This document shows positions 1 through 64,000 of a stretch of 64,000 bases of DNA, in pieces (positions within the stretch are counted from its first letter, which is position 1; the number at the start of each line of letters is the position of its first letter). The notes beneath the pieces are model-generated. The model saw only the letters and a list, made by a program, of their open reading frames with translations. It did no database searches and was not told the origin of the DNA. A program made the position numbers and the translations under genes. The stretch lies in the IMG/VR virus record IMGVR_UViG_3300027887_000463, positions 9,371 through 73,370 of that record. One strand, written 5' to 3'. The stretch is from a virus.

Positions 1-293
1 GTAGTCCGGATTCGATAAGGGATAGACTACTTGTTTCGGCCAAAAGTTATAAGAACACTATAGAGTATCTACGATTCTTTATTGGAATCAAGGCAGCATT
101 ACTGGATAGAACTGACGCAAACAGTGTTAATGATTTTAATGATACTCTACGAAAACTAACAGAGTTAGAATCTCCTGGAGCGAAGAAAACCAAGATGAAG
201 ACTCCAGATGATGTTAGAAACATCATGAAAGATTTTGACCAGAGCTTTAAAAAAATAAAAGACAAGCTAAAAAACTTTAAGAGAGCTGACTGA
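1..293 (+). CDS. 3' end of upstream CDS (partial, ~97 codons open to window edge); stop TGA overlaps next ATG (TGATG)
   Basis: Frame starting at base 3 is stop-free until TGA 291-293; K/D/E-rich tail; 1-nt stop/start overlap with the next gene suggests translational coupling. Confidence 0.5.
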   Translation, partial: SPDSIRDRLLVSAKSYKNTIEYLRFFIGIKAALLDRTDANSVNDFNDTLRKLTELESPGAKKTKMKTPDDVRNIMKDFDQSFKKIKDKLKNFKRAD

Positions 294-3200
294 TGCCCGA
301 CGAGACCATAAATTATAAAGTTAATGTCGATACGAGTTCCTTAGCTGATCAACTACAACAAATAAAGAATCAGGTTGATCAGGCTATGGCGACATACACC
401 TTTTCAGCTACACTCCCCGACCCCACTCCAAGAGCTTATGCTTTTCCTTCTCAAGGTTTCACTGCCCAGATTGCTGGTATTGGGGCTGAAGCTGGAGGGC
501 TGGCATTAGATACTGGGCAAAACGTTGCTGGTGGAATGACGGGCGCGATGCAGCAAGCTCGAAGTTTCATAGATACAGCCCGCCTAGGATTTCAAAAGTT
601 CACCAACGATGTTCAGAACGTTATGTTAACAACGTCTGCTGGACTCGACTCAGTTATGCCTCGTCCGCAATTCTCTCCAGGAACAGAATATCGTCCAAAC
701 TTTTCACAAATGGGGCCCTTCCGATCAGGCTTTGAATCTCTGACTGGCTGGGGTTATAACCCAAACATGTCCATGACGCCAGGTCGTTATAGAGAATATG
801 CTCTGAACAATATGTCCGATCAGGTTGTAGAGCTTGGTAAGGGTGCTCTAGAAATGGGAGCTATGGCTACAGGTGTAGGCGGAGCAGTCGCCGGGGCTTT
901 AGGAGCAACGGGTTTGGCAGCAGCCGGATTAACGCTAGCCGTTCCAGCAGCAGCCGCTTATTTAGGGTCGGAGGCTTTTCTCGCTACTGGCGGTTATGAT
1001 GTTCGCCCAGCTTTACAGGCACGGGCTTTTGTACGAGATGCTTCATGGAGATTTCTATCCGGACGTTTCAATGATCAAGCAGCAAGTGAAATAGGAATGC
1101 AGGTAGCAACTGCAGCCCGTTCTGAGAATCTTGTCGGAATGCGAATGACTCAGGGCGAGGCGATGGGAATAGTACAACAAGCAATTGATACTGGTGGATT
1201 TGATACAGTGCGCACTGCCGATGAATTTAAACAACGGGCAAAGACGTATATCGAAAGTACTAAGTATGTTATGCAACAGCTGGGTACTACGATGAATGAA
1301 GCCGTTGGGTTTATGAAGGATTGGATGAATCAGGGGCTGGTTACCGACACCCAATCAGCGCGTACATTTAGTACTGGACAAGCAGCGATGGCATATCGTG
1401 CTGGATATACACCAAACGAACTTCATGCTTTTGGAATGCAATCGGCTGAGATGGTACGTGGCACTGGTATTATGATGGGAGCTGGATATTTATCTGGGCA
1501 AATGGCACTCTCCGGAGTTAAAGCCGGAATGACAGCAGGCGCCTTTACTCCCGAGATGATTAATCAAATGGGTGGGGCAGAAAATGCGGCAGCCACTATT
1601 AACAGAATGGGTTTTGCTTTTGGAATGAGTACTCCCGGATTAACATACTTTGCTGCACGAGATCTTATGGGCGAGGGCGCAGGAGCAATGGATCCCCGCT
1701 CAGCAATTGGTGCTGCAACAACTAGAATTCGTACACTTCAAGATTATATGAATTTCCGAGGTGGACAAGCTCGAATGTCTTCTCAAGTTGGTTCTGAAGT
1801 TCTCTTTGGAACACAGGTCGGTCAATATATGAATATGTTTAAAATGACCGGGCAGGAATTGAATGAAGATTCCTGGAGAACCTTTATGGAAGCTCAGGGA
1901 GTTGGTGGGTCGGAAGCTGATCTAATGTTCGGAAGAATCAGAGAGGCGCAACTTAATGTAGGTGCAACACGAATGCGGGATGCAATGGGAGAAGCTACAC
2001 GTCGAGCCAATCAGGGACGTCCAGATGTATTTAGTGTTGCTTTGGATAAGGTAGATCAGGTAGCGGCTGAAGTATTTCGTACCCGAGAAATTGGTCAGGC
2101 AGCCACAGATGCAGCAAACTGGATTTCGCGTACAGGAAGGGATATCTCTCGTGGCTGGCAGGCATTAACAGTTGTTGGTTATCAGGCACCTACGGAACTA
2201 GGGGAAGTAACAACTGCCCCAGCAGCAATCAGGGCTGTTATGGCCCAACGGGCAGGAGAGTTTGGTGTACGCCCCGGAATGACTCCAGAACAAATATTAG
2301 CCCTGCCACTAACTACTGGAACCACCCCAATGACACAGCAGATGGGAGCGGTAGCTGCTGGGATAAACCAAACGTTTCAGTCAGAGGAGACCGGTAAGTT
2401 CTTAGATACGAGAAGACAAGTAAATGCTGCAATCGAAGCTATGCAGGGTTCAAAATTAGCAACCGATCTTCGCACTTCTACAGCAGTTTTAGAGGGTAAA
2501 GATTTCAATGTAAATATGCAGACAGCGATACGTGAATGGGAAACATTACCCGAAGAACAAAAAAGAGTTATAGGAAATGTAGATAGATTTACTATCCTAC
2601 GAACTGGTTTAGATAAAACATCTGTACAAAGTGGTGCACGAGATATTATAAAAGGATGGGCAAGTTTTAGACCTGGTGTTGGAACTCAATCACGTTGGGA
2701 AGATATTCAAAAACGTGGAACGGCTTTGGAAGCTGCCATATCTAAAGACTATCAATATATAAAATCGAGTGCAGAGTCACACGATATGTGGGGTAATAAA
2801 ACCACTACCTATGAGTATGGCAATAGTCTTAAAGAGGGGTTAGAATTAGTAGAAGGAGTAGCTCCAGATCAATCCAGATTAATAGCGGGAGTTTCTGAGT
2901 ATAATAAATATATGCAACTGCCCGGTGGTAAAGAGGCTCTTCTTGGTTTATATGCAGATCGATATAAAGCAAAATTAGGTATAACATATCAAGAGGCACA
3001 ACAAAAGGCTGAGGCATTTATACCAGAATTAGCAAAAACAGCGGGACGAGCAGACGTTCAAACATTTATGGGTGAAGCATTGGTTTCTAAGATGCTTGGA
3101 GTACAAGACCCGGGTATGCGAGAGCAGCTTGGAAAGACATTGGGTATAAGCGGCCCTCTCACAGAAGGTAATATTATTGGAGCATTTTTTGCAGCCGAAG

Positions 3201-3505
3201 CAAAAGGTAAGTTACCAGCGCTATTGAAAGAAGTGGAAGCCCAAGTTCCATTATCAGGAGAAGTAGCAACCAAGTCTGTAACAACAAAACAACAATGGGA
3301 TATGATGGCTGCGGCAAAACAAGTAGATGTAGATTTGAAATCTGTTGCCAGAAGCATGAATATAGATCTAACAAGTTCTACACCACAAGATGTACAAAAT
3401 CAGGTAAGCAATAAACTTCTTATAACAGAATTACGAAAGCTTACAAATGTTATGGGTAATAGGAGTGGTCCGGCGCTTCCAGTATATATAACGGGCGGTC
3501 GATAA
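293..3505 (+). CDS. Large virion structural protein (1070 aa), possible tail tape measure / internal tail protein
   Basis: Long Ala/Gly/Met/Gln-rich ORF lacking enzymatic motifs, located at head of a baseplate/tail-fibre module; assignment by context only. Confidence 0.35.
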   Translation: MPDETINYKVNVDTSSLADQLQQIKNQVDQAMATYTFSATLPDPTPRAYAFPSQGFTAQIAGIGAEAGGLALDTGQNVAGGMTGAMQQARSFIDTARLGFQKFTNDVQNVMLTTSAGLDSVMPRPQFSPGTEYRPNFSQMGPFRSGFESLTGWGYNPNMSMTPGRYREYALNNMSDQVVELGKGALEMGAMATGVGGAVAGALGATGLAAAGLTLAVPAAAAYLGSEAFLATGGYDVRPALQARAFVRDASWRFLSGRFNDQAASEIGMQVATAARSENLVGMRMTQGEAMGIVQQAIDTGGFDTVRTADEFKQRAKTYIESTKYVMQQLGTTMNEAVGFMKDWMNQGLVTDTQSARTFSTGQAAMAYRAGYTPNELHAFGMQSAEMVRGTGIMMGAGYLSGQMALSGVKAGMTAGAFTPEMINQMGGAENAAATINRMGFAFGMSTPGLTYFAARDLMGEGAGAMDPRSAIGAATTRIRTLQDYMNFRGGQARMSSQVGSEVLFGTQVGQYMNMFKMTGQELNEDSWRTFMEAQGVGGSEADLMFGRIREAQLNVGATRMRDAMGEATRRANQGRPDVFSVALDKVDQVAAEVFRTREIGQAATDAANWISRTGRDISRGWQALTVVGYQAPTELGEVTTAPAAIRAVMAQRAGEFGVRPGMTPEQILALPLTTGTTPMTQQMGAVAAGINQTFQSEETGKFLDTRRQVNAAIEAMQGSKLATDLRTSTAVLEGKDFNVNMQTAIREWETLPEEQKRVIGNVDRFTILRTGLDKTSVQSGARDIIKGWASFRPGVGTQSRWEDIQKRGTALEAAISKDYQYIKSSAESHDMWGNKTTTYEYGNSLKEGLELVEGVAPDQSRLIAGVSEYNKYMQLPGGKEALLGLYADRYKAKLGITYQEAQQKAEAFIPELAKTAGRADVQTFMGEALVSKMLGVQDPGMREQLGKTLGISGPLTEGNIIGAFFAAEAKGKLPALLKEVEAQVPLSGEVATKSVTTKQQWDMMAAAKQVDVDLKSVARSMNIDLTSSTPQDVQNQVSNKLLITELRKLTNVMGNRSGPALPVYITGGR

Positions 3506-5454
3506 TGAGAACAAAAAATATAGTATGTAAAGTTTATTTAGAAGGCGTTAATGTCTCTTTCAATTCTATTCAAATTGCGGAGCAGGTAGGAGCACCTCCA
3601 AGAGCGGTTGTGAGTTTTCCCGCAGATAGTGCGGCCTTAACTCTTCTTCCTAAAACCGTTATTCATATATACTATGAAGATGATATTGGTATTGACCGGT
3701 TAATTTTTATGGGTGAGTTAGCGGGTAGCGGCATTTCATTTACTCCAGATAAACGAGCTATCAATTTAACTTTTACAGCCTTCTCTCAGAACTGGTATAC
3801 CAATGTTATCCTTCCTATGGACTTGAAGGTTCGGACTATGGCATCTAATGCTCTATATGTTCAAGTAAACCAGGCAGGGGATAAGGCTGAAGCCTCTACT
3901 CTAAAATTTACCGACTTAAAGGGTCTCGGATTTTTAGATGAAATACTATCGAAATTAGAGAATGGTGGAGACACATTGCCCACTATCATACAAAAACTAG
4001 TTAATACATTTGGTGAGGGTTTTGAGGGAGTCTACTGGCAAGCTGTGGCAAAAGCTTTTGGATTTAATAGTATGGTTGCGATTGACGGTGTAGGTAAGCC
4101 GGCTACATGGCCGATTCGAAAGATACAAGAACTGCTAATTACTGTAGCCGTTATGCAACATATCAAGGGATTAGCCCAGGGCGTTTCTGCGGGTACAGAT
4201 ATACATACATTATTTTCAACAATACTGGAATCTTGTGGCTTTTGTTATTCAGAAGTTGCGGCACCCACAGATTTAGGAAATACCCGTGCGCATATTCTAG
4301 TAAAACCAAAGACTCATTTCTTCCCGCCTATTAGACATAATGTTGTTATAGATGATGAGATAGTACAGTTGAGTTTTACTAGAGACTTTGATAGAGAGCC
4401 TACACGTTTAGTAGGACAAACAGTTCCATTCTTTCTACCCACCAACGATATAAATACAACTATTGTGAGTGTGGTAGTTCCCAATAATGTTAGATTGGCT
4501 CAAGCATTGGAGGGAGATAAACCACTTAATTCTACAGAAGTTTCGAACGATCAATTTAAAAATCTAAAAATGTTTGGCCTCTCAAGAGAAGAACAATGTC
4601 GTGGTGTTGTTTTAAGCGAACATCAAGATACTTCTTTTATTGAAAATTCTTACTTAATAGCTCTGATGAAAGATGCGGGGGAGAACAGTGATTATGATTC
4701 TCTCAGCGATGAGAAACGAAAAGAAGTCAACGGTAAATTTGGAGATTATGTTACCGGTGGCGGACAGATGAATGAGTCCGAGACTTACCACATGAATATC
4801 GCCACAACAATGTATTATGATAAACGACATCAGGCAAGAACCATACAAGTGAATTCGCCTTATAGTCCATATAGAATGGTAGATTTTCCTGGAGTTATTA
4901 TAAGTAAATACTTCCCCTCTAATGTTCCCGGTATAGTGGGTAATCTTGATTCCGTGTCCTCGGTTATTTCAGCTGATGGAGAGGCTTCGCAGACTCTAGT
5001 TTATTCTCATTGTAGATTTGTCGATGCCAATGTTTCGGGCACATCTGATTTCTATGGTTTCCTAGATGATGATATGGGTAATCCCGTTCCGTGGTATGCT
5101 GAATATGTTACCCAGGGAAACATTAACTCCTTCTATGAACAATTCACTGGACAAAAGAATTCGGCTGTTATTGCACAAGGGGGAAAGGCTGCGACAGCTG
5201 TTTATAGAGCAGTTCAAGATATAAAGGCTGAAGTTAATAAACCAGAGAACCAAAGAAATCGTGCAGAGTTTATACGAAGAAAAACTAGTCGTCCTTTAGT
5301 CACAAGACCTATGATTCAAAAATTATTTCCTAACACAAGTGTAAGAAAACTAGCTTCCGAAAAGAATAGCCCGGTCACAAGTATAACGCCGGCTCCTTAT
5401 CTAGAAGAACGTAGGAAAAGAGTATATGCTGTATTTAAAGTTAAACAGGGATAA
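3505..5454 (+). CDS. Hypothetical structural-module protein (649 aa)
   Basis: Uninterrupted ORF; ATGA overlap with previous gene; no recognisable motif. Confidence 0.5.
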   Translation: MRTKNIVCKVYLEGVNVSFNSIQIAEQVGAPPRAVVSFPADSAALTLLPKTVIHIYYEDDIGIDRLIFMGELAGSGISFTPDKRAINLTFTAFSQNWYTNVILPMDLKVRTMASNALYVQVNQAGDKAEASTLKFTDLKGLGFLDEILSKLENGGDTLPTIIQKLVNTFGEGFEGVYWQAVAKAFGFNSMVAIDGVGKPATWPIRKIQELLITVAVMQHIKGLAQGVSAGTDIHTLFSTILESCGFCYSEVAAPTDLGNTRAHILVKPKTHFFPPIRHNVVIDDEIVQLSFTRDFDREPTRLVGQTVPFFLPTNDINTTIVSVVVPNNVRLAQALEGDKPLNSTEVSNDQFKNLKMFGLSREEQCRGVVLSEHQDTSFIENSYLIALMKDAGENSDYDSLSDEKRKEVNGKFGDYVTGGGQMNESETYHMNIATTMYYDKRHQARTIQVNSPYSPYRMVDFPGVIISKYFPSNVPGIVGNLDSVSSVISADGEASQTLVYSHCRFVDANVSGTSDFYGFLDDDMGNPVPWYAEYVTQGNINSFYEQFTGQKNSAVIAQGGKAATAVYRAVQDIKAEVNKPENQRNRAEFIRRKTSRPLVTRPMIQKLFPNTSVRKLASEKNSPVTSITPAPYLEERRKRVYAVFKVKQG

Positions 5455-5457
5455 GAA

Positions 5458-6432
5458 ATGCCAAACACATCGATTAATGTATCAACCAACCCAATAGCTA
5501 CGGCATACTCGCCAGCATTGGCTGCTAAAGATTTACATAGGGTAGTAAATAATTCCGCCTTGATGGGATCCTATATACCAGACAATCTAGCTTTAGCAAA
5601 GCAGTATTTCCCCACAGTAGATTCGTTAGGGCTTGGAACTCTCTTGAACTTAGATAAGGGAACCATCTTTCCATTCAAAGATAACTCTCTGGCTATCACC
5701 GATATTGAGGTTCCAACTACTATCCTTGTGCTATCCAAAGGTTCTGGACAAATACAGCTACAAACAAATCGATTTATTCTTCAATCCATTTCTAAACCTA
5801 GCCAGGAAAGATTCCAGATCATAGAAACCTTTGGAGATCCGGCAGTGTATTTCTATGGGGATAGGACTAAGGTATATACCCTGCAGGGTTTACTGGTGGA
5901 TGCTGAAGATCCGATGCAAATAGATAACACCGGGACGGGTACTCCTGAACAACAAAGGGCAAAGGGAAAGTATTACTGGGCAACAGCCTTTCAAGATCTG
6001 TATGAGAATCATTTACGCGGCACAATTCTAACACAACGAGGCCAAATTGCCGCCATCTATGTAAACAATTGGTTTATAAAGGGGTATCCCGTTCAGTTAG
6101 TTATTAACAAAGAGTCGGCAAATACTCCCCAATTAGCCTCATTCCAAATGACTTGGGTTATAGAAAAAGAAACTCTTCTGTCAGCTACAAACGCTGAATG
6201 GTTATATCGAAATAATACCCTTAAAGGTGAGGCTGCCCAGGCACTGAATGGTTACTTAGATGCTCTTGTAAAGTATGATGGGGCTTATTCAGCGTGGCAA
6301 AAAGAAAGTAAAGGAGTTCCAGATGTTACTCCGCTTAGCCAGGAAAAAGATCGAGCCGCCGCAGCAGTTAAGGATGCTCTGAAAACTCTAGAAGCTGCAA
6401 TAGTAAAGGAAGCTTTGATAAATAAAAAGTAA
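5458..6432 (+). CDS. Hypothetical structural-module protein (324 aa)
   Basis: ORF tightly packed in the structural operon. Confidence 0.5.
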   Translation: MPNTSINVSTNPIATAYSPALAAKDLHRVVNNSALMGSYIPDNLALAKQYFPTVDSLGLGTLLNLDKGTIFPFKDNSLAITDIEVPTTILVLSKGSGQIQLQTNRFILQSISKPSQERFQIIETFGDPAVYFYGDRTKVYTLQGLLVDAEDPMQIDNTGTGTPEQQRAKGKYYWATAFQDLYENHLRGTILTQRGQIAAIYVNNWFIKGYPVQLVINKESANTPQLASFQMTWVIEKETLLSATNAEWLYRNNTLKGEAAQALNGYLDALVKYDGAYSAWQKESKGVPDVTPLSQEKDRAAAAVKDALKTLEAAIVKEALINKK

Positions 6433-6434
6433 TG

Positions 6435-6463
6435 TTGATTTTCGTGTATAATCTACGTATAAT
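6435..6463 (+). promoter_or_regulatory. Sigma-70-type promoter TTGATT-N17-TATAAT; -10 ends 5 nt before the ATG of the sigma-factor gene (leaderless transcript predicted)
   Basis: TTGATT 6435-6440, 17-nt spacer, TATAAT 6458-6463; ATG at 6469 with no Shine-Dalgarno; a second TATAAT at 6447-6452. Confidence 0.55.
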
Positions 6464-6468
6464 AGACT

Positions 6469-7182
6469 ATGACTGACAAACAAGAAGAACTGAATCTGTG
6501 GAAGAAGTGGAGAAAAACGGGGGATCCTAGCTATATGAATTCCCTAATCAACTCATTAAACCCCTATCTACAGTCCCATGTAAATAAGTTTTCGGCGGTA
6601 CCAATCCCACGTACCGCTTTAGAGAGTCAAGCAAAGCTATTGGCCTTGAAAGCCCTACAGACATATGATCCAAAGAAGGGTACTCAAATCAATACGCATC
6701 TTGGACATGAACTAAAGCACTTAAATAGATACGTGATTGAGTATCAGAATGTCGGTAAGATACCAGAGAATCGTGGCATAGCTATATCTAAATTTCAAAA
6801 CATTAAGTCAAATTTGACGGAAGATCTCAGTCGAGAACCTACCGTTATAGAACTGGCAGATGCCTTGCAATGGTCCCCTGCCGAAGTCGAGCGGATGCAA
6901 AATGAACTAAGAAGTGATATACTTATCACTCAAGGAAAAGAAGAAGCCTTTTTTGATACCACATACAATCCTTCCGATCGAGACAGGGATATAGTTGAGT
7001 TTGTCTATTATCAGTCCTCCCCTGAAGAAAAGAAAGTCCTAGAATATACATTTGGGATGGGAGGAAATCCCAAATTATCGACTGGAGAAATCGCTATGCG
7101 ATTAAATAAAACTCCAGCCGAAATAGGTAGCATGCGTAAAAGATTAGCGTTAACAATAAAAGACGCGGCAAGTAATTACTAA
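6469..7182 (+). CDS. Phage-encoded sigma-70-family (ECF/sigma-28-like) RNA polymerase sigma factor
   Basis: Region-2-like segment (SQAKLLALKALQTYDPKKGTQINTHL) and C-terminal region-4.2-like HTH (LSTGEIAMRLNKTPAEIGSMRKRLALTIKD); 237 aa. Confidence 0.6.
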   Translation: MTDKQEELNLWKKWRKTGDPSYMNSLINSLNPYLQSHVNKFSAVPIPRTALESQAKLLALKALQTYDPKKGTQINTHLGHELKHLNRYVIEYQNVGKIPENRGIAISKFQNIKSNLTEDLSREPTVIELADALQWSPAEVERMQNELRSDILITQGKEEAFFDTTYNPSDRDRDIVEFVYYQSSPEEKKVLEYTFGMGGNPKLSTGEIAMRLNKTPAEIGSMRKRLALTIKDAASNY

Positions 7183-8993
7183 TGGATCCCTGTAGCATAA
7201 CAAAGAAAGCCCTCGATGCCAAAGCAGCATTGGGCATGGATTTAAGTAACCTTCAACAAAAATTTGATTTGTTAGCAAAGCAGGCTAATAAGCAAATGGA
7301 TTTGTTAGGGATACCTATTCTTAACCAACTCATGAGTAATTTCTCCCAGGTCGTAAACTCAACTCTGGCAGGAGTAGTGGGTCAAATGACAAAGCAGTTG
7401 GCTATGTCCATTAATGAGGGGCTCGATCTAGTGGCCGGCGTGCTTGCTACATTAACAATGATAGCTTCTGCAGGTACGCAAGTACAATTGCTGTTTATAT
7501 CGCAATTACGAAGAGAGCTTACGGTACGTATAATGATGTACAGATTGATGCTATATCATTATAGAAATATTCTTAGGGTATTGAAACTCTTACAGGCGCC
7601 ACGTTCTATATCATATAAAAAACTTTTAGCCGCCCTATCATATGTAAGAAAAGCTGAGGCGTTGTTTGAAAAAGCCGTAATTGCAGAGGCTACAAAGGAA
7701 GGGCTTCCGGCAAGATATAGTTATAAATCTATAAAAGGAGCGTTTCAGAATATAGATTCTGCAACTAAATTATTAACAGCTGATGCTAGTGTTGGTGGTA
7801 AAGAATTGGGATATACCCTTTCTGTTGCAATAACTGGAAGAAAGATTCCAAAGAAACGTTGGGAATATCTAGGACAAACTTTAGCAAAAGACTTATTATT
7901 CAAATCTATTGCCCAATCGTTGTCTTATATTGAATATTTGACGTGGAATTATATGCGAATAGCATCCTTAATCCCTATTCCCTTTGAAGCGGTAGATGCA
8001 ATATTTCAACCAAACAACTATACCCAACAATTTTTAACAGCAAACAATACCACCGCTCCTGGAGTTCAAACATTTAACCAGACAGATGAGGATGCTGCGT
8101 TAGAACGTTTTAGAAATGCTCTTATAAAAGAAGAAAATGAAACACTAGTAAAGACGGCTTCGGATGTTGTAGCATCCTTAGATTTATTGAAGGGGATAAT
8201 ACCGACTAATATAATTATCAATAGCTTAGTAGACACCATCATTAACTATCCAACATTTAATTCAGAATTAAAGGTGGCAACGGCAACACTCATTACATCT
8301 ATATTACCGCTTAAAGAGATAACAACAAATGTTCGTACAGGTATGGAGGATTCGTTAGCGAAGCAGGACAGCGAATTAGTATTAGCTGCCAAAGAAGGTA
8401 TCTGGACCACACAATTAAATTCAATTTTAATTCTTAAGGATGGTATTCTTCCTGCCTTAGAGGGGCAAGCCCGATTAGATCAGGATGCCTATAATTTAGA
8501 AACCTTTGTTAAATATCTAGAAGCAAACCAAGGAATATTTGTAATTGCGGATGCCGTACCAAAATTTATTGCTCAGAGCTTAGAAATTTTACGGGCACCG
8601 TTCAGTTCACGTAGTTTAGAAGAATCAGTTGTTCTGGTAACTTTTATCAACAGACAGTTGGAAAAAGCTGTGCAGGTGGATAGGGCGGTATTAGCAAAAA
8701 TGACTGGAATATCCGAGCCATTATCTCAGTTTACAGAACTCTTAAAAATGGCGTCGGAATTACCACCGCCGATGTCGACTGTAGCAAATGCTTTGAGAAC
8801 TGGACAGGCTCAGCAGGTATTAGGATTTATTACGGCACTTTCTCTTGGAACAATTGATACAATAAAAGATCTCTTCAACCCCAATTGCCCAGAGGTAAAA
8901 GTTAAAGAAGAAAAAGAGTTGTCGCTGTTTGACCAAAAACAAAAAGAAATTGATTCCTTTAATGGAATACCGGTAAGTAACTTATTTGGATAA
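7182..8993 (+). CDS. Hypothetical baseplate/tail protein (603 aa)
   Basis: ORF; ATGG overlap with sigma gene stop; immediately upstream of gp25-like gene. Confidence 0.45.
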   Translation: MDPCSITKKALDAKAALGMDLSNLQQKFDLLAKQANKQMDLLGIPILNQLMSNFSQVVNSTLAGVVGQMTKQLAMSINEGLDLVAGVLATLTMIASAGTQVQLLFISQLRRELTVRIMMYRLMLYHYRNILRVLKLLQAPRSISYKKLLAALSYVRKAEALFEKAVIAEATKEGLPARYSYKSIKGAFQNIDSATKLLTADASVGGKELGYTLSVAITGRKIPKKRWEYLGQTLAKDLLFKSIAQSLSYIEYLTWNYMRIASLIPIPFEAVDAIFQPNNYTQQFLTANNTTAPGVQTFNQTDEDAALERFRNALIKEENETLVKTASDVVASLDLLKGIIPTNIIINSLVDTIINYPTFNSELKVATATLITSILPLKEITTNVRTGMEDSLAKQDSELVLAAKEGIWTTQLNSILILKDGILPALEGQARLDQDAYNLETFVKYLEANQGIFVIADAVPKFIAQSLEILRAPFSSRSLEESVVLVTFINRQLEKAVQVDRAVLAKMTGISEPLSQFTELLKMASELPPPMSTVANALRTGQAQQVLGFITALSLGTIDTIKDLFNPNCPEVKVKEEKELSLFDQKQKEIDSFNGIPVSNLFG

Positions 8994-9437
8994 ATGACTA
9001 TGAGATCATTACAAGTATATCAGCCTAGCTCAGAGACAGGCTTATTGGAGATGAAGTTTCCTTCATCAATCCCTTCTGAAGTCAGTGGGGTTCAAACTCT
9101 GTTACAGAACATTGCCTTATTCCTAAAGACCACCCCTGGATCTGATTCTTTTGATCCTGAACGTGGTACTATATTGGGCGATCAGGCTGCGATGGCTAAA
9201 TCGTTTACCAATATGGATCAGGTTCGGGTATCGGTATCCGATGCAGTTGACCGTACACAATTATACATACTTACACAGCAACAAAAGCAGCGGGAAGCTG
9301 GACAATATATAGGCCCGGATGCCACACTTACAAAGCTGGAAGTCAACAATATTTATCAAGGAGACGATCCTACTTCCATTTTTGTGGAAATTTTAGTATA
9401 TACAGAGGGTAACAAACAATACTTCCTAACGGTATAA
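8994..9437 (+). CDS. Baseplate wedge protein, gp25/GPW-like
   Basis: 147 aa; pattern LQNIALFLKTTPGSDSFDPERGTIL resembles the GPW_gp25 core [IL]xQxIxxxLxTxxGERxxxPxFG. Confidence 0.5.
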   Translation: MTMRSLQVYQPSSETGLLEMKFPSSIPSEVSGVQTLLQNIALFLKTTPGSDSFDPERGTILGDQAAMAKSFTNMDQVRVSVSDAVDRTQLYILTQQQKQREAGQYIGPDATLTKLEVNNIYQGDDPTSIFVEILVYTEGNKQYFLTV

Positions 9438-9440
9438 AAC

Positions 9441-12404
9441 ATGACTATAAAAGAATATATAATTGATAGATTGCTCGAGTTTGACCCCACACTGGACACC
9501 AGTGATAACTCGGCATTAGTGGACTTACTAGTTAATCCTGGATCGGCTATGCTCGATCCTGTCATTGCACAACTAAACTTTCTATTAACTAATTTAGGTT
9601 TAGCTAGTCCAGAGACTATAGATGAATCTGAATTCGATTCGATTGCAGCTAACTTTCTAAAATCTAGAAAGCAAGGAGCTAAAGCTGTTGGGGTCGTAGA
9701 ACTTTTTTACAACAATCCTATCAATTTAGATATACCACAAGGAACTACCTTCACAAGTTCGACGGGAGTAGTGTTTGAAACTACACAAGCTATCCATATA
9801 CCTCTATCCAGCATGGCAGGTAACACATGGAATTTTCCTCGTTATTCGACTGGACCTATTCCGGTATCTGCTCAAGAGTTTGGAGTGATAGGTTCCATAC
9901 CTCCTAATGATATAAAGAGTACAAATCTCGTTCCCGCGCCTGCTCTTGTTACAAACCCATCAGCCTTTAGTGGAGGGGCAGATAAGGAAACCAATACAGA
10001 CTTTGCTGCACGCCTAATTGATGAGACTCTTACAGCAGCTCTAGGAAGCTCAGCGAGTATCAAAGCTAATTTAAGCCCTGCCTATCCTACAATCGAATCT
10101 GTAAAAACACGGGGAATGAATGATGTTGAGATGCTCAGGGACTTAGTATATTCGGGCATTCAAGTTTATAGTAACTATTATAACGTAGATTTCTACGGAA
10201 AAATTTCAGGGCTTAATGAACCACCATTCCCGCAAAGCATAGCCTATTGGAACGTGTTCTATGATGATCCAAATACATCAGGACTTATTCCAGATCTTCC
10301 TATCGTCACTGAGTTTACAGATCAATTTACCACCGGCCAATACGGGGGTATCTATGATCTTAACGATGCACTTAAAACAACCGTACAAACCACAATAGTT
10401 TTAGAAGATGACTTCCAGGCTCCTACGCTAGATCCGGCATGGATTCTATCGGATTCGGTTACTGGGCTGGGTATATTAAAAGATGCTAATGAATTTTTAC
10501 TAACGACCGTAAGCGGTACACAAATGCTAAGGCTGGGCAATAGATTATCACCAGATGACGCAGACGCCCAGGCATTGGTATCCATCTCTCAAGCGCAACT
10601 CTATAATATATTAAATATGTTAAAGAGCTTCAATCGTTTTGGTAAGTGGTTATGGAGAAGCAGTATATTTGATTTACAAATTAGACAGTTCCAAGCTTAT
10701 AATGACTTGATAGATTTTATTCAAGCAGATGATGATAAAGATAATAACATGTTAAGTCCGGAGGAACGTCAGGTTTGGAATATTATACGAAGTTTATCTG
10801 ATGCAGCACTTCTGGAAAAGACACATAATTTCTATCCGCTTGCTACAAGAACACTGGCTAAGCATGCTGGAGTAACTATAACAGGGAGATTTCAAACAGA
10901 CGACACTTCAACGGATGGACGTCTTTCATATGTTACCGTTCTTCGTGATCCGGACTCAATAGATCCAACTAATGGTTATGGATTTGCCTGGATGAAGAAT
11001 GATGCTAGTAATAGTATCTTTAATGTGTATCTTGTAGATAATAGTACTCTATCTAATGATCTGTTTGTAAGTACGACCACCATAGTATTACCACAAGGAG
11101 AAAACCAATTTAAAGCTGCGGCTAAGGTTGATATAAAAGCAGATAAACTCTACAGATTTAAACTGGTTATTGGCGATGATTATTCCATGTCTCTAAAGAT
11201 ATGGTTGAATGGCTCAGCCGAACCCGGTATTCCAACTCTCAGTACAGGAGCCCCGCAAAACGTTACAGCCGATGGATCTCATATCGGATTTGGTGTAATG
11301 GGAACACAAAACGGACAATGGTTCTATGATGATCTTCTGGTGGAGAACAATGCTGGGGTTCATACCGCGCTTCTGTATAGACTGAAAGCGGATCCGGCGG
11401 AGTTTCCAAATGGATCTCTAGCACGAGTTAATCATTATGGTTATGCTTACGACGGAACTACCTATGGCCTATCCGCCTTTATCAAACACTTCAATGGTTC
11501 TGTTTGGGAATGGGTTGAAATAGGTACCAATACAAGTACCAATGTTAGTGATCGAGAAGTAACCAGACTCGCATACGATTTTACTATGAATACAGATTAT
11601 CGGGATACTGATAACTTTATAGATGTATTAATCACTTCTACCGAAGCACAAACCACCGTAACTGAGGCTACATCGTACTATGTAAATTTAGAAACAGGTA
11701 TACCATCAGGAGTACATACAGGGGGATGTGCAGATATCTACATTAATGATCCAGGCTCAATCTTAGTGGCAGAGCAAACACTTAATAATGTGACTGGGAA
11801 TATTTTACTAGATACATCTAATGGCTTTATGGGACCTCTACATACTATCGTAGATGTTCAGACTGCGTTGATCGGGGATTCACTGACCGAGAATACAGAT
11901 TGGACATTAATAACGACGAATGCCGCCACCGCCTATTCGGTTCAAGAATATCCTTATCTAGCCTTTAGCCCTGATTTAGCTAACACAAAGGTAAAAATTA
12001 TTTATCGGTATTATGCATATGGGCAGGATGTACAGAATAGAGTATCCTCAGACCAATACAGATATTCAGGAGCAAGTAATTTGTCTAAGATAATGCCCCC
12101 ATGTGTGGTACGTATTAATAACCTTCGTTATAGAGGCAACCTCTCCGTAGGAGATGCGCAGCTAGCAATCGCAAATTATGTGAATACCCAACCAGAAAAG
12201 GTAACTCGTAACGAAATTATAAATGCATTATACACAGCAGGAGTTTCTTTTGTAGACCTGACTAATGTCGATATCGAAATCATACTACATAACTATAAAA
12301 GAGAAACACAAGATCCGGAACAGCTGGTTAGTGAATATATTAAACCAGATCTGTCCGCATTCTTTACCGACTCTTATGAAATGACCGGAGTTATAAAACT
12401 ATAA
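9441..12404 (+). CDS. Baseplate J-like protein (gpJ/gp6 family), 987 aa
   Basis: Follows the gp25-like gene as in P2 W-J-I-H order; FSGGADKETNTDFAARLI resembles the Baseplate_J GG-D-E...R motif. Confidence 0.45.
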   Translation: MTIKEYIIDRLLEFDPTLDTSDNSALVDLLVNPGSAMLDPVIAQLNFLLTNLGLASPETIDESEFDSIAANFLKSRKQGAKAVGVVELFYNNPINLDIPQGTTFTSSTGVVFETTQAIHIPLSSMAGNTWNFPRYSTGPIPVSAQEFGVIGSIPPNDIKSTNLVPAPALVTNPSAFSGGADKETNTDFAARLIDETLTAALGSSASIKANLSPAYPTIESVKTRGMNDVEMLRDLVYSGIQVYSNYYNVDFYGKISGLNEPPFPQSIAYWNVFYDDPNTSGLIPDLPIVTEFTDQFTTGQYGGIYDLNDALKTTVQTTIVLEDDFQAPTLDPAWILSDSVTGLGILKDANEFLLTTVSGTQMLRLGNRLSPDDADAQALVSISQAQLYNILNMLKSFNRFGKWLWRSSIFDLQIRQFQAYNDLIDFIQADDDKDNNMLSPEERQVWNIIRSLSDAALLEKTHNFYPLATRTLAKHAGVTITGRFQTDDTSTDGRLSYVTVLRDPDSIDPTNGYGFAWMKNDASNSIFNVYLVDNSTLSNDLFVSTTTIVLPQGENQFKAAAKVDIKADKLYRFKLVIGDDYSMSLKIWLNGSAEPGIPTLSTGAPQNVTADGSHIGFGVMGTQNGQWFYDDLLVENNAGVHTALLYRLKADPAEFPNGSLARVNHYGYAYDGTTYGLSAFIKHFNGSVWEWVEIGTNTSTNVSDREVTRLAYDFTMNTDYRDTDNFIDVLITSTEAQTTVTEATSYYVNLETGIPSGVHTGGCADIYINDPGSILVAEQTLNNVTGNILLDTSNGFMGPLHTIVDVQTALIGDSLTENTDWTLITTNAATAYSVQEYPYLAFSPDLANTKVKIIYRYYAYGQDVQNRVSSDQYRYSGASNLSKIMPPCVVRINNLRYRGNLSVGDAQLAIANYVNTQPEKVTRNEIINALYTAGVSFVDLTNVDIEIILHNYKRETQDPEQLVSEYIKPDLSAFFTDSYEMTGVIKL

Positions 12405-13831
12405 TGATTCCCCAGATAACACAGATATGGGATTACATAGGATCAGCGTGGAATAATTTCCAGGATAAAGAACTCGTAGAGAATTTCTGGGCTGCGCTAG
12501 CTAGTGGTAATCAATATGTTTTTAGCCATGTTTCAAATGTACAGTTCAGTCGTACAATAGACTATATGTATCCTACATTTGATTATGGTCCTGAGACTTT
12601 TATTATAGTATATTCTGGACTAACAACCGATTTAACGGTTAGTCCTATTGTAAACGGACAAGAGCAGGTATTAAATGGTGGTTTTGAAACAAATACTTCA
12701 GGCTGGATATCATATGGATCTGTCCCCTTTGTTCGATCAAATACATATGCACATACTGGAACCTGGTCAATTAAATTACCGGCTAATAATTCTTCAGCAG
12801 GTGCTAAATATAGTTTTGGAGGAAGCCAATTACCATCTTCCACGCTTACTGCGTGGTTTAAATTAGGATCTCTTCCGTCTACAGGTCAAGCCGGCTCGAT
12901 AGGACTTCTGGCGGTTGATGAAAACGATATGATAGTTGCGATGTCATTGGCAGCTGTGAATACAACTGCTTGGCAGAAGGTGACTATATATAGTCAGTTG
13001 CCAAACATTCGCGGATTAATTGTGTACAGTTTAACTGCCGTAGACGTTTATGTAGATGATGTATCGTTGCAAAGAACTGGATATTTTGAATATGCTCTTC
13101 CAGAATATACTTACTCTGTACCAACCATTACGTATAAATATACTTATAATGGGGTTGTATATACGGGAACATATACCGAGAATGTTGACTACCTCATTTC
13201 GTCGGAACTGAACTCGCTAATTTGGATAGGTACGATTATTCCCGATCGGCGATATTCAGATAAAAGAGTTTTAATAGGGACTGCCGACCACGTATATAGA
13301 ATCAATCCCGTACTAGGCGATGTGTGGTCTCGCCAATGTGGCTTCAAGATACAGACGATGTATCCTAGTTATGGTTCTTTCGGACAAGAAAAATACACAC
13401 ATCTGAAGCAATTGATTTGGTCATTAGATTTTTATCAGCAACAGGCTCCTAGTATATATACACTAAGAAATGCTTATGGAATTGCTAGGGGACTTCCTTT
13501 TGCGTATGAATCTGGAATTATGAGTTATACAACAGTAGGTGGGCTCTATAATGTAACTATAGGTGGAGATACTTTTATATTCCCCTCTGGAGTAAGGCCC
13601 GGCCCTATTGGTTATTACGACAAGTTTGAAGTACTAGCAAGTGGTTTAGAACTATATGATTATATTAGCAATCCGTCATTAATAAATACCTACACAAACC
13701 CGTATACGCGCAGATCTACTTTAATCTACGATCTTGATGCAAGTTTATCGGGAATATCCTTCTCACAGGATTTTCTGGACACTTATATGGCAAAAATTAT
13801 CCCAGAACAAATACAATATCTAACAATATAA
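12404..13831 (+). CDS. Baseplate/tail-fibre-associated protein with CBM_4_9-like carbohydrate-binding module
   Basis: VLNGGFETNTSGWISYG ... VDDVSLQ pattern typical of CBM4/9 beta-sandwich modules; position equivalent to P2 gpI. Confidence 0.45.
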   Translation: MIPQITQIWDYIGSAWNNFQDKELVENFWAALASGNQYVFSHVSNVQFSRTIDYMYPTFDYGPETFIIVYSGLTTDLTVSPIVNGQEQVLNGGFETNTSGWISYGSVPFVRSNTYAHTGTWSIKLPANNSSAGAKYSFGGSQLPSSTLTAWFKLGSLPSTGQAGSIGLLAVDENDMIVAMSLAAVNTTAWQKVTIYSQLPNIRGLIVYSLTAVDVYVDDVSLQRTGYFEYALPEYTYSVPTITYKYTYNGVVYTGTYTENVDYLISSELNSLIWIGTIIPDRRYSDKRVLIGTADHVYRINPVLGDVWSRQCGFKIQTMYPSYGSFGQEKYTHLKQLIWSLDFYQQQAPSIYTLRNAYGIARGLPFAYESGIMSYTTVGGLYNVTIGGDTFIFPSGVRPGPIGYYDKFEVLASGLELYDYISNPSLINTYTNPYTRRSTLIYDLDASLSGISFSQDFLDTYMAKIIPEQIQYLTI

Positions 13832-13841
13832 TGGACTAATC

Positions 13842-16331
13842 ATGGAACGAGTAATAGTAAATGAAGGTACCAAAGTCAATCTGTATGATCTCTTCGAAGA
13901 TCTGCAGGACTATTCGCAAACTAACTTTTTAAGAGTAATCGATCTGCTGATAGAGACTTATGGAGTAAATGCCGATTATCTTCAATCAGGGATACCGGCC
14001 TCGGACACTACTTTAAAAGTAACAACGAGTGCAGGAACGTATGTTAATATAGCTCCTGGAGAAGCACTTACTTCCGGATTACATTATATACGTATCTCTG
14101 CTCCCACAACTTTTTCAACCGTTGGGTTAAGCGTGGGGGATCATAAGCTTTGGCTTATGCATCAATATTCTGAGTCCGATCCTGTCGATGTTATGAGCGG
14201 CTTTGCCATAGGCTTGCTCGGAGGATCACAAAGAAATTCTCGTAAACATGATTCGTATGCTTTTGCCTGGGATATGGTTACAACGACTAGCGGGGTTCTA
14301 CTAGCAAACGTAGCCATTATAGGAGGAGCCTTAGTTGATGAAGTTGAAGATGAACGACACGCTAACATATTAAAGTTTAAAACTAATGTAATTCCAGTGG
14401 ACGTAGTGAGAAAGACAGAAACCGCCGTACAGGAAGTACAAGGTGGTTTTTGGGCAGCGTCTCTTGCAGCTGTCGGGGTTTCCTACTTAGATAAATTTAC
14501 TATCACTACAGGAACTGGTATTCACACGTTATCTGGAAATGAAGCAACTCTGTTAAAAGCTAGATCCCACGATCAGAATACTGATACATATACAACGGCT
14601 TCGAACTTTTATGTTGGCGGACCTGCCGGAACAGGATCACTTGTATTAACAATTCCAGATGAGCCCATGCTTCCTCAAAATCTACGGATAGTAGATATAT
14701 CTCCGGTTACTCTAAGCGACTACAGGGACAAAGCATATGAAGAAAGCCGAATGCCCCTTGAAGTTAAGGTGGGTTTGATTTCTCATGAGGCTGCTGTAAC
14801 TATGAAGTGGAATTGGGACGAGGTATTGATGATTGGCGCACCTGGCCCGAACACTGCTCTTATTGCCCTTAACCCTGGTCCAGATAGGGAAGTGCTGGCA
14901 GATGAATTAATCGGTTATCACTTCTGGCATCCTACTGGATATGATTATGTTATCACAGATAATGGAGCATCATATTCTGTAACAGGACAATATGCTACAC
15001 AAATAACTGTACAACCTTATGGACATTCTGTTGGTCTTGAAACACTACCACTAATTTATACAGGAACTTCGGCCAAAGCTTGGGTCCATAGTAACGCAGA
15101 TTCCTATGATATAGTTGCCATTCCGGTAACGAAGTCTGATGATGAAGTACTAGAGGAGCGTTATGAAGCAAGAATTATCTCAGCCAATGGAACTCCAATT
15201 AGTTTAAAGACTATGGAGAATTATTTCCTTGGAGAAAATATTAGAATAAATATTCGAGCAAATAACCTATCAAGACATTCGGGGTGGGCTATAATGCCCC
15301 CGGGATCATTTACTAAACCATCCCCATGGCTATCACCAGTTACTTATAGATCACCGTTACTAGTAAAGATCCCAGACATCTCTTCAGTAGGAGCATCTAT
15401 TTCTGCGGCGGGATCTTCAACTGGCTTTGTAATAAACATAAATGGATGGTCATTAGCCACAGATTTCGAATTAGTTTGGTCTGCTGATCAGAATGGTGCA
15501 GATTTCAATAACCCAAGGGCAGAACGGAGAATTACAAGCGCACGAAAAGTAGATATCACTACATCGATGACTATAAGATACTATGTAAAGGTTCGCCCAC
15601 TTATTTCTGGACAATCGGTTGCCCCCGCATTAGCGACTGATGTTATGTCTGGTTCAGGAGGACAGAAACCGGTAATCTATACCTTCGGTCCAACACAAGT
15701 TAATCTTAAAACATACTCCGGAACAATCGGTGGATATAATGTTGGACCAGAAGCCTGGAGCCTTACTAGTATGTATAGTCCTGCTGGAAGTGTTGTTGTG
15801 TCCGGCTATATTAATTCCTCATTACAGGGGGAGACTCTAACCGTAGGAGTTACAGATTATAATATTGACGATACGATGGGGAGTTATTTCCTATGTCTTA
15901 GTGATATGAATGGAAACTTTGTAAGTGCAGGACTTGCTGGACAAGCATACACAATTGGCGTATCTAAGTTTGCTAGAGAGTTGCATACATGGACTGGCCC
16001 AGGATTTGATTTTGTAATAACTGAAATTGAGGTTAATCAATTTGCTAAACCAGGATCCAATGTATATGCCACATCTCCGGTATTAAGGGTATATCCATTA
16101 GCTATGGAATCAGAATACGATAGTGTTGTTCTGAGTTCTCCAGGATCTGCCCGCTATCTACAATCAACAGATATTTTAGTTACACAGAACTGGGGAAATC
16201 GGATTGTTCGTATAGATCTCTATGATCCGAGTGGCAGTACCGATGCCAACAAGGTAGGATTTACAGGAGCAATTACATTATCCTATAGAGCAATAACTCC
16301 ATCTGATGAGTATAGTGGATTAAACCGATAA
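13842..16331 (+). CDS. Tail fibre/baseplate structural protein (829 aa)
   Basis: Large Ser/Thr/Gly-rich ORF between baseplate genes and the giant fibre. Confidence 0.45.
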   Translation: MERVIVNEGTKVNLYDLFEDLQDYSQTNFLRVIDLLIETYGVNADYLQSGIPASDTTLKVTTSAGTYVNIAPGEALTSGLHYIRISAPTTFSTVGLSVGDHKLWLMHQYSESDPVDVMSGFAIGLLGGSQRNSRKHDSYAFAWDMVTTTSGVLLANVAIIGGALVDEVEDERHANILKFKTNVIPVDVVRKTETAVQEVQGGFWAASLAAVGVSYLDKFTITTGTGIHTLSGNEATLLKARSHDQNTDTYTTASNFYVGGPAGTGSLVLTIPDEPMLPQNLRIVDISPVTLSDYRDKAYEESRMPLEVKVGLISHEAAVTMKWNWDEVLMIGAPGPNTALIALNPGPDREVLADELIGYHFWHPTGYDYVITDNGASYSVTGQYATQITVQPYGHSVGLETLPLIYTGTSAKAWVHSNADSYDIVAIPVTKSDDEVLEERYEARIISANGTPISLKTMENYFLGENIRINIRANNLSRHSGWAIMPPGSFTKPSPWLSPVTYRSPLLVKIPDISSVGASISAAGSSTGFVININGWSLATDFELVWSADQNGADFNNPRAERRITSARKVDITTSMTIRYYVKVRPLISGQSVAPALATDVMSGSGGQKPVIYTFGPTQVNLKTYSGTIGGYNVGPEAWSLTSMYSPAGSVVVSGYINSSLQGETLTVGVTDYNIDDTMGSYFLCLSDMNGNFVSAGLAGQAYTIGVSKFARELHTWTGPGFDFVITEIEVNQFAKPGSNVYATSPVLRVYPLAMESEYDSVVLSSPGSARYLQSTDILVTQNWGNRIVRIDLYDPSGSTDANKVGFTGAITLSYRAITPSDEYSGLNR

Positions 16332-16340
16332 GGATAGAAC

Positions 16341-17564
16341 ATGTTAGATAATCTAACAATAGCACAACCTAATGTAGATAGAATAACAATTCTAAATTCA
16401 GGTATTGTTACTCTTATAGAGGATCTTTATAGAGAAGACCTTGTTCTGGGACGTAGTCGTATCAAAGCTACCTTCTCATCATTACAAGTGTCGGGACTTA
16501 TTGAGCGGCTATACTATGAGGTTTATGATGGGAATCTTGAAGCAGATAATGTTATCGAGTTTGATATGGTTCCCTCTGGAACAGAGTCTGTAGAAATTGC
16601 AGGAGTAACTTATACGTTTGTAGCATCGGGTCTATTAATTTCCCCCAATGATGTTCCGCTAAGAAACACGGCACTAGGTTGTGCCATTGCGTTGTATCGA
16701 GTTATAAACAAAAACGGAATCCCTGGAGCTGATTATGTCCTCTCAGGACAAAATGTACATCCATATGTATCTGGACTTCTTGCTGATAATCCTTTGTATC
16801 TTCAGATAAATACCTCAGGAATTATTGGAAATACCTACACGATATATAAAAATTATGATTCCACCGCACTGGGAGTTTATAGTGTTAGGTTTAGTAAAGG
16901 TAAAGACCAAGAGGTGAAAAATCCTTTATGGTTTGACTACGTGGCTTATTCTGGAACTAACGGAACCACTTATCTTTGTGATGTTCCTTCTTCAGATTAT
17001 GGTTTAACTTATTATGTTCGACTGTATTTTGCAAATTCTAGCGGACTTCAGGCACTTAATGTCTTACAAGAACCTTCTGATTATTGGCGATATACGCCGC
17101 CCTTCTTCGGCCGAACTTCTCTACCATATTATGCTGAAGTATCTGGATTAGTTGGTTCAGATCTTGTACAAGGAAAGATTCCTTCAATTCATGAGCTTGT
17201 AATAAAGTGGGATGATATGCATGTTTATTCCGGACTTAATGTAAAATTAGCATACCCGCTTACTACAGGAACCCCTACCCAATCAACGGATTCATATGAC
17301 CTGGTTGAATTAGGGCAAAAATTTTCGTATATTATATTTGTGTTCAAATCATCGGCAGGGTCTTCACCACAACGAAGCTGGCCGAGACCTACCGATGCGA
17401 ATGGCACCTGGTATTATGCCGGCAGAACAGATGATACCTCTGCTCGAGTATTTATGCCAATAGGATCCACATATTCAATTTGGGTAGGATTTGGAAACGC
17501 AGATACACTGAGAACTTCAGGCCTACCAATAGACATTGTACACCCCGACATTTACATAGAGTAA
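16341..17564 (+). CDS. Tail-associated structural protein (407 aa)
   Basis: ORF ending 1 nt before the giant fibre gene. Confidence 0.45.
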   Translation: MLDNLTIAQPNVDRITILNSGIVTLIEDLYREDLVLGRSRIKATFSSLQVSGLIERLYYEVYDGNLEADNVIEFDMVPSGTESVEIAGVTYTFVASGLLISPNDVPLRNTALGCAIALYRVINKNGIPGADYVLSGQNVHPYVSGLLADNPLYLQINTSGIIGNTYTIYKNYDSTALGVYSVRFSKGKDQEVKNPLWFDYVAYSGTNGTTYLCDVPSSDYGLTYYVRLYFANSSGLQALNVLQEPSDYWRYTPPFFGRTSLPYYAEVSGLVGSDLVQGKIPSIHELVIKWDDMHVYSGLNVKLAYPLTTGTPTQSTDSYDLVELGQKFSYIIFVFKSSAGSSPQRSWPRPTDANGTWYYAGRTDDTSARVFMPIGSTYSIWVGFGNADTLRTSGLPIDIVHPDIYIE

Positions 17565-17565
17565 T

Positions 17566-20500
17566 ATGGCTTCTTTCTTATTAAAGAGAACAACAGATAG
17601 CATAGCCTACGGAACCAAAGTTAAAAACGGTAGGTATGTAGTAGGTGCTTATGTTGTCTTATACAACTCCACAACTTCTACCCTTATCGGTCAAACACAG
17701 ACCGATAAATATGGCCGTTGGTACATCATCATTAATACCTCCACACCCGACCCAGGAATCTACCAAGTACGTTTCTACGGTTCCGGATTAATTTCCGCCG
17801 AACCACCTGATGGAGATTGGGAATTTGTTGAGATCGTTGATACCACAGCCGCACAACAGGGCGCTGTTACCTATCGCGGAATCTGGAAAGTTGGAACTCA
17901 GTATTACGGGAGTGCTATATACCATGAAGCTGTTAAAGCTCCTGATGGAAAATATTATTATTCTATAGCTGACAGTCTTGGGGTTCAACCGCCGAACGCT
18001 GGATCCTGGACATATTTCTCCGATCAATTTGCCTCCGTTGCAACCGACCTTCTTTTAGCACAAGATGTTGCTGTAGGAAGAACTATAACTCTTGGTACTG
18101 CTCTTGAAGATGGTGGTGCTGGTGGTATTCTACAAACTGCAGGAGTAACCGGGCTACGTTCTGGTACCGGGGGATTCTACGTTAAAGGTTCTGGACTCAG
18201 TGAACTACGTATAGGTACAGTTGATGGGGCCAACTTAGTAAGTGGCCTTCTATGGGATGGTCCTAATAATATCTTTGAAATTCGTTCCAAGAATTTCTCT
18301 ATAGATCAATATGGAAATGTTACAATCACTGGGCTAATTACTGCCACCTCTGGTCTCATAGGCGGATGGACGATTGGACCAACCTCACTCTATTCAAATA
18401 GTGGTGCTGGTGTTGGTATGTCTTCAGGCGATTGGCCCTTCTATGCCGGAGATACAAATCCCGCTAATGCTGAGTTTAGAGTAAGTAATGCTGGAGCTCT
18501 TTATGCTTCAAATGCTACTATTAGCGGTTCGATTTCTGCAAGTTCTGGGGTTATAGGCGGATGGATTATCGGACCAACATATTTATATTCAACTAATGTT
18601 GGCCTGGCCCCGTATGATTATCCCGTTTTTGCTGGAGCTGATTATAGTTCCCGTGCCTCTGCTCCTTTTAGAGTTAATACAGCTGGCTCTATATACAGCA
18701 TCTCCGGTATTATCGGAGGATGGGCTCTTGATACCAACACACTAACTGCACTTACTAACGGACAGATTCGTACAGGATCTTCTGGAACATATATAACTCT
18801 TGATAGAAATTATCTTCAAAGCTCTACTTATATATCCGGTAATCAAGGATTCAGAATAACATCTTCTACTGCAGATGCTGAGTTTAATAACATTGTAGCT
18901 CGTGGAACTTTCCGAGCATCCGTATTTGCCATTGATGAAGTAAATGCAACTGGCGGAACCATGATGGTTACCGACGCTGCTGAGGTTGTTAGTGGTCTTA
19001 CCACTCCCAACGATCTTAGTACAACTTGGTATTTATGTGCTAGAAAAACCTACACAAACCAAGCAGCCATGTTTGGTGGTCCTGGTACGGCTACGGGCTA
19101 TGTTATAAGACTTAAGTTTGCCGATCAGGCGGTTAACGGAGTTACAGATATTTGGGCTACACGCACCTCAGCTGCAGCTGTAGATGGAGGAACATATTGG
19201 AGATTTACCGTTCAGAATGCTACAGTTAATTCCCAAAATAAGAATATTTATAAAGGTACTGCTGCAGTTGGTTATGGAACTTCTACATCTAAAAAAATAA
19301 TCCTAACCAGTGATTTGGGTGGATCCGCTGTAACTCCTTATATAGATATGTTCACTACAGGATCATCGCCCTGGAATGGTGTAACCACAAATCTTCGTCT
19401 TGGAAATCTTACCGGAATTACCGATCCATCTTATGGAACACTTCCTTCTGGAACTTATGGCCTCTATGCTGATAATGCTTATCTTAAGGGAGCTATTGTA
19501 GCTGCTTCTGGTCTTATTGGTGGATGGAATATTGGAAGTAATTATCTCTACTCTACTGCTGGTAACGGTGAAGGTTTAGCTCCTCTTGATTATCCTTTCT
19601 TTGCTGGAGCACAATATGCATCACGAGCATCGGCTCCCTTTAGAGTTAATACCACAGGAGCTATATATAGTGTATCTGGAATTATTGGTGGATGGAATCT
19701 TACACCTTCACAAATATTTGCACGTTCTCTAGTTGGTAGTGGTATGGTCAGTATGTATGGATTCCAGGCAAGCTCCGATTGGTGGTATGGGGGTTTTGAA
19801 TTAAAAGATTGGGCTACTTGGAGAACCGGAAATAAAGCACGTTACCACGGTTTCTTTGGAATGTCGGATAATGGATCGCCTCCAACTAAACCCGAGATTG
19901 TATTCTATGTAGGAGCTACTACAAATACTTCTCCCCGGTCTGACGCAGCTTTTTATATTGATATGGATGGAGGCATGAGGTTTGGTGGAACTCAAACCCA
20001 GCCTGGAATGACTTGGGATCCGAACACGAATGAATTGACTCTCAGTGGAATAATCACAGCAACTCAAGGAAAGATCGGCGGTTGGAATATAGGAGCGACC
20101 TCTCTTTATGCAGGAACCGGATCGTCTACTGTTGGATTAGCATCCTCGGGAGGCTATGCTATATATGCGGGCTCTGCTACTCCAAGTGCAGCTCCTTTTA
20201 GAGTTGATCCTGCTGGAAATGTTTGGGCAACTGCAGGATTCATTGGAGGGGATGACTCCTCCACAGGATGGGAAATTACTACCGGATCAATAGCAACAAC
20301 ATTAAATGGTGGTGAAATGTTTTTATCCACCGTAAATTTAGAACGCGCATATGCATCAATTCTAGGAATCGATAATTATTTTGCTGGTCTTTGGACTTAT
20401 TATACTGGACCAATCATACCCGGATCTCATGAAGCATATAGTTCGGTAAATGCTTCTACTACATCCAATGTGCCTGTTATATTTGCTGGAGCTGATACTA

Positions 20501-23500
20501 AATATCCTGTTATCGGTACTTCTTCTATTCCTTTTTATGTTGATGCCTACGGAAATTTCTATACAAAAATCACAGAGTATTTACAAACAGCTTATGAAAC
20601 AACCTCTATTTCCGGATTAACCTTAAGCCCAACTACACCAAAGAATATGCGAATCGAGTCGCTGATACCTCGTTCTTTCAATGAGAGTGGTTCAGGAGGA
20701 GGTTTAGTTTATGAGAGCTCGACTGGAGAATATAAATCGTTTACTTATACTAGTGCAAGTGTTACTTGGGGTGGTTTTGACTTTATTTATACATTATTAA
20801 ATTGTACTAGCGATGTTGGAAATATTGTTGTTCCAGTCGGTGGACGCATATTCGCACGCCGTTCCGTTACAACTATTAACGATGGTGGAGCGTTTTCTCT
20901 TTCAACCTATGGCCCAAGAGGTGTTTATATAGGAGGTACTAATGGTAGCAGTATTCCATTATTAAGAGTTGAACAATACGATAGCGATGCGGGAACTGAT
21001 TATCAAAGCCGTGCTGTTGAAATATATCATTACTCAAAATTCCATGGAAGTACACAACCACACTATGCACAATGGATTATTGGCGGAGGTTATGGTTCAT
21101 ATAGAGGATTATCGGTTTATGCGGATTCCACGGGATGGACTCCTACTGCAAGCGGGCAAGATACTATCCGTGGAGTGGAAGCAGATACATATGCCGAAAC
21201 AACGGCTGGATCAAATTATGCGTTGGCAGGAGTGGCTCAGGGCGGAATAGTTGCAGTGGGTATATATGCATCCGCCACTGGTGGTGGGTCTTTAGGTTCG
21301 TACGCCGGTATTTTTGCTAATGCTCCTACTCGCTTTGATAAACAATTACAAATAGCTGAGATTTCTTCCCCTACAACACCTGGAACGGGTTATGGATATC
21401 TTTATGCTAAATCCGATAATCTTATTTACTGGAAGAGCGATGCCGGAATTGAATACGATCTTACTGGAGCATCCTCTGCTTCTGGAATCACTTCCATTAA
21501 CACCCTTACCTCAACCGCTCAAACACTTGTTGTAGGAACAGCGGGTACCGGATTTAATATAGTTTCCACGGGTAGTACCCACACATTTAATCTTCCATTT
21601 GCAGGCATATCCACTAGCGGAATTGTGTCGACTGGAGTTCAAACCTTTAGCGGGCAAAAAACATTTAACAATAATGTTCATATAAATGGAAATTTAGTTT
21701 TTGATGGTACCTACACAATTTATCCTCAGGATGCCACTGTTGCAAATGATTTAACAATAATGGGTGGGGTGGGCTCCGGCTCCGGTGCGAGTGGTGGAAT
21801 ACTTTATTTAATGGGTGGTGAGGGTAATGGTATAGGCGACACCGGTATTGTGTCGATGGCCTATAACGGAACTAGTCTCGGAGGCGTTGTTATTGGTAGT
21901 AATGTGCTTACTGCCGGATATTTACTTGACGTATATGGTGATATACGTGGCTATAATATAAATGCAATAACAGCACTTAAACTTAATGGCGCTGATATTA
22001 ATACAGCAGGAACTCTTTCCAATGTTGCATATCTGAATCAAGCAAATCGGTTTACTGCGCGACAAGGCATATTCTCCGTAGCCCCACAACTTGTAGTTTC
22101 TGGATTGACTAACAGTGAGATTGAGGTACGTTCTACTTCTGGCGGCCCGGCGTCTATAAGCTTTTATAATGGAACAGATTTTTGGCAATTTGGTCATGCC
22201 ACTACGGTTGGATATTATCTATTTCAATATAATTCATCGACCAAGATGTCAATTAACTCGGCCGGACAAATGACTATAAACCGGATAGGTACTCCCACAC
22301 CTTTAGCAACTCTTGATGTTAACGGAAATGCCTACATAGCCACAGGACTTGATGTTCCCGAGGGTCCGGTTCACATAGGCGCCGCTGTAGGAGCTTTCAC
22401 CGCATCAGGAATAACCTTCGACAAGGCTAATCAATCACAGCTAGTTAATGTGTGGGGTATCGATGCTGCCAACTCGACAACATCAAATCCTGGATATTGG
22501 GGAATTTATTCGGTAGATGCTAATGGAAACGCCTCTCAATCATATGATATTCGCGCAACACATGACATTGCAATTAAATATGATACCGATAATACACATT
22601 CAGGAACATTTAAAGTATGGCGAGGAAATACTCTTGGTGGAGGAACCGGAGTATTTACACTTGATGCTACAGGACAAGCAACTTTAGTAAGTGGATTAAC
22701 CTTAGGTACATATTTACAACTTCCAGAAATCTCTGCTCCAACAACCCCATCCTCTGGATTCGGATTGCTCTATGCCAAATCAGATAGCAAGCTCTGGTTT
22801 AAGAGTGATACGGGGCAAGAATATAATCTTACTGCATCTGGGGTAACAGGACCAGCAGGTTCTAATTCATATGTTCAGTATAACGATAATGGTATTTTTG
22901 GAGGAACATCTAATTTCGAATGGGTAAACGCTAGTAACTCGTTGCTCATCACGGGTTCAATGCAAATTAGTAAGGCTACCTCAGGAACAATTTGGGCATT
23001 GAATAGCTTTACAAATGGTTTAGGACGAGTGTTGGAATTAGAAAATTCGTATGCAACAGTGGCGATAGAAGGTGGGCCGCGACAATATTTTCGAGCTACT
23101 CTTACAGGCGAAGGAGGAAACGAAAGCTTTGATCTTTCGGCTATCGCAGGAATTGTTGAAAATGGAGATGCTTTTGATACATATCAAGGTGCTCTGGCCT
23201 TCTATTATTTTGGAGGAGAGGGGACTGCTGTAACTGAAGGAGCACGTCTTGGATCTGATGGTATGTTTAATATGTGGAAAAATGCCAGTGTCTCCGGACT
23301 CATACGAATAAAAGAAATAAATGCTCCAACTACCCCTCCATCAACATATGGTTATTTATATGCAGGAACAGATAGCAAGTTATACTGGGCAAATGATCTT
23401 GGTACTACATACGATCTTACTGCCTCCGGAACTAGTGGTGGAGGTATTTCCTCTGTCGGTTCTCCCGCGGCAACCCAAGTAGCATATTGGGCTTCATCAA

Positions 23501-26500
23501 CAGCCCTAAGCGGTCATATAGGCTTTACTTATCTTCCCGGAACAAGTGCTCTGTCCGTAAGCGGTCTTATTGCTCTTGGATCCATTCCATCTTCAACAGG
23601 TATTCTGAGAATTCCAAATAACAATTCCATAGGATGGAGAAATGCTGCCAATTCAGGTGATTATACACTAGCTCTAAACAGTTCTAATTTATTTGCCTTC
23701 TCAAATAGTTTAACTGTTACGGGGGGTACTACAATTTCTACTACCCACACAGTTACTCAATCTACAATTACCGGCAATACTCCCGCATTCGATGGTTCGG
23801 CAACATGGAATAACTCCGCCGTGACTTTCCGGGGTATTGAGTTTGCAATAACAACGGGAGGTGCGGGGTATCAAACTACTTCTACACTTCTTCGGTTAAG
23901 AACAGATTCAGGCGATCGATTCTATGTCCAAGCCAATGGAGCAACACTTATTGGTTTGGCCGGGTCAGATTTAACAATTAACAATTCAACCGTCTATGCT
24001 ACTGGAGCAACCGTTTATACTGGCGATAACCTGCATGTGGGTGTATCAGATGGTCAAGCGGGGATAACTTTTCATGGAGCAAGCTCTGCAAATAAATGGG
24101 GTTTTTATAAACTTACCAGTACCTATGACTTTGTACTTTATAATTATACAAGTACTAGAAACGTCTTAAGATTTGCCGAAGCAGCAGGAAATCTAACTAC
24201 CCTATACGCCAACATGGTGATTGAGGGTACAACCGGATTCAACGCTAATGGCGAAACTGCACAGCTAAGTATTGGCGATACTAACCATTATGCTAAAGCA
24301 GTGTATGGTTCTGGACTTGCTTATGTAACCGCTACAAATGAAGACTTTACATACTTTGCTGGATCCACCTTCATATATCGTTTAGGTGGAACAGGTCTTC
24401 TCACTATTAAAGAATTAACAGCTCCTACAACAACAGCTTTGTCAGGATATGGATATCTCTATGCCAATACTGCTGATGGAAAATTGTATTGGAAAGATGA
24501 TGCTGGTACAGTATATGATCTAACTCTGGGAAGTTCGCTTCCTGCTGACAATATAACAGGATTAGGCGCTTCGAATCGAGTAGCTTATTTTACTGGAAAT
24601 TATACCATTTCTGGAAATAATAATTTCACTTACAACGGAAGTACCATTTCTGTAAGCGGTCTACTCGATTATAATTATACTACGGCTGATACTCATTGGA
24701 ATTTGGGAACACGTGCTCTTACTCTTCATGGTACGGGCGGGGCCGATGTTGGTTATACACAAATCGCAATGTATGGCGATTCAACTGGTGAGCGTCCAGG
24801 ATTCGTTATGGGCAGATTGGGGCCTGAATTTTACATTAATGTTGTTAACACAACTAACAGAGTCTTTTCAAACTCCTTCGCTGGACTAACTACGATGATC
24901 AGTGTTAGCGGCCTGGCCCTTGGTACACAGTCTGGTAATGCGGACCTAATGGTATTTGGACAAAAAGTAGGTATCAATAGAACTCCAACCGCGTATGCAT
25001 TGGAAGTAGATGGGGATATTAATCTAGAGGCGGGCCATATACTGCGCTATGCGGGAACAGATGCATTTGCTGGATATACTCCTACTTCTAGAACACTAAC
25101 GCTTACTCCTGGAGCGGGAATTGGCATTGCTCCTGGAGGAGCACAAGATCTTTCAGCTAATCGATCTTGGACAGTAACAGTATCTGGTACAATCGGGGCG
25201 ACTGCAACATGGAATGGTCAGGTTATATCTTCAACATATCTTGATGCAAATATAGCTTATAAAAATGCTAGCGCTAATATAACAGCCGATTGGATTTTTG
25301 ATGGCTCAACTTATCAGGGTATAACTGTTGGAGGGGAATCAGAAAACGGTGTTGTTAGATTTAAAACCGTAGGATCATATGGAACACTAACGTCTCTTGA
25401 CCTAGCTTCAGATTATACCTGGTATCTTCCAAATGCAAGCGGAGTTATTGCTCTCACTAAGGATCTTAACGCTTATTCTCCAGCAACTAGAACACTTACA
25501 TTAGTTCCGGGAGGAGGGGTTGGAATAACTCCTGGAGGAGCACAAGATCTTTCAGCTAATCGATCTTGGACCTTAACTGCGTCTGGAATAACTGTACTTC
25601 AAGGAGGTACGGGGGCCACAACACTAACTGGATGGGTCTATGGCAACGGCAGTAGTGCCATGACCGCCACAACAACCCCAACATTTGGGGCGGGAAGTAC
25701 TTGGAATGGTAACGCTATCTCGAGTACATATCTTGATGCTAATATAGCTTATAAGAATGCTGCCAATACATTCTCTCTGTCCCAAACAATTTCTGCAGAT
25801 CTTATTTTCTCCGGAGCCAATCGTACTATTTACTCGCTCGATGCTGCTACGGCAAGTGCGCTATATATAAGAGCAGGCTCATCATCAACTTCAGGCGGTG
25901 CTGGTGCTAATCTCTTTGTATGCGGCGGCCCAGGTAATGGGGCTGGAACTGATGGTAATGTTCTTCTTGCTTGGGATGGAGGCAGTATAGGTGCCGTAGC
26001 CATTGGACAAGGAACTGTTACAGCCACTTATTTACTGGACGTAGCTGGTTCTATCCGATCAAGTTCAAGTATTAATGCCGTAACATCATTCTTATTAAAT
26101 GGCGCTAGTCTTAATACGGGTGGAACTTTATCCAATGTTGCTTATAAAGATGCCACCAACCTCTTTACAGGAGCAATGAATGGCTTTTCTCAGACAGTAT
26201 CTGTTAGCGGACTATTAGATTATAACTATACAGCAGCAGACACTCGATGGAATCTTGGAACACGTGCTGTAGTTATAATAGGTACAGGTGGTTCAGATGT
26301 TGGTTATAATCAATTACAATTATTAGGAGGGTCAACTGGAGAGCGTCCGGGCCTTTCTATAGGACGTGCCGTAGGAGAATTAGGTATTTCTATAGCTAAT
26401 CAAACTAATAGAATCTTCTTAAACAGTGCTGCAGGTATTGCAACATTCTTTGATACTACCGGTATTCTCCTTGGTACGCAATCTGGAAATGCTGATCTGG

Positions 26501-27291
26501 CAATCGTTGGACAAAAAGTTGGTATTAATAAAACTCCAGTGACATATGCTCTTGAGGTCGATGGCGATGTAGACTTGGATAGTACTCACGTATATAGATT
26601 GGCTGGGGCGGATATTAATACGGCTGGCACATTAACTAATGTAGCGTATGAAAATCAGGCAAATACCTTTACTCAAAATAATCTATTCAATGGAACGGTT
26701 AATACCTTCTCCAGCAACGTTGTAGTCAGCGGAACATTGACAGCAAGAGCTACCAAGAATTATTTTGGTACCGCAAATTCTACTATATCCGTTAATGGTA
26801 TGTCGGTATATGGGTCTGGAAATACACGTGTAGTTGTTGAAGCTACGTCTGGTAATGCTGAAATTAATTTAGTACAAAGCACCAATACCTGGGCTATTTA
26901 TACTGGAGCAGGTTCTCTATTCTTCTACAATGGAGGAAATAGGGTTGAAATAGATACCTCTGGAAATGCTATCTTTGCCGGAGATGTTACAGCAAATGGT
27001 TCTCCATCCGATATGGTGTTGAAGATGAACATCAAGGATATGAAGCCTGCTCTGGATAAGATTCTGTCTATGCGACCCGTTGAATTTGACTGGAATCCAG
27101 AAAAGATTGAACGAAGAAAAGGACATGATGTGGGTCTTATTGCCCAAGAGGTTGAGAAGATTGCTCCAGAGTTGGTAACAACTGGGCAGGATGGTATCAA
27201 GAGAATTCATTACGATAAGGCAATACCACTTCTTATCGCAGCTATAAAAGAACTAAAGGATAGGTTAGACAATGTCGGTAGAGCTGAATAA
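17566..27291 (+). CDS. Giant modular tail fibre (3241 aa) with C-terminal peptidase-S74 intramolecular chaperone domain
   Basis: Internal ~45-aa repeats (EISAPTTPSSGFGLLYAKSD..W.KSD.G.EY.LTASG, four copies), GLIGGWxIGxxxLYS...APFRVNxxG repeats, duplicated ~130-aa modules, C-terminal SPSDMVLKMNIKDM...IAQEVEKIAPELV auto-cleaving chaperone signature. Confidence 0.8.
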   Translation: MASFLLKRTTDSIAYGTKVKNGRYVVGAYVVLYNSTTSTLIGQTQTDKYGRWYIIINTSTPDPGIYQVRFYGSGLISAEPPDGDWEFVEIVDTTAAQQGAVTYRGIWKVGTQYYGSAIYHEAVKAPDGKYYYSIADSLGVQPPNAGSWTYFSDQFASVATDLLLAQDVAVGRTITLGTALEDGGAGGILQTAGVTGLRSGTGGFYVKGSGLSELRIGTVDGANLVSGLLWDGPNNIFEIRSKNFSIDQYGNVTITGLITATSGLIGGWTIGPTSLYSNSGAGVGMSSGDWPFYAGDTNPANAEFRVSNAGALYASNATISGSISASSGVIGGWIIGPTYLYSTNVGLAPYDYPVFAGADYSSRASAPFRVNTAGSIYSISGIIGGWALDTNTLTALTNGQIRTGSSGTYITLDRNYLQSSTYISGNQGFRITSSTADAEFNNIVARGTFRASVFAIDEVNATGGTMMVTDAAEVVSGLTTPNDLSTTWYLCARKTYTNQAAMFGGPGTATGYVIRLKFADQAVNGVTDIWATRTSAAAVDGGTYWRFTVQNATVNSQNKNIYKGTAAVGYGTSTSKKIILTSDLGGSAVTPYIDMFTTGSSPWNGVTTNLRLGNLTGITDPSYGTLPSGTYGLYADNAYLKGAIVAASGLIGGWNIGSNYLYSTAGNGEGLAPLDYPFFAGAQYASRASAPFRVNTTGAIYSVSGIIGGWNLTPSQIFARSLVGSGMVSMYGFQASSDWWYGGFELKDWATWRTGNKARYHGFFGMSDNGSPPTKPEIVFYVGATTNTSPRSDAAFYIDMDGGMRFGGTQTQPGMTWDPNTNELTLSGIITATQGKIGGWNIGATSLYAGTGSSTVGLASSGGYAIYAGSATPSAAPFRVDPAGNVWATAGFIGGDDSSTGWEITTGSIATTLNGGEMFLSTVNLERAYASILGIDNYFAGLWTYYTGPIIPGSHEAYSSVNASTTSNVPVIFAGADTKYPVIGTSSIPFYVDAYGNFYTKITEYLQTAYETTSISGLTLSPTTPKNMRIESLIPRSFNESGSGGGLVYESSTGEYKSFTYTSASVTWGGFDFIYTLLNCTSDVGNIVVPVGGRIFARRSVTTINDGGAFSLSTYGPRGVYIGGTNGSSIPLLRVEQYDSDAGTDYQSRAVEIYHYSKFHGSTQPHYAQWIIGGGYGSYRGLSVYADSTGWTPTASGQDTIRGVEADTYAETTAGSNYALAGVAQGGIVAVGIYASATGGGSLGSYAGIFANAPTRFDKQLQIAEISSPTTPGTGYGYLYAKSDNLIYWKSDAGIEYDLTGASSASGITSINTLTSTAQTLVVGTAGTGFNIVSTGSTHTFNLPFAGISTSGIVSTGVQTFSGQKTFNNNVHINGNLVFDGTYTIYPQDATVANDLTIMGGVGSGSGASGGILYLMGGEGNGIGDTGIVSMAYNGTSLGGVVIGSNVLTAGYLLDVYGDIRGYNINAITALKLNGADINTAGTLSNVAYLNQANRFTARQGIFSVAPQLVVSGLTNSEIEVRSTSGGPASISFYNGTDFWQFGHATTVGYYLFQYNSSTKMSINSAGQMTINRIGTPTPLATLDVNGNAYIATGLDVPEGPVHIGAAVGAFTASGITFDKANQSQLVNVWGIDAANSTTSNPGYWGIYSVDANGNASQSYDIRATHDIAIKYDTDNTHSGTFKVWRGNTLGGGTGVFTLDATGQATLVSGLTLGTYLQLPEISAPTTPSSGFGLLYAKSDSKLWFKSDTGQEYNLTASGVTGPAGSNSYVQYNDNGIFGGTSNFEWVNASNSLLITGSMQISKATSGTIWALNSFTNGLGRVLELENSYATVAIEGGPRQYFRATLTGEGGNESFDLSAIAGIVENGDAFDTYQGALAFYYFGGEGTAVTEGARLGSDGMFNMWKNASVSGLIRIKEINAPTTPPSTYGYLYAGTDSKLYWANDLGTTYDLTASGTSGGGISSVGSPAATQVAYWASSTALSGHIGFTYLPGTSALSVSGLIALGSIPSSTGILRIPNNNSIGWRNAANSGDYTLALNSSNLFAFSNSLTVTGGTTISTTHTVTQSTITGNTPAFDGSATWNNSAVTFRGIEFAITTGGAGYQTTSTLLRLRTDSGDRFYVQANGATLIGLAGSDLTINNSTVYATGATVYTGDNLHVGVSDGQAGITFHGASSANKWGFYKLTSTYDFVLYNYTSTRNVLRFAEAAGNLTTLYANMVIEGTTGFNANGETAQLSIGDTNHYAKAVYGSGLAYVTATNEDFTYFAGSTFIYRLGGTGLLTIKELTAPTTTALSGYGYLYANTADGKLYWKDDAGTVYDLTLGSSLPADNITGLGASNRVAYFTGNYTISGNNNFTYNGSTISVSGLLDYNYTTADTHWNLGTRALTLHGTGGADVGYTQIAMYGDSTGERPGFVMGRLGPEFYINVVNTTNRVFSNSFAGLTTMISVSGLALGTQSGNADLMVFGQKVGINRTPTAYALEVDGDINLEAGHILRYAGTDAFAGYTPTSRTLTLTPGAGIGIAPGGAQDLSANRSWTVTVSGTIGATATWNGQVISSTYLDANIAYKNASANITADWIFDGSTYQGITVGGESENGVVRFKTVGSYGTLTSLDLASDYTWYLPNASGVIALTKDLNAYSPATRTLTLVPGGGVGITPGGAQDLSANRSWTLTASGITVLQGGTGATTLTGWVYGNGSSAMTATTTPTFGAGSTWNGNAISSTYLDANIAYKNAANTFSLSQTISADLIFSGANRTIYSLDAATASALYIRAGSSSTSGGAGANLFVCGGPGNGAGTDGNVLLAWDGGSIGAVAIGQGTVTATYLLDVAGSIRSSSSINAVTSFLLNGASLNTGGTLSNVAYKDATNLFTGAMNGFSQTVSVSGLLDYNYTAADTRWNLGTRAVVIIGTGGSDVGYNQLQLLGGSTGERPGLSIGRAVGELGISIANQTNRIFLNSAAGIATFFDTTGILLGTQSGNADLAIVGQKVGINKTPVTYALEVDGDVDLDSTHVYRLAGADINTAGTLTNVAYENQANTFTQNNLFNGTVNTFSSNVVVSGTLTARATKNYFGTANSTISVNGMSVYGSGNTRVVVEATSGNAEINLVQSTNTWAIYTGAGSLFFYNGGNRVEIDTSGNAIFAGDVTANGSPSDMVLKMNIKDMKPALDKILSMRPVEFDWNPEKIERRKGHDVGLIAQEVEKIAPELVTTGQDGIKRIHYDKAIPLLIAAIKELKDRLDNVGRAE
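25130..25172 (+). repeat. 43-bp exact direct repeat copy 1 (inside tail-fibre gene)
   Basis: ctcctggaggagcacaagatctttcagctaatcgatcttggac identical to 25529-25571. Confidence 0.8.
25529..25571 (+). repeat. 43-bp exact direct repeat copy 2 (inside tail-fibre gene)
   Basis: Identical to 25130-25172; flanking duplicated modules are otherwise diverged. Confidence 0.8.
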
Positions 27292-27820
27292 TAACTTTGA
27301 TTCGAGTACTAAGGAAGGTATCCGTATGACATCGGACGTAGAGTTCTTTAGAGATTCCGCGAATGTCCTCAGAACTCCCGATAATCTTACAATAGATCTG
27401 GATATCTATCAAGATGATGTTGTGTATCCATATGTATCATATAGTTTTGTTACAGGACTAACTACAATTACTATTAAAGTTAGAAGATTTGATGCCGCTG
27501 ATTCGGCAAATAACTATCATCACGTTCATTGGTGGATTAGTAGTTCTTCGTATGGAGCGCCTGCCACATTGCCAAACTATGGTTCAGGTCATACATTAGC
27601 ATTGACCTCGGGAACACGAACGTCGGGAACTGCACTTCCCATTACTTTAAATACAACGAATACCGGGCTACAAACACACATTACTACAAGCAACGAAATT
27701 ATTACTCTAACAATAACCGCTACCGATGGTGGGACTGGAAATCAAGCTACAGGTTATATTATGACAGAAGTACAGGGCGTATTATACTCGACTTTATTCT
27801 ATTATGACGACTCCGTATAA
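27272..27820 (+). CDS. Paralog 1 of a three-member tandem family downstream of the tail fibre (182 aa)
   Basis: Shares N-terminal SxxLxxSTxEGIxMTSDVEFxRxxANVxRTPDNxxIxxDIYQDDVVYPY and HWWxSxSxxG[AT]P with 28223.. and 28729.. Confidence 0.6.
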   Translation: MSVELNNNFDSSTKEGIRMTSDVEFFRDSANVLRTPDNLTIDLDIYQDDVVYPYVSYSFVTGLTTITIKVRRFDAADSANNYHHVHWWISSSSYGAPATLPNYGSGHTLALTSGTRTSGTALPITLNTTNTGLQTHITTSNEIITLTITATDGGTGNQATGYIMTEVQGVLYSTLFYYDDSV

Positions 27821-28232
27821 AAATATATTAGAAAAGCTTCAACAAGACGGCATACGCTTTGCCCTTACCGGAAGCTATATCATTCGCGATCTCGTTGAAG
27901 GACCACGAAAGGATCTGGATATTGTAGTTCATCCAGACGACGAAGAGAAGCTTGTTCAAACTGGGCTGGGAATACACGCTGTTTATGAGAGCCCAGAAAA
28001 ACTTTCCGGCCTTTTTCAAGTCAGGAAACAGTACATCATAGCTACAGAAGATGGTCCCTTAGATTGTATTATTCAGCTGTATGAGGGCTTTACATATACA
28101 GATGAAGCGGAGTTTGATATAGATCCGGATACGGGGTTTCCCTGTATGAGGCGCATGAGATTATATGATCTCTATATAACAAGATCTAAGGGTAAGAAGT
28201 TTAAAGATAGGGCTAAATTGATATGTCCGTAA
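27804..28232 (+). CDS. Minimal nucleotidyltransferase (Pol-beta superfamily, MNT-like), 142 aa
   Basis: hG[GS]x9-13Dh[DE]h signature: LTGSYIIRDLVEGPRKDLDIVV; inserted between paralogs 1 and 2. Confidence 0.5.
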   Translation: MTTPYKNILEKLQQDGIRFALTGSYIIRDLVEGPRKDLDIVVHPDDEEKLVQTGLGIHAVYESPEKLSGLFQVRKQYIIATEDGPLDCIIQLYEGFTYTDEAEFDIDPDTGFPCMRRMRLYDLYITRSKGKKFKDRAKLICP

Positions 28233-28741
28233 TACTGTCAAATGACCTGGGAGGAAGCACGTTAGAAGGCATTCAGATGACTTCTGATGTTGAGTTGTAT
28301 AGAAGCACCGCCAATGTGGGAAGAACCCCGGATAATTTTTCCATTGCCACCGATATCTATCAAGATGATGTCGTGTATCCCTATCTAACAGTCGGGGGAA
28401 GTGATAGCACACGAACTATCACCATCAAATGTCGAAAATTTAATGGTTCCGACTCTGCCAACAATAGAATGGTTGTTCACTGGTGGACAAGTACAAGTGC
28501 GTATGGAACTCCGGGATTTCTGGCGGGAGACCTTGGCTTCACCCCAAGTTTAACAGCAGGTACAAGCCTTACAACTCTCAGTTTATCAGCATTGAATACA
28601 ACGCTTACTGATTCAAACGAAACTATTACAGTATCTATAACAAGCTCAAACAATGATAATCAACAAACCTTTTATTTTATGGCTGAGGTACAGGGCATTG
28701 TCTATGGAACAAGCACAACTATTTTTATTTGGGTAGCCTAA
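28223..28741 (+). CDS. Paralog 2 of tandem family (172 aa)
   Basis: See paralog 1; start overlaps previous gene. Confidence 0.6.
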   Translation: MSVILSNDLGGSTLEGIQMTSDVELYRSTANVGRTPDNFSIATDIYQDDVVYPYLTVGGSDSTRTITIKCRKFNGSDSANNRMVVHWWTSTSAYGTPGFLAGDLGFTPSLTAGTSLTTLSLSALNTTLTDSNETITVSITSSNNDNQQTFYFMAEVQGIVYGTSTTIFIWVA

Positions 28742-29265
28742 TGTCACTTATACTATCAAATAATCTTGGGGGAAGTACGCTGGAAGGACTACAAATCACC
28801 TCTGATGTGGAGTTCTATCGAAGCGCGGCTAATGTCCTTCATACTCCAGACAGTCTATCCATTGACTCCGATATATATCAGGACGATGTTGTATATCCAT
28901 ATCTTCTTGTCGGGGGTACACAGCAATCCAGAACTTTCACTATTAAAGTTAGAAAGTTTGATGGAAATGATAGTGCTAATACAAGACACCAGGTCCACTG
29001 GTGGACTAGTACCTCGTCCTGGGGTGCTCCAAGTATTCTTACAGGAGGTTCTGGTATTTCAATAGCCATTACCACCGGAACAAATCATGGAACGGTAAGT
29101 GGAAGTGCTTTGAATACATCCTGGACCGATAGTAATGAAACGATTGTCATTACCGTAACTACATCGAATACTTCAGGCTCCTCAACATTGTATTTCCATG
29201 CTGAGGTTCAGGGAATAGCCTATCAAACGAGTGGAACCGTATATACAGTAGCATCGAGCGCTTAA
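28729..29265 (+). CDS. Paralog 3 of tandem family (178 aa)
   Basis: See paralog 1. Confidence 0.6.
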   Translation: MGSLMSLILSNNLGGSTLEGLQITSDVEFYRSAANVLHTPDSLSIDSDIYQDDVVYPYLLVGGTQQSRTFTIKVRKFDGNDSANTRHQVHWWTSTSSWGAPSILTGGSGISIAITTGTNHGTVSGSALNTSWTDSNETIVITVTTSNTSGSSTLYFHAEVQGIAYQTSGTVYTVASSA

Positions 29266-29266
29266 T

Positions 29267-30187
29267 ATGAAAATATATCTTCAACATATAACACCACATT
29301 GGATGAGCGGGGTAGTAACTCACAAACAGGATCTTCATGACGTTCTCGGAAGACGTGGCCATCAAATGGTTCACTCTATTGAGGAGCCGCACGACATAGC
29401 GTTTATTTACAATAACAAACCATCGAACATGGCCCCATCGCTCTTCCATCTTCACAACTATAATATACGGTCATATTATGAACAGCTGAAACCATATAAC
29501 TATTATAGTGTGAATAGCCAGTTTCAGAAACAACATTTCTATCTCATGGATGGGTTTGATCCTGACAAGGTATTCGTTCTTCCCAACTTTGTGGATGAAC
29601 GTAAATATACCCCCACGCATTGTACACAAAGGGAGAATAGTATTGTCCTCCTTGGCCGCGTACAGGAAGAGAACTTTGATCGTATTCGTACCTCGATCAT
29701 GGCTATGCAGTATCTCCCCGACTATACTCTTGATATTGTAGGTTGGGTGTTCGATTCAGGAAGAGACTTTGTGAACAACCTTATCACGGAGACGGGTGTG
29801 AAGAACGTCCGGGTCCTGGGCGAGTTGAGGGATATGGAGAAAATCGAGTGTATATGCTCCCATCAAATAGGGATAGGTGTGGGCAGGGCTATGATGGAGA
29901 TGACGCTCCTGGGGCTTCCTGTGCTCGTTTACGGGCACTCCTGGGGAGGTTGGATGACTCCTGAGCTTATCAATAAGCTTAGATTTGACAACTTTTCGAC
30001 TCGATCCCTGGCTAAAATTCCAGACACGGAAATGGTGGAGAGAATACTCACCTCCATAAAAGATCCCCGAGGCCTCAATAGGGCAGTAGCGTTTGAGGAG
30101 TTTGGCCTTATGAACAACGTCTGGAAATATGAAAAGGCATTTGAGGAAGTGCGGAAATTAATAGGAGGAAACGATGGCATTCAATAA
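29267..30187 (+). CDS. Glycosyltransferase (GT-B fold, family-1/GT4-like), in a locally GC-elevated segment
   Basis: C-terminal GT-B motifs (LLGRVQEEN..., EMTLLGLPVL resembling E-x7-E/EAMAAGLPVV); local GC about 50% versus about 42% background. Confidence 0.5.
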   Translation: MKIYLQHITPHWMSGVVTHKQDLHDVLGRRGHQMVHSIEEPHDIAFIYNNKPSNMAPSLFHLHNYNIRSYYEQLKPYNYYSVNSQFQKQHFYLMDGFDPDKVFVLPNFVDERKYTPTHCTQRENSIVLLGRVQEENFDRIRTSIMAMQYLPDYTLDIVGWVFDSGRDFVNNLITETGVKNVRVLGELRDMEKIECICSHQIGIGVGRAMMEMTLLGLPVLVYGHSWGGWMTPELINKLRFDNFSTRSLAKIPDTEMVERILTSIKDPRGLNRAVAFEEFGLMNNVWKYEKAFEEVRKLIGGNDGIQ

Positions 30188-30419
30188 AGAAAGCGCCCTT
30201 ATCCCGTCCGGAATCGGCGCATTTACGGTGAGTATTGTAACGCAAAACGGGGTGGATCCGGCCGAAGTAACAGGACACATTGAAATTCTTGGCGGAGACG
30301 GTAATGTTATGCGCACTCTCCACCTGGGGCTAATACCCCATCTTACGGGTGGTCAAATCTCCACAATACAGACGTTTATGGACAATTTGCGGAGTAAGGC
30401 CATAAACGAGATACTTTAG
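30174..30419 (+). CDS. Small hypothetical protein (81 aa)
   Basis: Strong RBS AGGAGGAAACG before ATG; same GC-elevated segment as the glycosyltransferase. Confidence 0.4.
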   Translation: MAFNKESALIPSGIGAFTVSIVTQNGVDPAEVTGHIEILGGDGNVMRTLHLGLIPHLTGGQISTIQTFMDNLRSKAINEIL

Positions 30420-30422
30420 TGC

Positions 30423-30451
30423 TTGATACTTTTATATTTTTTTAGTATAAT
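30423..30451 (+). promoter_or_regulatory. Near-consensus sigma-70 promoter TTGATA-N17-TATAAT
   Basis: TTGATA 30423-30428, 17-nt AT-rich spacer, TATAAT 30446-30451, about 30 nt upstream of ATG 30481. Confidence 0.6.
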
Positions 30452-30480
30452 AAGATACCAATTAACCAATACAGGTAACC

Positions 30481-30870
30481 ATGAAATACTTTCAAATTTT
30501 AGAGGTCAAAAATGCGCTCACTGAATTAGGCAAAGAGCGTCTTCCAATTGCATATGAAGTAGCAAAGAACATTCGTCTATGTAATAAGGTCATTGAAGAA
30601 ACAGCTGAATTATCAAGAGAAATGTTTGAAAAATTTGCGGATAAGGATAAGGATGGCAAGCCAGTTCAGGTGCCAGATGAAAACAATCAGGGTCAGATGA
30701 CCATGAAGATTACAGATCCAGCAAATCTACTTTCATATCAAGAGGAAATCGGAAAGATCTTAAACGCAGATCATGATATGGAATTTGTCAAGATTCCCAA
30801 GGTTCGTATTCAAAGTGAAAAATTAACGGCAACAACCATCGTACCGTTAATTGATATTGTTATCGAATAA
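30481..30870 (+). CDS. Hypothetical protein (129 aa)
   Basis: ORF downstream of consensus promoter. Confidence 0.5.
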   Translation: MKYFQILEVKNALTELGKERLPIAYEVAKNIRLCNKVIEETAELSREMFEKFADKDKDGKPVQVPDENNQGQMTMKITDPANLLSYQEEIGKILNADHDMEFVKIPKVRIQSEKLTATTIVPLIDIVIE

Positions 30871-30881
30871 GGGTAATTGAA

Positions 30882-31649
30882 ATGGTAAAGGGAAAGAAAA
30901 GAGCAGGTAAGCGAACATCGCCCCCAGTAGGTTTTGGATGTGACGAAGTTGAACAATACCTGGATAGAGCTATTGAAGAAGTTAAAAAAGAAATATTGCC
31001 TAAAATCACTGCGATCGACCAGCGGGATAAAGAACAGTATGAAAATGCCAGAGACTATCTAACCAAATCTTTCGAGAGTTTAGTAGAACGCAATGCCAAA
31101 GTAGAGCATACAATTACTCATGTAGGCAAAGAGTTAGAAGAAATTTATGAGGATCGAAAGAAGATGGTCGCAGAATTAACTGATATGTTCCATAATTTAA
31201 CTGGTGTTCTGCATAAACATATTACAGATGAGACCGCAGAATTTAAGGAGATTAGTGTTAGACAAGAAGCCATGAAGGATACTATAACTACTGTTCAGGA
31301 TACACTTAATACTGTATCCGCAAATGGTAACAAGGGTCTTCATGCTTCCTTAAAAGATTTGTATAATAAGAATAACGAAGTTCATACAGAAATTGTGGGA
31401 TTAAAAGATGATATCAAATCCTTTAGAGATCTGGTACAACCAGAACTTGATCGTAAGGCTTGGTGGATCTCCACAAAGAAAATGATGAAAACTTCTGCGC
31501 TATTTAAGATGTTAACAACCAAGGGTGGGATAGTTATTTTTATTTTTATCGGATGGCTATTAGCTAACATTATTCTTCATCCATTCGGTATTAATTTAGG
31601 ACTAGCAACACTCTTAAATCTATTAGGGTATGCGGTAGGGCCACAGTAA
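30882..31649 (+). CDS. Coiled-coil protein with two C-terminal TM helices (255 aa); possible lysis/membrane-anchored protein
   Basis: Basic N-terminus, long coiled-coil segment, C-terminal hydrophobic IVIFIFIGWLLANIIL and LGLATLLNLLGYAV. Confidence 0.4.
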   Translation: MVKGKKRAGKRTSPPVGFGCDEVEQYLDRAIEEVKKEILPKITAIDQRDKEQYENARDYLTKSFESLVERNAKVEHTITHVGKELEEIYEDRKKMVAELTDMFHNLTGVLHKHITDETAEFKEISVRQEAMKDTITTVQDTLNTVSANGNKGLHASLKDLYNKNNEVHTEIVGLKDDIKSFRDLVQPELDRKAWWISTKKMMKTSALFKMLTTKGGIVIFIFIGWLLANIILHPFGINLGLATLLNLLGYAVGPQ

Positions 31650-31659
31650 GGTATAAACT

Positions 31660-32043
31660 ATGAGCAAGGTTGGACAATGGATTGGTACACAGTGGACCTG
31701 GTTTAAATTGATCTTTGCAGATGACGACGAGCGTGCTTCTGTACACGATGCTCCGACCATGAAGAATTTTATCTTGTTTATTCTTCTAATATTATTCTGT
31801 ATAGCATACATAAAAGTTATTTACTTAACAGAATTTACTGTAAAGGCTGATATAAAAGATCCTAATAAAACAACAGTAGTAGTACAAGTTCCAGACATCC
31901 CCTCAGGATGGTCTACCGTTTTCATGGTTGGCTTGGGAGCTATGGCTGCCTTATCAGGAGCCAAGAAGATAGCCGAATTTAAATACACTGCCACCAATGG
32001 AGCCGGGGATGGAATGCCAGATGAAAAAACTAAAACACCGTAA
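31660..32043 (+). CDS. Single-pass membrane protein (127 aa)
   Basis: TM helix FILFILLILFCIAYIKVIYL. Confidence 0.4.
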   Translation: MSKVGQWIGTQWTWFKLIFADDDERASVHDAPTMKNFILFILLILFCIAYIKVIYLTEFTVKADIKDPNKTTVVVQVPDIPSGWSTVFMVGLGAMAALSGAKKIAEFKYTATNGAGDGMPDEKTKTP

Positions 32044-32117
32044 AAGGTATAATGCCGAAAGCCTAAAGCGGGTAAATTTAAGTCAATAGAATAACAAACT
32101 GTTTAAAGGAAGGAACA

Positions 32118-33179
32118 ATGAAAAAGTTTGCAGGGATATCATATGACGTCACAGATCTTTTATCCGATGGGAGAATAGAGTATCTCGTTTCTCTTACGAA
32201 GAATGATCCTGATGACCTAATTAAGAATGCCCACATCCCATCAAAGGATGAAGTTGAAGCCATGCCATCCGAGGACTTCGCGGTAGTTCTCTATCATGGT
32301 CAAACGGGATTCTTGAAAAAATTCGCATGCCATGATAAGTATGTTACAAAACTTAACCTAAAGATTCTTCAAGACACACACCAGCATTACCCCGACGAGA
32401 TTTCAAAGACCGCCGCATTCTATTTAGCGAAAGCTGCAAAGCACTTTCGTCTAGAAGTACCGGAAGGTTTAAGGAAGCTCGCTGAAGGTAAACACGTTAC
32501 AAATATTGTAGATCTTGATGAAATCGACCGCACACAATGGCACAAAAAACATGCCTCTCAAATCAAGATTGCTGAACCAAAAGAGTTCGCTCTCCCAGAC
32601 TCGAGAAAATACCCCATCGATACAGATACTCTTACCAAAACTGCTGTCCAATACTTTGAGAAAAATGCTATGAAGTTGTCTCCAAAAGACGCCATGACAT
32701 ATGCACTCAATGTGAAGAAAGCGGCTAAGAGGTTTAGTATTGATACTGAGGGCACTCGTATTGAGAAGTATGCTTCTCTGACGGCATCACGTTTTAATGA
32801 TGATTATAGAGAACATATTCGTTCAAGAAAAATATGGGTTACCGAAGATAACCGAGAAGTTTATGATGAATTAGCACAACGTGCAGAAGAACTGGGCGTT
32901 ATAAAAACTGCCGAAGTTCTTGAGCAAGTCGATAGAAAGTTCGGAGTATTTCATGAATGGGGACATGATGTTGTTGATCCCTATTTGTCAGTTCTCGGAA
33001 TTAAGAAAGAAGCCGCATGTTCACATAAAGGAAAGAAGATTAAAGCCTCTATGCTGAAGAAAGCTGCTGAAGGAATTGTGGATCCTACTACTCTTAGAGA
33101 GTTAGAAGGGCCTGAAGCGATCGATATATTCGAATCGCTACCAACACCTATTAAAGACAAGATTGCCAAAAATATATAA
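32118..33179 (+). CDS. Hypothetical protein (353 aa)
   Basis: RBS AAGGAAGG; charged, helical ORF. Confidence 0.5.
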   Translation: MKKFAGISYDVTDLLSDGRIEYLVSLTKNDPDDLIKNAHIPSKDEVEAMPSEDFAVVLYHGQTGFLKKFACHDKYVTKLNLKILQDTHQHYPDEISKTAAFYLAKAAKHFRLEVPEGLRKLAEGKHVTNIVDLDEIDRTQWHKKHASQIKIAEPKEFALPDSRKYPIDTDTLTKTAVQYFEKNAMKLSPKDAMTYALNVKKAAKRFSIDTEGTRIEKYASLTASRFNDDYREHIRSRKIWVTEDNREVYDELAQRAEELGVIKTAEVLEQVDRKFGVFHEWGHDVVDPYLSVLGIKKEAACSHKGKKIKASMLKKAAEGIVDPTTLRELEGPEAIDIFESLPTPIKDKIAKNI

Positions 33180-33685
33180 TGCTGAATCCAGAACTTAAAG
33201 CTCTTATAACGAGCCAAGAAGATATCCTCGAACCAGAAACAATTAGACAGTTCGAACCTGACATGAGCGAAGAGGACGTCAATCAAGTATTGGCGTTAGC
33301 TACTCTTCATAAGTCTCGTGTATTTTGGGAAAACTATAACTCCTTCGAGGATATTGTACAAGCACTCAACGGGATGGTTCCAAATCCCACAGTGCTTCAA
33401 GGTACAACACCAGAACAAATTTGGTATGCTCTGGAGATTGCGCATGAGTTACTCCCCGAACGTGAATTCGCTCCTGAAGTATTGAAATACATTGAGTTCA
33501 TGTTTAATGAGAATGGAGTATTTATTTATCCGTCATATCTCCCGATCGATAACCCTTATTTTTCTAGGGCTGTTTACCTTGCTGAGAATGGTCCGTTTCC
33601 CCTCGGAGAAACTACTGAGGAGATACAAGCCGCTCAATACTTAGCTATACAAGAATATCTAAAGGCCAAGAACCAGGAGAAGTAA
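33179..33685 (+). CDS. Hypothetical protein (168 aa)
   Basis: ATGC overlap/coupled ORF. Confidence 0.45.
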   Translation: MLNPELKALITSQEDILEPETIRQFEPDMSEEDVNQVLALATLHKSRVFWENYNSFEDIVQALNGMVPNPTVLQGTTPEQIWYALEIAHELLPEREFAPEVLKYIEFMFNENGVFIYPSYLPIDNPYFSRAVYLAENGPFPLGETTEEIQAAQYLAIQEYLKAKNQEK

Positions 33686-33686
33686 A

Positions 33687-35675
33687 ATGCCATCCTTACC
33701 ATATGACGGTACTGCTATAACAGCATCAGATGCTACCATAGCTACCTACTCAAGATTACAATACCCAAATCCGTTTTTCGATCTTTCAAGACATTACTTT
33801 CCGAAGACCGTTAAAACGCTTTTCAAGTATTGTCGTATCTTTTTCTATCAGAATGAGTTCATTCATAATGTTATTACAAAGTTAGCAGAGTATCCAGTCA
33901 CCGATTTTCTCTATGAAGGTCTGGACGATAAAGAGGTTCGTAATAACTATAAAGAACTCATCGATCATCATCTCAATTTAAAATCATTCCTTATTGAAGT
34001 CGGATTAGACTACTTTACATACGGTAACTGTATTGTTTCTGCCAATATGAAATTCAAACGGTTTCTACAGTGCCCCGCGTGTAATGAAATGCAGCCGGCA
34101 GAAAATGTAACATTTAAATGGGTTAACTATACCTTCCAGGGCAAATGCGAAAAATGCGGTGCCCAGAGTGTTACGTTTAAAATGGTTGATAAGTATCTTA
34201 AAAGCCCAAGATTCCTTAAATTCATTCGTTGGGCACCAGAAAACATCAACATAGATTATGATGATCTTACAGGAGAAGCACGTTACTTCTATACAATGAA
34301 TGATAAAACGAACAAAGCTATTCGTGAAGGAAAGCCTGAAATTCTTGTTCGCGTTCCGAAGATATTCATTGATGCTATAAAGAGCAATAAGAAAATTGAA
34401 CTGGATCCACACAATCTTTTCCATCTAAAGAGACCCACCCTGGCAGAAGAAGATCAGGGTTGGGGTAAACCGCTTCTACTTCCCACCATGAAGATGCTGT
34501 GGTATATGCAGACACTTCGTAGAGGAAACGAAGCTATCGTAGCAGACCATTTAATCCCTAATAGGGCAGTATTCCCATCAGCACAAGGTAACTTAGACCC
34601 ATTCACACAGTTGAACATGGGACAGTGGCGTTCCAATGTAGAGGATCAGATTCTTAAGTGGAGGCGTGATCCTAATGCCATTGGCATATTCCCTATTCCA
34701 ATTGGTTATCAATCACTTGGTGGAGATGCTCGTGTTCTAATGGTAACACCCGAACTAAAGTACCTAGAAGAATCTATTATCAATGCACTCGGCGTGCCTA
34801 TCGAATTTATCAAAGGTGGTTCGACATGGACTAGCTCTTCGGTATCCCTGCGTATTGTAGAAAATCACTTCCTTACCTACAGAGAAGAGCTTGATAAATT
34901 CATCAATTATTTTATTGTACCAAAGATAAGATACTTCTTAGGATATCCGCCTGTGGTCCTCAGATTAAAGAAATTTAAGATGATGGATGATGCACAGACC
35001 AAGGAAATTCTACTTCAAATGGCTCAGTTAGGCAAGATATCTGATACAACGCTACATGCAGAACTAGGCCTGGATTCGCAAGAAGAGATGCAGAATAAGC
35101 GTCAAGAAGCAAAGGTTCAAACAGATGTACAAACACAATTAATGCTAGCCCAAGCCGATGCCCAGGGCAAGGCTGCTGTACAAGGCGCTCGCTATCAAAT
35201 GCGTGCCCAGTATGAAGCGATGGAAGAAAATGCCCGGCTTAAAGAACATAAATTCTCGGCAGAATTGGTTCAAGAATTACAGCTTACAGATGTGGACCCC
35301 TCAGACTTCCTAGAGAAGCAGTCTATAATGATGGATGGTCTGGAGCCGGAGAAGCAACAGCAACTTCTTATGATCTATCAAACTAAGGCTCCTATCGCTT
35401 TTGGATTCTTAATGAAACGTTTACAGGGGCTTGCAGGAGTAGATCCAGCCGCTGTTGCTCAGCAACAGATGGAAATGGAAGGTATGAAACAGCAAGATAA
35501 GATGCAACAGAAACAACATGACCGTGATATGGAAAGATCTAAGGTCGATGAAAAGAAAGCTAAATCTGACCATGAACGCAAGGTAGAAGGTGCCGCTGTT
35601 GATATGGCAAAGAAAGAACATGCTGCTCAGTTACAAAAAGATAATCCAAAAGAGGAAAAGAAGGAGAAGAAATAA
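33687..35675 (+). CDS. Hypothetical protein with zinc ribbon and C-terminal Q/E/K-rich coiled coil (662 aa); possibly portal
   Basis: CPACN...CEKCG zinc ribbon; portal assignment is only by size and the coiled-coil tail. Confidence 0.25.
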   Translation: MPSLPYDGTAITASDATIATYSRLQYPNPFFDLSRHYFPKTVKTLFKYCRIFFYQNEFIHNVITKLAEYPVTDFLYEGLDDKEVRNNYKELIDHHLNLKSFLIEVGLDYFTYGNCIVSANMKFKRFLQCPACNEMQPAENVTFKWVNYTFQGKCEKCGAQSVTFKMVDKYLKSPRFLKFIRWAPENINIDYDDLTGEARYFYTMNDKTNKAIREGKPEILVRVPKIFIDAIKSNKKIELDPHNLFHLKRPTLAEEDQGWGKPLLLPTMKMLWYMQTLRRGNEAIVADHLIPNRAVFPSAQGNLDPFTQLNMGQWRSNVEDQILKWRRDPNAIGIFPIPIGYQSLGGDARVLMVTPELKYLEESIINALGVPIEFIKGGSTWTSSSVSLRIVENHFLTYREELDKFINYFIVPKIRYFLGYPPVVLRLKKFKMMDDAQTKEILLQMAQLGKISDTTLHAELGLDSQEEMQNKRQEAKVQTDVQTQLMLAQADAQGKAAVQGARYQMRAQYEAMEENARLKEHKFSAELVQELQLTDVDPSDFLEKQSIMMDGLEPEKQQQLLMIYQTKAPIAFGFLMKRLQGLAGVDPAAVAQQQMEMEGMKQQDKMQQKQHDRDMERSKVDEKKAKSDHERKVEGAAVDMAKKEHAAQLQKDNPKEEKKEKK

Positions 35676-35878
35676 TGGAAAAATATGGGGTATTAAAAGA
35701 GATTGAAGTACAAGGGGTACGCTTCTCCGTTCCTCTGAACGCAACTGAAGAAGAGATAGTAAAAGAAGCTTCTCGTCATGGAGTAGAGATGGAGAAAATA
35801 GCATACTGGAAGGAGATTACCGATGGAGGAGAGAAAAGTAGCCACGTTCGATCTGAGCAACATCCAGGAGAAAACTGA
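35675..35878 (+). CDS. Small hypothetical protein (67 aa)
   Basis: RBS AGGAGA; start overlaps previous stop. Confidence 0.35.
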   Translation: MEKYGVLKEIEVQGVRFSVPLNATEEEIVKEASRHGVEMEKIAYWKEITDGGEKSSHVRSEQHPGEN

Positions 35879-35983
35879 GTATGAACGGATCCTCAATAAG
35901 TATTCGATCATCAAAGAAGAGTTCGGATATATGAGAGATGGGACACCTAAGGTGACTGTCTGGTATGTTGTGGAAGATGAGTA
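35824..35983 (+). CDS. Small overlapping ORF (53 aa) in an alternative frame with strong SD (AAGGAG-N7-ATG)
   Basis: MEERKVATFDLSNIQEKTEYERILNKYSIIKEEFGYMRDGTPKVTVWYVVEDE; ends immediately before the terminator. Confidence 0.35.
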
Positions 35984-35990
35984 ATAAAAA

Positions 35991-36018
35991 AGGGCCTGAT
36001 TTCAGGCCCTTTCTTTTT
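35991..36018. terminator. Bidirectional rho-independent terminator between convergent genes
   Basis: AAAAAA-GGGCCTGA-TT-TCAGGCCC-TTTCTTTTT. Confidence 0.75.
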
Positions 36019-36394
36019 AGGAGATTGGTTTTTTATTATTTGGCAGATAATGAATAACCGTTGAGAGATATAGAACTATAGGAATTACATACCAGAACCA
36101 CATTAATGAGGATGTGTATATTATAAACAATAAAGCATAGCTCGCTATTCGAGCGCTAATAAGATGTAATAAACTAGTTAGACCCACCTCAGGCAACATT
36201 GTATATTGTAGAAGAAGCTGTCCAACAAAAGAATCATATTCAAATTCCTTCTCACCAATCAATTTTTTAAATAGTACGATAGCTATAACTAGTTCCGTTA
36301 CTATGCCAGTAATACATGCGGTTAGAAGATCCAGACGTATTACATAAGCTACAAGAGCTAATATGCCACTATATGGAATCCGTATCTTAAGCAT
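36017..36394 (-). CDS. Multi-pass membrane protein (125 aa)
   Basis: Three to four hydrophobic helices. Confidence 0.45.
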   Translation of the reverse strand: MLKIRIPYSGILALVAYVIRLDLLTACITGIVTELVIAIVLFKKLIGEKEFEYDSFVGQLLLQYTMLPEVGLTSLLHLISARIASYALLFIIYTSSLMWFWYVIPIVLYLSTVIHYLPNNKKPIS

Positions 36395-37685
36395 ACTCCT
36401 TCAGCCATCCAACCATTTTCTCGCGCTTATCTTCCCATAGAAAGTTTTTATAGACACGATCAATGGCCGCCTCATTGGCGACTCGTTTTTTACCGTTGGC
36501 CACCCACTTTTGATATTCTTTTTCGAGTGCTTCGACAAATAGTCTGGTGTCTACTAGTGGTCGCATATGACCATTATCCATAGCGATATTAATGTGGGCA
36601 CGATTAGGAATAATGTGTCCTGTATCTCCAAGCATTTCCGGAATAGCAGAATTCTTGGGAGCTATAGATGTAGTTCCTACTGCAGCTGACTCAATGAGAG
36701 AAAGGCCTACTCCTTCTCCAAGCGTTGTACTTAGATTCACATCAGCGATATTATAAAGAATATTGAGCTCTTCATCTGTAATAGGATTAGCATAAACATT
36801 GCCAGCAAAAGCAGCAATGACCTTATTAACATCAGAATTCTCAAACCCGGCATTCATCATATGTGCTTGTAGGATATTTGCTCTGCCAGGACCCATCATA
36901 CGCTCTTGTGTATTACAGTGAAGATATAACATAACATCTTCGTGCCCCGGATGTTCCTCAATAGCATCGGAGGTTGGACAATCATTAAGATCACAATGAG
37001 GTCTACTTGCTAGATAGGTATTTCCGCACTTACATACTTTATATCCTTTGGAGAATAGGGCCCATGCCCGTAAAGCACCTGGTAGGTGTTTACGTGGTTG
37101 GAATCTATTGTTAGAGATTGCTAGGAATTTTTCATCCCATCCCTTATCTTTCCTTAATTGATATGTAGCTGCGGCAGGAAGCGGGAAAAATACATCTGTA
37201 TTTACTCCATGATATAAATGATCAATATGAACTTTTTCTAGTTCCGGAATAGCTTCTTTAATAACACGAACGCCCCATTCAGTGTAAGTAATTAGCTTAT
37301 TGAGTTGGAGTAACGTATTGCCCCAAGTTCTAGATACCGGGGTACCGTCGATAGGAAAATAAGCTACGATAGGAACCTTATCGTTCCACTTTTTGATAGT
37401 AGGAAGAATAAAATCGATGTTGAAAACATCTTGGAAGAGAAGGATAACATCTGGATTCCAGTCAGGTAGTACTCGATGCATGCGGTCGAGTCCTAGAAGA
37501 TCTTGGAGATCAACAGGATAGATAAAATACTTCGATGTATCATATCTATGGATACCGTAATAGTTAACACCAAGGATGGCTACTTCGAAGTCTTTGTGGA
37601 GATCTCTAAAAAGGTTTTCGGCAACTATACCGAAGCCCGTTTTTACAGTTGGTGAGTCGCACCAGATCAGTAATCTTTTTTTCAC
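36387..37685 (-). CDS. Glycosyltransferase family 1 (GT-B) with internal Cys4 zinc-ribbon insertion
   Basis: GEGVGLSLIESAAVGTTSIAPKNSAIPEML matches the GT4 EX7E region; CKCGNTYLASRPHCDLNDCP. Confidence 0.6.
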   Translation of the reverse strand: MKKRLLIWCDSPTVKTGFGIVAENLFRDLHKDFEVAILGVNYYGIHRYDTSKYFIYPVDLQDLLGLDRMHRVLPDWNPDVILLFQDVFNIDFILPTIKKWNDKVPIVAYFPIDGTPVSRTWGNTLLQLNKLITYTEWGVRVIKEAIPELEKVHIDHLYHGVNTDVFFPLPAAATYQLRKDKGWDEKFLAISNNRFQPRKHLPGALRAWALFSKGYKVCKCGNTYLASRPHCDLNDCPTSDAIEEHPGHEDVMLYLHCNTQERMMGPGRANILQAHMMNAGFENSDVNKVIAAFAGNVYANPITDEELNILYNIADVNLSTTLGEGVGLSLIESAAVGTTSIAPKNSAIPEMLGDTGHIIPNRAHINIAMDNGHMRPLVDTRLFVEALEKEYQKWVANGKKRVANEAAIDRVYKNFLWEDKREKMVGWLKEYA

Positions 37686-37821
37686 ACGTGTGTATTGGTT
37701 AGTGATTTTGACACCCTTAGTATACGAAAAAAATCTGACAAAATCAAGTTTTGGCCCGGAAAAAGTCGATTTGGCAACATTTAATTTCCGATTTTTTTAG
37801 GCCTATTTAGCGCCCTTAAGG

Positions 37822-37853
37822 TAAAAAAAATAAAAGGGGGATTTCTCCCCCTT
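37822..37853 (-). terminator. Rho-independent terminator after the lipoprotein gene
   Basis: Minus strand: GGGGGA-GAAA-TCCCCC stem with GNRA loop followed by TTTTATTTTTTTT. Confidence 0.65.
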
Positions 37854-37855
37854 AT

Positions 37856-38206
37856 CTATTGCCACGAAGTTGACACAGACACGACACACGTATCGATTGG
37901 CTGATCTCGGCGCCATTGGATCATATCCTCTTCACCTGGCCAAAGGTCCTCACCTTCGAGGGTAACGGTTGTATCTGCATAGCCAAGAAAGAAGGTTACC
38001 CGAACATTTGGGGCTACGGCATCTCCGACGTTCTTATATCGAACGTAGCAACCCCAGTTCAGACCATCCTGGAACACCTCACCCGAATTCCACGTCCCGT
38101 CGTCAGTGATCAGCAGAATGGGGCCGAGTTCATCGGAAGCTTCCGTACCGAGATCAGAACAACCGACCACGAACAGAGCGAGCACAAACAACACGACGTA
38201 TTTCAT
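37856..38206 (-). CDS. Phage-encoded lipoprotein (116 aa); candidate superinfection-exclusion-type protein
   Basis: Signal peptide plus lipobox LFVVGC|SD. Confidence 0.55.
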   Translation of the reverse strand: MKYVVLFVLALFVVGCSDLGTEASDELGPILLITDDGTWNSGEVFQDGLNWGCYVRYKNVGDAVAPNVRVTFFLGYADTTVTLEGEDLWPGEEDMIQWRRDQPIDTCVVSVSTSWQ

Positions 38207-38390
38207 TGTTTCCCCTTTTCTAGTAGTTTCTGTATCTCCACCACCAACCGGTGAATTTGTCCCACTTATCGAACAGCCACCACCAGAGCCTTAACATACG
38301 AATTTGAATGAACCAAGGGAATTGCATAGGTCTCCTATTGGTTGGTCATTATCTTATACCATATTGAGAGGGTAAAAAAATGCAAGACGA

Positions 38391-38780
38391 TTATGCACTT
38401 TTAGTATAGTCTAAAATTCTTTGGCACTGCTCAAGAAACTGTTCCCGTGTTTTATCCAATTTCATTGTATTACAAAGTGGGCAACACGGGACAACATTAT
38501 CGATGGTATATCCTTTTGAAGAGTCAACTCTATCTAATCCATTGCGTATATTTAATAGCCCACAATAGTTGCATTTTTGTTTTATGAAACCTTCAAATTG
38601 GGCTAATGTTATAGTAAAGGCAAATTTACGCTTTTTTGATCTACGTTCATACATTTTATATAGATAGTATGGATCATCTTTTTTTGTTTTTCTGTATGCC
38701 TTTTTCCTTGCAATATCGTATTCGTGATTCTCTTCTCTCCATCTTTTTGTTCTAACCTGATTTTTTTCTCTGCTAGTCAC
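38391..38780 (-). CDS. HNH-family endonuclease (129 aa)
   Basis: CNYCG...LDRVDSSKGYTIDNVVPCCPLCNTMK: zinc-binding CxxC...CxxC around an HNH core (the first His is replaced by Arg). Confidence 0.5.
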   Translation of the reverse strand: MTSREKNQVRTKRWREENHEYDIARKKAYRKTKKDDPYYLYKMYERRSKKRKFAFTITLAQFEGFIKQKCNYCGLLNIRNGLDRVDSSKGYTIDNVVPCCPLCNTMKLDKTREQFLEQCQRILDYTKSA

Positions 38781-38805
38781 ATAAAAATATTGGTTAAAGA
38801 AACAA

Positions 38806-38823
38806 GGGGAGATTGCTCTCCCC
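38806..38823 (-). terminator. Putative terminator hairpin after the 294-aa gene
   Basis: GGGGAGAG-CAAT-CTCCCC on the minus strand followed by a T-rich stretch. Confidence 0.4.
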
Positions 38824-38828
38824 CTATT

Positions 38829-46313: not shown

Positions 46314-49300
46314 ATGGTAAATAAGCTAGATCCAGGTCTCCAGTCTAAGAACATCCAAGAAGCTATAGCAAATGTGATTAAATCACAGTTTCCTATTCAG
46401 GGTCGATATCAAACCTTGGAGCTTGTTGGGCCCCTAACAATTCAAGATGATTTAGATGATCAAGATTTTCCTGCTCAGCGTGAAGCCAAGCTCAGCGGAA
46501 GATCCTGGCAAGTTCCTGTGTACGGAACTTTCCGCCTCACTGATAATAAAACTGGAAATGTTATTGATGAAGCTAAGGATATAAAGGTCGCCAATATTCC
46601 TAAGCTTACGGATCGTTTCTCCATGCTCATCGAAGGTAATGAATATACTACGATGAATCAATTTCGTCTCAAGCCAGGAATTTATACTCGTAAAAAAGCT
46701 AACGACGAAATGGAGTCTCAATTTAATCTTGCCGTAGGTTATAACTTCAAAATGATGATGGATCCGGCAGATGGTATCTTCTATTTATATATTGGAAACC
46801 AGAAGTTCCACCTGTATACCCTGCTTCGTGCTTTTGGCGCCTCAGAAAACGAGATGATTAAATCCTGGGGCAATGCTCTGTTTGATAAAAACAAAAATGC
46901 TGGCCTCAACGAAGAGGGAAAAGAAATACCTCTGATGTGGGAGAAGTTGAAGAGACAAAAACTTCCATACGAAGAAGCTCTCAATGCTTTAAAGGATTAT
47001 TTCGATAAGACCAGAATTGATGTTGATACCACAGAAATTACCCTTGGTCGTGGAGTAGATCGTGTTACTCCAGATGCATTACTTCTTACTTCATCTAAAC
47101 TCTTACGTGTTCTACGTGGAGACGAGCCAGAAGATGAGCGCGATAGCCTAGTCTTCAAAGATCTCTATACCGTCGATGATCTTGTTCAAAAACATATCGA
47201 GAAGCGTGCTCCGAATATTCAAAAGAATCTTTTAGCCAGAACAGACCATAAGCAATCAATAAGAGAAATCATCTCACCAGATACTTATACCAAAGATATT
47301 AAGTCTTTTTTCACGCAAGGTGACTTAAGTAACCCATCCCCACAGACTAACCCCGTCGAGATGTTGGGCGAGTGGCGGAAGACTACTATCACAGGCACGG
47401 GTGGTATTCAGAGTTCACATGCCATCACCTTCAAAACTCGTGACATTCACCCAACACACTTGGGTTTTGTTGATCCTCTTAATACTCCAGAGTCGGGTAA
47501 AGTAGGTGTAACCCTTCCTCTAGCTATGCATGTTGAGAAACATGGAAAAGATATTAAGACACGATTGGTTACTCCAGAAGGAAAAGATATATTTGCCACA
47601 CCAGTAGAATTCTACAAAATGAAGGTCGGATTTCCAGATCAGCATGTTGAGGGTAAAGCTAAAGGCACCATGATTAAGGCGATGTATCGTGGGCAATCTG
47701 TGGTTCTTCCTGCCAAAGATATTGATGCATATATTCTTGACCCAACAAGTATGTTTGCTTGGACAACTAACCTTGTTCCATTCTTAGGACATAACTCGGG
47801 TAACCGCGCCCTCGTGGCCGCTAAAATGGTAACTCAAAGTGTCCCATTGAAAGCTCCAGAAACTCCTCTGGTAAAAGTTGTTGGACAAACCGGAGAAACG
47901 CTTGATTCAGTATTAGGCACGTTCTTAAAACCTAAGGTTCCTAAAGGATTTGGAACAGCCACTGTAATGAAGATCGATGATGACTACATTCATATAAGAA
48001 ATGAAAAGGGCGATCGTCATAAAGTTGGTTTATACAAAGACTTCCCGCTAAATCAAGAATCTTTTATTAATTCACGAGTTCTAGTTGATATCGGGCAGAA
48101 AGTCAAGGAGGGTGAACCTCTAGCGGATACTAACTTTTCAGACAAGAGTGGAAACTTTGCTCCTGGTGTAAATGTCAATGTTGCATATATGCCTTGGCAT
48201 GGATATAACTACGAGGACGGTATTGTTGTTACAGATTCTCTTTCCAAACGTTTTACATCAACTGTAATGTTGAAAAAGAATCTGCAGGTAGGGAAGGATA
48301 GTATTCTAGACCTAAAGAAATTTGTTTCATATTATCCTAAAGAATTGACGGTTGCCAACATTGAGAAAATGGATGATACAGGAGTAATAAAGGAGGGCGT
48401 TCGTATTGAGCCCGGTGAAACACTTATTGCTCATCTAAGCAAAATGGATCTAACGGATACACAAAAGATCCTAAAAAATATGAATCGTGTATTATCCAAT
48501 CCTTATCGTAATCAATCTCTTACCTGGGATGGAGAAAATCCAGGTGTTGTAACCCACGTTAGAAAAGTAGGAAATACTTATCAAATTCATGTGAAGGAAG
48601 AGCAACCACTCAAGGTTGGGGATAAGCTAGCCGCTCGGTATGGGGATAAAGGTATTGTTACGAAGATCATTTCAGATTCCGAAGCACCCCATACCAAAGA
48701 TGGAAATCGTATAGATATGATGGTTAATATTCATGGTGTAGTAGGCCGTATGAATATGGGGCAGCTACTTGAAGCAGCTGCTGGTCGAATCGCTATGAAG
48801 ACAGGCAAGCCTTTCTTAGTAAAGAACTTTGCTGACCGAGATTATCTATCTGATATTATGGCTGAAATGAAGAAGTTAAAACTTGAACCTAATGAGACGC
48901 TTCTGGATGGAGCAACGGGTAAGCCATTTGAAAAACCAGTCTTCTGGGGCAATAAGCATTATCTAAAGCTGATGCATGTAGTTGATCATAAGTACAAAGC
49001 TCGTGGAATCCCCGGATCTTATGATGCAAATGAGCAACCCGTCCATGGCGAGGTCGGAGGACAATCAGTTGATCCTCTACAGATGTATTCGTATCTTGCG
49101 CACGGTGCACGAGAGAATCTATATGAATTTACCGCGGTGAAAGGTCAGAAGAATGACGAGTATTGGCGTGCGCTACAGCTCGGTCTTCCGCCTCCTCCAC
49201 CCCAAAGAAACTTTGTCTTTGATAAGTTCATTAATTATATCAAGGCAGCTGGGGTTAATGTTGAGAAGAATGGAACTCGGTTTAAACTATTCCCAGCCAC

Positions 49301-52300
49301 CTCAGATGATATGTTAAAATGGTCTGCTGGCGAGCTTACAGATCCTGGTCATATGTTACGTGGAAAAGATCTTAGTGAAATTAAGGGTGGTTTATACGAC
49401 CCGAAATTAACGGGAGGGCTGCGAGGTACTAACTGGACCCACTTCAAACTAGAAGAGCCGATCCCCAATCCATTATATGAAAATGCAGTTAAGTCAATCT
49501 TAGGGCTAAATACACCTGCATTTGAACGTATCATCAATGAAGATGATAAAGATTCAAAGATGAAAGGTAACCAGCGTATAGCCAAAATGCTTTCGGATAT
49601 TGATATAGATGAAGAATTAGCCAAAGCTAAGGACGCCCTAAAGACAGCTGGACCTACACAAGTTAACACTTTGAACAAAAGGATTCGTTTCCTATCAGTG
49701 TTGAAGGAGCGTAATTTACGTCCTGAAAAAGCATATATGATGGAATTGATACCAGTACTTCCTCCAATTTATAGGCCAGTTTATCCATTACCTTCCGGAG
49801 ATACACAGAATTCTCCAATTAATTATCACTATCGTGACGTAGCTGTGTTGAATCAGTCTATAAAAGATATAAAAGCACAAGGTCATTTGATAGATGAGTT
49901 GGAACAGAACAGAAAGAATAGATCTGACTTATACAAATCTGTAAAAGCTTTAATGGGATTAGCAGAGCCCATCACCTTTACTACTCGTCAATATGAAGGA
50001 CTTCTTGGAACTCTTGCCGGAGATTCTCCAAAGCAAGGATTCATTCAGAACAAGTCCTGGTCGAAACGTCAAGATTTATCGGCTCGGTCCACGATCACAG
50101 TGGAACCTTCGCTCGGTATCGATCAAGTTGGATTGCCTGACGTCATGTTGAAAGATCTCTTTAAACCGTTTGTTATGAGAGAAATTGTACGCCAAGGTTA
50201 CAAACCAACTGAAGCCTTAGAACAGATAAAAACCTGGACTCCTGTAGCGGAACAAGCTCTGAATAATGCTATTAAACAGCGGCCCGTTATGCTTAACCGG
50301 GCACCATCTCTTCATAAGCATTCAGTACAGGCATTCTGGCCACAGAGATTTGAAGGACAAAGTATTCGTGTAAGTCCATTGACAGCAAAAGGATTTAACT
50401 TTGACTTTGATGGCGACACCATGTCAGTACACGTTCCTGTGTCTGAAAAAGCTGTGGAAGAAGCTAAAGGCATGCTGCCAACAAAGAATCTCTACAAAGC
50501 CGGCGATCGTCAGCATATGATTAATATTGAACAGGATTACCAGCTTGGTCTTTATTATTTATCACAGCTCGGAGCAGATACTGGAAAACGATTTTCTTCT
50601 ATTAGCAAGGCAATAAAGGAAGTTAAGGATCGTAATACTACCTTTACTTTAGATGGTAAAAAGATGAGTATCGGACAATGGGAAATTAACGACCCACTTC
50701 CTGATGCTTTGAAAGATTATACGCGACTCATGGATTCAAAAGCCGTCAAAGGTTTAGTAGATACATTATTTATGAAATATCCCGGTTATCTTGGAACTGT
50801 TATTGATACCTGGAAGGAGCTCGGAAGAAACTACGCAGTTCAAAGAGGTAGTACCGTGTCCATTACAGATATGGTCGTTGATCGCAGTTACAGGGATAAG
50901 ATCTTAAAAGATTATGAAGCTAAAATTAAGCCTGGTATGGATAAATATGAAGTCTCAAAGATCTATGGTGATGCTAAAGCTGAGATGGAAGAGGCTCAAG
51001 AAAAGCTTCTAAAGGGGAAGAACAACTTTTATGATATGTTACAAGCTGGAAGTACTTCGAAGAAGGGTCAGGTTACACAGATCCTTTCCATGCCGGGCAT
51101 TATGATGGACGTTCACGGAGAGCCAATTCCACATCCTGTAAAGAAATCTTGGTCAGAAGGTCTTGATACATTTGATTATTGGAACCAGTCTTATGGTGCC
51201 CGTAAAGGTGTTGTGGATCGTTCCGTTAATACTCAAGATTCTGGAGCTTTAAATAAAGAACTTCTATTTACTACTAAGAGTTTATTAGTTATTGAAGAAG
51301 ATTGTGGAACTCCAGAGGGTATTATATTAGATACTGATTCCAAAGAAGTTATGGATCGATTTCTTTCAAGTGATGTTCCGGGCGTTGGTAAGAGAAATGA
51401 TCTTGTTACAAATGAGCGTATGTTAAAAGCGAAAACAAAGAAAATAGAAAAACTTCCAGTACGATCATCTCTCACCTGTGAAGCTGAGGGCGGAGTTTGT
51501 CAGAAATGTTATGGCCTTATGGCAAACGGACAACTTGCTCGTATAGGAGAAAATGTAGGAGTTATTGACTCTGAGGCTGTTACTGAACGTTCTACTCAAT
51601 TACAAATGCAGACTTTCCATACTGGGGGTGTTGCAGGCGGAGGGGCAGCAGTAACATTAGGGTTCCCTAGATTGGAAGAGCTCTTGTATGTTCCACAGAA
51701 GATTCGAGACGCAGCGGTTCTTTCGCGAGAAGATGGTATTGTTACTCAAATTACAGAGAATCCAGCAGGAGGAAAAAATCTCTTCATTGGTCGTAGTGAG
51801 TACTATATTCCAAGAGAGAGACGTCTAGACGTTTCCGTCGGCTCTCGAGTAAAACGTGGTGATCGTTTAACAGATGGTTCCATTAAGCCACAGGAATTGT
51901 CGGAATTAAAAGAGCATCTTACAGCCCAGCAATATATAGCAGATGAAATCAATAAGATTTATGAGAATAAATTTGCAAGGAAAACTTTTGAAACCGTTTT
52001 ACGTGGTGTAGCAAATAATGCCGAAATAACAAATATTCCTGAAGAAGTAGAAGCAAGTGCTAATTTTATGCGGGGCGATACAGTACCGATAACTCGTGTA
52101 AAGAAATTAAATAGAGAGCTACTTGCTGAAGGAAAACCACAGATAGAATATAAGCCATTCTTTAAATCTATCTCTGTACTCCCATTACATAGTGACGATT
52201 GGCTAAGTAGATTAACAACAAACAGATTAAAACAAACTATCCAAGAGGCAGCTTCTATGGGTATGGAGAGCGATGTTAAGGGCACAGACCCGATGTCTGC

Positions 52301-52361
52301 TTATCTATATGGACTTGATTTTGGAAAAGATGTTGATCCAACAAAGAAGAAATTCTATTAA
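46314..52361 (+). CDS. Fused beta-beta' multisubunit RNA polymerase catalytic subunit (RpoB-RpoC-like single polypeptide, about 2015 aa)
   Basis: RpoB-like segments (FLGHNSGNRALVAAKMVTQSVPL; YMPWHGYNYEDGIVV; AARYGDKGIVTKI...RMNMGQLLE; GGQSVDPLQMYSYLAHGA) followed by an RpoC-like catalytic region (NRAPSLHKHSVQAFWP...FNFDFDGDTMSVHVPVS = NADFDGD motif). ATG 46314 with RBS preferred over the upstream TTG used in the ORF track. Confidence 0.8.
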   Translation: MVNKLDPGLQSKNIQEAIANVIKSQFPIQGRYQTLELVGPLTIQDDLDDQDFPAQREAKLSGRSWQVPVYGTFRLTDNKTGNVIDEAKDIKVANIPKLTDRFSMLIEGNEYTTMNQFRLKPGIYTRKKANDEMESQFNLAVGYNFKMMMDPADGIFYLYIGNQKFHLYTLLRAFGASENEMIKSWGNALFDKNKNAGLNEEGKEIPLMWEKLKRQKLPYEEALNALKDYFDKTRIDVDTTEITLGRGVDRVTPDALLLTSSKLLRVLRGDEPEDERDSLVFKDLYTVDDLVQKHIEKRAPNIQKNLLARTDHKQSIREIISPDTYTKDIKSFFTQGDLSNPSPQTNPVEMLGEWRKTTITGTGGIQSSHAITFKTRDIHPTHLGFVDPLNTPESGKVGVTLPLAMHVEKHGKDIKTRLVTPEGKDIFATPVEFYKMKVGFPDQHVEGKAKGTMIKAMYRGQSVVLPAKDIDAYILDPTSMFAWTTNLVPFLGHNSGNRALVAAKMVTQSVPLKAPETPLVKVVGQTGETLDSVLGTFLKPKVPKGFGTATVMKIDDDYIHIRNEKGDRHKVGLYKDFPLNQESFINSRVLVDIGQKVKEGEPLADTNFSDKSGNFAPGVNVNVAYMPWHGYNYEDGIVVTDSLSKRFTSTVMLKKNLQVGKDSILDLKKFVSYYPKELTVANIEKMDDTGVIKEGVRIEPGETLIAHLSKMDLTDTQKILKNMNRVLSNPYRNQSLTWDGENPGVVTHVRKVGNTYQIHVKEEQPLKVGDKLAARYGDKGIVTKIISDSEAPHTKDGNRIDMMVNIHGVVGRMNMGQLLEAAAGRIAMKTGKPFLVKNFADRDYLSDIMAEMKKLKLEPNETLLDGATGKPFEKPVFWGNKHYLKLMHVVDHKYKARGIPGSYDANEQPVHGEVGGQSVDPLQMYSYLAHGARENLYEFTAVKGQKNDEYWRALQLGLPPPPPQRNFVFDKFINYIKAAGVNVEKNGTRFKLFPATSDDMLKWSAGELTDPGHMLRGKDLSEIKGGLYDPKLTGGLRGTNWTHFKLEEPIPNPLYENAVKSILGLNTPAFERIINEDDKDSKMKGNQRIAKMLSDIDIDEELAKAKDALKTAGPTQVNTLNKRIRFLSVLKERNLRPEKAYMMELIPVLPPIYRPVYPLPSGDTQNSPINYHYRDVAVLNQSIKDIKAQGHLIDELEQNRKNRSDLYKSVKALMGLAEPITFTTRQYEGLLGTLAGDSPKQGFIQNKSWSKRQDLSARSTITVEPSLGIDQVGLPDVMLKDLFKPFVMREIVRQGYKPTEALEQIKTWTPVAEQALNNAIKQRPVMLNRAPSLHKHSVQAFWPQRFEGQSIRVSPLTAKGFNFDFDGDTMSVHVPVSEKAVEEAKGMLPTKNLYKAGDRQHMINIEQDYQLGLYYLSQLGADTGKRFSSISKAIKEVKDRNTTFTLDGKKMSIGQWEINDPLPDALKDYTRLMDSKAVKGLVDTLFMKYPGYLGTVIDTWKELGRNYAVQRGSTVSITDMVVDRSYRDKILKDYEAKIKPGMDKYEVSKIYGDAKAEMEEAQEKLLKGKNNFYDMLQAGSTSKKGQVTQILSMPGIMMDVHGEPIPHPVKKSWSEGLDTFDYWNQSYGARKGVVDRSVNTQDSGALNKELLFTTKSLLVIEEDCGTPEGIILDTDSKEVMDRFLSSDVPGVGKRNDLVTNERMLKAKTKKIEKLPVRSSLTCEAEGGVCQKCYGLMANGQLARIGENVGVIDSEAVTERSTQLQMQTFHTGGVAGGGAAVTLGFPRLEELLYVPQKIRDAAVLSREDGIVTQITENPAGGKNLFIGRSEYYIPRERRLDVSVGSRVKRGDRLTDGSIKPQELSELKEHLTAQQYIADEINKIYENKFARKTFETVLRGVANNAEITNIPEEVEASANFMRGDTVPITRVKKLNRELLAEGKPQIEYKPFFKSISVLPLHSDDWLSRLTTNRLKQTIQEAASMGMESDVKGTDPMSAYLYGLDFGKDVDPTKKKFY

Positions 52362-52373
52362 GGTAAAAAAATA

Positions 52374-52398
52374 AAAGGGGAGTTTCGGCTCCCCTTTT
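52374..52398. terminator. Bidirectional rho-independent terminator
   Basis: AAAAAAATAAAA-GGGGAG-TTTCGG-CTCCCC-TTTT between convergent genes. Confidence 0.7.
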
Positions 52399-52404
52399 AC
52401 TTTA

Positions 52405-52770
52405 CTACTCCAGCGGCTCGCCCATCCCAAATGATCCTACCCACAGCCTTTCTCCTCCACCAAAAGACATCTCGAAGCAATCCGAGTGTACCTTCTTTAG
52501 AAGAGCCGACATCTCCCAGCCGTATACAAGAATAAGATGCTTCACGTGCTTCATCGCATCTGCACTTGTTTTACCCGCAATTACATCTTCTACGGTGACT
52601 GTGAAATAGTCTGCCTGGGCTGCTTCATTGGGAATCGTAGCAAACGCCTCAAGATCAGGATTCGTAATTAGAATCTGACCTTTGGATGGAGAAACTGTAT
52701 AAATCTCTCCATAAGGCGTTCTACTATACATGCCCAGCGGCTGATTATTGAAATCAACTAAATAGATCAT
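52405..52770 (-). CDS. Hypothetical protein (121 aa)
   Basis: ORF; ATGA overlap with the upstream gene. Confidence 0.45.
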   Translation of the reverse strand: MIYLVDFNNQPLGMYSRTPYGEIYTVSPSKGQILITNPDLEAFATIPNEAAQADYFTVTVEDVIAGKTSADAMKHVKHLILVYGWEMSALLKKVHSDCFEMSFGGGERLWVGSFGMGEPLE

Positions 52771-53732
52771 TCTCCGAGTTTCACTGCACTCCAGATGGTT
52801 TCGAAGGAAAGGGCTGTTCCCTTCTTCGGACCAATTGTCTGAACCTTGAGGTTCTTCCAGCTGGCATCACCATCTGCTTTACGTTCCTGTGTGTTGAGTT
52901 CCTTTACGTTAGGATACGTATAGGGCTCAAGCTGTTCATTGTAAAGATTGGAGTTTACAATTGTGACATAGTGCTTCACGGAATTATAAACTTTTCTCAT
53001 TAACACAACACGAACAGCACCAGGATTGGTCTGGAAGTATAGCTGGGCGATAAGATCATCGCTTCCATAGCGATCTGACTCGATGAGGATCAAAGCAGAA
53101 AGATCGTTATGAAAAATCACATCATACTTGAGATTTGGATAGTTTCGTTCGACTGCTTCCATTTCTCCAATATGTGTATGCCAGTAGTCTTCCTGATCTG
53201 TCAGATAATGCCAGCAGGATTCGGTCCTTGGCTTTCCAGGAAGATCCTTAAATGGAAAAGGAAATTCATTGAGAAAGTTATTCAAAAGCCTTGGACGTTG
53301 CTGTTTAACGAAGGTGTACTTGTCCGCAGTCCACTCCGAAAGCTCCCCAATCAATGCGGAAAGCTTGGTGCCAGAAATCAGCACGTCTTGACGAGTTTCT
53401 GATTCCAGCAAAACTGCAGCCAGAGAATCGTCGGGAGTGATGTCATAAATCGGACGATACAACACGGGCGGTTCCCATTTGGGGTTGTGAGTCATAAATG
53501 AGAACGCCTGGCCAGCGATTGACATCAAACTGGCACGCTCTTCCGGCTTGTGCAATCTCTGCACACCGAAAGTTACTGCCTTGAGCGTGGGATAGAAACG
53601 AAATTGAGGAAACCCATCCTTTGTCAAGGTTCCGGCATTCGTAATATTCAGCCCGATAATGGCAGTATTTGGAGCGACCTGTATATTGGTCAACTCGCTG
53701 TTATCCTTGGCATTGAGAAATATAACTTTCAT
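52767..53732 (-). CDS. Hypothetical protein (321 aa)
   Basis: ORF with no recognisable motif. Confidence 0.45.
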   Translation of the reverse strand: MKVIFLNAKDNSELTNIQVAPNTAIIGLNITNAGTLTKDGFPQFRFYPTLKAVTFGVQRLHKPEERASLMSIAGQAFSFMTHNPKWEPPVLYRPIYDITPDDSLAAVLLESETRQDVLISGTKLSALIGELSEWTADKYTFVKQQRPRLLNNFLNEFPFPFKDLPGKPRTESCWHYLTDQEDYWHTHIGEMEAVERNYPNLKYDVIFHNDLSALILIESDRYGSDDLIAQLYFQTNPGAVRVVLMRKVYNSVKHYVTIVNSNLYNEQLEPYTYPNVKELNTQERKADGDASWKNLKVQTIGPKKGTALSFETIWSAVKLGE

Positions 53733-53791
53733 GTGAGAAAGCTCCTTTGTAAGATTTATGAAAAGCTATGGCGGGAATAGTCCCGCCATTA

Positions 53792-55960
53792 TTATTTGTT
53801 CACAACGACAACCTTTCCGTCGACCAGTTGAACTTCAAATGACCTTGCATCTGGATTCTCCAGAAGAAGATCTGCCATCTTTGATTCAACTTCCTTTTCA
53901 ATCAATCGACGCATTGGTCGAGCACCATATTCCGTAGAGTAGCCCTTTTCCAAGAACCAGTCTTCGGCTTCTGGTGTAAAGCTCATCGTAAACCGTTCGT
54001 TGATATCGTTTACCATAAGCTTCATGATCTGTCTCATACTGTCCTTATCGAGACGATTAAAGGTAACAATCTCGTCAAGGCGGTTGAGAAACTCCGGCTT
54101 GAAAAAGCTCTTCAACGCCGCCTTAAGATTCTTCTTCATATCATCATCTGCTGATGTTTCAGAGAATCCAAGGTTACGTTTTCCGGCGCTCTCAACACCG
54201 ATGTTTGACGTGATAATGATAATAGTATTTTTGAAACTGACAACCCTCCCTTGAGAATCAGTCAGAATACCATCATCAAAAATCTGAAGAAGCACATTGA
54301 ATACATCCGGATGCGCTTTCTCTATCTCATCAAACAATACAACTGAATACGGCTTCTTACGAACTTTCTCTGTAAGCTTTCCACCGCTATCATCGTATCC
54401 GATGTATCCCGGAGGAGCTCCGATAAGCGAAGAGATGGTGAACCGATCAAAGAATTCACTCATATCCAAACGAATCATTGCCTGTTCCGAATCAAACAGA
54501 TATCTAGCCAACTGTCTGGCCATCTCTGTTTTTCCAACCCCAGTAGGTCCAATGAAGAGGAAGGTGCTTGGGCGTTTATCGCTTTTGACACCGGTGCGTT
54601 TCCGTTTAATTGAGTTGGATACAGCTTGAATAGCATCTGGCTGTCCAACCAATCTTCCAGAAAGATCGGTATCAATGTGCTTTAACTTTTCCCGTTCCGA
54701 CTTATTGAGATTGGTGATAGGAACACCGGTTGTCTTCGAAACTACTCCTCGAATGATATCATTGTCGACCTGGACTGTGCCAGCGAGTTTTGCGACTGCC
54801 GCAGCTTCATCCAAAACGTCAATGGCTTTATCAGGAAGGAAACGATCCTGAATATAGCGTTCGGTGAGTTCAATAATGGTTGGAATAGCTTCCTGTGGAA
54901 TTTCCACCCCGTGATAAAGTTCATAGACATATTTGATTTGGCCGAGAATCTGTGCGGTTTCCTCCAGGGTTGGTTGCTCAATCATCACCTTCTGAAATCT
55001 CCGCTCCAACGCTCCATCCTTCTCGACATGCTTGCGAAATTCATTGGCAGTAGTTGCGCCAATGCATTTAATGTATCCACGTGATAGTGCCGGCTTGATG
55101 ATGTTTGCAGCATCACCAGTTCCCTCAGTACCTCCCGTACCCATAAGGGAATGCATCTCATCGATAAACAGAATGATATCAGGATTCTTCATCAGTTCCT
55201 TGATAATCATCTGCATCCTCTGCTCGAATTGTCCCCTGTACTGCGTTCCCGCAATAATGGAGTTGATGTCAAGTGAAAGGATTCTTTTGTTGAGAAGCAT
55301 TTTGGGAACATTACCCGCAGCGACGCGCATTGCCAGACCTTCGACAATAGCGGTCTTTCCCACGCCTGGCTCACCGATCAACGCAGGGTTGTTCTTCTTC
55401 CTGCGTGCTAGGATCTCGATGACACGTGAGATTTCGGATTCGCGTCCGATGACCGGATCTAACTTATTCTCCTGAGCCAGAATCGTCAGATCCATCGAAA
55501 AAGCATTTAGTGCCGGAGTGTTTTGTGAACTTGTCCGATCACTTGATACCTTTTTCTTTGGTTCTCCGACTTCAGTGTAGCCAACTTCATTGAGCATCTT
55601 GGACGCTACACTGTCTGGTGTACGATAGAGACTGTGAACTAAAGCATCTGCTTCTATTGTTCCGGTTATCGATATGAACTTGGCGAAGTTCAGAATATAA
55701 CGCATCGAATTCGAAACTTTCGGAAGAGGGTTCGTTACTGCAATATCCCTCTGTATTACACGGAATCGATCCGACAAGAGTGTACGAAGTTTACCAATGT
55801 TTGCCCCATTCTTGTTTAAAAGCGTAAGGCCTTCGTTATCACCTTGCTCCACGATTGCAAAAAGTAAGACTTCACTGGAAATTGTATCTTGGTTAAGCTC
55901 CGTCGCTTTCTTTCGAGCTAATCCAAAGATTTCCTCTGTCTTTGTTGAATACTGATTCAT
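53792..55960 (-). CDS. ClpA/ClpC-like two-ring AAA+ unfoldase (about 722 aa from MNQYSTK)
   Basis: N-terminal Clp_N repeat, D1 Walker A GEPGVGKTAIVEGLA, D2 Walker A GPTGVGKTEMARQLA, DRFLPDKAIDVLDEA; RBS AAAGGAG-N7-ATG at 55960. Confidence 0.85.
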   Translation of the reverse strand: MNQYSTKTEEIFGLARKKATELNQDTISSEVLLFAIVEQGDNEGLTLLNKNGANIGKLRTLLSDRFRVIQRDIAVTNPLPKVSNSMRYILNFAKFISITGTIEADALVHSLYRTPDSVASKMLNEVGYTEVGEPKKKVSSDRTSSQNTPALNAFSMDLTILAQENKLDPVIGRESEISRVIEILARRKKNNPALIGEPGVGKTAIVEGLAMRVAAGNVPKMLLNKRILSLDINSIIAGTQYRGQFEQRMQMIIKELMKNPDIILFIDEMHSLMGTGGTEGTGDAANIIKPALSRGYIKCIGATTANEFRKHVEKDGALERRFQKVMIEQPTLEETAQILGQIKYVYELYHGVEIPQEAIPTIIELTERYIQDRFLPDKAIDVLDEAAAVAKLAGTVQVDNDIIRGVVSKTTGVPITNLNKSEREKLKHIDTDLSGRLVGQPDAIQAVSNSIKRKRTGVKSDKRPSTFLFIGPTGVGKTEMARQLARYLFDSEQAMIRLDMSEFFDRFTISSLIGAPPGYIGYDDSGGKLTEKVRKKPYSVVLFDEIEKAHPDVFNVLLQIFDDGILTDSQGRVVSFKNTIIIITSNIGVESAGKRNLGFSETSADDDMKKNLKAALKSFFKPEFLNRLDEIVTFNRLDKDSMRQIMKLMVNDINERFTMSFTPEAEDWFLEKGYSTEYGARPMRRLIEKEVESKMADLLLENPDARSFEVQLVDGKVVVVNK

Positions 55961-56374
55961 AGTACTCCTTTTGTGAATAAAATTTGGAAGGCTGCGATCC
56001 GCAATCCTTGATAACATACCGTCCGATTATTAGGCCATCGGGGCCTATTATCATTCCTACTATTCCATACTGCTACCTGATCACGAAACGTAACCCTGGA
56101 ATGGGAAATGCATTCCGCGATTGGGATGACAACCTTCCCTTGAAAGGGATAACCTGGCCAGGACTAGAGCTTCTCCACAGCCCCTTTGCTAGGGTAGGGC
56201 CGTGTGTCTGAAAAGTACAGATACCCCTCCCCAGGTCCTTTGCCTGGGCGTTAGGGCTCATCAAAAGTCGAAGCGACTTTCTATAGCTTGATAGCTTCTT
56301 CAAACCAAATTGGCCGAAGAATCCTCATGCGCCCACCTCTACTCGTAGCCAAGCTCCCTAATTACTTCTTATCC
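55961..56374 (-). promoter_or_regulatory. About 410-nt untranslated, GC-elevated, hairpin-rich region upstream of the clpA-like gene (candidate structured leader or sRNA)
   Basis: No convincing ORF (two overlapping antisense 75-aa ORFs only); multiple G/C hairpins such as CCCAGG-TCCTTTGC-CTGGG and GCCC-TTTGCTAGGGTA-GGGC. Confidence 0.3.
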
Positions 56375-57226
56375 TCAAGCTTCTTCAGAATCTTCATCCG
56401 CTCTTTTGTTGCGCCCGAGTCTTTTCCCAGTTTTCCGTCCAGACGATTCAGTCGGTCTGAAAGGGTCAACTTCTCGTACAATTCCTGGCGGACCTTCGCT
56501 TCTTCCTGCTTCTGTTTCCGGCTTTTCATATGATATTACCTCGACTTGATTTCCGTCTAGTTTAACAACTTGTTTTGTGAATTGAAGGCAGTCGATATCC
56601 CAATTGGAACCTTTTTGTTTTATCTTTGTGACCGGTGTATGGCCAAAGATCTGGGTTAATCCTTCCACGGGATTGAAGTCAACAGCAAAGTCAGACCAAA
56701 ATATACCTGCGTTTTGATCCACTCCCCCACGACTCATTCCAATGTTATATACTAACCCATCATCTACAGATCTCCAGGATTCTTGTAAAAAGAATTCAAT
56801 CAAATCAATGAAATCTTCTCTCTCATAGAGATCGGGGGTAGTTTCGAATGCCTCTCGAAGAAGCTGTGAATTAAGCCCTGCGTGTGTGATGAGTACCTTA
56901 TTTTCCTTATCCAGAATAAAAGGTTTCATCAGTTTCCACATACGGCTTTTTAATGCTATGATTTTTGCGTCGAAACTTGATGCATATCCCGAACACCGCA
57001 TACGCCTCATGAGATACGATAGCTCATGATTACCAAAAACACATTCAGTGGTTCCTCGTTCAATATCATTTAGAACCAACTCTAGAAGCTTGAACTGTTC
57101 TGTTCGTGAAAAGTAAAAGGAATCGAGCAGATCTCCAGTTAAAATCAGCTTCTCTTTTGTTGAACTCTTTACTTCGTGATAGAAGTTGATCTCACCATGG
57201 AGATCTCCGATTACGATTGCTTTCAT
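56375..57226 (-). CDS. Ser/Thr protein phosphatase, PPP family (lambda-phosphatase-like) with charged C-terminal tail
   Basis: GDLHG, GDLLD, GNHE metallophosphoesterase motifs; K/R/E-rich C-terminal 40 aa. Confidence 0.75.
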   Translation of the reverse strand: MKAIVIGDLHGEINFYHEVKSSTKEKLILTGDLLDSFYFSRTEQFKLLELVLNDIERGTTECVFGNHELSYLMRRMRCSGYASSFDAKIIALKSRMWKLMKPFILDKENKVLITHAGLNSQLLREAFETTPDLYEREDFIDLIEFFLQESWRSVDDGLVYNIGMSRGGVDQNAGIFWSDFAVDFNPVEGLTQIFGHTPVTKIKQKGSNWDIDCLQFTKQVVKLDGNQVEVISYEKPETEAGRSEGPPGIVREVDPFRPTESSGRKTGKRLGRNKRADEDSEEA

Positions 57227-57711
57227 CGATTAAAATAATCCTCGTTGTGCCACTCTGGTGGTTTTCTGTTTGTCCATCTTTTGTCTATGTGCTTTTTTCC
57301 ATAAAAATAATACTTTCTATAAGCCCAAATGGTGTTGCCAAATTTATATTCATCTGGCATACATTTTGGAGGAGAGGAAAATCCTATAATCGGTATATCT
57401 TTTGGAAGGCGCTGAAGAAGCCACATAGGCTCGCTTGTTTTATGATGCTTACCATATCTGTGGTTGTATTCGGATAATAGCCACTGCCCATACTCCAGCA
57501 ACCACTGGTAATTTTGGCCAGAAGTTCGCGCCCATATGGCACACGGATGATTTTTATGTGTCGGTTGGTACATCCCCCGTTTCCACGAACCCAGTTCAGA
57601 ATGTGCAGTGCTGAGCAGCTGTGCAGTCTCTAAAATCATCTTTACTACATGCTTATCACACAGCATTGCTGCACATGTTTTAGGATCTCGTGCAAGGTAG
57701 AAAATGTTCAT
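57223..57711 (-). CDS. Hypothetical protein (162 aa); weak resemblance to DenV-type pyrimidine-dimer glycosylase N-terminus
   Basis: MNIFYLARD...LCDKHVVKMILE versus the T4 endoV [23 protein letters not shown] pattern, and a C-terminal RKPPEW; not secure. Confidence 0.2.
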   Translation of the reverse strand: MNIFYLARDPKTCAAMLCDKHVVKMILETAQLLSTAHSELGSWKRGMYQPTHKNHPCAIWARTSGQNYQWLLEYGQWLLSEYNHRYGKHHKTSEPMWLLQRLPKDIPIIGFSSPPKCMPDEYKFGNTIWAYRKYYFYGKKHIDKRWTNRKPPEWHNEDYFNR

Positions 57712-57718
57712 CTAATTC

Positions 57719-58036
57719 TTATACCTTAAATGGGCCATCTCCATTGTTGGCATCTCCCTCAAACATCTCTCCAGAGAACTCTTCTCCGGGAGCGGCGCCC
57801 TGCATTTCCGGACTTACTTCGGCAGCCTTAAGCTCGGCTTCGATGAATTTCTGCATATCTCCGCCCAGTTTTCCTTCGGGATCCTTTTCTGTTAGAATCG
57901 AGCAGAAAGCATCGACAATTTCTGCAGGAATAATTGGAGGACATAGAACCATTGGAGAGGCTTCTAAGGCAGCTTCGGGGTTACCCCACGCAACCATACG
58001 AACATCCCCATCTGTTACAACAAAATATTTATCCAT
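57719..58036 (-). CDS. Small acidic hypothetical protein (105 aa)
   Basis: ORF with ATG directly after the hairpin/T-run. Confidence 0.4.
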   Translation of the reverse strand: MDKYFVVTDGDVRMVAWGNPEAALEASPMVLCPPIIPAEIVDAFCSILTEKDPEGKLGGDMQKFIEAELKAAEVSPEMQGAAPGEEFSGEMFEGDANNGDGPFKV

Positions 58037-58044
58037 GTAAATAA

Positions 58045-58066
58045 AAGGGCACGGTTAGGTGCCCTT
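58045..58066 (-). terminator. Hairpin plus T-run overlapping the stop codon of the RNA-repair gene (possible partial terminator/attenuator)
   Basis: Minus strand AAGGGCAC-CUAACC-GUGCCCUU-UUAUUU; stop codon lies in the loop. Confidence 0.35.
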
Positions 58067-60223
58067 CTCCTTGTAATACATATTTCTCAATGTGATGATA
58101 TCTCGTGATAGCTCTTCTTCAGTTCTGGTTTTGAGCCAGGCATAGAAGTAGTTGGCTTCGGGCGTAACCAATCCCGAGAGATTCACCTGTCGTCTTGCAC
58201 GAACAGCATCCTTCACTACACGCATATGTTTCCAGAAGTTGTAGTAAGGGAGCTTAAGCTTCATCATAAAGCCATTGGAATCCTCAAAGACAAATCCCTC
58301 GATATCCGAGGTAGTTGCCGTTTCACATTCCTTATAGAATTGAAGAAGCTCTTCCTTCGAGTTCAGAGTCTTATACAATTGCTTCGAGCGATGTGGCATA
58401 TTCAGTGAATGGGCAAATGCCAGCATCTCCTGATATGGCAACTTCTCGTAGTCAAGTGTTCTCCGCACTGCATCCAGAAGAACTAATCCCTGTCTGTCGG
58501 GATATGCAATGATATGAGGATCGGTATCTTGATCAACTACTTCGAAGACAAGAGTGACGTTGTGTCCCTTGAGAATTGCTTTGAGATAATCCGGATCTAC
58601 GTTTGTGGTTAATGCCCACACACGCTTGAAGATGTCCGGATAGATTCCCTCAACAGAACTCTTGGAAAGGAAGAGAACCTGATCGGAAGCAGTATCATAA
58701 CCGACCATACCCAGGAATCCATTATACTTCTCGTACACATGGACAGGATATTGAAGGTTAACCGTTTCAATCTTAGTCTCATCTCTTTCGTTCACATTGA
58801 AAAACTTATTATATGAACGAGCCACAATTTCATTTGTCACCGTATTGACGAACAGTCCTCTGGCTTTTACTGTCATTCCATCCCAAATCTTCTTGTAGAA
58901 CGCACCACGGTTGAAGTTAAACGAGGAGATATCTCCGAACTTGCGCTCATTGATGTGTCTGCTCTTCCTTAAATCCTCCACGAACGAGGAAGGACCGAGA
59001 GTGGTTTCCACTTTTATATTTTTTGGACGAAATACAGTATTCGGAATCTCCCATGTCTTGATCTCCAAAGAATCACGATAGAGAGTAACAGCCCGAAGAT
59101 TTCCTCCGAACTCAATGTTACCCTGCAGATTATAATACTTTGGGTTGATCTTTATAGGCGATTCCGTAACGTTTCTATGGCCAGATATCTGGATGGCATC
59201 CGGCGGAGAATTCTTCTCCCACGATTCAGCAACCTCCAGCATATCTTCATAGCGTCCCACACCTTTGATAAATTGTTCGGTAGCAATTGTGATGAGGTCT
59301 TCAGGGAGCTTAGAGATGCCTCCGTGGGTTACCAGAACGAGCTGATTTCCCAAACGGAAATATGCAACCTGAGCAAACTTCCTACACAACTGCCGTACGG
59401 ATCCCTTATCCAAAGCTGCGGACTCGAGTTCTCTTTTGGTTTGGAAAAGGAATTCATTGGAACGAATCTTTTCCTCTTCCTGGTTGGCCCAGTATCTCAA
59501 CCACCGCTCGTGATTCCCCTCCAGAAGAAGTATATTAGGCTTTTCATAATTCTCGATAAGCCAACGTACCACCTCGGTATTCTGAATCCCACGATCGATA
59601 AAATCACCAACAAAGATGTAATAGTGATTTTCGTGATAGCCAACTGCATCGAACCACACTTTCAGCGGTTCATAACATCCGTGAATATCTCCGATAATGT
59701 GCACCTGTTCATATTCAAATGCAAGCGGTGCATAATCAAAGACGCCCATATAGTCAGCCGGCTTGACAACCTGGACATAACCAGGAACCGGTTGACTCTT
59801 TAGTCGAGCTTCGATATTATCGAGCACAAATTCCGGAACCCACTTATATTCCGGACGGGTCTTATTCTGAAGTTTGCATTGTTCCAGAGGAACATCGGAG
59901 AAGTCGATACAATAGATACGGTATCGATACTCTCCTGCCAACTTCTTATACTTGGCAAAATCGCTGGCCTTGGAGTGAGTAGCATCAATGAACACCAGTT
60001 CTCCGCGTTCCATGCGAGTTTCCAACATTTCGAATAGAAGTCCCCAAACCTTTCGGTCATTCTCCGGGCTAATCGCGTACACTCCCTTAGGAGTAAGTAC
60101 CGGCGCCTGGAGTTGGAGACGAATGTCATCAGCGCACAATGTGTAAGGGCGCAGGCCTTCCTGTTCGAGCCAGGTAGACTTTCCGCATCCGACATTACCG
60201 CGGAGAAGATAGAGGTGTCTCAT
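58055..60223 (-). CDS. Trifunctional RNA-repair enzyme: polynucleotide kinase, metallophosphoesterase-type phosphatase and ligase-like nucleotidyltransferase (bacterial Pnkp-like), 722 aa
   Basis: N-terminal P-loop GNVGCGKST; central calcineurin-like motifs HIIGDIHGC, VGDFIDRG, GNHE; C-terminal nucleotidyltransferase motif I EKYNGFLGM (KxNG). Confidence 0.7.
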   Translation of the reverse strand: MRHLYLLRGNVGCGKSTWLEQEGLRPYTLCADDIRLQLQAPVLTPKGVYAISPENDRKVWGLLFEMLETRMERGELVFIDATHSKASDFAKYKKLAGEYRYRIYCIDFSDVPLEQCKLQNKTRPEYKWVPEFVLDNIEARLKSQPVPGYVQVVKPADYMGVFDYAPLAFEYEQVHIIGDIHGCYEPLKVWFDAVGYHENHYYIFVGDFIDRGIQNTEVVRWLIENYEKPNILLLEGNHERWLRYWANQEEEKIRSNEFLFQTKRELESAALDKGSVRQLCRKFAQVAYFRLGNQLVLVTHGGISKLPEDLITIATEQFIKGVGRYEDMLEVAESWEKNSPPDAIQISGHRNVTESPIKINPKYYNLQGNIEFGGNLRAVTLYRDSLEIKTWEIPNTVFRPKNIKVETTLGPSSFVEDLRKSRHINERKFGDISSFNFNRGAFYKKIWDGMTVKARGLFVNTVTNEIVARSYNKFFNVNERDETKIETVNLQYPVHVYEKYNGFLGMVGYDTASDQVLFLSKSSVEGIYPDIFKRVWALTTNVDPDYLKAILKGHNVTLVFEVVDQDTDPHIIAYPDRQGLVLLDAVRRTLDYEKLPYQEMLAFAHSLNMPHRSKQLYKTLNSKEELLQFYKECETATTSDIEGFVFEDSNGFMMKLKLPYYNFWKHMRVVKDAVRARRQVNLSGLVTPEANYFYAWLKTRTEEELSRDIITLRNMYYKEKGT

Positions 60224-60690
60224 TATGACTTCCTTAACATAGTTAAGATTTGATTTCCTTCTCGTTTTGGAGTATCCATTGCGAAATGGGTTAGTTCTGC
60301 TTTTATTTTTTCGAGTAATTCAAATCCCTGTTCGGGACGAGTTATTTCTCGACCATGAAAGCGAACTATCAAACGAATAGGATGTCCCTTTTCGAGTAGT
60401 TCATTGATATGCCGAGCTTTTGTTTGAAGATCATGGTCGGCAATATTAATATTGAATCGAAACTCTTTTAGATCTGGCGCAGGTTTCGTCTTATGCGCTT
60501 TTTTCTGTTGATACTGAAACTTCTCAAAGTCTTGAATCTTGCAGACACCGCGCCCAACTTCTACAAGATCCAAACTCCTTGTATGTGCTAATTTTATAGC
60601 CTCGGTCGTAGCTAGAGTTCCGAGATTATTTCCGTTCTCGTCAATAACAAGAACGGGAGTGTCCGTGATCTGATTATTTACACGGTTCAA
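60223..60690 (-). CDS. infC: Translation initiation factor IF-3 homologue with non-AUG (TTG) start; stop overlaps the ATG of the RNA-repair gene (TAATG)
   Basis: VLVIDENGNNLGTLATTEAIKLAHTRSLDLVEV...CKIQDFEKFQYQQKKA...LIVRFHGREI matches IF3 N- and C-domain signatures; no in-frame ATG between the upstream TAG and the conserved N-terminus; GGAGA nine nt before TTG. Confidence 0.7.
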   Translation of the reverse strand: MNRVNNQITDTPVLVIDENGNNLGTLATTEAIKLAHTRSLDLVEVGRGVCKIQDFEKFQYQQKKAHKTKPAPDLKEFRFNINIADHDLQTKARHINELLEKGHPIRLIVRFHGREITRPEQGFELLEKIKAELTHFAMDTPKREGNQILTMLRKS

Positions 60691-61051
60691 GTTCGATCTT
60701 CTCCAATGATTGGATATTTGTGTATGCGTAAAAGGTACCTAGTTTGGTACCCGTATCTTTGAAACATAGTTTAATCTTTACACTATGCGCAGATTCATAG
60801 AACGGCATTGTATACCCCAGTAACTCTAGCTGAGTTCCCGCAGGTAGAAGCAGTTGTCCGTTTCTAGGTATTCCGTATTGACCTCTGTGTACATTGGGAT
60901 CTGGAGTGAACATATTTCCAGCAAAAGTACTCACTCGCTTCTGTGCGTAACTTGTGGAGAGTTCTATTGAGACCAACTGGTCTTTTATTACAATAAACTC
61001 TCGCTTACCCTCAAAAAAATTGAATCTCATTTTAAAGACCAATCTAACCAT
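60674..61051 (-). CDS. Hypothetical protein (125 aa)
   Basis: ORF overlapping the infC-like start. Confidence 0.4.
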   Translation of the reverse strand: MVRLVFKMRFNFFEGKREFIVIKDQLVSIELSTSYAQKRVSTFAGNMFTPDPNVHRGQYGIPRNGQLLLPAGTQLELLGYTMPFYESAHSVKIKLCFKDTGTKLGTFYAYTNIQSLEKIELEPCK

Positions 61052-62025
61052 TTCGGATTACGTACATACCAGTTGACTGTTTTGCTGAGACATTCTTCAA
61101 ATTCCATTGGAATCTTCCAGCCCATATTTTCCATCTTGGTTCCGTCCAGAGCATAGCGTAAGTCATGTCCTGGCCTCGATGAATGAAAGTCAACTAGTTC
61201 GTATTTTAGTTCTTTCCCAAGGATGACGGCAATATCATGTGCCATATCCAAGTTACTAACCTCTTTTTCTCCTACAATATTAAACTTATCACCATTGTCT
61301 GTATGAGAGTTCAGAAGAAAGTGAATAGCTGATGCAACATTTCTTGCATGGATATAAAATCGTGAGCCAGATTTTGTTCGTTCTGGATTAGAGTGTATTT
61401 CAATAGTTCGTCCAGCAAGAATATCAATAATACATTTGGGTATGAATTTTTCTGGGTGTTGTCGTTCTCCAAAAACATTCATTGTGTGGGTGATGATGAT
61501 GGGAAGTTTGTAGGTATTTTCATACGCTATACAAAGCTCTTCTCCGCCCGCTTTAGTAGCTGCATAAGGATTTTTTGCATTGTAGCGATCCCATTCCTTA
61601 AAAGCTATACCTTCGGGTGCCGGTCCAAAAACCTCATCTGTAGAAAAGTAAATCATTTTCTCTAGATGCCGTAGATTTCGAGCAAACTCTAAAATCTCTA
61701 AGGTCCCCACTACGTTTGAATAAACAAAGCGTCGTGGTTCGGTTATTGAGTTATCTACGTGTGTCTCTGCACCCAGATGTAGAATGTAATTTACATCGCC
61801 GATTTCATTGAGTAGCCCCTCATTTATGGGCTTCGTAAAATCCGCAGTAAAGGTAGTTACACGCTTATCATCATACACGTTAATATCGCGTAACCGATTG
61901 AATCCATGTGAAGCATATGTTAATTTATCGAATACGACTATGCTCCAGTCAGTATTTTTCAGAAAATGTTCTACGATGTGGTGCCCGATGAAACCAGCAC
62001 CACCCGTAATTAAGATTATTGGCAT
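61027..62025 (-). CDS. rmlB: dTDP-glucose 4,6-dehydratase (RmlB-like short-chain dehydrogenase)
   Basis: ILITGGAGFIGHHIV, DKLTYASH (RmlB KLTYAGN), YAATKAGGE (YxxxK), full-length collinearity with RmlB. Confidence 0.8.
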   Translation of the reverse strand: MPIILITGGAGFIGHHIVEHFLKNTDWSIVVFDKLTYASHGFNRLRDINVYDDKRVTTFTADFTKPINEGLLNEIGDVNYILHLGAETHVDNSITEPRRFVYSNVVGTLEILEFARNLRHLEKMIYFSTDEVFGPAPEGIAFKEWDRYNAKNPYAATKAGGEELCIAYENTYKLPIIITHTMNVFGERQHPEKFIPKCIIDILAGRTIEIHSNPERTKSGSRFYIHARNVASAIHFLLNSHTDNGDKFNIVGEKEVSNLDMAHDIAVILGKELKYELVDFHSSRPGHDLRYALDGTKMENMGWKIPMEFEECLSKTVNWYVRNPKWLDWSLK

Positions 62026-62369
62026 AGATTAAGAAGAAGGCCCTGTTCGTCTTCATCCGCATTGCGGCATATAGCGCCTTCAAAAACCCTCATGTTAAAA
62101 GTTTTGGGACGAACATTTAATTCCGGTCTCGGCCCATTGTAATCGAATCGTTCAAGGAGAGCTGCGAGATTTATACGAATCTGCATACGCACTGCCAGAC
62201 GTTTCGTAGCACGAGCTTCTCCCTCTAAATATATACGGTATTTACTCAACGTCTTGTGGCGTTGCATTTCACTCATAAGCCTCACTTCATCCGCAATATG
62301 GTTAAAATAAGGCTGTAAAATTTCATTGACCACCTTGACTGATGGTTCAATGGCAGGCAACTTTGTCAT
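62016..62369 (-). CDS. Hypothetical protein (117 aa)
   Basis: ORF. Confidence 0.4.
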   Translation of the reverse strand: MTKLPAIEPSVKVVNEILQPYFNHIADEVRLMSEMQRHKTLSKYRIYLEGEARATKRLAVRMQIRINLAALLERFDYNGPRPELNVRPKTFNMRVFEGAICRNADEDEQGLLLNLCQ

Positions 62370-62404
62370 AGAAATTCTCCTTTGTTACTTTCTTATACCA
62401 TGAA

Positions 62405-62437
62405 AGTAAAAAAAATGAGGGGGAGTTTATCTCCCCC
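62405..62437 (-). terminator. Rho-independent terminator after the SPFH-like gene
   Basis: Minus strand GGGGGAG-AUAAA-CUCCCCC followed by TCATTTTTTTT. Confidence 0.6.
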
Positions 62438-62443
62438 ACATTA

Positions 62444-63640
62444 CTACTTCTTTGGAATTGAAAGGTCGAGTGCCAAATCCTTGGCGGTCTTGACTGAGAG
62501 CATATCAATCAAAGCCGTTGCGGAATTATAGCTACCCTTACCAGCACCGCTTCCCTCAAAAATCACATCAGGAACCCACTTCTGTTTGCCAATGTTTTCG
62601 GCAAAAGCAGTCATGACCGCCTGATAGGTTTCCAACTTCTGGGTCAAGGCACCATCAGCAATAATGATCTTACGCTTGTATTCAGCATCAGCTTCAGCTT
62701 CGAGAATTCTCTTCTGCTTATACTGACCGGCTGTTTTGGTTTCAAGCGTAGCAACTTCCAGCTTCTGCTGGGCTTCTGTTACCATCTTGGCCTTGATTAC
62801 TTCCTGTTCCCATTTGGCTTTTGCGGCTTCTGCACGACCATTCTGTTCCGCGGTAATCGCTTGCTGTTCAGCTTCGCGAGCCTTTGCGGAGGCAGTTTGA
62901 ATCTGCATAATTGCCTGTTGCTGAGCCTGGATCTGCTTCTCAACGTTTTCGTCGTAGCCAACGTTATTGATCGAAAGGTTGAAAGTCTTTACTCCAAAAA
63001 CTGCAAGAGGAGATTCATCCTGCCGTTCAAAGGTGCCATCCTTACCTTTCAATACGTCAACAACCGTGAGAGTACGTGGAGAACCAGATAGAGGATCCTT
63101 ATCTTGAACCTGATATGAACGGGTCTTATAAACCCCATTCTCGATCTGGTCTTCGATAAAACGGATTAACTCATTCCGGCGTTCAGCATAAGACTCTTTT
63201 GACGACATAAGAGGGCCAGTCATATAGACTGATTTCTCTACGATCGTTCGTACGAGTTGCTGCTCAATGGCCTGCTGGCTTCCATACTTGGTATGAAGCA
63301 TAACCAAATGCTGTTCATCCACAGGCATTTCCCACGCAATTGATCCAGAGACACTGCCATGACCACCATCATTGAATCGAACTGAGATGGCCTGATTCAT
63401 TTCTGTTCCCTGATCATCTTTTTCTGAGAACCAGAATTGGGATCGCTTTTGATACTTGGTGACTTTGCCGAAACCCTGCCACTTGAAATTTCCAGGAGTC
63501 ATGTGCCAGGTGAGATCTCCCGAAAGAGACTGAACCACCATGATCTCGTCGGCGTCGTTACTTTCGAAAATGTTGAAACTTGCAAAGATCAGAACGATCG
63601 CAAGAATGGCAACGGCTCCGAGGCCGAAGATCTTGCGACC
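62444..63640 (-). CDS. SPFH/band-7 flotillin-like membrane protein, N-terminally truncated at the compositional junction
   Basis: TM helix [19 protein letters not shown], then an SPFH-like domain and a long Ala/Glu/Gln/Lys coiled coil; no start codon before the TM (the ORF runs open into antisense high-GC DNA); codon usage more GC-rich than the other phage genes. Confidence 0.5.
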
Positions 63641-63644
63641 CGCG

Positions 63645-64000
63645 TCGAGCTCGGCGGGCGGCGGTTCCTGCGCCGTTCCGGCCGCGGCGCGTTCGTCACA
63701 CGCCTTGCCGACGGCCGGCCGCTCGGCGTGATCAACGCGATGGGCCGGGTCTTCATGCCGCCGGTCGACAATCCGTTCGAGGCGGTCGCCGCCGCCGTCG
63801 ATCGCCTGTCGCGCGAATCCCGCGTCATCGTCGTCGACATGCACGCGGAAGCCACGGCCGAGAAGATCGCGATGGGCTGGCACCTCGATGGCCGCGCGGC
63901 CGCGCTGGTCGGCACGCACACCCACGTGCAGACCGCCGACGCCCGCATCCTTCCAGGCGGCACGGCGTACATCACCGATGTCGGCATGACCGGGCCGCAC
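63645..64000 (+). CDS. ymdB: Internal fragment of a YmdB-family metallophosphoesterase (2',3'-cyclic-nucleotide phosphodiesterase) from a high-GC bacterium; partial at both ends
   Basis: [33 protein letters not shown]...[57 protein letters not shown] collinear with B. subtilis YmdB residues ~115-215; GC ~68%. Confidence 0.65.

Follow-up and report, generated by a model that had tools for sequence, protein, structure and literature searches.

A divergent sigma-70-family factor encoded in the virion-gene operon of a polymerase-bearing phage, and its possible role with the phage's own RNA polymerase

Results

A sigma-70-family gene among baseplate and tail genes

The window, by which we mean the whole 64,000-nucleotide stretch of viral DNA analysed here, carries a sigma-70-family gene embedded among structural genes (Table 1). 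Its placement inside a baseplate/tail module, proposed from the sequence-only reading, is borne out by the matches of its neighbour genes, and in every relative examined the sigma gene likewise lies just upstream of baseplate genes. The same reading had described overlapping stop and start codons on both flanks. This is correct on the 3′ side, where the stop codon TAA (7180-7182) shares bases with the ATG of the next gene (TAATG), but not on the 5′ side, where a 36-nt gap separates the two genes. The genes that follow include a baseplate protein, a baseplate J/wedge protein and a fibre of 3241 aa carrying an S74 chaperone domain at its C-terminus. As the largest gap between them is at most 10 nt and plus-strand terminators are absent, the sigma gene and these 13 genes are probably co-transcribed.

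A portal match was also obtained in the window. Among the window ORFs scanned, no match was obtained to a capsid or terminase family, PF07068 (major capsid) and PF03237 (terminase) being those characteristic of the mReC lineage discussed below; the terminase is probably located outside the window. The window gave no match in scans for tRNA genes and Rfam families, nor did positions 5000-9000 by blastn against phage records, no relatives of the head-module gene at 30481 were retrieved, and no diversity-generating retroelement repeats were found near the window's reverse transcriptase. An IF3 is phage-encoded.

Table 1. Genes and promoter-like elements discussed in the text (positions in the window)
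Feature	Position	Strand	Remarks
Upstream structural gene	5458..6432	+	homologue of Arash gp6, which was detected in virions
Intergenic gap, 36 nt	6433..6468	+	holds nothing but the promoter; missing in most relatives
-35 hexamer TTGATT	6435..6440	+	
Second TATAAT, within the spacer	6447..6452	+	usable -35 absent; relative L032 has TATAAA at the same place
-10 hexamer TATAAT	6458..6463	+	17 nt past the -35; 5 nt (agact) before ATG 6469
Sigma-70-family factor, 237 aa	6469..7182	+	sigma2-sigma3-sigma4 architecture, group-3-like
13 tightly packed genes downstream of sigma	7182..30187	+	
Baseplate PHROG	8994-9437		family match
Baseplate J	9441-12404		family match
TTGATA-N17-TATAAT, sigma-70-like	30423..30451	+	ahead of the head/portal module
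TTGATT-N17-TATACT, sigma-70-like	37719..37747	-	ahead of the glycosyltransferase gene; conserved across relatives
GGTATAAG motif (TGGTATAAG)	38353..38360	-	ahead of a small ORF and of gene 37856-38206
GGTATAAG motif (TGGTATAAG)	46248..46255	-	facing the minus-strand MoxR/VWA operon
TTGACT-N17-TATCAT, sigma-70-like	46266..46294	+	ahead of the RNAP gene; conserved in the 85% relative
RNA polymerase of multisubunit type, fused beta-beta', 2015 aa	46314..52361	+	putative partner of the sigma factor
GGTATAAG motif	57718..57725	-	TATAAG 6 nt from the ATG of gene 57223-57711; second leaderless-like arrangement
GGTATAAG promoter-like motif (TGGTATAAG)	62392..62399	-	upstream of gene 62016-62369

The product of the sigma ORF is a divergent, full-length sigma-70-family protein. 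It matches Pfam Sigma70_r3 (E 8.8e-8, 32.6 bits against a cut-off of 25.3 bits) and PHROG 351 (E 7e-10), and its family profile, compared with PDB, can be aligned over its full length to RpoS/RpoD regions 2-4 (E about 1e-9). The AF2 model (pLDDT 83.5) recovered sigma chains in a fold search over about 230-280 aligned columns with a probability of 1.0; in this model the region 3.2 linker between sigma3 and sigma4 (residues 151-168) is disordered. The sigma2 domain (regions 2.1-2.4) is present according to both the profile alignment to RpoS/RpoD region 2 and the fold match, and in the profile and fold searches region 4 is matched by the C-terminal helices; the Pfam scan of the ORF detected neither Sigma70_r2 nor r4.

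The divergence touches positions of functional interest. The equivalents of F419, E420, R423, T429, R436 and R441 are retained or conservatively substituted, Y430 is replaced by His and W433/W434 by His/Glu, and in region 4.2, where TPAEIGS stands in place of TRERIRQ, the residues that canonically contact the -35 are not kept. With a region 4.2 devoid of -35-reading residues and a region 2.3 devoid of W433/W434, the protein may fail to read its own promoter. None of the curated NCBIfam sigma subfamilies (FliA/WhiG, SigB/F/G, RpoS, RpoH, ECF) scored above its cut-off, the highest being FliA/WhiG with 33.9 bits against a cut-off of 326. Concerning the start codon, an in-frame TAG at 6463-6465 rules out a start earlier than 6469, and the alternative ATG at 6535 was rejected, as it would drop the family-conserved N-terminal residues K4, E7, W11 and W14.

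A conserved promoter set against the start codon

The -35 and -10 hexamers that had been noticed ahead of the gene, with the -10 ending 5 nt before the ATG, lie exactly where they had been placed, and the A of the ATG is the sixth base past the -10. The absence of a Shine-Dalgarno sequence could also be confirmed: the anti-SD duplex energy is +0.6 kcal/mol, which ranks 42nd among the 45 window genes. Furthermore, the first 60 nt of the mRNA are unusually unstructured (folding z = +2.1).

What is such a consensus match worth? In a generic promoter scan, 10/12 matches occur 6 times per 20 kb, so that the match by itself is weak evidence; the scan returned 35 sites, against 55 in shuffled sequence, in this genome of 40% GC. 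These counts speak for an inert AT-rich spacer that merely resembles a promoter, the sigma factor being translated from a late polycistron by re-initiation or S1-dependent loading. So does the lack of any terminator found between the upstream ORFs and the sigma gene, which implies that read-through transcripts must exist too. Nevertheless, we hold this explanation to be very improbable. The stricter pattern TTGAYW-N16-18-TATAAT is found twice in the window where 0.38 occurrences are expected, both in plus-strand gaps directly ahead of genes, and four of the five matches with a 17-nt spacer and at most one mismatch fall in the intergenic 5.6% of the window, all four in the correct orientation.

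The comparison with relatives argues against it as well. Eight independent relatives carry the same -35, a diverged spacer of 16-17 nt and a -10 ahead of the sigma gene, and this recurrence of the same architecture means that the promoter is not a chance occurrence. The -35 is TTGATT, TTGATA or TTGACT in seven of them (L025, L032, L010, L011, L034, L046 and L053) and TTGAAT in the eighth (L052). Wherever relatives have a gap upstream of sigma (28-42 nt), it always holds a -35/-10 pair at 16-17 nt, whereas the spacer sequences are unrelated. Most relatives, including Salmonella phage Arash and Vibrio phage D69, have no such promoter: in more than 20 lineages the sigma gene lies at -4 to +3 nt from the upstream gene and is translationally coupled to it within the structural operon. 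The Shine-Dalgarno sequence is lost only in the promoter-bearing lineages. Indeed, we found one in none of the eight relatives, and the median anti-SD energy is +0.5 kcal/mol with the promoter and -4.2 kcal/mol without it (Mann-Whitney p = 7e-4), a specificity that an inert spacer would not predict.

A leaderless sigma mRNA, as the sequence-only reading had proposed, fits all the sequence evidence. From the -10 to the A of the ATG, the distances in the nine sequences, window included, are 6, 6, 7, 7, 7, 8, 9, 9 and 14 nt, that is 6-9 nt in eight of nine, and the loss of the Shine-Dalgarno and the unstructured 5′ end point the same way. The transcript would begin at the A of the ATG. Given that only 5 nt separate the -10 from the ATG, transcription could also begin at G6471, and a start at that position would destroy the start codon.

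In well-known leaderless genes, such as lambda cI transcribed from PRM and many actinobacterial genes, the -10 lies about 6-8 nt upstream of the AUG, which is the 5′ end of the mRNA. The sigma gene resembles them in lacking a Shine-Dalgarno and in having an unstructured 5′ coding region, its transcription start being predicted from sequence; however, its 5 nt between -10 and ATG are at the short end, its relatives having 5-8 nt and, in one case, 13.

Two promoter-like classes

The genome carries two promoter-like classes (Table 1). The first, sigma-70-like, is common to the sigma gene with the tail operon and to the head operon, as TTGAYW-N17-TATAMT, and is also found ahead of the genes for the RNAP and the glycosyltransferase. 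The second, GGTATAAG, is found in the window ahead of non-structural genes, at the head of four minus-strand units, and the block around the copy that faces the MoxR/VWA operon is 100% conserved in the 85% relative. At the glycosyltransferase-gene loci of relatives, all nine GGTATAAG copies are on the sense strand. Arash, too, has GGTATAAG upstream of non-structural genes: GGTATAA[GTA] occurs in 37 copies, 36 of them on the strand of these genes, and 30 of the 37 have a G where sigma-70 needs T(-7). The only plus-strand GGTATAAG of Arash lies 4 nt ahead of the ATG of gp9, the small ORF immediately upstream of, and translationally coupled to, the sigma gene gp10. Thus Arash, like the window, has an extra promoter against a start codon just ahead of its sigma gene, although it is of the GGTATAAG type and not of the -35/-10 type, and its sigma start is coupled, unlike that of the window. 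Besides the sigma gene, gene 57223-57711, Arash gp9 and the RNAP gene of another relative (L023) have promoters set against their start codons. Together with the phage IF3, this repeated placement suggests that these phages use leaderless expression deliberately.

We did not find any enriched non-sigma-70 motif upstream of the structural genes of the window in an unbiased k-mer test of oriented upstream regions. The enrichment signals were five only: T-tracts, a -10-like GTATAA, terminator stems, AAAGGAG and AACCAATA. The last of these, located 7-9 nt ahead of starts devoid of a Shine-Dalgarno, was considered as a -10 of the phage sigma and rejected; it sits downstream of a conserved -35/-10 promoter, in the window as in the orthologous leaders of relatives, and thus belongs to the 5′ UTR. 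In this respect the window differs from Arash, whose late genes have a distinct motif, CTAAAATA, that also precedes its RNAP genes.

These observations bear on the role that the sequence-only reading had offered for the sigma factor, in which host RNAP makes it from the leaderless promoter and it then redirects the host or phage RNAP to late promoters; spelled out, the factor would be made early and act in the manner of T4 gp55 or SPO1 gp34. Several features agree with such a switch: the sigma promoter matches the bacterial housekeeping consensus, regions 4.2 and 2.3 lack the canonical residues and the factor perhaps does not read this promoter, and in Arash the sigma gene lies behind a non-late GGTATAAG promoter, the late genes having CTAAAATA. 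However, in the window the structural operons, the RNAP gene and the sigma gene all share one sigma-70-like class. The non-sigma-70 motif common to late genes, which that reading had itself set as the test, is not among the enriched signals, an outcome that goes most of the way against the proposal on its own terms. Moreover, in the more than 20 lineages where the gene is promoterless and coupled, the factor would appear only after late transcription has begun; a gene coupled inside the late operon is unlike the encoding expected of a factor required to switch late genes on. In Arash, finally, the homologue is found in virions together with RNAP subunits (PMC10585845), and the position of the RNAP genes behind the late motif fits packaging and not a late switch. 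The factor is therefore probably not a late switch, and we consider this scenario unlikely.

Which polymerase reads which class? In Arash and the Vibrio phages there is a second sigma of canonical type (gp196-like). None was found in the window, which is part of a genome, with the family profile and Arash gp196 as queries, nor on the IMG/VR contigs of the sub-clade in a pattern-based, non-exhaustive search. The sigma-70-like promoters could be read by host sigma-70, by the window sigma or by a second phage sigma. The matching of each class to a polymerase is thus our inference, and the phage sigma would read the GGTATAAG class rather than the sigma-70-like class found ahead of its own gene.

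A phage RNA polymerase that accompanies the sigma factor

A phage RNAP had been mentioned as an alternative to the host enzyme, and the window does encode one, a fused beta-beta' protein. Its Rpb2_3, Rpb2_6 and Rpb1 domains 2 and 5 score above cut-off, Rpb1 domains 1 and 4 below it; the nearest solved structures are bacterial beta' (E 1e-109), and the beta' clamp-helix segment is kept yet divergent. The TTG at 46266 was discarded as its start, for it is the -35 hexamer of the conserved promoter, the real start being the ATG at 46314. On the strength of this fused polymerase, the phage is assigned to mReC, a metagenomic lineage: RNAP, baseplate J and portal occur in one window, in keeping with the definition of that lineage as tailed phages with recognisable beta and beta'. 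Relatives of the 2015-aa protein number more than 480 in metagenome proteins, with at least 594 matching IMG/VR stretches.

The sigma factor and the polymerase co-occur and diverge in step. They are found on the same named IMG/VR contigs in four cases, at least 11 further pairs have longest contigs of equal size, and Arash and the phages of the Vibrio D69 group likewise have the two genes. Their paired identities to the window (sigma/RNAP) are 84/85, 66/69, 64/61, 57/57, 51/46 and 29/31%. In Arash, mass spectrometry of purified virions detected the sigma Gp10 with 100% coverage and 467 spectra, the beta Gp206 with the top count of 3516 spectra, and the beta' Gp216, in a preparation that also held many metabolic enzymes and for which the authors allow carry-over of abundant proteins (PMC10585845).

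Could the protein be a classical sigma that reprograms the host core only, its co-occurrence with the phage RNAP reflecting shared genome ancestry? Every experimentally studied phage sigma acts on host core, and the window ORFs that were scanned include no homologue of alpha or omega. Reviews, moreover, hold that phage multisubunit RNAPs function without sigma (PMC7824862, PMC13282480). Even so, this possibility appears improbable to us. It sits poorly with a strict co-occurrence and an in-step divergence that extend from 85% to 29% identity across Salmonella, Vibrio and sediment/marine hosts, and with the joint detection of sigma and RNAP in Arash virions. Region 2.2 and the beta' clamp helices also both diverge from the bacterial consensus, as a private interface would.

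Discussion

The explanation that we favour over the others, while giving it about an even chance of being right, is that the sigma factor belongs to the transcription machine of the phage's own fused beta-beta' RNAP. The co-occurrence and co-divergence of the two proteins and their joint detection in Arash virions are indirect evidence that the factor may bind the phage polymerase, and by analogy with Arash it is probably packaged in the virion. The sigma gene would be expressed alongside virion proteins from the baseplate/tail operon, and its product packaged with the polymerase, as in Arash, so that a ready holoenzyme is delivered to the next cell. In the sub-lineage of the window, a 36-bp insert with a sigma-70-consensus promoter would have taken the place of the ancestral translational coupling. 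The -10 at 5 nt from the ATG and the lack of a Shine-Dalgarno would put sigma, without a leader, as first cistron at the head of a transcript that probably extends over some 23.7 kb of genes for the baseplate and tail fibres.

More tentatively, and with rather less than an even chance, this may hold for mReC phages at large. Their transcription would be self-contained and sigma-dependent, relying on a minimal holoenzyme (beta-beta' and a private group-3-like sigma) that is assembled late, packaged and injected, and that reads phage-specific, extended -10-like (T)GGTATAAG promoters with a G in the place of the T(-7) required by bacterial sigma-70. The beta-beta' of this proposed holoenzyme would be fused or split, apparently without alpha or omega.

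Packaging of a polymerase is in itself well established. In phiKZ, AR9-like jumbo phages, N4 and crAss-like phages, the phage RNAP is made late, packaged and injected for host-independent early transcription. To our knowledge, none of these virion RNAPs uses a sigma-70-family protein: phiKZ gp68 and AR9 gp226 are unrelated in sequence, and the N4 and crAss RNAPs are single polypeptides. The window, in contrast, has a sigma2-sigma3-sigma4 protein and an RNAP that aligns readily with bacterial beta/beta'. Conversely, the sigma-family proteins of lytic phages, T4 gp55, SPO1 gp28 and gp33/34 and those of the T4-like jumbo phages, redirect host RNAP. These factors are encoded one temporal class before the class that they activate, in phages without a polymerase, whereas the window sigma lies inside the late structural operon of a polymerase-bearing phage. 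A late motif distinct from the sigma gene's own promoter, as for gp55-type factors, is not seen in the window.

Among the closest described systems is that of Salmonella phage Arash (OQ632216; PMC10585845), whose Gp10 is homologous to the window sigma with 29% identity over 97% of the length. As in the window, the sigma gene lies upstream of baseplate genes within the structural operon of a genome that encodes a cellular-type beta/beta' polymerase. Unlike that of the window, the Arash RNAP is split, Gp206 comprising beta and the N-terminal part of beta', and Gp216 the C-terminal part of beta'.

The phage also resembles the mReC phages as first described, tailed-phage contigs from many environments with recognisable beta/beta' homologues (Weinheimer & Aylward 2020, PMC7481178). 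That study uses the polymerase as a phylogenetic marker. The terms sigma, virion and promoter appear nowhere in its text, and it describes neither the conserved sigma partner and where its gene lies nor the promoter classes (PMC7481178).

Reviews divide large phages into those that have their own multisubunit RNAP without sigma and those that have sigma factors and borrow host RNAP. The mReC lineage, which is abundant in metagenomes and has been cultured on Salmonella and Vibrio, combines a polymerase with a sigma, the latter wired into the virion-gene operon. If the mReC-wide reading is true, the factor would be the first of the sigma-70 family to be dedicated to a viral polymerase, and the interface between sigma and polymerase in a deeply branching RNAP lineage could be tested directly in the culturable Arash. 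If the two proteins form a holoenzyme, the RNAP would be a very small sigma-dependent enzyme from a branch proposed to be older than the bacterial radiation, useful for the evolution of sigma-core recognition and as a compact orthogonal transcription system.

The sigma factor gene and its promoter

The sequence-only reading had taken ORF 6469-7182 (237 aa) for a sigma-70-family factor, and domain searches, profile alignment and fold all bear this out. Indeed, Pfam detects Sigma70_r3, PHROGs matches a sigma-factor family, a profile of 31 homologues aligns residues 9-231 to regions 2-4 of RpoS/RpoD structures (E ~1e-9), and the AlphaFold model (pLDDT 83.5), made of three helical domains with a disordered linker at 151-168, matches sigma from solved holoenzyme structures at probability 1.0. 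Within this known family the protein is a new and divergent member: it is group-3-like and lies outside every curated subfamily, the nearest NCBIfam one, FliA/WhiG, scoring a tenth of the cut-off. The equivalents of the -10-pocket residues F419, E420, R423, T429, R436 and R441 are retained or conservatively changed, Y430 is replaced by His and W433/W434 by His/Glu, and conservation does not extend to the residues of region 4.2 that read the -35. Because of these changes, homology does not give the promoter specificity of the factor.

The TTGATT-N17-TATAAT promoter ending 5 nt before the ATG, and the missing Shine-Dalgarno, were found as first described (Table). Translation cannot start upstream of 6469, because of an in-frame TAG at 6463-6465, and a start at the next ATG (6535) would remove N-terminal residues conserved in the family. 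Anti-Shine-Dalgarno pairing is absent (+0.6 kcal/mol, rank 42 among the 45 genes; a recognisable Shine-Dalgarno is present in about half of the window genes), and the 5' 60 nt of the mRNA fold more weakly than in 200/200 shuffles. Of the stop/start overlaps proposed for both flanks, the 3' one stands, at the ATG of the downstream gene (7182), and the 5' one does not: a 36-nt gap, with the promoter as its sole content, follows the stop of ORF 5458-6432. In a generic consensus scan, 10-of-12 matches are common (six per 20 kb, with fewer total sites than in shuffles), so that the promoter match by itself is weak evidence. For TTGAYW-N16-18-TATAAT there are two occurrences where 0.38 would be expected, both of them in plus-strand gaps immediately before genes; if one mismatch is allowed and the spacer fixed at 17 nt, four of five matches are intergenic (5.6% of the window), each oriented toward the neighbouring gene. 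As we found no plus-strand terminator and no gap >10 nt between 6469 and 30187, the promoter probably drives the baseplate and fibre genes too.

Among 58 distinct upstream regions, in which some distant relatives show larger gaps or ambiguous starts, we observed two clear states. In the window, in L025 and L032 (related sequences, 87% and 84% identical) and in six members of a ~50% sub-clade, a -35 (TTGATT, TTGATA, TTGACT or TTGAAT) and a -10 (TATAAT, TATATT or TATACT) lie in a 28-42-nt gap, separated by a spacer of 16-17 nt that is unrelated in sequence; counted from the -10, the A of the ATG is base 6, 6, 7, 7, 7, 8, 9, 9 or 14. In the second, more widespread state, seen in over 20 lineages, among them a 78% relative, the cultured Salmonella phage Arash and the Vibrio phage D69, -4 to +3 nt separate the gene from the upstream structural gene, to which it is translationally coupled, without a promoter. 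The Shine-Dalgarno is lacking in the first state and usually present in the second (median energies +0.5 versus -4.2 kcal/mol; Mann-Whitney p = 7e-4). Judged from these regions, the promoter is a real element of patchy distribution, and its geometry agrees with a leaderless start.

Features of the window
Feature	Position	Strand	Remarks
-35 TTGATT	6435-6440	+	sequence reading of 6200-7400
Second TATAAT	6447-6452	+	within spacer of sigma-gene promoter
-10 TATAAT	6458-6463	+	17-nt spacer after -35; sequence reading
Sigma gene ATG	6469	+	5 bases (agact) after -10
Class 1, sigma gene	6435-6463	+	
Class 1, head/portal module	30423	+	
Class 1, glycosyltransferase operon	37747-37719	-	conserved in relatives down to ~50%
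Class 1, polymerase gene	46266-46294	+	conserved in 85% relative
Class-2 8-mer	38353	-	upstream of minus-strand unit
Class-2 8-mer	46248	-	upstream of minus-strand unit; fully conserved block
Class-2 8-mer	62392	-	upstream of minus-strand unit
Class-2 8-mer GGTATAAG	57718-57725	-	upstream of minus-strand unit; overlaps upstream gene's stop codon
(T/C)AACCAATA	30463-30471	+	
(T/C)AACCAATA	37693-37701, 38788-38796, 38336-38344	-	
3241-aa ORF	17566-27291	+	C-terminal S74 intramolecular chaperone domain
Small reverse transcriptase	40479-41363	-	RVT_1
MoxR-VWA pair	42663-45380	-	
Fused beta-beta' RNAP	46314-52361	+	2015 aa; Rpb2_3, Rpb2_6, then Rpb1_1, 2, 4, 5 (Rpb1 domains 1 and 4 below Pfam cut-offs)
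ClpB-like chaperone	53792-56017	-	double AAA+
Pnkp-like RNA repair protein	58055-60223	-	kinase, phosphoesterase, T4-type RNA ligase domains
Initiation factor IF3	60223-60690	-	NCBIfam infC 119.6 bits, above cut-off; TTG start
Terminator hairpins GGGGGAGA...TCTCCCCC, then TTTTTTTTAC	37828-37857, 38806-38824, 52362-52404, 62400-62443		

The phage polymerase

The window comes from a large tailed phage (baseplate J, baseplate protein, probable 3241-aa S74 fibre, portal) and encodes a fused RNA polymerase, which among solved structures comes closest to bacterial beta' subunits (E 1e-109) and whose sigma2-binding clamp-helix segment is retained, though strongly diverged. Its family counts >480 metagenome proteins and at least 594 IMG/VR stretches, and corresponds to the metagenome-described 'mReC' lineage, in a paper that nowhere mentions sigma, virions or promoters (PMC7481178). 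Inteins or homing endonucleases are present in many of its relatives; Arash and the Vibrio phages have a split gene. The TTG at 46266, listed as the polymerase start, was rejected since it belongs to the promoter -35.

Sigma homologues number 104 in metagenomes, and distant ones (29%) occur in Arash and the Vibrio phages D69, D181 and D148, isolates which also have the polymerase. On four IMG/VR contigs the two genes occur together by name, in at least 11 sigma-polymerase pairs the longest contigs are identical in size, and the identities of the two proteins to the window run parallel, from 85% to 29%. Furthermore, the sigma gene lies immediately upstream of baseplate genes in every relative examined. 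Mass spectrometry of Arash virions recovered sigma Gp10 (100% coverage, 467 spectra), beta Gp206 with the top spectral count (3516) and beta' Gp216, in a preparation which the authors caution was possibly contaminated by abundant intracellular proteins (PMC10585845).

Promoter classes

Class 1 (TTGAYW-N17-TATAMT) lies upstream of four units in the window, and the structural genes and the sigma gene share it. The sequence-only reading had suggested looking for a shared non-sigma-70 motif before late genes; unbiased k-mer enrichment upstream of the window structural genes yielded no alternative motif, and class 1 stands there instead. On sequence grounds, the simplest reader of class 1 would be the host sigma-70 holoenzyme; it may instead be the holoenzyme of the phage, or a second sigma that escaped detection.

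Class 2 was first recognised in the complete Arash genome, where GGTATAA[GTA] has 37 copies, 36 of them on the minus strand, that of the non-structural genes, ~20-35 nt ahead of a Shine-Dalgarno and ATG. No -35 accompanies them, and 30 of the 37 have G at the position of T(-7), which bacterial sigma-70 requires. In relatives' glycosyltransferase-gene loci, 9/9 copies are on the sense strand. That class 2 is conserved in phages with different hosts speaks for a phage-encoded recognition component. In the window, the minus-strand units with GGTATAAG hold the Pnkp-like protein, the ClpB-like chaperone and the MoxR-VWA pair. A second leaderless-like arrangement is found at a pyrimidine-dimer glycosylase gene (57223-57711, minus strand), where TATAAG ends 6 nt before the ATG, and TATAAT lies 7 nt before the ATG of the RNAP gene of a related sequence (L023).

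Arash as a whole shows three promoter-like classes with strict strand bias: besides class 2, TTGACA-N17-TAnnnT has 6 copies, all on the minus strand, and (C)TAAAATA precedes structural, endolysin and RNAP genes on the plus strand, the late genes, both polymerase genes included, having this motif instead of class 2. Arash and the Vibrio phages also encode a second, canonical sigma (gp196-like) that keeps the TYAGWW motif; gp196 is missing from the Arash virion list (PMC10585845). We found no such gene within the window, nor, in a non-exhaustive search, on the sub-clade contigs. Arash gp196 is preceded by TTGACT-N17-TACTAT, and its annotated start is probably ~59 codons too early.

Role of the sigma factor

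A factor that switches between temporal classes is normally encoded in the preceding class. The proposal that this sigma redirects RNAP to late promoters draws support from Arash, where the sole plus-strand GGTATAAG precedes the ATG of gp9, a small ORF coupled to sigma gp10, by 4 nt, so that Arash has independently set a non-late promoter against a start codon immediately before sigma. However, the window has no distinct late motif and the gene is in the coupled state in most relatives; we therefore disfavour a late switch, which keeps some probability. Coupling in the late operon fits a factor that is synthesised late and delivered to the next cell, as do the co-occurrence with the polymerase and their joint detection in virions. 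For these reasons we favour a role of the sigma in initiation, as a subunit of the polymerase that the phage itself encodes. It would be made late and then carried into the next cell, the GGTATAAG promoters being its most likely targets. In this lineage the 36-bp promoter would be an added expression route for sigma, as leaderless first cistron, and probably for the downstream tail genes.

Reviews describe multisubunit-RNAP phages without sigma and sigma-encoding phages without RNAP (PMC7824862, PMC13282480, PMC7598289). In the literature searched, the link between a sigma-70-family factor and a phage cellular-type polymerase, like the conserved place of sigma in the baseplate operon, appears only as annotation and proteomics entries of the Arash paper, and we found no description of the two promoter classes or of recurrent promoters against start codons.

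Other features

The (T/C)AACCAATA element lies 7-9 nt before four start codons, of which two are GTG; a Shine-Dalgarno is lacking in three of the four genes, and at a small ORF near 38328 GGAG directly follows the element. The AACCAATA 8-mer is enriched upstream of genes (p ~1e-5), is kept in relatives' glycosyltransferase-gene leaders, downstream of the promoter, and may act as an operator, enhance translation or stand in for a Shine-Dalgarno. That the phage encodes an IF3 is noteworthy beside its GTG starts and several leaderless-like genes, as the E. coli factor selects against leaderless mRNAs and against start codons outside the canonical set. The TTTTTTTTAC tail behind the terminator hairpins is kept in relatives, and it often stands immediately ahead of the next promoter.

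The non-coding gaps flanking the reverse transcriptase (41364-41709, 42043-42662) fold strongly (~-0.4 kcal/mol per nt) and have no Rfam match; no template/variable repeat pair was found within 36000-46300. A sigma-70-like promoter, TTGATA-N17-TATATA, is directed into the 620-nt gap. Finally, the 3241-aa ORF is probably a giant tail fibre or spike, and four small overlapping ORFs lie 3' of it.

What the first reader, a model, noticed from the sequence alone, without database searches (positions are those of the whole stretch)
46314..52361. Compact single-chain beta-beta' multisubunit RNA polymerase (about 2015 aa) encoded by the phage
The collinear RpoB-like and RpoC-like catalytic motifs, including the NADFDGD-type FNFDFDGDTM loop, sit in one polypeptide. 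It is about 700 aa shorter than cellular beta plus beta' combined. The phage also encodes its own sigma factor (6469-7182) and no alpha or omega subunit is visible in the window. This suggests a minimal virus-specific transcription machine, possibly sigma-dependent, that is distinct from the split non-virion RNAP subunits of phiKZ-like phages and from crAss-like single-chain two-DPBB enzymes. The gene is driven by a host-type sigma-70 promoter, so it is probably an early or middle gene that then takes over late transcription.
Basis: partly seen in the sequence, partly recalled or inferred. Interest (0 to 1): 0.75.

Follow-up and report, generated by a model that had tools for sequence, protein, structure and literature searches.

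The report
Phage single-chain RNA polymerase with sigma
This uncultured tailed phage encodes both large subunits of a bacterial-type RNA polymerase as one 2015-residue protein and also has its own sigma factor; this compact two-gene design is conserved in hundreds of phage lineages but has barely been described.

Summary
Window 46314-52361 (+) is one intact ORF of 2015 aa. Residues 1-987 match bacterial beta and residues 988-2015 match bacterial beta'. The DxDGD catalytic triad, bridge helix, trigger loop, flap-tip helix and clamp helices are all present.

The fusion is not an artefact. The identical protein occurs on three independent contigs. The junction has the same length in all 78 aligned relatives. 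A 230-aa probe across the junction finds 421 protein clusters (E<=1e-30), and every one of the best 150 spans the junction.

The protein is short because it lacks the E. coli lineage-specific insertions and the beta' zinc-binding domain.

The 237-aa protein at 6469-7182 is a divergent full-length sigma-70-family factor. Its subfamily occurs on the same contigs and in the same cultured phages as the polymerase. No alpha homologue was detected.

The closest cultured relatives are Salmonella phage Arash and three Vibrio phages (about 30% identity). They keep the beta-beta' fusion but split beta' further downstream. In Arash, polymerase and sigma were detected in virion preparations.

Best reading: a virus-specific, alpha-less, two-component holoenzyme. 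When it acts is unresolved: early expression from host-type promoters, delivery in the virion, or both.

It is a new variant of a known kind.

The parts
46314..52361 (+). Gene for the single-chain beta-beta' RNA polymerase (2015 aa).
   Evidence: One ORF. Pfam Rpb2 and Rpb1 domains are in collinear order. Bacterial beta' chains in the PDB match at E 1e-109. The identical protein occurs on 3 contigs.
46314..49274 (+). Beta-like module (residues 1-987). It holds the lobe/protrusion remnants, fork, beta DPBB and flap with tip helix. It lacks the E. coli insertions SI1, SI2 and the stretch of about residues 1126-1203.
   Evidence: phmmer against Salmonella RpoB: q22-182 = b53-221, q252-736 = b421-918, q757-831 = b1051-1125, q855-984 = b1204-1338.
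49263..49295 (+). Beta/beta' junction (residues about 984-994, ...VEKNG|TRFKLFP...). The last strand of beta and the first strand of beta' are joined by a two-residue turn with no linker.
   Evidence: The segment of residues 985-1030 is 45-48 aa long in all 78 aligned members, including Arash and D69. The AlphaFold2 model has strand 981-986, a turn, then strand 989-994 at pLDDT about 82-89. The best 150 hits to a probe across the junction all span it.
49275..52361 (+). Beta'-like module (residues 988-2015). It holds the clamp with clamp helices, catalytic DPBB, second zinc site, bridge helix and trigger loop. The N-terminal zinc-binding domain and SI3 are absent.
   Evidence: phmmer against Salmonella RpoC: q1077-1779 = b'174-946 and q1774-1991 = b'1128-1347. 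A Cys-free GGLFD..TGG..G..W.H segment replaces the zinc ribbon in all members. The model matches the bacterial beta' clamp.
50397..50417 (+). Catalytic loop NFDFDGD (residues 1362-1368).
   Evidence: DxDGD is invariant in 78 members, while the second position varies (A/F/M/L/V/Y/Q/S).
46266..46294 (+). Sigma-70-type promoter-like element TTGACT-N17-TATCAT, followed by AAGGTG (Shine-Dalgarno) and the ATG.
   Evidence: Best match in the scan, 10 of 12. It belongs to a class of 4 intergenic sites in the window. A similar element lies upstream of the gene in 20 of 80 related loci, against 1.4% of control windows.
52368..52403 (.). GC-rich hairpin flanked by A and T runs between the convergent RNAP gene and the 52405-52770(-) gene. 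It is terminator-like on both strands.
   Evidence: Terminator scan finds 15 pairs followed by a T run.
6469..7182 (+). Gene for the phage sigma-70-family factor (237 aa, domains sigma2-sigma3-sigma4). It is the probable partner of the polymerase.
   Evidence: Pfam Sigma70_r3. PDB SigA/RpoS matches at E about 1e-4. AlphaFold2 pLDDT is 84.7, and Foldseek matches SigD, SigB, sigmaS, sigma32 and WhiG over the full length at probability 1.0. It co-occurs with the RNAP.
6435..6463 (+). Promoter-like element TTGATT-N17-TATAAT directly upstream of the sigma gene. It is of the same class as the one before the RNAP gene.
   Evidence: Pattern scan: 4 of 9 window matches fall in the 4% of the window that is intergenic.

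Best explanation
The gene encodes the complete catalytic core of a bacterial-type multisubunit RNA polymerase as one polypeptide. The C-terminal strand of beta runs through a two-residue turn straight into the N-terminal strand of beta', so the two halves of the clamp and both double-psi beta-barrels lie in one chain.

Inferred: the covalent link replaces the assembly role that the alpha dimer plays in cells, so the enzyme needs neither alpha nor omega.

Inferred from co-occurrence and from retained docking sites: the core pairs with the phage's own 237-aa sigma-70-family factor (6469-7182). This would give a two-protein holoenzyme that transcribes phage genes independently of the host core enzyme.

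The RNAP and sigma genes each carry a sigma-70-type -35/-10 element. The phage sigma has non-aromatic residues at the four positions that melt TATAAT in sigma-70. The simplest reading is therefore that host RNAP makes the first copies and the phage holoenzyme then reads a different, still undefined promoter class. Evidence from the cultured relative Arash suggests the enzyme and sigma may also be packaged in the virion and delivered with the DNA.

Shown: the gene, the fusion, its conservation, the catalytic and sigma-docking elements, the sigma fold and the co-occurrence.

Inferred: activity, the sigma partnership, independence from alpha, and timing.
For: - Intact ORF with collinear RNAP domains.
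- Strong similarity to bacterial beta' and beta.
- Invariant DxDGD triad. Inteins sit at four highly conserved sites, three of them catalytic-centre elements, in many relatives.
- The junction has a fixed length in 78 members and is predicted as a beta-hairpin.
- 421 clusters at E<=1e-30 carry the junction segment, and the best 150 all span it.
- 587 IMG/VR loci encode a relative; 72 of the best 80 hold one ORF of at least 1993 aa, and three more are interrupted only by in-frame TGA.
- Only one member was found among representative genomes of 185,579 prokaryotic species, on a 204-kb contig.
- The sigma fold covers sigma2 to sigma4.
- In 50,697 phage records, sigma homologues occur in only 5: the four phages that carry this RNAP, plus one 9.5-kb faecal-sample fragment too short to tell.
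- Sigma and RNAP lie on the same named IMG/VR contigs in 6 cases, across 35-85% RNAP identity. Nine further pairs share an identical longest-contig length.
- The flap-tip helix and clamp helices are retained.
- No RpoA homologue was found in the window or in Arash or the Vibrio phages.
- Arash virion mass spectrometry detected beta, beta' and sigma.
Against: - No biochemical data exist for any member.
- Absence of alpha rests on sequence searches only, and only 64 kb of this genome was available. A divergent alpha-like fold or use of host alpha cannot be excluded.
- Phage sigma factors commonly redirect host RNAP, so co-occurrence does not prove partnership.
- The Arash virion preparation also contained ribonucleotide reductases and RNA ligases, so virion association may reflect carry-over. 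The authors say so themselves.
- Promoter assignment rests on four sites in the window.
- Pfam does not detect sigma regions 2 and 4, and NCBIfam scores for the sigma are far below cut-off.
Confidence: 0.6

Rival explanations
1. The polymerase and sigma are packaged in the virion and injected with the DNA. Early transcription is then done by the phage enzyme, as with the phiKZ virion RNAP or the N4 vRNAP. In this reading the sigma-70-like promoters upstream of the two genes are read by the phage holoenzyme itself. This rival concerns timing only and is compatible with the core explanation.
For: In Arash, Gp206 (beta plus the N-terminal part of beta') gave the most spectra of all virion proteins; Gp216 and sigma Gp10 were also detected. 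The sigma gene lies inside the structural-gene block, next to baseplate genes, in the window, in Arash and in D69. In Arash and D69 the RNAP gene follows the portal gene; the window has portal, a 10.6-kb opposite-strand block, then the RNAP gene. Arash and D69 have only one RNAP gene set. A single chain suits passage through a tail (inference).
Against: The Arash preparation also held plainly non-structural enzymes. Spectral counts scale with protein size. The phage sigma lacks the aromatic -10-melting residues expected for reading TATAAT-like elements. No data exist for the window phage itself.
Confidence: 0.35
2. The sigma factor does not serve the phage polymerase. It redirects the host core enzyme, as in RNAP-less jumbo phages and in T4 or SPO1. 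The single-chain enzyme would then initiate with another, unidentified factor or without one, as phiKZ and AR9 non-virion RNAPs use gp68 and gp226.
For: Many phages without an RNAP encode sigma factors for the host enzyme, and known phage multisubunit RNAPs have no sigma (PMC7824862; PMC13282480). The loss of the beta' zinc-binding domain removes an element that lies near sigma and the promoter spacer in bacterial holoenzymes (its role is from memory).
Against: This sigma subfamily is found only where the polymerase is found, or on fragments too short to tell. The two principal sigma-docking elements of the core, the beta' clamp helices and the beta flap-tip helix, are retained. Sigma region 2.2 aligns well with SigA. 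The hosts of the family appear diverse (TGA-recoded members, a member binned with Bacteroidales, Salmonella and Vibrio phages), whereas the sigma tracks the phage enzyme.
Confidence: 0.2
3. The fused beta-beta' recruits host alpha dimer and omega, forming a hybrid enzyme, as natural cellular beta-beta' fusions still do.
For: Helicobacter and Wolbachia fuse beta and beta' yet keep alpha (established knowledge, from memory). No phage alpha was detected, so any alpha used would have to come from the host.
Against: phiKZ and AR9 enzymes work without alpha. The family spans phages whose hosts appear very different, which argues against dependence on a host-specific alpha interface (inference). Not tested directly.
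Confidence: 0.15
4. The fusion is an artefact (frameshift, mis-assembly or sequencing error joining two genes), or the contig is bacterial rather than viral.
For: None was found.
Against: The same 2015-aa protein occurs on three contigs from different data sets. More than 70 full-length single-ORF relatives at 33-85% identity were found. The junction length is invariant. The window also holds a portal, a baseplate protein and a 3241-aa fibre, with no ribosomal or other cellular core genes. Only one member was found among representative genomes of 185,579 prokaryotic species.
Confidence: 0.01

Closest known systems
RNA polymerase of Salmonella phage Arash (Gp206 + Gp216, with sigma Gp10) and of Vibrio phages D69, D148 and D181
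   Same: They are orthologous: 29-31% identity over 96-97% of the query for the Vibrio phages. They have the same beta-beta' junction of the same length and the same Cys-free replacement of the zinc-binding domain. They have an orthologous sigma at a syntenic position near the start of the structural block. Each has a single RNAP gene set.
   Different: In these cultured phages beta' is cut after window residue 1447/1448, giving a 1525-aa beta + beta'-N protein and a 606-aa beta'-C protein separated by 0.6-4.8 kb. This is within about 20 residues of the cyanobacterial rpoC1/rpoC2 split. The window enzyme is uninterrupted. In the records, Arash Gp206 is annotated simply as 'beta subunit' and the Vibrio genes as hypothetical.
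mReC: multisubunit-RNAP-encoding Caudovirales (Weinheimer and Aylward 2020, PMC7481178)
   Same: They are tailed phages from metagenomes, with contigs up to about 300 kb, whose beta and beta' are readily aligned with cellular enzymes. One mReC size class (beta about 1000 aa, beta' about 900 aa) has nearly the same total size as the window protein.
   Different: In the roughly 50 supplement rows read, beta and beta' are separate proteins. That paper's filter required NADxDGD, which the window protein (NFDFDGD) fails. Six metagenomes that yielded fused-enzyme contigs here are not in its RNAP table. The paper does not mention a fusion or a sigma. No tree was built, so the phylogenetic relation between the two groups is untested.
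Natural cellular beta-beta' fusions (Helicobacter type, NCBIfam PRK09603; Wolbachia type, PRK14844)
   Same: The order is the same, beta then beta' in one chain. PRK09603 is the best-scoring NCBIfam model (E 1e-161).
   Different: The cellular fusions are about 2840-2890 residues, with the full set of domains and the zinc ribbon, and they work with alpha, omega and host sigma. The window protein scores 540 bits against a cut-off of 5372, and 471 against 4632. It is therefore not a member, and the fusion probably arose independently.
phiKZ / AR9 jumbo-phage virion and non-virion RNAPs
   Same: They are phage-encoded two-barrel multisubunit-type enzymes without alpha or omega. They come as a virion-delivered version and a version made during infection.
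   Different: Those enzymes are split into 4-5 polypeptides, are very divergent from cellular RNAP, have no sigma homologue detectable by sequence and use gp68 or gp226. The window enzyme is one chain, is much closer to bacterial RNAP, and comes with a recognisable sigma-70-family protein. PHROG families for phiKZ-type subunits match it only weakly.
crAss-like phage and YonO-type single-chain two-barrel RNAPs
   Same: Both barrels lie in one polypeptide. The crAss-like enzyme is virion-delivered.
   Different: Those proteins show no detectable similarity to COG0085 or COG0086 profiles (PMC7481178). The window protein hits six Pfam RNAP domains, four of them above Pfam's gathering score, and matches bacterial beta' at E 1e-109.

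Membership tests
Two-barrel multisubunit RNA polymerase catalytic core (beta/Rpb2 + beta'/Rpb1) | Beta-type double-psi beta-barrel region (Pfam RNA_pol_Rpb2_6). | tested here: met
   PF00562 matches at 1e-59, 203 bits against a cut-off of 23.4, residues 580-912.
Two-barrel multisubunit RNA polymerase catalytic core (beta/Rpb2 + beta'/Rpb1) | Beta'-type barrel with the Mg-binding DxDGD aspartate triad. | tested here: met
   PF00623 matches at 6e-27. NFDFDGD lies at residues 1362-1368, and the three aspartates are invariant in 78 relatives.
Two-barrel multisubunit RNA polymerase catalytic core (beta/Rpb2 + beta'/Rpb1) | Bridge helix and trigger loop module (Rpb1 domain 5). | tested here: met
   PF04998 matches at 3e-24. 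The segment aligns to E. coli-numbered beta' residues 767-946 and 1128-1347, with SI3 absent.
Two-barrel multisubunit RNA polymerase catalytic core (beta/Rpb2 + beta'/Rpb1) | Template-dependent RNA synthesis. | not testable with these tools
   This needs biochemistry.
Bacterial RpoB / RpoC equivalogs (NCBIfam TIGR02013, PRK00405, TIGR02386) | Score at or above the curated equivalog cut-off. | tested here: not met
   rpoC_TIGR scores 511 against 963.5, PRK00405 scores 370 against 896, and TIGR02013 scores 336 against 801. Bacterial models score far above archaeal ones (139 and 91 bits).
Bacterial RpoC | N-terminal zinc-binding domain (four Cys, E. coli C70-C88). | tested here: not met
   A Cys-free GGLFD..TGG..G..W.H segment takes its place in all 78 members.
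Cellular fused RpoBC (NCBIfam PRK09603, PRK14844) | Beta and beta' in one chain, in that order. | tested here: met
Cellular fused RpoBC (NCBIfam PRK09603, PRK14844) | Score at or above the curated cut-off. | tested here: not met
   540 against 5372, and 471 against 4632.
mReC phage RNAP lineage (PMC7481178) | Caudovirales context with beta and beta' alignable to cellular profiles. | tested here: met
   The window holds a portal, Baseplate_J and a tail fibre, and the gene has RNAP domains.
mReC phage RNAP lineage (PMC7481178) | Separate beta and beta' proteins of at least 800 aa each, with NADxDGD in beta' (the paper's operational criteria). | tested here: not met
   The window has one protein, with NFDFDGD.
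mReC phage RNAP lineage (PMC7481178) | Placement inside the mReC clade in a beta/beta' phylogeny. | not tested
phiKZ/AR9-type phage RNAPs | Beta and beta' each split into two or more polypeptides, with no sigma homologue. | tested here: not met
   The window has a single chain and a sigma-70-family gene.
Sigma-70 family (for the 6469-7182 protein) | Domain sigma3 (region 3). | tested here: met
   PF04539 scores 32.6 bits against a cut-off of 25.3.
Sigma-70 family (for the 6469-7182 protein) | Domains sigma2 and sigma4. | tested here: inconclusive
   Pfam does not detect them. However, phmmer aligns residues 15-212 to RpoS 92-304, and the AlphaFold2 model aligns over 229-290 columns to whole sigma factors at probability 1.0.
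Sigma-70 family (for the 6469-7182 protein) | Aromatic -10-melting residues of region 2.3 (sigma-70 Y425, Y430, W433, W434). | tested here: not met
   The aligned residues are T, H, H and E, within 'NTHLGHELKH'. The sigma-70 numbering is from memory.
Sigma-70 family (for the 6469-7182 protein) | Binding to an RNAP core and promoter-specific initiation. | not testable with these tools
   This needs biochemistry or prediction of the complex.

The most novel reading that the evidence does not exclude
A large and, but for one contig in a bacterial genome bin, virus-only clade of tailed phages carries a self-contained bacterial-type holoenzyme made of just two proteins. The clade holds at least 400 protein clusters at 50% identity and includes members that read TGA as a sense codon. 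One protein is a single-chain beta-beta' core that needs no alpha or omega. The other is a dedicated sigma whose -10-reading residues differ from all characterised sigma-70-family groups. The enzyme reads its own promoter class and may be delivered in the virion. This would be the smallest natural sigma-dependent multisubunit-type RNA polymerase. It would also contradict the current view in reviews that phage multisubunit RNAPs work without sigma factors.
Probability: 0.45. Interest if true: 0.8.

Novelty: new variant of a known kind. Interest (0 to 1): 0.66.

Why it matters
Reviews of phage transcription state that phage multisubunit RNA polymerases are split into many polypeptides and have no sigma, and that phages with sigma factors lack a polymerase (PMC7824862, PMC13282480). 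This family combines both features in the opposite arrangement: one chain for the core and a recognisable sigma.

If the two proteins are sufficient, they would be:
- a natural minimal model for bacterial-type initiation, with no alpha, omega, zinc ribbon or lineage insertions;
- an attractive orthogonal two-gene transcription system;
- a test of whether covalent linkage of beta to beta' can replace the alpha assembly platform.

The family is abundant in viromes, with 587 IMG/VR loci and 421 or more clusters. It has cultured members on Salmonella and Vibrio, so the questions can be tested directly. It also bears on the debate over whether phage RNAPs derive from cells or predate them. That is because it is an easily alignable, virus-specific lineage that the 2020 survey's selection criteria would probably have excluded.

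Tried and rejected
- **Frameshift or assembly artefact:** rejected.
- **Bacterial contig or cellular rpoBC:** rejected by the phage context and the NCBIfam cut-offs. Only one family member was found among representative prokaryotic genomes. All other hits there are ordinary adjacent rpoB-rpoC genes at 32% identity or less.
- **Alpha subunit:** phmmer of E. coli RpoA against the six-frame window (best E 0.3) and tblastn against 50,697 phage records gave no hit in the window, Arash, D69, D148 or D181. This excludes a close homologue only.
- **RNA genes:** no tRNA or tmRNA genes and no Rfam families were found anywhere in the window, including the 253-nt intergenic stretch upstream of the gene.
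- **Literature:** eight full-text searches found no description of a fused beta-beta' with sigma in phages beyond the Arash genome paper and the mReC paper. This is absence from the searchable library, not proof of novelty.
- **Membership in mReC:** could not be shown. Six sample identifiers were not in that paper's RNAP table, and no phylogeny was possible.
- **Rhizobium phage RHph_Y65:** its beta' hit was looked at as a possible unfused relative. It is a lone 1127-aa beta'-like gene at 26% identity and was not informative.
- **Reverse transcriptase upstream:** it was first suspected to belong to a diversity-generating retroelement. No template/variable repeat pair exists. It is a retron-type enzyme instead.
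- **Phage-specific promoter motif:** the window has only about 2.6 kb of intergenic DNA. Only the sigma-70-like class (4 sites) and a TAACCAATA element (3 sites) emerged.

Full report
**1. The observation**

Window 46314-52361 (+) is a single ORF of 2015 codons. The identical protein (P0001) is on record from three contigs in independent data sets.

Pfam places Rpb2 domains 3 and 6 in the first half and Rpb1 domains 1, 2, 4 and 5 in the second half (Rpb1 domain 3 only at E 0.024), all in cellular order. Against solved structures the best matches are bacterial beta' chains (B. subtilis 6wvj_D, E 1.3e-109), and the 60 best listed are all bacterial. NCBIfam bacterial models score 3-5 times higher than archaeal ones. 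Every curated equivalog cut-off is missed by about a factor of two or more. The protein is therefore bacterial-type but not an orthologue of any cellular RpoB, RpoC or RpoBC.

**2. Anatomy**

phmmer against Salmonella RpoB and RpoC (E. coli numbering) gives four beta blocks and two beta' blocks:

| Window residues | Cellular residues |
|---|---|
| 22-182 | beta 53-221 |
| 252-736 | beta 421-918 |
| 757-831 | beta 1051-1125 |
| 855-984 | beta 1204-1338 |
| 1077-1779 | beta' 174-946 |
| 1774-1991 | beta' 1128-1347 |

The gaps coincide with the E. coli lineage-specific insertions: beta SI1 (about 225-343), beta SI2 (about 938-1040), a stretch around 1126-1203, and beta' SI3 (943-1130). The names and boundaries of these insertions are from memory of the RNAP literature.

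The elements retained are:
- the beta flap-tip helix (LTDTQKILKNM against LTPEEKLLRAIF);
- the beta' clamp helices;
- the second zinc site (C...C..C..C around residues 1664-1732);
- the bridge helix and trigger loop.

The N-terminal zinc-binding domain of beta' is replaced by a Cys-free GGLFD..TGG..G..W.H segment in every family member examined.

So 'about 700 aa shorter' is true against E. coli (2749 aa). The gap is only about 380 aa against the smallest bacterial enzymes.

**3. The fusion**

Beta ends at ...FVFDKFINYIKAAGVNVEKNG (equivalent to the E. coli C-terminus ...SLGINIELEDE). It is followed at once by TRFKLFPATSDDMLKWSAGEL (equivalent to E. coli beta' residues about 16-38). The junction is N986-G987|T988-R989.

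- In a MAFFT alignment of 76 full-length metagenomic relatives plus Arash and D69, residues 985-1030 span 45-48 aa in all 78 sequences.
- An AlphaFold2 model of residues 901-1330 (12-sequence alignment, mean pLDDT 70.8) gives helix 967-978, strand 981-986, a two-residue turn and strand 989-994, at pLDDT about 82-89. This is a beta-hairpin across the junction. The model matches the N-terminal clamp of bacterial beta' at probability 1.0.
- A 230-aa probe centred on the junction, scored against 1.84 billion representative proteins, finds 992 clusters at E<=1e-10 and 421 at E<=1e-30. All of the best 150 match across the junction in a single stretch.
- In IMG/VR, 587 loci encode a relative. Of the best 80, 72 contain one stop-to-stop ORF of at least 1993 aa. 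Three more (L011, L014, L035) are interrupted only by in-frame TGA codons.
- Among one representative genome for each of 185,579 prokaryotic species, only one family member appears. It lies on a 204-kb contig binned with a Bacteroidales MAG and is probably a phage.

The fusion is therefore old, fixed and, on present evidence, virus-specific.

**4. Signs of function**

The DxDGD triad is invariant, while the residue after N varies (A/F/M/L/V/Y/Q/S); the window has F.

About a third of the listed relatives carry one to three inteins, giving proteins of up to about 3700 aa. The insertions cluster at four sites:
- residue about 394 (beta DPLNTPES motif);
- residues about 775-807 (beta GDK...G.KG motif);
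- residue about 1368 (directly after DFDGD);
- residues about 1761-1770 (trigger loop).

Inteins characteristically persist in the most constrained sites of essential enzymes (established knowledge). This argues that the single chain is the working protein.

**5. The sigma factor**

The 237-aa product of 6469-7182 hits only Sigma70_r3 in Pfam. phmmer aligns residues 15-212 to RpoS and 53-155 to SigA. PHROGs call it a sigma factor.

An AlphaFold2 model built on 46 homologues (pLDDT 84.7) aligns over its whole length with SigD, SigB, sigmaS, sigma32, WhiG and SigA. It is a divergent sigma2-sigma3-sigma4 protein resembling group 3. Its best NCBIfam model is FliA/WhiG at 34 bits against a cut-off of 326.

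At the positions aligned to sigma-70 Y425, Y430, W433 and W434 it has T, H, H and E. T76 and H77 are invariant in the subfamily.

Co-occurrence with the polymerase:
- Among 50,697 phage records its homologues occur in five. Four are Arash and Vibrio phages D69, D148 and D181, which are the four best RNAP hits; the fifth is a 9.5-kb faecal-sample fragment.
- Six IMG/VR contigs carry both genes by name, at RNAP identities of 35-85%.
- Nine further pairs share an identical longest-contig length.
- In the window, Arash and D69 the sigma gene lies at a comparable place near the start of the structural block.

**6. Alpha and other subunits**

No RpoA-like sequence was found in the window or in the complete genomes of Arash and the three Vibrio phages. 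The Pfam and PHROG scans covered the larger window ORFs and showed no other polymerase subunit or second RNAP set. Arash and D69 also have one set only.

These are sequence-level negatives. A divergent alpha-like fold, or use of host alpha, remains possible.

**7. Promoters and timing**

TTGACT-N17-TATCAT lies at 46266-46294. It is followed by a Shine-Dalgarno sequence and the ATG.

The pattern TTGAYW-N16-18-TA[T/G]HHT occurs nine times in the window. Four of these fall in the 4% of the window that is intergenic. All four have a 17-nt, T-rich spacer ending in CG or AG, and all are correctly oriented. They lie before the sigma gene, the RNAP gene and the genes starting at 30481 and 37685(-).

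A looser form of the pattern lies within 200 nt upstream of the RNAP gene in 20 of 80 IMG/VR loci, including most of those with at least 45% identity. It occurs in only 1.4% of control windows inside the gene.

The element is real, but which holoenzyme reads it cannot be decided here.

Against that, the Arash virion proteome listed Gp206 as the most-detected protein, with Gp216 and sigma Gp10 also present. The same preparation contained ribonucleotide reductases and RNA ligases, and the authors note possible carry-over (PMC10585845).

I consider both routes open.

**8. Comparison with known systems**

- **Cultured relatives.** Arash and the Vibrio phages keep the fusion but split beta' after window residue 1447/1448. 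This is close to the cyanobacterial rpoC1/rpoC2 boundary.
- **mReC phages.** In the supplement rows read, beta and beta' are separate. There are two size classes, one of nearly the same total size as the window protein. That paper's NADxDGD filter would exclude the window protein, and its layout of separate beta and beta' columns may explain why fused genes are not listed. It mentions neither a fusion nor a sigma.
- **Cellular fusions.** The Helicobacter and Wolbachia fusions are about 850 aa longer, and the curated cut-offs exclude membership.
- **phiKZ/AR9 and crAss-like/YonO enzymes.** These differ as set out under Closest known systems.
- **Reviews.** Reviews up to 2026 describe phage multisubunit RNAPs as lacking sigma.
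- **Literature search.** None of the eight searches found a description of this architecture.

**9. Verdict**

The timing claim remains open.

The finding is a new variant of a known kind rather than categorically new. Phage multisubunit RNAPs, beta-beta' fusions and phage sigma factors are each known, and orthologues already sit, poorly annotated, in GenBank.

What is new is the combination and its scale:
- a fixed single-chain bacterial-type core;
- a co-inherited dedicated sigma;
- no detectable alpha;
- hundreds of lineages, with cultured representatives available for experiments.

Noticed in passing
window 40479-41709 (- strand): The phage carries a retron-like unit. The 294-aa reverse transcriptase (40479-41363) reaches the NCBIfam retron St85 cut-off (236.2 against 235 bits), and its best PADLOC hits are retron RTs at 3e-73. 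The 346-nt non-coding stretch directly upstream on the same strand folds at -144.7 kcal/mol against -102.2 +/- 4.7 for shuffles (z -9.1). That stretch is bracketed by 18-nt inverted repeats (41372-41389 / 41685-41702), like the a1/a2 arms of an msr-msd RNA. No Rfam family matched, and there is no template/variable repeat pair, so it is not a diversity-generating retroelement. An RVT_1 gene lies at the same place, just upstream of the RNAP gene, in the 46%-identical relative L004.
   Followed up: partly
L011, L014, L035 (IMG/VR relatives of the RNAP gene): The RNAP reading frame is interrupted only by TGA (11, 5 and 5 in-frame codons) and by no TAA or TAG. These family members therefore appear to read TGA as a sense codon (code 4/25-like).
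   Followed up: partly
family members P0022-P0115 and others (relatives of window 46314-52361): One to three inteins per protein (LAGLIDADG, Hom_end and Intein_splicing domains) are inserted at four recurrent sites: residue about 394, about 775-807, directly after DFDGD (about 1368), and in the trigger loop (about 1761-1770). Proteins reach about 3700 aa. The window copy has no intein.
   Followed up: partly
window 30463-30471 (+), 37693-37701 (-), 38788-38796 (-): The exact 9-mer TAACCAATA occurs four times in the window (about 0.5 expected). Three copies lie 8-13 nt upstream of start codons that have weak or no Shine-Dalgarno sequences. Two of these lie downstream of a sigma-70-like promoter. 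It could be a translation signal or a second promoter element.
   Followed up: partly
window 60223-60690 (-): The phage encodes a translation initiation factor IF3 homologue (IF3_N 8e-19 and IF3_C 7e-21).
   Followed up: no
window 53792-56017 (-): A 741-aa ClpB/ClpA-like double AAA+ protein (Clp_N, AAA, AAA_2, ClpB_D2-small) lies two genes downstream of the RNAP gene on the opposite strand.
   Followed up: no
window 42663-45380 (-): A MoxR-type AAA+ ATPase (bpMoxR 1e-46) and a VWA-domain protein form a gene pair. They are followed by a 227-aa protein with CxxC...CxxC motifs (45377-46060) directly upstream of, and divergent from, the RNAP gene.
   Followed up: no
window 58055-60223 (-) and 57223-57711 (-): A 722-aa protein fuses a kinase, a phosphoesterase and a T4 Rnl1-type RNA ligase, which suggests RNA repair. 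A pyrimidine-dimer DNA glycosylase homologue lies next to it.
   Followed up: no
window 17566-27291 (+): A 3241-aa fibre-like protein has several internal direct repeats (70-152 nt, 69-78% identical) and a C-terminal Peptidase_S74 intramolecular chaperone domain.
   Followed up: no
L004 16771-18138; L002 19097-20329: In the relative L004 a SNF2-family helicase and PhoH follow the RNAP gene. In Arash a virion-detected 'DNA helicase' (Gp217) directly follows the beta'-C gene. This may be a RapA-like partner of the polymerase. No such gene lies next to the RNAP gene in the window.
   Followed up: no
window 293-35675 and most other ORFs: Most of the larger window proteins scanned have no PHROG or Pfam match. 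Only the portal (33687-35675), Baseplate_J (9441-12404) and the fibre are recognisable among the structural genes. The phage is therefore far from characterised lineages.
   Followed up: partly
window 46094-46111: A GC-rich hairpin followed by a T run (read on the minus strand) lies in the divergent intergenic region between the 45377-46060(-) gene and the RNAP gene. It overlaps a TTGACC box. Its role is unknown.
   Followed up: no

Follow-up and report, generated by a model that had tools for sequence, protein, structure and literature searches.

A 722-amino-acid open reading frame in the window, the whole 64,000-nucleotide stretch of DNA analyzed here, probably encodes an intact, self-contained RNA repair enzyme that would both heal and seal broken ends, belongs to a widespread phage family, and is paired with the adjacent IF3 gene in position only. 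Judged by its sequence, the enzyme is a mosaic in which a healing cassette of the bacterial Pnkp type is joined to a sealing domain of the fungal Trl1 (Rnl6) type; this anatomy, found in an abundant phage protein family that also occurs in Staphylococcus Kayvirus, is the point worth keeping. Domain searches, fold comparisons and alignments establish what the domains are, how their folds are related, and that all catalytic residues are conserved; the family also has putative counterparts of the residues behind the 2'-phosphate dependence of Trl1. At stake are a 2'-PO4 intermediate in phage RNA repair, the extension of the Rnl6 clade beyond eukaryotes, and the host nucleases against which such an enzyme would defend.

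Domain composition and phage family

The repair gene and the IF3 gene lie exactly where the earlier note had placed them (Table 1). Its claim that a P-loop kinase, a calcineurin-type phosphatase, and a KxNG ligase share one polypeptide is borne out by the domain search that it had proposed: AAA_33 (residues 4-141, E 6.6e-15), Metallophos (residues 174-354, E 3.1e-16), and RNA_lig_T4_1 (residues 453-661, E 2.2e-41) all match above the Pfam gathering thresholds, and the motifs GCGKS (residue 12), GDIHG (178), GDFIDRG (206), GNHE (236), and KYNG (499) are present. The catalytic residues of kinase, phosphatase, and ligase are invariant in 121 homologs with at least 44% identity to the 722-aa protein, the set to which all conservation counts given here refer.

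Table 1. Features of the repair gene and its surroundings in the window.
Feature	Position	Strand	Remarks
Trifunctional RNA repair gene (kinase, phosphatase, ligase)	58055..60223	-	Complete 722-aa ORF, ATG start, stop codon within range
5'-OH polynucleotide kinase domain, N-terminal	59774..60223	-	About residues 1-150; P-loop G12-C-G-K15-S16, D32-x-x-R35, D80, R123
Binuclear metallophosphoesterase domain, central (predicted 2',3'-cyclic phosphodiesterase/phosphatase)	59081..59710	-	About residues 172-381
ATP-dependent RNA ligase module, Trl1/Rnl6 type, C-terminal	58058..58957	-	About residues 423-722
Phage IF3 (infC-like) gene	60223..60690	-	155 aa, TTG start, GGAG at 60704-60701 upstream
TAATG junction, IF3 stop/ligase start	60221..60225	-	Read from sequence; 1-nt overlap
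ORF of unknown function, 105 aa	57719..58036	-	Immediately downstream of ligase gene
Second Metallophos protein gene	56375..57226	-	Pfam scan
ClpA-like ATPase gene	53792..56017	-	Pfam scan
Terminator-like hairpin upstream of co-directional block holding IF3 and ligase	62419..62437	-	Consensus scan, pattern match only
Terminator-like hairpin just past ClpA-like gene, likely block end	53768..53789	-	Consensus scan, pattern match only

The protein has more than 2591 database homologs, the closest of them 74% identical, and the 120 metagenomic homologs among the matches listed all carry the same three Pfam domains; a nucleotide search with the whole region against the deposited phage collection gave no match. 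The match to PHROG 8238 ("RNA ligase") is collinear and full-length (residues 1-720 against profile positions 1-733 of 737, E 2.8e-210); 153 phage records match the query, 113 of them at full length (at least 80% of the query), and in deposited genomes of Kayvirus, SPbeta-like, and other phages these homologs are labelled "RNA ligase" or "tRNA ligase." PHROG 8238 proteins from Staphylococcus Kayvirus, Twort (ORF008), the Bacillus SPbeta-like phages Goe11, Goe12, and SPbetaL2-3-8, and Brochothrix phage A9 (gp147) align with the window protein collinearly over their full length of 713-760 aa at 36-45% identity; in contrast to these members, the window protein comes from an uncultured large-phage clade, and its lineage is the only one seen here in which the gene directly follows IF3. 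The ORF is a metagenomic addition to a phage family already catalogued as PHROG 8238, for no member of which biochemical work was found in the literature searched. The kinase-phosphatase-ligase architecture itself is probably catalogued in a 2016 paper by Burroughs and Aravind in NAR (44:8525).

Healing domains

The N-terminal domain matches the polynucleotide kinases of PHROG 505 (E 2.1e-13), and all of its PDB matches with E<0.001 are Clostridium thermocellum Pnk structures (4gp6, 4gp7, 4jst, 4mde); K15, D32, R35, and R123 are invariant in the 121 homologs, and S16 is likewise conserved. The same PDB search returned two weak methyltransferase matches (E ~0.3). In the central domain, the metal and phosphate ligands D179, H181, D207, R211, N237, H238, H300, and H349 form the same active-site set as in bacterial Pnkp (CthPnkp), the RNA-specific phosphatase of which is the top structural match. 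The domain order of kinase, metallophosphoesterase, and ligase is also that of CthPnkp in the Pnkp/Hen1 system, and the closest solved structures of both healing domains come from this enzyme; the NCBIfam model for bacterial Pnkp (TIGR04075) is 851 positions long, compared with 722 aa here, which makes the earlier estimate of an enzyme about 150 aa shorter than CthPnkp roughly right.

The CthPnkp-type esterase cuts the cyclic phosphate at P-O3' to leave a 2'-phosphate, and either H189D or D392N alone turns CthPnkp into a pure diesterase (PMC1920235; PMC2190708). His181, the counterpart of the CthPnkp His189 that is required for monoesterase activity, is kept in 119 of the 121 homologs. A PDB search for the Asp392 counterpart, made with the C-terminal half of the phosphatase domain, returned spurious matches only; the alignment to the lambda phosphatase profile is unreliable across the equivalent stretch. 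At position 367 of the protein, 114 of the 121 homologs have Glu and the window protein has Gln; E371 does not vary.

Ligase module

The earlier note had allowed for a search that would find no nucleotidyltransferase motif besides KxNG; motifs I (K499-Y-N501-G), III (E561), IV (E642), and V (K655/K657) are all present. The core is preceded by an Rnl1-like N-terminal subdomain and followed by an all-helical C-domain (about residues 662-722), and across this entire module, helical C-domain included, the top match by sequence profile and by structure is fungal Trl1. The ligase domains of the Rnl6 clade (Chaetomium Trl1, 6N0T/6N0V; Candida glabrata, 9QW7) share the KxNG form of motif I, and the features of this clade, an Rnl1-like adenylyltransferase core with a distinctive all-helical C-domain, are present here. 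In sequence alignment, Trl1 His227/Arg334/Arg337 correspond to H570/K665/R668 of the window protein, with Lys in place of the first Arg; all 121 homologs have H570 and R668, and 120 of them have K665. In CthTrl1, this triad imposes the requirement for a 2'-PO4 (PMC6379707; PMC11404444). The presence of a Trl1-type His/Lys/Arg triad suggests that the end chemistry may differ from a simple T4-like route.

Full-length Trl1 runs from ligase through kinase to a 2H cyclic phosphodiesterase, whereas the window protein runs from kinase through metallophosphoesterase to ligase, lacks a 2H domain in the Pfam search, and carries a 3'-healing domain of unrelated fold. PMC3592404 describes the T4 3'-phosphatase as a DxDxT (HAD) enzyme and the T4 counter to PrrC as two proteins, Pnkp and Rnl1; here the phosphatase is a binuclear metallophosphoesterase and all three domains reside in a single polypeptide. 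The C-domain of T4 Rnl1, which confers tRNA specificity, is left unmatched, since only profile positions 60-273 are covered, and the score against TIGR02308 (T4 Rnl1, RnlA) is 29.8 against a cutoff of 242, below equivalog level. The Rnl4-type C-terminal ligase and Hen1-binding module that characterize bacterial Pnkp are likewise not those of the window protein. The earlier assignment to a bacterial Pnkp rather than a T4 architecture stands for the domain order, the kinase, and the phosphatase, but not for the ligase, which is of the Trl1 (Rnl6) type.

Predicted repair pathway and alternative readings

Homology predicts all of the enzyme activities. In RNA cut by a HEPN-type or anticodon nuclease, for which PrrC, RloC, or Cas13 would be candidates, the cyclic phosphate would be opened and then removed by the central, Mn2+-dependent metallophosphoesterase, and the 5'-OH would be phosphorylated by the N-terminal P-loop kinase; the C-terminal ligase would be adenylylated at Lys499, pass the AMP to the 5'-phosphate, and join the ends. 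The window contains no tRNA genes, and any physiological substrate named for the enzyme would be a guess.

The structures of PP1/PP2A/calcineurin and ApaH also score well against the phosphatase domain, and PHROG 246 ("NinI-like Ser/Thr phosphatase") matches the 722-aa protein as well, so that kinase and phosphatase might be thought to act on proteins or nucleotides, in lambda-phosphatase or ApaH-like signaling, without any part in RNA repair. Such a role is very unlikely for domains that share a polypeptide with a complete RNA ligase whose catalytic residues are intact, when the kinase is itself a P-loop domain of the polynucleotide kinase type and the phosphatase resembles the RNA-specific CthPnkp enzyme above all others. 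Still less probable, to the point of being hardly credible, is membership in the bacterial Pnkp/Hen1 system, in which the ligase would need a Hen1 partner and the junction would be 2'-O-methylated; the shared domain order and the Pnkp-like healing domains speak for it, but with a sealing domain of the fungal Trl1 type a Hen1 partner should be unnecessary. Neither Hen1 nor Tpt1 was found among the window and flanking ORFs scanned (Pfam; methyltransferase domain absent).

A more serious alternative, possible although we consider it doubtful, is that the ligase, like fungal Trl1, can seal a 3'-OH end only if it bears a 2'-phosphate; the esterase would then begin as a cyclic phosphodiesterase yielding 3'-OH,2'-PO4 ends, and either a Tpt1/KptA-type enzyme or the phosphomonoesterase of the enzyme itself would later take the 2'-PO4 off the junction. 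Conservation of the entire Rnl6 module with its clade-defining C-domain, the KxNG motif, the nearly invariant triad, and the 2'-phosphate produced by the CthPnkp-type esterase, which single substitutions reduce to a pure diesterase, are all consistent with this yeast-like route. On the other side stand the retention of the monoesterase histidine, the Lys that replaces the first Arg of the triad, the lack of a Tpt1 gene among the window ORFs scanned, and the distribution of the two genes among phages: KptA/Tpt1 occurs in 98 phage records (Erwinia, Klebsiella, Clostridioides, and others) and the ligase in 153 (Staphylococcus, Lactobacillus, Streptomyces, SPbeta-like Bacillus phages, and others), and the near-disjoint genus lists make a 2'-PO4 requirement less likely. 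With comparable reserve, the phage family could be placed within the Rnl6 (Trl1) ligase clade, as a branch from viruses of prokaryotes that has kept a putative 2'-phosphate-recognition site (His570/Lys665/Arg668). All members of this clade described to date are, to our knowledge, fungal, and we know of no functional explanation for the widespread bacterial Tpt1/KptA enzymes. If sealing did need a 2'-PO4, phages would perform a eukaryote-style RNA repair that leaves a 2'-phosphorylated junction behind; this would provide a natural substrate for bacterial Tpt1/KptA enzymes and would suggest that the ligase domain of eukaryotic tRNA ligases has a phage-related origin.

The IF3 gene and its junction with the repair gene

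The gene upstream of the repair gene encodes a two-domain IF3, with IF3_N at 68 bits and IF3_C at 74.5 bits (both above the curated Pfam cutoffs), 119.6 bits against NCBIfam TIGR00168 infC (cutoff 60), and a match to PHROG 9787. Its homologs form a clade of their own, with proteins of 154-160 aa at 46-99% identity; a scan of IMG/VR with the IF3 protein gave no match. In Escherichia coli, infC belongs to the thrS-infC-rpmI-rplT operon and has an autoregulatory AUU start codon; here, this cellular context is absent and the neighbors are phage genes, and the start codon is TTG in the window and ATG or TTG in the relatives, not AUU. Phage-encoded IF3 was previously reported by Iyer et al. 2021 (PMC7824862). 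The jumbo phage Atu_ph07 likewise carries a two-domain IF3 (AUZ94813.1; PHROG 9787, which spans jumbo and huge phages), yet its identity to the window protein is just 28%.

The TAATG overlap that the earlier note reported between the two genes is read directly in the sequence: the IF3 stop codon TAA (60225-60223) shares one nucleotide with the ligase ATG (60223-60221) on the minus strand (...AAGGAAGTCATAATGAGA...), a Shine-Dalgarno-like AAGGAAG precedes the ATG at 60235-60229, and the 74%-identical relative L003 has the identical junction. Tight co-directional packing and the overlap of start and stop codons make it very probable that IF3 and the ligase are co-expressed. A promoter scan was uninformative, with 23 sites found against 21 expected.

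Five contigs of the clade have the ligase next after IF3, namely the window and four relatives with ligase identities of 74% (L003), 64% (P0003), 54% (L018), and 52% (P0006); in four others (L014, L015, P0136, P0137), IF3 occurs without the ligase and abuts or overlaps a different next gene. In two of these, L014 and L015, that gene is homologous to the 105-aa ORF that follows the ligase here (BLASTP: L015_111, E 1.6e-21; L014_95, E 1.2e-9; in the ligase-bearing L003, L003_94, E 6e-43), so that the ligase gene behaves as a clean insertion, either present or absent. The gene conserved at this slot is IF3; the ligase is accessory and found only in some members of the clade.

In the reading of the earlier note, IF3, the repair enzyme, the ClpA-like ATPase, and the second phosphatase would together make up a dedicated, translationally coupled module for translation maintenance and counter-defense. 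The overlap is real, the ClpA-like and second phosphatase genes do lie on the same strand as the repair gene within a block bracketed by terminator-like hairpins, IF3 and ligase remain neighbors in five members of the clade, at ligase identities as low as 52%, and a Clp ATPase also adjoins IF3 in the unrelated Agrobacterium phage Atu_ph07. Such a module is nevertheless improbable. Four clade members keep IF3 without the ligase; the ligase is widespread, and no adjacent IF3 was seen in the genomes inspected, SPbeta-like Goe11, the P0007 contig, and Kayvirus Metroid; Atu_ph07 appears to carry both genes, with no ligase annotated within about 9 kb on either side of IF3. The block has mixed contents, among them a sugar dehydratase, a DenV-type glycosylase, and ORFs of unknown function, and the DenV-like and second Metallophos genes come and go among relatives. 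Neighboring genes of the window often overlap, at 17 of 43 same-strand junctions (8 of the 17 by 1 or 4 nt). Because ligase-free contigs exist, IF3 overlaps other genes there, and overlaps are frequent, the pairing of IF3 and ligase looks positional and not like an obligate functional module; at the same time, the order persists to 52% ligase identity although the downstream neighbors have changed, and co-expression may therefore carry a selective advantage.

Elsewhere in the window, a reverse transcriptase gene lies at 40479..41363; a diversity-generating element was considered for it and rejected, as no template/variable repeat pair was found. The assignment of the window to a phage rests on its metagenomic relatives, an IMG/VR entry, and a baseplate match.

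The predicted RNA repair enzyme

The 722-aa protein carries three Pfam domains, AAA_33 (residues 4-141), Metallophos (174-354) and RNA_lig_T4_1 (453-661), and these domain searches bear out the trifunctional kinase, phosphatase and ligase proposed in an earlier note. In the kinase domain, the P-loop (G12-C-G-K15-S16), D32-x-x-R35 and R123 are each invariant in 121 homologues; matches to PDB sequences at E<0.001 were kinase domain structures of the bacterial Pnkp of Clostridium thermocellum (CthPnkp), besides which two weak methyltransferase matches appeared (E about 0.3). The phosphatase ligands (D179, H181, D207, R211, N237, H238, H300, H349) agree in pattern and spacing with the CthPnkp site D187/H189/D233/R237/N263/H264/H323/H376 (PMC3675462). 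Collinear alignment with the NCBIfam Pnkp model is limited to residues 6-381, which identifies the healing half of the enzyme (kinase and phosphatase) as Pnkp-like.

The ligase motifs I (K499-Y-N-G), III (E561), IV (E642) and V (K655 and K657) are invariant in the 121 homologues, with the one exception of K655, conserved in 120. When a profile of 21 ligase-domain sequences was compared with the PDB, ligase domains of the fungal tRNA ligase Trl1 aligned with essentially the full length of the module, C-terminal helices included (9qw7, E 3.9e-30; 6n0v, E 2.6e-20), whereas the match to T4 Rnl1 was restricted to the nucleotidyltransferase core (E 6e-13) and the Pnkp ligase was not matched at all. 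This pattern assigns the predicted ligase half to the Rnl6 (Trl1) type defined by Banerjee et al. (PMC6379707). The "bacterial Pnkp" architecture of the earlier note thus describes the healing half but not the ligase: the enzyme shares the kinase and phosphatase types of CthPnkp, yet carries a different ligase module, which is why it is shorter than CthPnkp; it is not truncated.

The protein matches the phage "RNA ligase" family PHROG 8238 end to end (E 2.8e-210). A tblastn search of deposited phages matched 153 records, and in 113 the match covers the full length (36-45% identity); they come from Staphylococcus Kayvirus and Twort-like, SPbeta-like Bacillus, Lactobacillus, Streptomyces, Fusobacterium, Brochothrix and Agrobacterium phages, where the homologues are annotated as "RNA ligase", "tRNA ligase" or hypothetical. 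The protein database holds more than 2591 homologues, with the same three domains in all 120 that were listed. No paper characterising a PHROG 8238 member was found in the literature searched, which covered reviews of this architecture incompletely. Domain identity, fold and residue conservation are established; the enzyme adds a new member to a phage family that is catalogued but biochemically unstudied.

Proposed function and a possible 2'-phosphate route

The enzyme would heal 2',3'-cyclic-phosphate and 5'-OH RNA ends, and could seal them through a Lys499-AMP intermediate, probably with no need for a Hen1-type partner; by analogy with the countering of PrrC by T4 Pnkp and Rnl1, it may counteract host metal-independent RNases that attack tRNA or other translation RNAs. 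Iyer et al. have already noted phage IF3 genes, along with phage RNA repair in this broad sense, calcineurin-like phosphatases among it (PMC7824862).

A yeast-like route, in which the Trl1-type ligase would depend on a 2'-PO4 for sealing, is chemically plausible although we consider it rather unlikely. Trl1 needs the 2'-PO4, a requirement enforced by His227/Arg334/Arg337 (PMC6379707, PMC11404444); these residues align with H570, K665 and R668 of the phage enzyme, a putative site that is invariant or nearly so in the 121 homologues. CthPnkp converts the cyclic phosphate by ring opening into a 2'-phosphate that it then removes, and its H189D and D392N mutants halt at the 2'-phosphate, yielding a product that feeds yeast ligase but not T4 Rnl1 (PMC1920235, PMC2190708). 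The chemical plausibility of the route follows from this conserved triad and from these mutants; however, the counterpart of CthPnkp His189 is kept in 119 of 121 homologues, and the genera of phages bearing the enzyme and of those bearing the RNA 2'-phosphotransferase KptA/Tpt1 are almost disjoint; both observations speak against the route. KptA/Tpt1 occurs in 98 deposited phage genomes, mostly of Erwinia, Klebsiella, Serratia, Dickeya and Clostridioides phages, with scant overlap with phages having the Trl1-like ligase. The interest of the enzyme is moderate, and stems from the Pnkp/Trl1 mosaic and the conserved putative 2'-phosphate site, not from the association with IF3.

The IF3-ligase gene pair

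Both ORFs lie exactly where the earlier note placed them, and direct reading of the minus-strand sequence across the junction (AAGGAAGTCATAATG) confirmed the TAATG overlap of 1 nt, a single base being common to the IF3 stop TAA (60225-60223) and the ligase start ATG (60223-60221); a Shine-Dalgarno-like AAGGAAG precedes this ATG. The 155-aa protein has the Pfam domains IF3_N and IF3_C and passes the NCBIfam infC equivalog (119.6 bits, cutoff 60). The IF3/ligase pair is real and intact.

Features of the window
Feature	Positions	Strand	Remarks
Giant ORF	17566-27291	+	3241 aa; several internal direct-repeat families (70-150 nt, 69-78% identity)
Long non-coding gaps	39714-40478, 41364-41709, 42043-42662		unusually long; surround reverse transcriptase
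Reverse transcriptase	40479-41363	-	294 aa; Pfam RVT_1 E 4e-23, PHROG 2825 E 1e-61
MoxR-type AAA ATPase, then VWA-domain protein	42663-45380	-	bpMoxR E 1e-46
RNA polymerase beta/beta' fusion	46266-52361	+	one 2031-aa ORF; Rpb2 domains 3, 6 fused to Rpb1 domains 1, 2, 4, 5
Terminator-like hairpin	53789..53768		one end of ~8.6-kb block
ClpA-like ATPase	53792-56017	-	near IF3 in clade
DenV-type pyrimidine-dimer glycosylase	57223-57711	-	Pyr_excise E 3e-10
RNA repair enzyme gene	58055..60223	-	722-aa ORF, ATG start
IF3 gene	60223..60690	-	155-aa ORF, TTG start
dTDP-glucose/GDP-mannose 4,6-dehydratase-like enzyme	61027-62025	-	E 3e-47
Terminator-like hairpin	62437..62419		other end of ~8.6-kb block
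GC break	63600-64000		~45% to ~71% abruptly over final 400 bases

The ligase directly follows IF3 in five contigs of the clade: the window, L003 (ligase 74% identical, TAATG junction as in the window), the P0003 contig (64%, 4-nt overlap), L018 (54%, 1-nt spacer) and the P0006 contig (52%, 4-nt overlap). IF3 of the same clade occurs without the ligase in four, namely L014 and L015, which have the clade synteny (IF3 66% and 62% identical, respectively), and the short contigs P0136 and P0137 (49% and 46%). In L014 and L015, IF3 is joined straight to a homologue of the 105-aa ORF located downstream of the window's ligase, overlapping it as ATGA in L014 and abutting it as TAAATG in L015; within this fixed slot the ligase gene is therefore either cleanly present or cleanly absent.

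Outside the clade, IF3 did not stand beside the ligase in any of three contexts inspected. Phage IF3 genes were found in 70 deposited records, among them that of Agrobacterium phage Atu_ph07, whose genus is also in the ligase match list; no annotated ligase lies within ~9 kb on either side of its IF3. Co-expression of IF3 and the ligase is likely; still, 17 of the 43 same-strand junctions in the window overlap, and together with the four ligase-free contigs and the three outside contexts this leaves the dedicated counter-defence and translation-maintenance module of the earlier note unsupported. The coupling is positional.

Autoregulation of infC in E. coli rests on an AUU start codon. The IF3 genes of the window, L003, L014, L015 and L018 start with TTG or ATG after GGAG and do not use AUU.

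Gene block and genome context

The hairpin-bracketed block is a mixed auxiliary gene set that also includes the sugar dehydratase, the DenV-type glycosylase, a second metallophosphoesterase and the ClpA-like ATPase. The glycosylase and dehydratase-like genes are co-directional with the IF3/ligase pair; of the clade relatives, some have the glycosylase gene and some lack it. In Atu_ph07, an unrelated jumbo phage, a Clp-family ATPase directly adjoins IF3 (L019, 244-2066), and the ligase of the P0006 contig is followed by a gene for a ClpP protease; an association of IF3 with Clp proteins may recur among large phages.

A search of deposited phages with the window nucleotides returned no close relative. 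The window encodes a baseplate wedge homologue, and its gene block is also present on metagenomic contigs, among them a 104-kb IMG/VR viral genome; common hallmarks of the clade are a ~2014-2031-aa RNA polymerase beta/beta' fusion ORF, the ClpA-like ATPase and a DUF7873 gene. In related contigs extending that far, the fusion is kept, where complete, at ~2012-2015 aa.

No template/variable repeat pair was found for the reverse transcriptase, which may be of the DGR, a retron-like or another type. The MoxR-type ATPase and VWA-domain genes form a MoxR-VWA pair in a phage genome, and the giant ORF presumably encodes a repetitive fibre or surface protein. The terminal GC break falls inside the 5' end of an SPFH/Band_7 gene, whose copy in a related contig is 427 aa, and resembles either an assembly chimera or foreign DNA at the window end.

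Follow-up and report, generated by a model that had tools for sequence, protein, structure and literature searches.

A UUG start codon kept in a phage clade of initiation factor IF3 genes: overlap with an upstream gene and apparent lack of the infC self-regulation device

The 64,000-nucleotide stretch of viral DNA analysed here (the window) carries an infC-like gene that begins with TTG, and the question it raises is whether this start codon is the self-regulation device of cellular infC genes or is kept in the phage for other reasons. The preliminary description of the locus had taken the former view, that the TTG is characteristic of infC autoregulation and that the gene may have been captured recently with its regulatory logic intact.

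60223..60690, minus strand: coding sequence of the phage IF3 (infC-like), 155 amino acids, TTG start and TAA stop; from the ORF list, Pfam, PHROG and alignment to solved IF3s

The encoded protein matched IF3_N (PF05198) with an E-value of 8.3e-19, positions 1-69 of the 70 in the profile aligning with residues 4-68, and IF3_C (PF00707) with an E-value of 6.7e-21, positions 3-84 of 86 aligning with residues 74-153, and it also matched the translation initiation factor family phrog_9787 (E 3.7e-29). It was collinear with the bacterial IF3 chains 5me0, 5lmn and 8jsg over residues 2-152 (E 1.8e-23 to 3.9e-18), and its lysine-rich interdomain linker, QQKKAHKTKPAPDLKE, and its N-domain loop were each about 4 residues shorter than in the solved IF3s. 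The window has the hallmarks of a tailed phage, namely matches to a baseplate wedge protein (phrog_6, E 7e-24) and a portal protein (phrog_16240, E 6e-10), and the earlier claim that an infC-like gene is present in a phage therefore held. By these matches and alignments the gene appears to encode a genuine full-length two-domain IF3 that is native to the phage. Phage IF3 genes as such are already known. A relative of the phage IF3 was found on the IMG/VR contig UViG_3300032516_000011, and sibling contigs of 132,641 bp and 103,723 bp had phage context. When the 5-kb neighbourhood was searched by megablast against deposited phages no match was obtained, and the phage genome appears to be one without a close cultured or deposited relative. 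The window also carries a reverse transcriptase gene, and a DGR template/variable repeat pair of at least 40 nt was not found in 36-43 kb.

The gene lies in a tightly packed block with the following features.

58055..60223, minus strand: downstream fusion gene of kinase, phosphoesterase and T4-type RNA ligase (RNA repair), with Pfam AAA_33, Metallophos and RNA_lig_T4_1
60674..61030, minus strand: upstream phage gene of unassigned function, 118 amino acids, pipeline call; its last 17 nt overlap the IF3 start
61027-62025, minus strand: NAD-dependent epimerase/dehydratase in the same block, Pfam and pipeline call
62016-62369, minus strand: ORF of 117 amino acids, upstream in the same block, ORF list and pipeline call
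62419..62437, minus strand: terminator-like GC-rich hairpin followed by a T run, 5' of the block, a consensus match alone

The ATG of the fusion gene overlaps the IF3 stop codon (TAATG), and the hairpin is probably the boundary of the transcription unit. A promoter scan gave fewer sigma-70-like sites than were found in shuffled sequence. The neighbours of the IF3 gene are the epimerase gene, the 118-amino-acid ORF and the RNA-repair fusion, and none of thrS, rpmI and rplT is near it. This argues against recent capture, as does the finding that the Shine-Dalgarno (SD) sequence and the start codon of the IF3 gene consist of coding sequence that belongs to an upstream gene specific to phages. Identity ranged from 46 to 99% among the phage homologues and no cellular IF3 exceeded 47%, and the GC and GC3 of the gene match those of the phage; both findings likewise contradict recent capture, as does the depth of the phage-specific clade. 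The IF3s of this clade are compact, with 154-160 amino acids and no N-terminal tail, and its nearer members have a 4-residue deletion in the N-domain loop.

The start of the gene is defined by three features.

60688..60690, minus strand: TTG start codon, read directly; across the 14 clade members its counterpart is TTG in 10 and ATG in 4
60700..60704, minus strand: SD-like GGAGA, 9 nt before the TTG, which doubles as part of the upstream gene's Leu-Glu-Lys
60739..60741, minus strand: in-frame stop TAG that bounds the IF3 frame, read directly

There was no ATG, GTG or other TTG in the 16 codons between the TAG (60741-60739) and the TTG; the pairing of GGAGA to the anti-SD was -6.4 kcal/mol, and the position of the SD is conserved in relatives. 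The reading that no ATG or GTG separates the TAG from the IF3 N-terminus and that the TTG at 60690 after GGAGA is the start was borne out by the sequence and the relatives; in five relatives (L007, L009, L017, L019 and L022) the start is pinned to this codon because an in-frame stop is just one codon 5' of the homologous TTG. That the start is mis-assigned and initiation takes place at the in-frame ATA 60717-60715 or at a downstream near-cognate codon is hardly credible, for although many cellular infC genes begin with ATA and a short basic N-terminal extension is usual in cellular IF3s, this ATA, the sole near-cognate codon upstream in frame, has no preceding SD, the stop in the five relatives excludes upstream starts, ATG is found at the homologous position or at most one codon away in four relatives, and a downstream start would truncate the N-domain because position 1 of the IF3_N profile aligns at residue 4. 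The upstream stop is also not a sequencing error, a case that the preliminary description had allowed for, because four independent JGI assemblies (L001-L004) were identical across the IF3 start region. Recoding of the upstream TAG was considered and rejected; 4 of the window's 30 called genes end in TAG, and under the standard code every ORF stays intact. The TTG at the IF3 start is more than chance: it was the sole TTG among the 31 pipeline-called genes of the window, the other 30 having 29 ATG and 1 GTG, and the neighbouring genes on the relatives' contigs (n=49) began with ATG in 44 cases, TTG in 3 and GTG in 2. With regard to RNA structure around the start, no consensus pairs were found in 11 relatives, and the single-sequence fold was not significant (z = -1.8).

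The start is read in two frames.

60674..60690, minus strand: dual-coding overlap; upstream frame ..CTT GAA CCG TGT AAA TAA (L-E-P-C-K-stop), IF3 frame TTG AAC CGT GTA AAT AA.. (M-N-R-V-N)

Read in the upstream frame, the first T of the TTG falls at the second position of a codon for a conserved hydrophobic residue (CTT Leu or ATT Ile), part of a C-terminal Φ-E-P motif of the upstream protein, and because of this an ATG start would change the upstream Leu to His; GTG would change it to Arg, and ATT would give a premature stop. This shows that no start codon other than TTG would fit the conserved upstream residue. The 118-amino-acid gene accompanies IF3 as a conserved partner in most of the clade, and the same 17-nt overlap with a homologous upstream gene was found in L005, L007, L009, L010, L011, L013, L019 and L022. 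The residue at the locked position was hydrophobic or aromatic (L, I, V or Y) in 10 of 10 overlapping lineages, and the two of these that have ATG obtained it by a Leu to Tyr change (L008) or by a start shifted one codon, where the residue is Val (L010). TTG was present in 8 of the 10 overlapping lineages compared to 2 of the 4 non-overlapping ones. Starts embedded by at least 8 nt in the upstream gene were non-ATG in 4 of 10 genes of these phages as against 1 of 53 otherwise (Fisher p=0.0016), figures that use pipeline gene calls, in which non-ATG starts inside overlaps may be called too often. The overlap constraint by itself can explain the TTG. The preliminary description had not seen this constraint. 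The Φ-E-P motif could itself be conserved for carrying the IF3 SD and start, cause and effect being inseparable here. The 118-amino-acid protein had no Pfam or PHROG match and just 4 sequence relatives, and its AlphaFold model (pLDDT 81) gave no significant PDB or viral fold match, the best being to an SH3-like fold (E 0.38) and to an uncharacterised Atu_ph07 protein (E 0.017, rmsd 14 Å).

By parsimony TTG was ancestral in the clade, with 3 T to A changes, and ATT, ATC, ATA or CTG was the start in none of the 14 members; these statistics draw on 14 lineages that are related by descent, and P0014, P0017 and one P0016 copy were not among the relatives read for the start codon. TTG is also the start in two lineages that lack the overlap, L015 (gap of 23 nt) and L017 (gap of 17 nt), both of them deep branches with 63-66% identity to the window protein and saturated synonymous sites. 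The non-AUG start has been kept across this diverged phage clade. The mean SD pairing was -7.3 kcal/mol in the TTG lineages and -4.3 kcal/mol in the ATG lineages (Mann-Whitney p=0.009), and the spacing from SD to start was long (9-10 nt) in 8 of the 10 TTG lineages.

The start codon of this clade is not of the kind that cellular infC genes use. IF3 treats AUG, GUG and UUG as canonical, whereas infC uses AUU or AUC, and at a 10-fold excess of IF3 an mRNA with UUG was barely affected while one with AUU was strongly repressed (PMC5499595). Among 78 bacterial infC loci 22 permit no canonical start at all, and where a strong SD was present (70 loci) the codon that it backs was ATT, ATC or ATA in 63 and TTG in only 3, all spirochaetes. 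An infC-type device would be expected to have a start codon of the class that IF3 rejects (AUU, AUC, AUA or CUG), a non-canonical start conserved in relatives and the thrS-infC-rpmI-rplT operon context; the phage start is TTG, its relatives divide into 10 with TTG and 4 with ATG, and the gene lies outside such an operon. The phage TTG start therefore does not appear to be the self-regulation device of cellular infC, because UUG is in the class that IF3 accepts and cellular infC uses AUU, AUC and AUA. The phage gene resembles cellular infC (E. coli AUU; Streptomyces AUC) in its two-domain product, in a non-AUG, SD-led start near or inside the 3' end of the upstream gene and in that both plausibly hold IF3 synthesis down, but the cellular codons (AUU, AUC, AUA) are rejected by IF3 and the phage UUG is accepted (PMC5499595), and the phage clade is without the operon and switches freely to AUG. 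Of the overall reading in the preliminary description, a real IF3 in a tailed phage with a TTG start kept in the clade stood, and an infC-type codon and recent capture did not.

The explanation that we consider probable is that this is a native phage IF3 of a deep clade in which the UUG is kept by the overlap lock together with tolerance of, or selection for, a low initiation rate. The UUG at 60690 is where translation starts, served by the GGAG(A) SD 9-10 nt upstream, and SD and start both fall in the final ~31 nt of the phage gene that precedes IF3. Because they sit inside that gene, IF3 is probably made from a polycistronic mRNA and partly by coupling to upstream translation. Two forces would then account for the persistence of the UUG, the dual-coding lock by the conserved upstream residue, which is shown, and a low initiation rate that would be tolerated, and probably selected, for a factor needed in small amounts. 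There is a hint of such selection because TTG was kept without overlap in two lineages and the SDs of the ATG lineages are weaker; the 3 changes at the first base of the start, a number like that at two-fold synonymous sites of the gene, do not establish purifying selection on the TTG. How weak UUG is varies with the host and the setting. It was 6-8 times weaker than AUG or GUG in E. coli reporters (PMC3592434), which may not hold in the host of this phage; in vitro, an optimised E. coli system gave it the same strength as AUG (PMC5499595), and in Streptomyces it outperforms ATG (PMC5472188).

Another account is that the TTG is purely a by-product, frozen by the embedding of the start and left over, not yet mutated, in the non-overlapping lineages. 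The dual-coding analysis, the tie between non-ATG starts and long overlaps among unrelated genes and the higher share of TTG in overlapping lineages all speak for it, and so does the rate of T↔A change, which was not below that of two-fold synonymous sites (3 changes on the tree at the first base of the start, compared to 2-6 at two-fold synonymous sites and a mean of 6.5 at four-fold sites of the IF3 gene). However, the deep lineages L015 and L017 keep TTG in genomes where only 1 of 53 genes with a non-embedded start is non-ATG, the weaker SDs in the ATG lineages look like compensation, and the lock is not absolute, as the Tyr of L008 and the Val of L010 show. We regard this account as unlikely, though a serious contender. 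It is rather improbable that selection beyond the overlap keeps both the UUG and the long spacer so that IF3 synthesis is held low or made responsive to total IF3; were it so, dose control like that of infC would have arisen by convergence in these phages, in a form of their own that relies on a weak but canonical codon in place of AUU. More doubtful still is a negative feedback like that of infC, in which the non-AUG start makes translation of the phage IF3 sensitive to the level of host and phage IF3. A non-AUG start in 10 of 14 lineages compared to ~4% of other genes, the two TTG lineages free of overlap constraint and the long SD spacing would suit it, IF3-dependent kinetic checkpoints being sensitive to how strong the initiation region is as a whole, but UUG is one of the three codons that IF3 accepts, the SD-backed cellular starts are overwhelmingly of the AUU class (63 of 70), a class that is missing from the clade, the IF3 genes of other phages begin with ATG or GTG, and conserved RNA structure is absent at the start. 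The three switches to ATG would have abolished any such feedback.

The favoured explanation, a locked start with a low initiation rate, can be set beside other known systems. The IF3s of jumbo and huge phages (Agrobacterium phage Atu_ph07 AUZ94813.1, Escherichia phage 121Q gp47, Sinorhizobium phage Phosso and the LR7565xx huge phages) are likewise bacterial-type IF3s of phrog_9787 in large tailed phages, where their presumed role is to aid host translation or to redirect it (PMC7162821, PMC7824862), but the window IF3 is at most 35% identical to any deposited phage IF3 and falls in a separate compact clade, and their starts are ATG or GTG compared to mostly TTG in its clade. By analogy, the phage start may act like those of E. 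coli cyaA (UUG) and pcnB (AUU), where a rare start lowers the output of a low-dose protein, the ratio for cyaA with UUG, GUG and AUG being 1:2:6 (cited in PMC5499595); the phage codon differs in being additionally locked by an overlapping frame. Coupled overlapping gene pairs in phage and bacterial operons share the embedding of the downstream SD and start in coding sequence at the 3' end of the gene before, and in the present phages non-ATG codons are over-represented at such starts, but at 17 nt the overlap here exceeds the usual ones of 1 or 4 nt (TAATG, ATGA) that were studied experimentally (PMC3592434), and coupling here is deduced from the geometry.

Large phages encode parts of the translation machinery whose dosing has been little studied; here a clade of phage IF3s has held a rare UUG start for a long time. 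The pattern is easily over-read, as an overlapping frame is enough to freeze a start codon and UUG lies outside the class that IF3 polices. If the residual signal, TTG without overlap and weaker SDs in the ATG lineages, is not real, the TTG start is an ordinary annotation detail. If it is real, these phages would limit the dose of their own IF3. Such a limit would fit the idea that too much IF3 is harmful to translation.

The phage IF3 gene and the elements at its start, taken from the ORF list and from direct reading of the DNA, are as follows.

60741-60739, minus strand: in-frame upstream stop TAG (direct reading)
60704-60700, minus strand: Shine-Dalgarno (SD)-like GGAGA, 9 nt ahead of the TTG (direct reading)
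60690..60223, minus strand: phage IF3 ORF, 155 codons, TTG start, TAA stop (ORF list and direct reading)

The product is a complete, compact two-domain IF3, because the Pfam domains IF3_N (E 8e-19, residues 4-68, profile positions 1-69 of 70) and IF3_C (E 7e-21, residues 74-153) were both found, it falls in PHROGs family phrog_9787 'translation initiation factor' (E 4e-29), and the solved bacterial IF3s PDB 5me0, 5lmn, and 8jsg align with it end to end (E 1.8e-23 to 3.9e-18). When aligned to bacterial IF3s it was found to be missing the short, basic N-terminal extension that most cellular IF3s have and to carry two 4-residue deletions, one in an N-domain loop and one in the linker. Phage-encoded IF3 has been documented already (PMC7162821; PMC7824862) and this gene is a new, divergent member. 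The preliminary description had placed the start at the TTG, with no ATG or GTG between the upstream TAG and the conserved N-terminus, and this was confirmed by direct reading, since the 16 codons from the TAG to the TTG contain no ATG, GTG, or TTG, and the sole near-cognate codon among them, ATA at 60717, is without an SD. The sequence is identical in four independent assemblies (L001-L004) and therefore a sequencing error cannot account for the start region.

When 5.8 billion proteins were searched, about 17 formed a closely knit family (154-160 aa, 46-99% identity), after which the cellular IF3s ranked at no more than 47% identity. When the DNA of 14 distinct lineages was compared, the homologous codon was TTG in ten (the window, L005, L007, L009, L011, L013, L015, L017, L019, and L022) and ATG in four (L008, L010, L012, and L021). 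The background is very different, as the 30 other pipeline-called genes of the window start with ATG (29) or GTG (1), and 49 neighbour genes on the relatives' contigs with ATG (44), TTG (3), or GTG (2). Thus, the TTG is a feature of the clade and not a one-off; this is a genuine gene with a genuine, conserved TTG start. Parsimony on a neighbour-joining tree makes TTG ancestral with three T to A changes, and in this small sample of 14 related lineages substitutions at the first position of the start codon were about as frequent as at two-fold synonymous sites. It had also been suggested that the gene was captured recently, which does not hold. The deep divergence of the clade, the nearest cellular identity, a GC of 0.393 (other phage genes 0.420±0.027) and a GC3 of 0.321 (0.370±0.065), both within one standard deviation, and an SD and start composed of codons of a phage-specific upstream gene all argue against it.

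The IF3 gene sits within a densely packed minus-strand block, which includes the following.

62437-62419, minus strand: terminator-like hairpin
62016-62369, minus strand: 117-aa ORF
61027-62025, minus strand: epimerase
60674-61030, minus strand: 118-aa ORF, the IF3 partner gene
58055-60223, minus strand: 722-aa fusion of AAA_33 P-loop kinase, calcineurin-like phosphoesterase, and T4 Rnl1-type RNA ligase (Pfam)

The IF3 stop overlaps the ATG of the downstream repair-fusion gene (TAATG), and an RNA/tRNA repair enzyme adjoining IF3 suggests a translation-protecting module; among the neighbouring genes thrS, rpmI, and rplT were not found. That the window is from a tailed phage is shown by its portal and baseplate-wedge proteins. 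Sibling contigs reach 132,641 bp, one relative lies on an IMG/VR contig of 103,723 bp, and among deposited phages no DNA-level match to the 5-kb neighbourhood of the gene was found. Elsewhere in the window, a 2015-aa ORF (46314-52361, plus strand) with Rpb2 (beta-like) and Rpb1 (beta'-like) domains is predicted to encode a fused multisubunit-type RNA polymerase, and a 3241-aa ORF (17566-27291, plus strand) with a Peptidase_S74 domain probably encodes a very large tail fibre or spike. On the minus strand (42663-45380) a bpMoxR-type AAA ATPase (44226-45380) is paired with a VWA-domain protein (42663-44222), and a 294-aa gene with an RVT_1 reverse transcriptase domain (40479-41363, minus strand) is possibly part of a diversity-generating retroelement; for a template/variable pair, no direct repeat of at least 40 nt was found in 36000-43000. 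At 63600-64000 there is a sharp rise in GC, from roughly 45% to roughly 72%, and where the Band_7 gene of a sibling contig starts (63727) the window has GCC and the ORF extends into the high-GC sequence; the sequence at this end resembles an assembly chimera or a piece of foreign DNA.

The IF3 start falls 17 nt inside the partner gene, whose frame across the overlap reads ATC GAA CTT GAA CCG TGT AAA TAA (I-E-L-E-P-C-K-stop), and the middle base of its Leu codon, CTT, is the T of the IF3 TTG. Changing the start to ATG would give His in the partner, GTG would give Arg, and ATT a premature stop. In all ten overlapping lineages that position is hydrophobic or aromatic (L, I, V, or Y), and the two of them that have ATG reached it by Leu to Tyr (L008) or by moving the start one codon (L010). 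Most clade members keep the partner with the identical 17-nt overlap, and the last 24 residues of its product hardly vary; the structure predicted for it (pLDDT 81) had no significant match in PDB or viral structure predictions. Among non-IF3 genes of the window and of loci L013-L022, starts embedded at least 8 nt in an upstream gene were non-ATG in 4/10 vs 1/53 otherwise (Fisher p=0.0016), an example being the GTG gene at 38829-39713 (minus strand; 11-nt overlap), so that the IF3 TTG fits a general rule of these phages that embedded starts are often non-ATG. That the TTG is purely a by-product of the overlap is nevertheless unlikely: two lineages have lost the partner and kept the TTG (L015, 23-nt gap; L017, 17-nt gap). 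Mean SD pairing is also stronger in TTG lineages than in ATG lineages (-7.3 vs -4.3 kcal/mol; p=0.009, uncorrected for phylogeny), a pattern suggestive of compensation that holds initiation at a set rate; about half of the window genes are missing a recognisable SD.

The preliminary description had attributed the TTG to the autoregulation of cellular infC, a link that the comparison did not bear out. In a baseline of 80 bacterial infC loci, 78 had the in-frame upstream stop inside the fetched DNA, and 22 of these have no canonical start from that stop to the conserved domain. Where a strong SD was present (70 loci), it backed ATT/ATC/ATA in 63 cases, TTG in 3, CTG in 2, and ATG and GTG in 1 each. 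All three TTG cases are spirochaetes (L032, L034, and L053, Treponema and others, with TTG behind a strong AGGAGG) and are rare cellular exceptions. Two records labelled phage look more like bacterial DNA. L030 (MT835497.1, 'UNVERIFIED Bacteriophage sp.') shows the classic cellular arrangement, with GGAG ahead of an ATC start and no canonical codon that could serve instead, and the IF3 ORF of L029 (OR844993.1, 'UNVERIFIED_ORG Staphylococcus phage') has a beginning that we take to resemble staphylococcal IF3. Other phage IF3 genes differ in using ATG (121Q and three huge-phage genomes) or GTG (Phosso and Atu_ph07). It has been shown that infC starts with AUU or AUC, that AUG, GUG, and UUG are canonical for IF3, and that IF3 at ten-fold excess lowers an AUU mRNA by more than 60% and barely affects a UUG mRNA (PMC5499595); Streptomyces infC starts with ATC (PMC5472188). 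The phage clade has no AUU-class start and switched to ATG three times, and feedback by IF3 acting at its UUG start is quite improbable. A mis-assigned start is hardly credible, as the TTG of L007, L009, L017, L019, and L022 is preceded by an in-frame stop at a distance of one codon, which makes other starts impossible there.

In E. coli reporters AUG is 6-8 times stronger than UUG (PMC3592434), and relative to AUG initiation is 10-100% for UUG and 1-2% for AUU-class codons (bioRxiv 10.1101/063800), the strength of UUG varying with host and context (PMC5499595; PMC5472188). Conserved RNA structure around the IF3 start was looked for among the relatives and none was found. The explanation we favour, with some reserve, is that the TTG is an ordinary weak canonical start. 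The overlapping upstream gene would lock this UUG in place, and a low requirement for IF3 probably also means that a weak start is tolerated or favoured.

Follow-up and report, generated by a model that had tools for sequence, protein, structure and literature searches.

The window, by which we mean the whole 64,000-nucleotide stretch of DNA that was analysed, is phage DNA up to position 63638 and ends in a few hundred nucleotides of unrelated, high-GC sequence. The junction between the two consists of three parts: phage DNA, in which a gene for an SPFH/Band_7 protein is cut near its start; a 39-nt orphan segment (hereafter referred to as the bridge); and, from 63678 onward, a fragment of a bacterial ymdB gene. 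A single open reading frame crosses all three on the minus strand. The features of the region are listed below, together with the matches that define them, which are described in the following paragraphs.

62444-63638, minus strand: phage SPFH/Band_7 gene, 5′-truncated, codons 31-427 and stop codon (Pfam Band_7; identity to P0001, L003, L104 and L105).
63639-63677, no strand assigned: 39-nt orphan bridge CCCGCGTCGAGCTCGGCGGGCGGCGGTTCCTGCGCCGTT, 79% GC (no match to L003 or L004).
63678-64000, plus strand: internal fragment of Acidobacteriota ymdB (TIGR00282/YmdB metallophosphoesterase), running to the contig end (L004; Pfam YmdB).
62444-64000, minus strand: spurious 518-aa chimeric ORF made of the SPFH body and the antisense of bridge and ymdB (identical to P0244).

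The two sides differ sharply in composition, with a GC content of 41.7% over 1-63638 and 72.9% over 63639-64000. Across all 362-nt windows of the phage part, GC averages 41.7% (sd 3.6%, maximum 56.9%), which places the terminal 362 nt at z = 8.7; moreover, the step at the junction is the biggest between adjacent windows in the 64 kb. The jump in GC that a previous, sequence-only reading of this DNA had placed near 63600 is therefore genuine, but its position needs correction, as homology sets the breakpoint at 63638/63639. A change point derived from GC alone falls at ~63607, short of the homology-defined position because the last 39 phage bases (63600-63638), which are codons of a transmembrane (TM) helix, already have a GC content of 59%. 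Likewise, the advice to treat 63600-64000 as foreign holds for 63639-64000, whereas 63600-63638 is phage sequence (100% identity to L003, L104 and L105).

The low-GC side belongs to a large tailed phage, with genes for a baseplate J/wedge protein, a portal, a fibre and RNA polymerase. Its gene content includes the following.

17566-27291, plus strand: fibre-like protein of 3,241 aa, with the intramolecular chaperone domain Peptidase_S74 at its C-terminus (domain match).
40479-41363, minus strand: retron-type reverse transcriptase, 294 aa (RVT_1 and PADLOC retron RT models).
46266-52361, plus strand: fused RNA polymerase, Rpb2 (beta) and Rpb1 (beta′) in one 2,031-aa ORF with a TTG start (domain matches).
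53792-56017, minus strand: ClpB-like double AAA+ ATPase (domain matches).
58055-60223, minus strand: 722-aa fusion of an AAA_33 kinase, a calcineurin-like phosphatase and a T4 Rnl1-type RNA ligase (domain matches).
60223-60690, minus strand: translation initiation factor IF3, with IF3_N and IF3_C (domain matches).

A fused multisubunit-type RNA polymerase is also found on the JGI sister contig; the fibre-like protein contains many internal direct repeats (families D1-D10); and the 722-aa fusion is, as predicted from its domains, an RNA-repair cassette in one polypeptide. Another region of the window, ~620 nt at 42043-42662, is free of long ORFs on the minus (gene) strand, has AT-rich flanks and gives no Rfam match; within it, 42147-42508 reaches 56.9% GC, the second-highest GC bump of the window.

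The reverse transcriptase matches Pfam RVT_1 (E = 4e-23), and its best PADLOC model is RT_III-A (E = 3.4e-73). The 346 nt just upstream, on the strand of the gene (the element as a whole spans 40479-41709), are a non-coding spacer with a folding energy of −144.7 kcal/mol (z = −9.06 against shuffles), whose predicted fold is closed by a long terminal stem resembling the a1/a2 repeats of retron msr-msd RNA. The spacer has no Rfam match, no template/variable (TR/VR) repeat pair of the DGR type was found, and the neighbouring ORFs, of 110 and 294 aa, match no family. Reverse transcriptase and spacer together constitute a candidate phage-borne retron, which is of more interest than the junction and deserves an evaluation of its own.

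The phage gene interrupted by the junction has its stop codon at 62444-62446 and encodes a protein that matches Pfam Band_7 (PF01145) above cut-off (E = 1.8e-10); the hydrophobic TM stretch of its N-terminal membrane anchor is still present in the window ORF. A protein search with the SPFH body identified a 427-aa protein (P0001) on a 30,550-bp JGI contig. The window ORF is 100% identical to residues 31-427 of this protein, from R31 (RKIFGLGAV...) to the C-terminus, and unrelated to it before R31, where the native N-terminus is MRSNKQKIKQSKGRRMSPNFPSSTGSVVNP; a 412-aa protein (P0242) also shows 100% identity with the window ORF from R31 on. The native SPFH protein thus comprises 427 aa, or 412 aa if counted from the second ATG, and codons 1-30 of the 427-aa form are exactly the part missing from the window, which bears out the earlier claim that the gene has lost its start.

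Continuous phage DNA spans the same site in other assemblies. A contig named WSSedA2C3DRAFT_1004069 (L003) and two Logan contigs, from SRR407549 (L104) and SRR407548 (L105), are 100% identical to the window at the DNA level up to exactly 63638. Past the breakpoint, all three are mutually 100% identical for at least 1,536 nt, with a GC content of 42.3%, and this continuation carries the missing 30 SPFH codons plus further small phage genes. The 30,550-bp JGI contig has the same gene order, a complete 427-aa Band_7 gene and ~5.4 kb more phage genes beyond the SPFH start. In all, four independent assemblies of the same phage (L003, L104, L105 and the 30.5-kb JGI contig) read through the breakpoint into phage DNA. 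Runs carrying the phage are SRR407548, SRR407549, SRR1184661 and SRR5246787, which are surface-sediment libraries from the Twitchell Wetlands (PMC7329831, ref. 30). A megablast of 60000-64000 against GenBank phages returned no match, and neither did two exact phage-side probes against IMG/VR, by which neither the phage nor its source contig was found in that collection. As for the far end of the continuation, L003 carries a tRNA-Gln(ttg) at its positions 10-81, in native phage DNA ~1.5 kb beyond the breakpoint; L104 and L105 end at one shared point within this tRNA, 25 nt inside the end of L003, which suggests another branch of the assembly graph there.

Homologues of the SPFH protein with 40-55% identity are found on 18 IMG/VR contigs, the longest of which measures 424 kb. 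The start of the gene, consisting of ATG, a short tail and the TM helix, is intact in all of the loci that include it (17/17; L086-L102), and in the same 17 the GC content of the upstream 400 nt is equal to or lower than that of the SPFH gene, with no upstream rise. Homologues in named records come from MAGs of Candidatus Yanofskybacteria, Candidatus Falkowbacteria or unclassified bacteria, not from Acidobacteriota. The window gene resembles the SPFH/Band_7 proteins of large phages (stomatin, prohibitin and HflK/C-like) in its Band_7 domain, its N-terminal TM helix, its coiled-coil-rich C-terminus and its conservation, at the above level of identity, in related jumbo-phage contigs; it differs from them in that the window copy is artificially decapitated.

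On the other side of the bridge, the plus strand encodes part of a YmdB-family protein, with codons in frame from 63680 and a GC3 of 90.7%. The match to Pfam YmdB (PF13277; E = 1.4e-46, 159 bits against a cut-off of 27) covers profile positions 93-201 of 253, the N-terminal positions 1-92 being absent. It is accordingly an internal fragment, as the sequence-only reading had recognized; it has no start codon, its 5′ end is cut by the junction and its 3′ end by the end of the contig and window. Genes are thus cut on both sides, with the SPFH gene devoid of codons 1-30 and the YmdB fragment beginning at profile position 93, so that the description of both as incomplete stands.

Over 63678-64000, the fragment differs from a 1,209-bp JGI contig (3300035675 Ga0316618_00929729; L004) by one mismatch in 323 nt (99.7% identity), a synonymous GTC/GTG change in a Val codon, and the residues encoded by the tail are 100% identical to part of P0121, the protein encoded by L004. 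Upstream, L004 and the Acidobacteriota homologues L005-L007 go on as normal ymdB, unlike the window, and native ymdB homologues have ~100 more N-terminal residues. L004 itself ends 17 nt upstream of the point where the ymdB match of the window begins, which suggests a contig boundary or graph branch there. The closest GTDB loci are Acidobacteriota/Vicinamibacterales MAGs, with 58-82% amino acid identity (best 82%), and not Actinobacteria, whose style of codon usage the sequence-only reading had seen in the fragment. When classified separately, the two sides of the junction have different affiliations, one with a large tailed phage and the other with Acidobacteriota ymdB. Relative to the YmdB family (PF13277/TIGR00282; also annotated as 2′,3′-cyclic-nucleotide 2′-phosphodiesterase), to which the tail aligns very strongly, the window copy differs by being an internal fragment only, located in the wrong genome and not a functional gene in this context.

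A separate observation concerns the annotation of acidobacterial ymdB, which in several assemblies is called as at least two short ORFs or from an internal Met (L085 3636-4465, ENA contig_22643; P0126, P0130, P0178). The split ymdB of L085 looks like a frameshift error of assembly rather than a real split gene. Many catalogue entries for ymdB are 145-207 aa long, while the complete genes of the closest genomes are ~100 residues longer N-terminally.

The bridge matches neither L003 nor L004 and has no exact match among the first 103 loci retrieved. Neither direct nor inverted copies of it are found in the window or in L001-L004, where only chance 9-10-mers occur, and on this basis an origin as a hairpin or MDA-type chimera copy of nearby DNA was rejected. 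The possibility that the bridge is native upstream ymdB, possibly frameshifted, was also discarded, as its length, frame and sequence disagree with L004-L007; in these loci, native ymdB reads ...LLRPLNM(S/A)xxAPGRG... at the place of the bridge, and the window differs from this in every frame. A plus-strand frame across the breakpoint reads L-R-P-A, which resembles the ymdB motif LLRP, but the first six bases of this stretch are phage, and neither its frame nor its spacing to the downstream GRG motif fits; the likeness is treated as chance. At neither breakpoint do the phage and bacterial partners have sequence of k-mer length in common.

On the minus strand, the frame of the SPFH gene remains open through the antisense high-GC DNA up to the end of the window, as noted from the sequence, and yields the 518-aa ORF. 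Because antisense high-GC DNA rarely has stop codons, this ORF is a by-product of the join; the chance of encountering no stop in 120 codons of such composition is ~0.13, a value on which the idea of a meaningful antisense frame was rejected, and the ORF is no real protein. Its sequence is found, residue for residue, in a JGI/IMG catalogue entry (P0244) that derives from a 73,370-bp contig and falls in the 90%-identity cluster of P0001. P0244 begins with V, from a GTG at 63998-64000, which is the notation for a 5′-partial gene at a contig edge. Since gene calling on the 73,370-bp contig yielded P0244 as a single gene, the join predates extraction of the window and was made in the original assembly; and since it starts at the contig edge, the foreign DNA is a terminal tail of at most ~362-364 nt. 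A ~362-nt tail is about as long as one library fragment.

We conclude with high confidence that the junction arose through chimeric metagenome assembly at the tip of a contig and is an artefact, not biology. In this reading, the window is the last 64 kb of a JGI contig (73,370 bp) that represents a large tailed wetland-sediment phage with a GC content of ~42%. At the extreme end of the contig, within codon 30/31 of the SPFH gene, the assembler departed from the genuine phage sequence and attached 362 nt of unrelated high-GC DNA, namely the 39-nt orphan and then a 323-nt interior piece of an Acidobacteriota ymdB gene. The join would most probably have been introduced by extension of the contig tip with one or few chimeric library fragments or, alternatively, by a wrong scaffold link that was closed by gap filling. 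Repeat-mediated collapse of the assembly graph is unlikely, because the partners have no k-mer-length sequence in common at either breakpoint and are separated by the orphan.

The junction is similar to those of inter-genome chimeric contigs from short-read metagenomes in its abrupt switch of composition and taxon within one contig, in the near-identity of each side to separately assembled, non-chimeric contigs, and in having genes cut on both sides, at a contig terminus and in a complex sediment community. It differs by the lack of a repeat or k-mer common to the partners and by the 39-nt orphan between them, which favour a chimeric fragment or an error in gap closure as the source. In the MetaHipMer synthetic-read test set, 1-2% of the contigs in assemblies are chimeric, and chimericity and misassemblies have been quantified for MetaHipMer, MEGAHIT and metaSPAdes (PMC7329831).

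The alternative that the contig faithfully represents a real environmental hybrid, in which illegitimate recombination or aberrant packaging/transduction joined phage and Acidobacteriota DNA in a minority of molecules, draws on the fact that the phage and ymdB sequences have each been assembled on their own and are genuinely environmental. Homology-free junctions with filler nucleotides, such as the 39-nt bridge, can also come from end joining in vivo. However, the site is crossed without a break in four other assemblies of this phage, at 100% identity, and the gene whose start the join removes is conserved and intact in all relatives for which the start is available (17/17). The disparity between 42% and 72% GC makes an Acidobacteriota host unlikely. 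The SPFH homologues in named records are from MAGs of Yanofskybacteria, Falkowbacteria or unclassified bacteria and not from Acidobacteriota, and the foreign sequence is confined to a ~362-nt tail at the end of the contig. A hybrid is therefore very unlikely. A more specific version, in which DNA of a jumbo-type phage (42% GC) and of a bacterium with 70% GC, an improbable host for it, underwent illegitimate end joining with 39 filler nucleotides, is even less likely; were it true, the hybrid molecule would be a snapshot of DNA exchange between phage and Acidobacteriota in wetland sediment. We consider a join made after assembly highly improbable, too, with a phage contig and a short contig of acidobacterial origin having been concatenated when the bin, the database or the window was built. 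Such a concatenation would agree with both genes being cut at arbitrary internal positions, and L004, the separately assembled ymdB contig, likewise stops no more than 17 nt from there. Against it, the JGI/IMG catalogue has the 518-aa fusion as a single gene of a single contig of 73,370 bp, and the 39-nt orphan, foreign to both partners, would need to be the erroneous end of one record. Of the two origins that the sequence-only reading had left side by side, chimeric assembly is thus supported by the read-through assemblies and the 99.7% match to L004, whereas artificial concatenation is contradicted by P0244.

The presence of phage beside bacterial DNA could also be taken for a prophage-host boundary (attL/attR) in an Acidobacteriota chromosome, or for a host gene fragment taken up as a moron or auxiliary gene; this coexistence is the one observation in favour of either, and we give them almost no credence. 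As in attL/attR junctions and Mu-like packaged host flanks, the boundary between phage and bacterial DNA is sharp. Its position, however, is inside a phage coding sequence, uninterrupted in other assemblies of this phage, and does not coincide with attP or an end of the phage. The boundary also differs from such junctions by the lack of an att core, of a nearby integrase or transposase and of matched compositions. Elsewhere, the phage continues for at least 1.5 kb of DNA and ~5.4 kb of genes past the site. The 64-kb window contains no tRNA and an Rfam search gave no match; the partners share no core sequence; and no integrase was detected with Pfam, PHROGs or PADLOC among the ~25 window ORFs scanned, which include all genes up to 5.6 kb from the junction. 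A prophage boundary is effectively refuted by the read-through contigs, and integration into a high-GC genome, which had been deemed implausible from composition, is so on the grounds of the breakpoint position, the missing att core and tRNA and the continuity of the phage elsewhere. As for an acquired gene, the ymdB sequence is an internal fragment without a start and unameliorated (99.7% nucleotide identity to a bacterial contig, GC3 91%), and ymdB is absent both from the four other assemblies of the same phage and upstream of SPFH in 17 relatives.

With the tail read as an assembly chimera, the contig should be trimmed at 63638, and P0001 (427 aa) should be taken as the native SPFH protein of this phage. 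Neither P0244 nor the ymdB fragment should be used in annotation or host prediction, or as evidence of auxiliary genes or horizontal transfer. A chimeric tail of this kind can be diagnosed without reads, by means of independent assemblies that read through each side; left untrimmed, it could make a host or taxonomy predictor tie the phage to Acidobacteriota.
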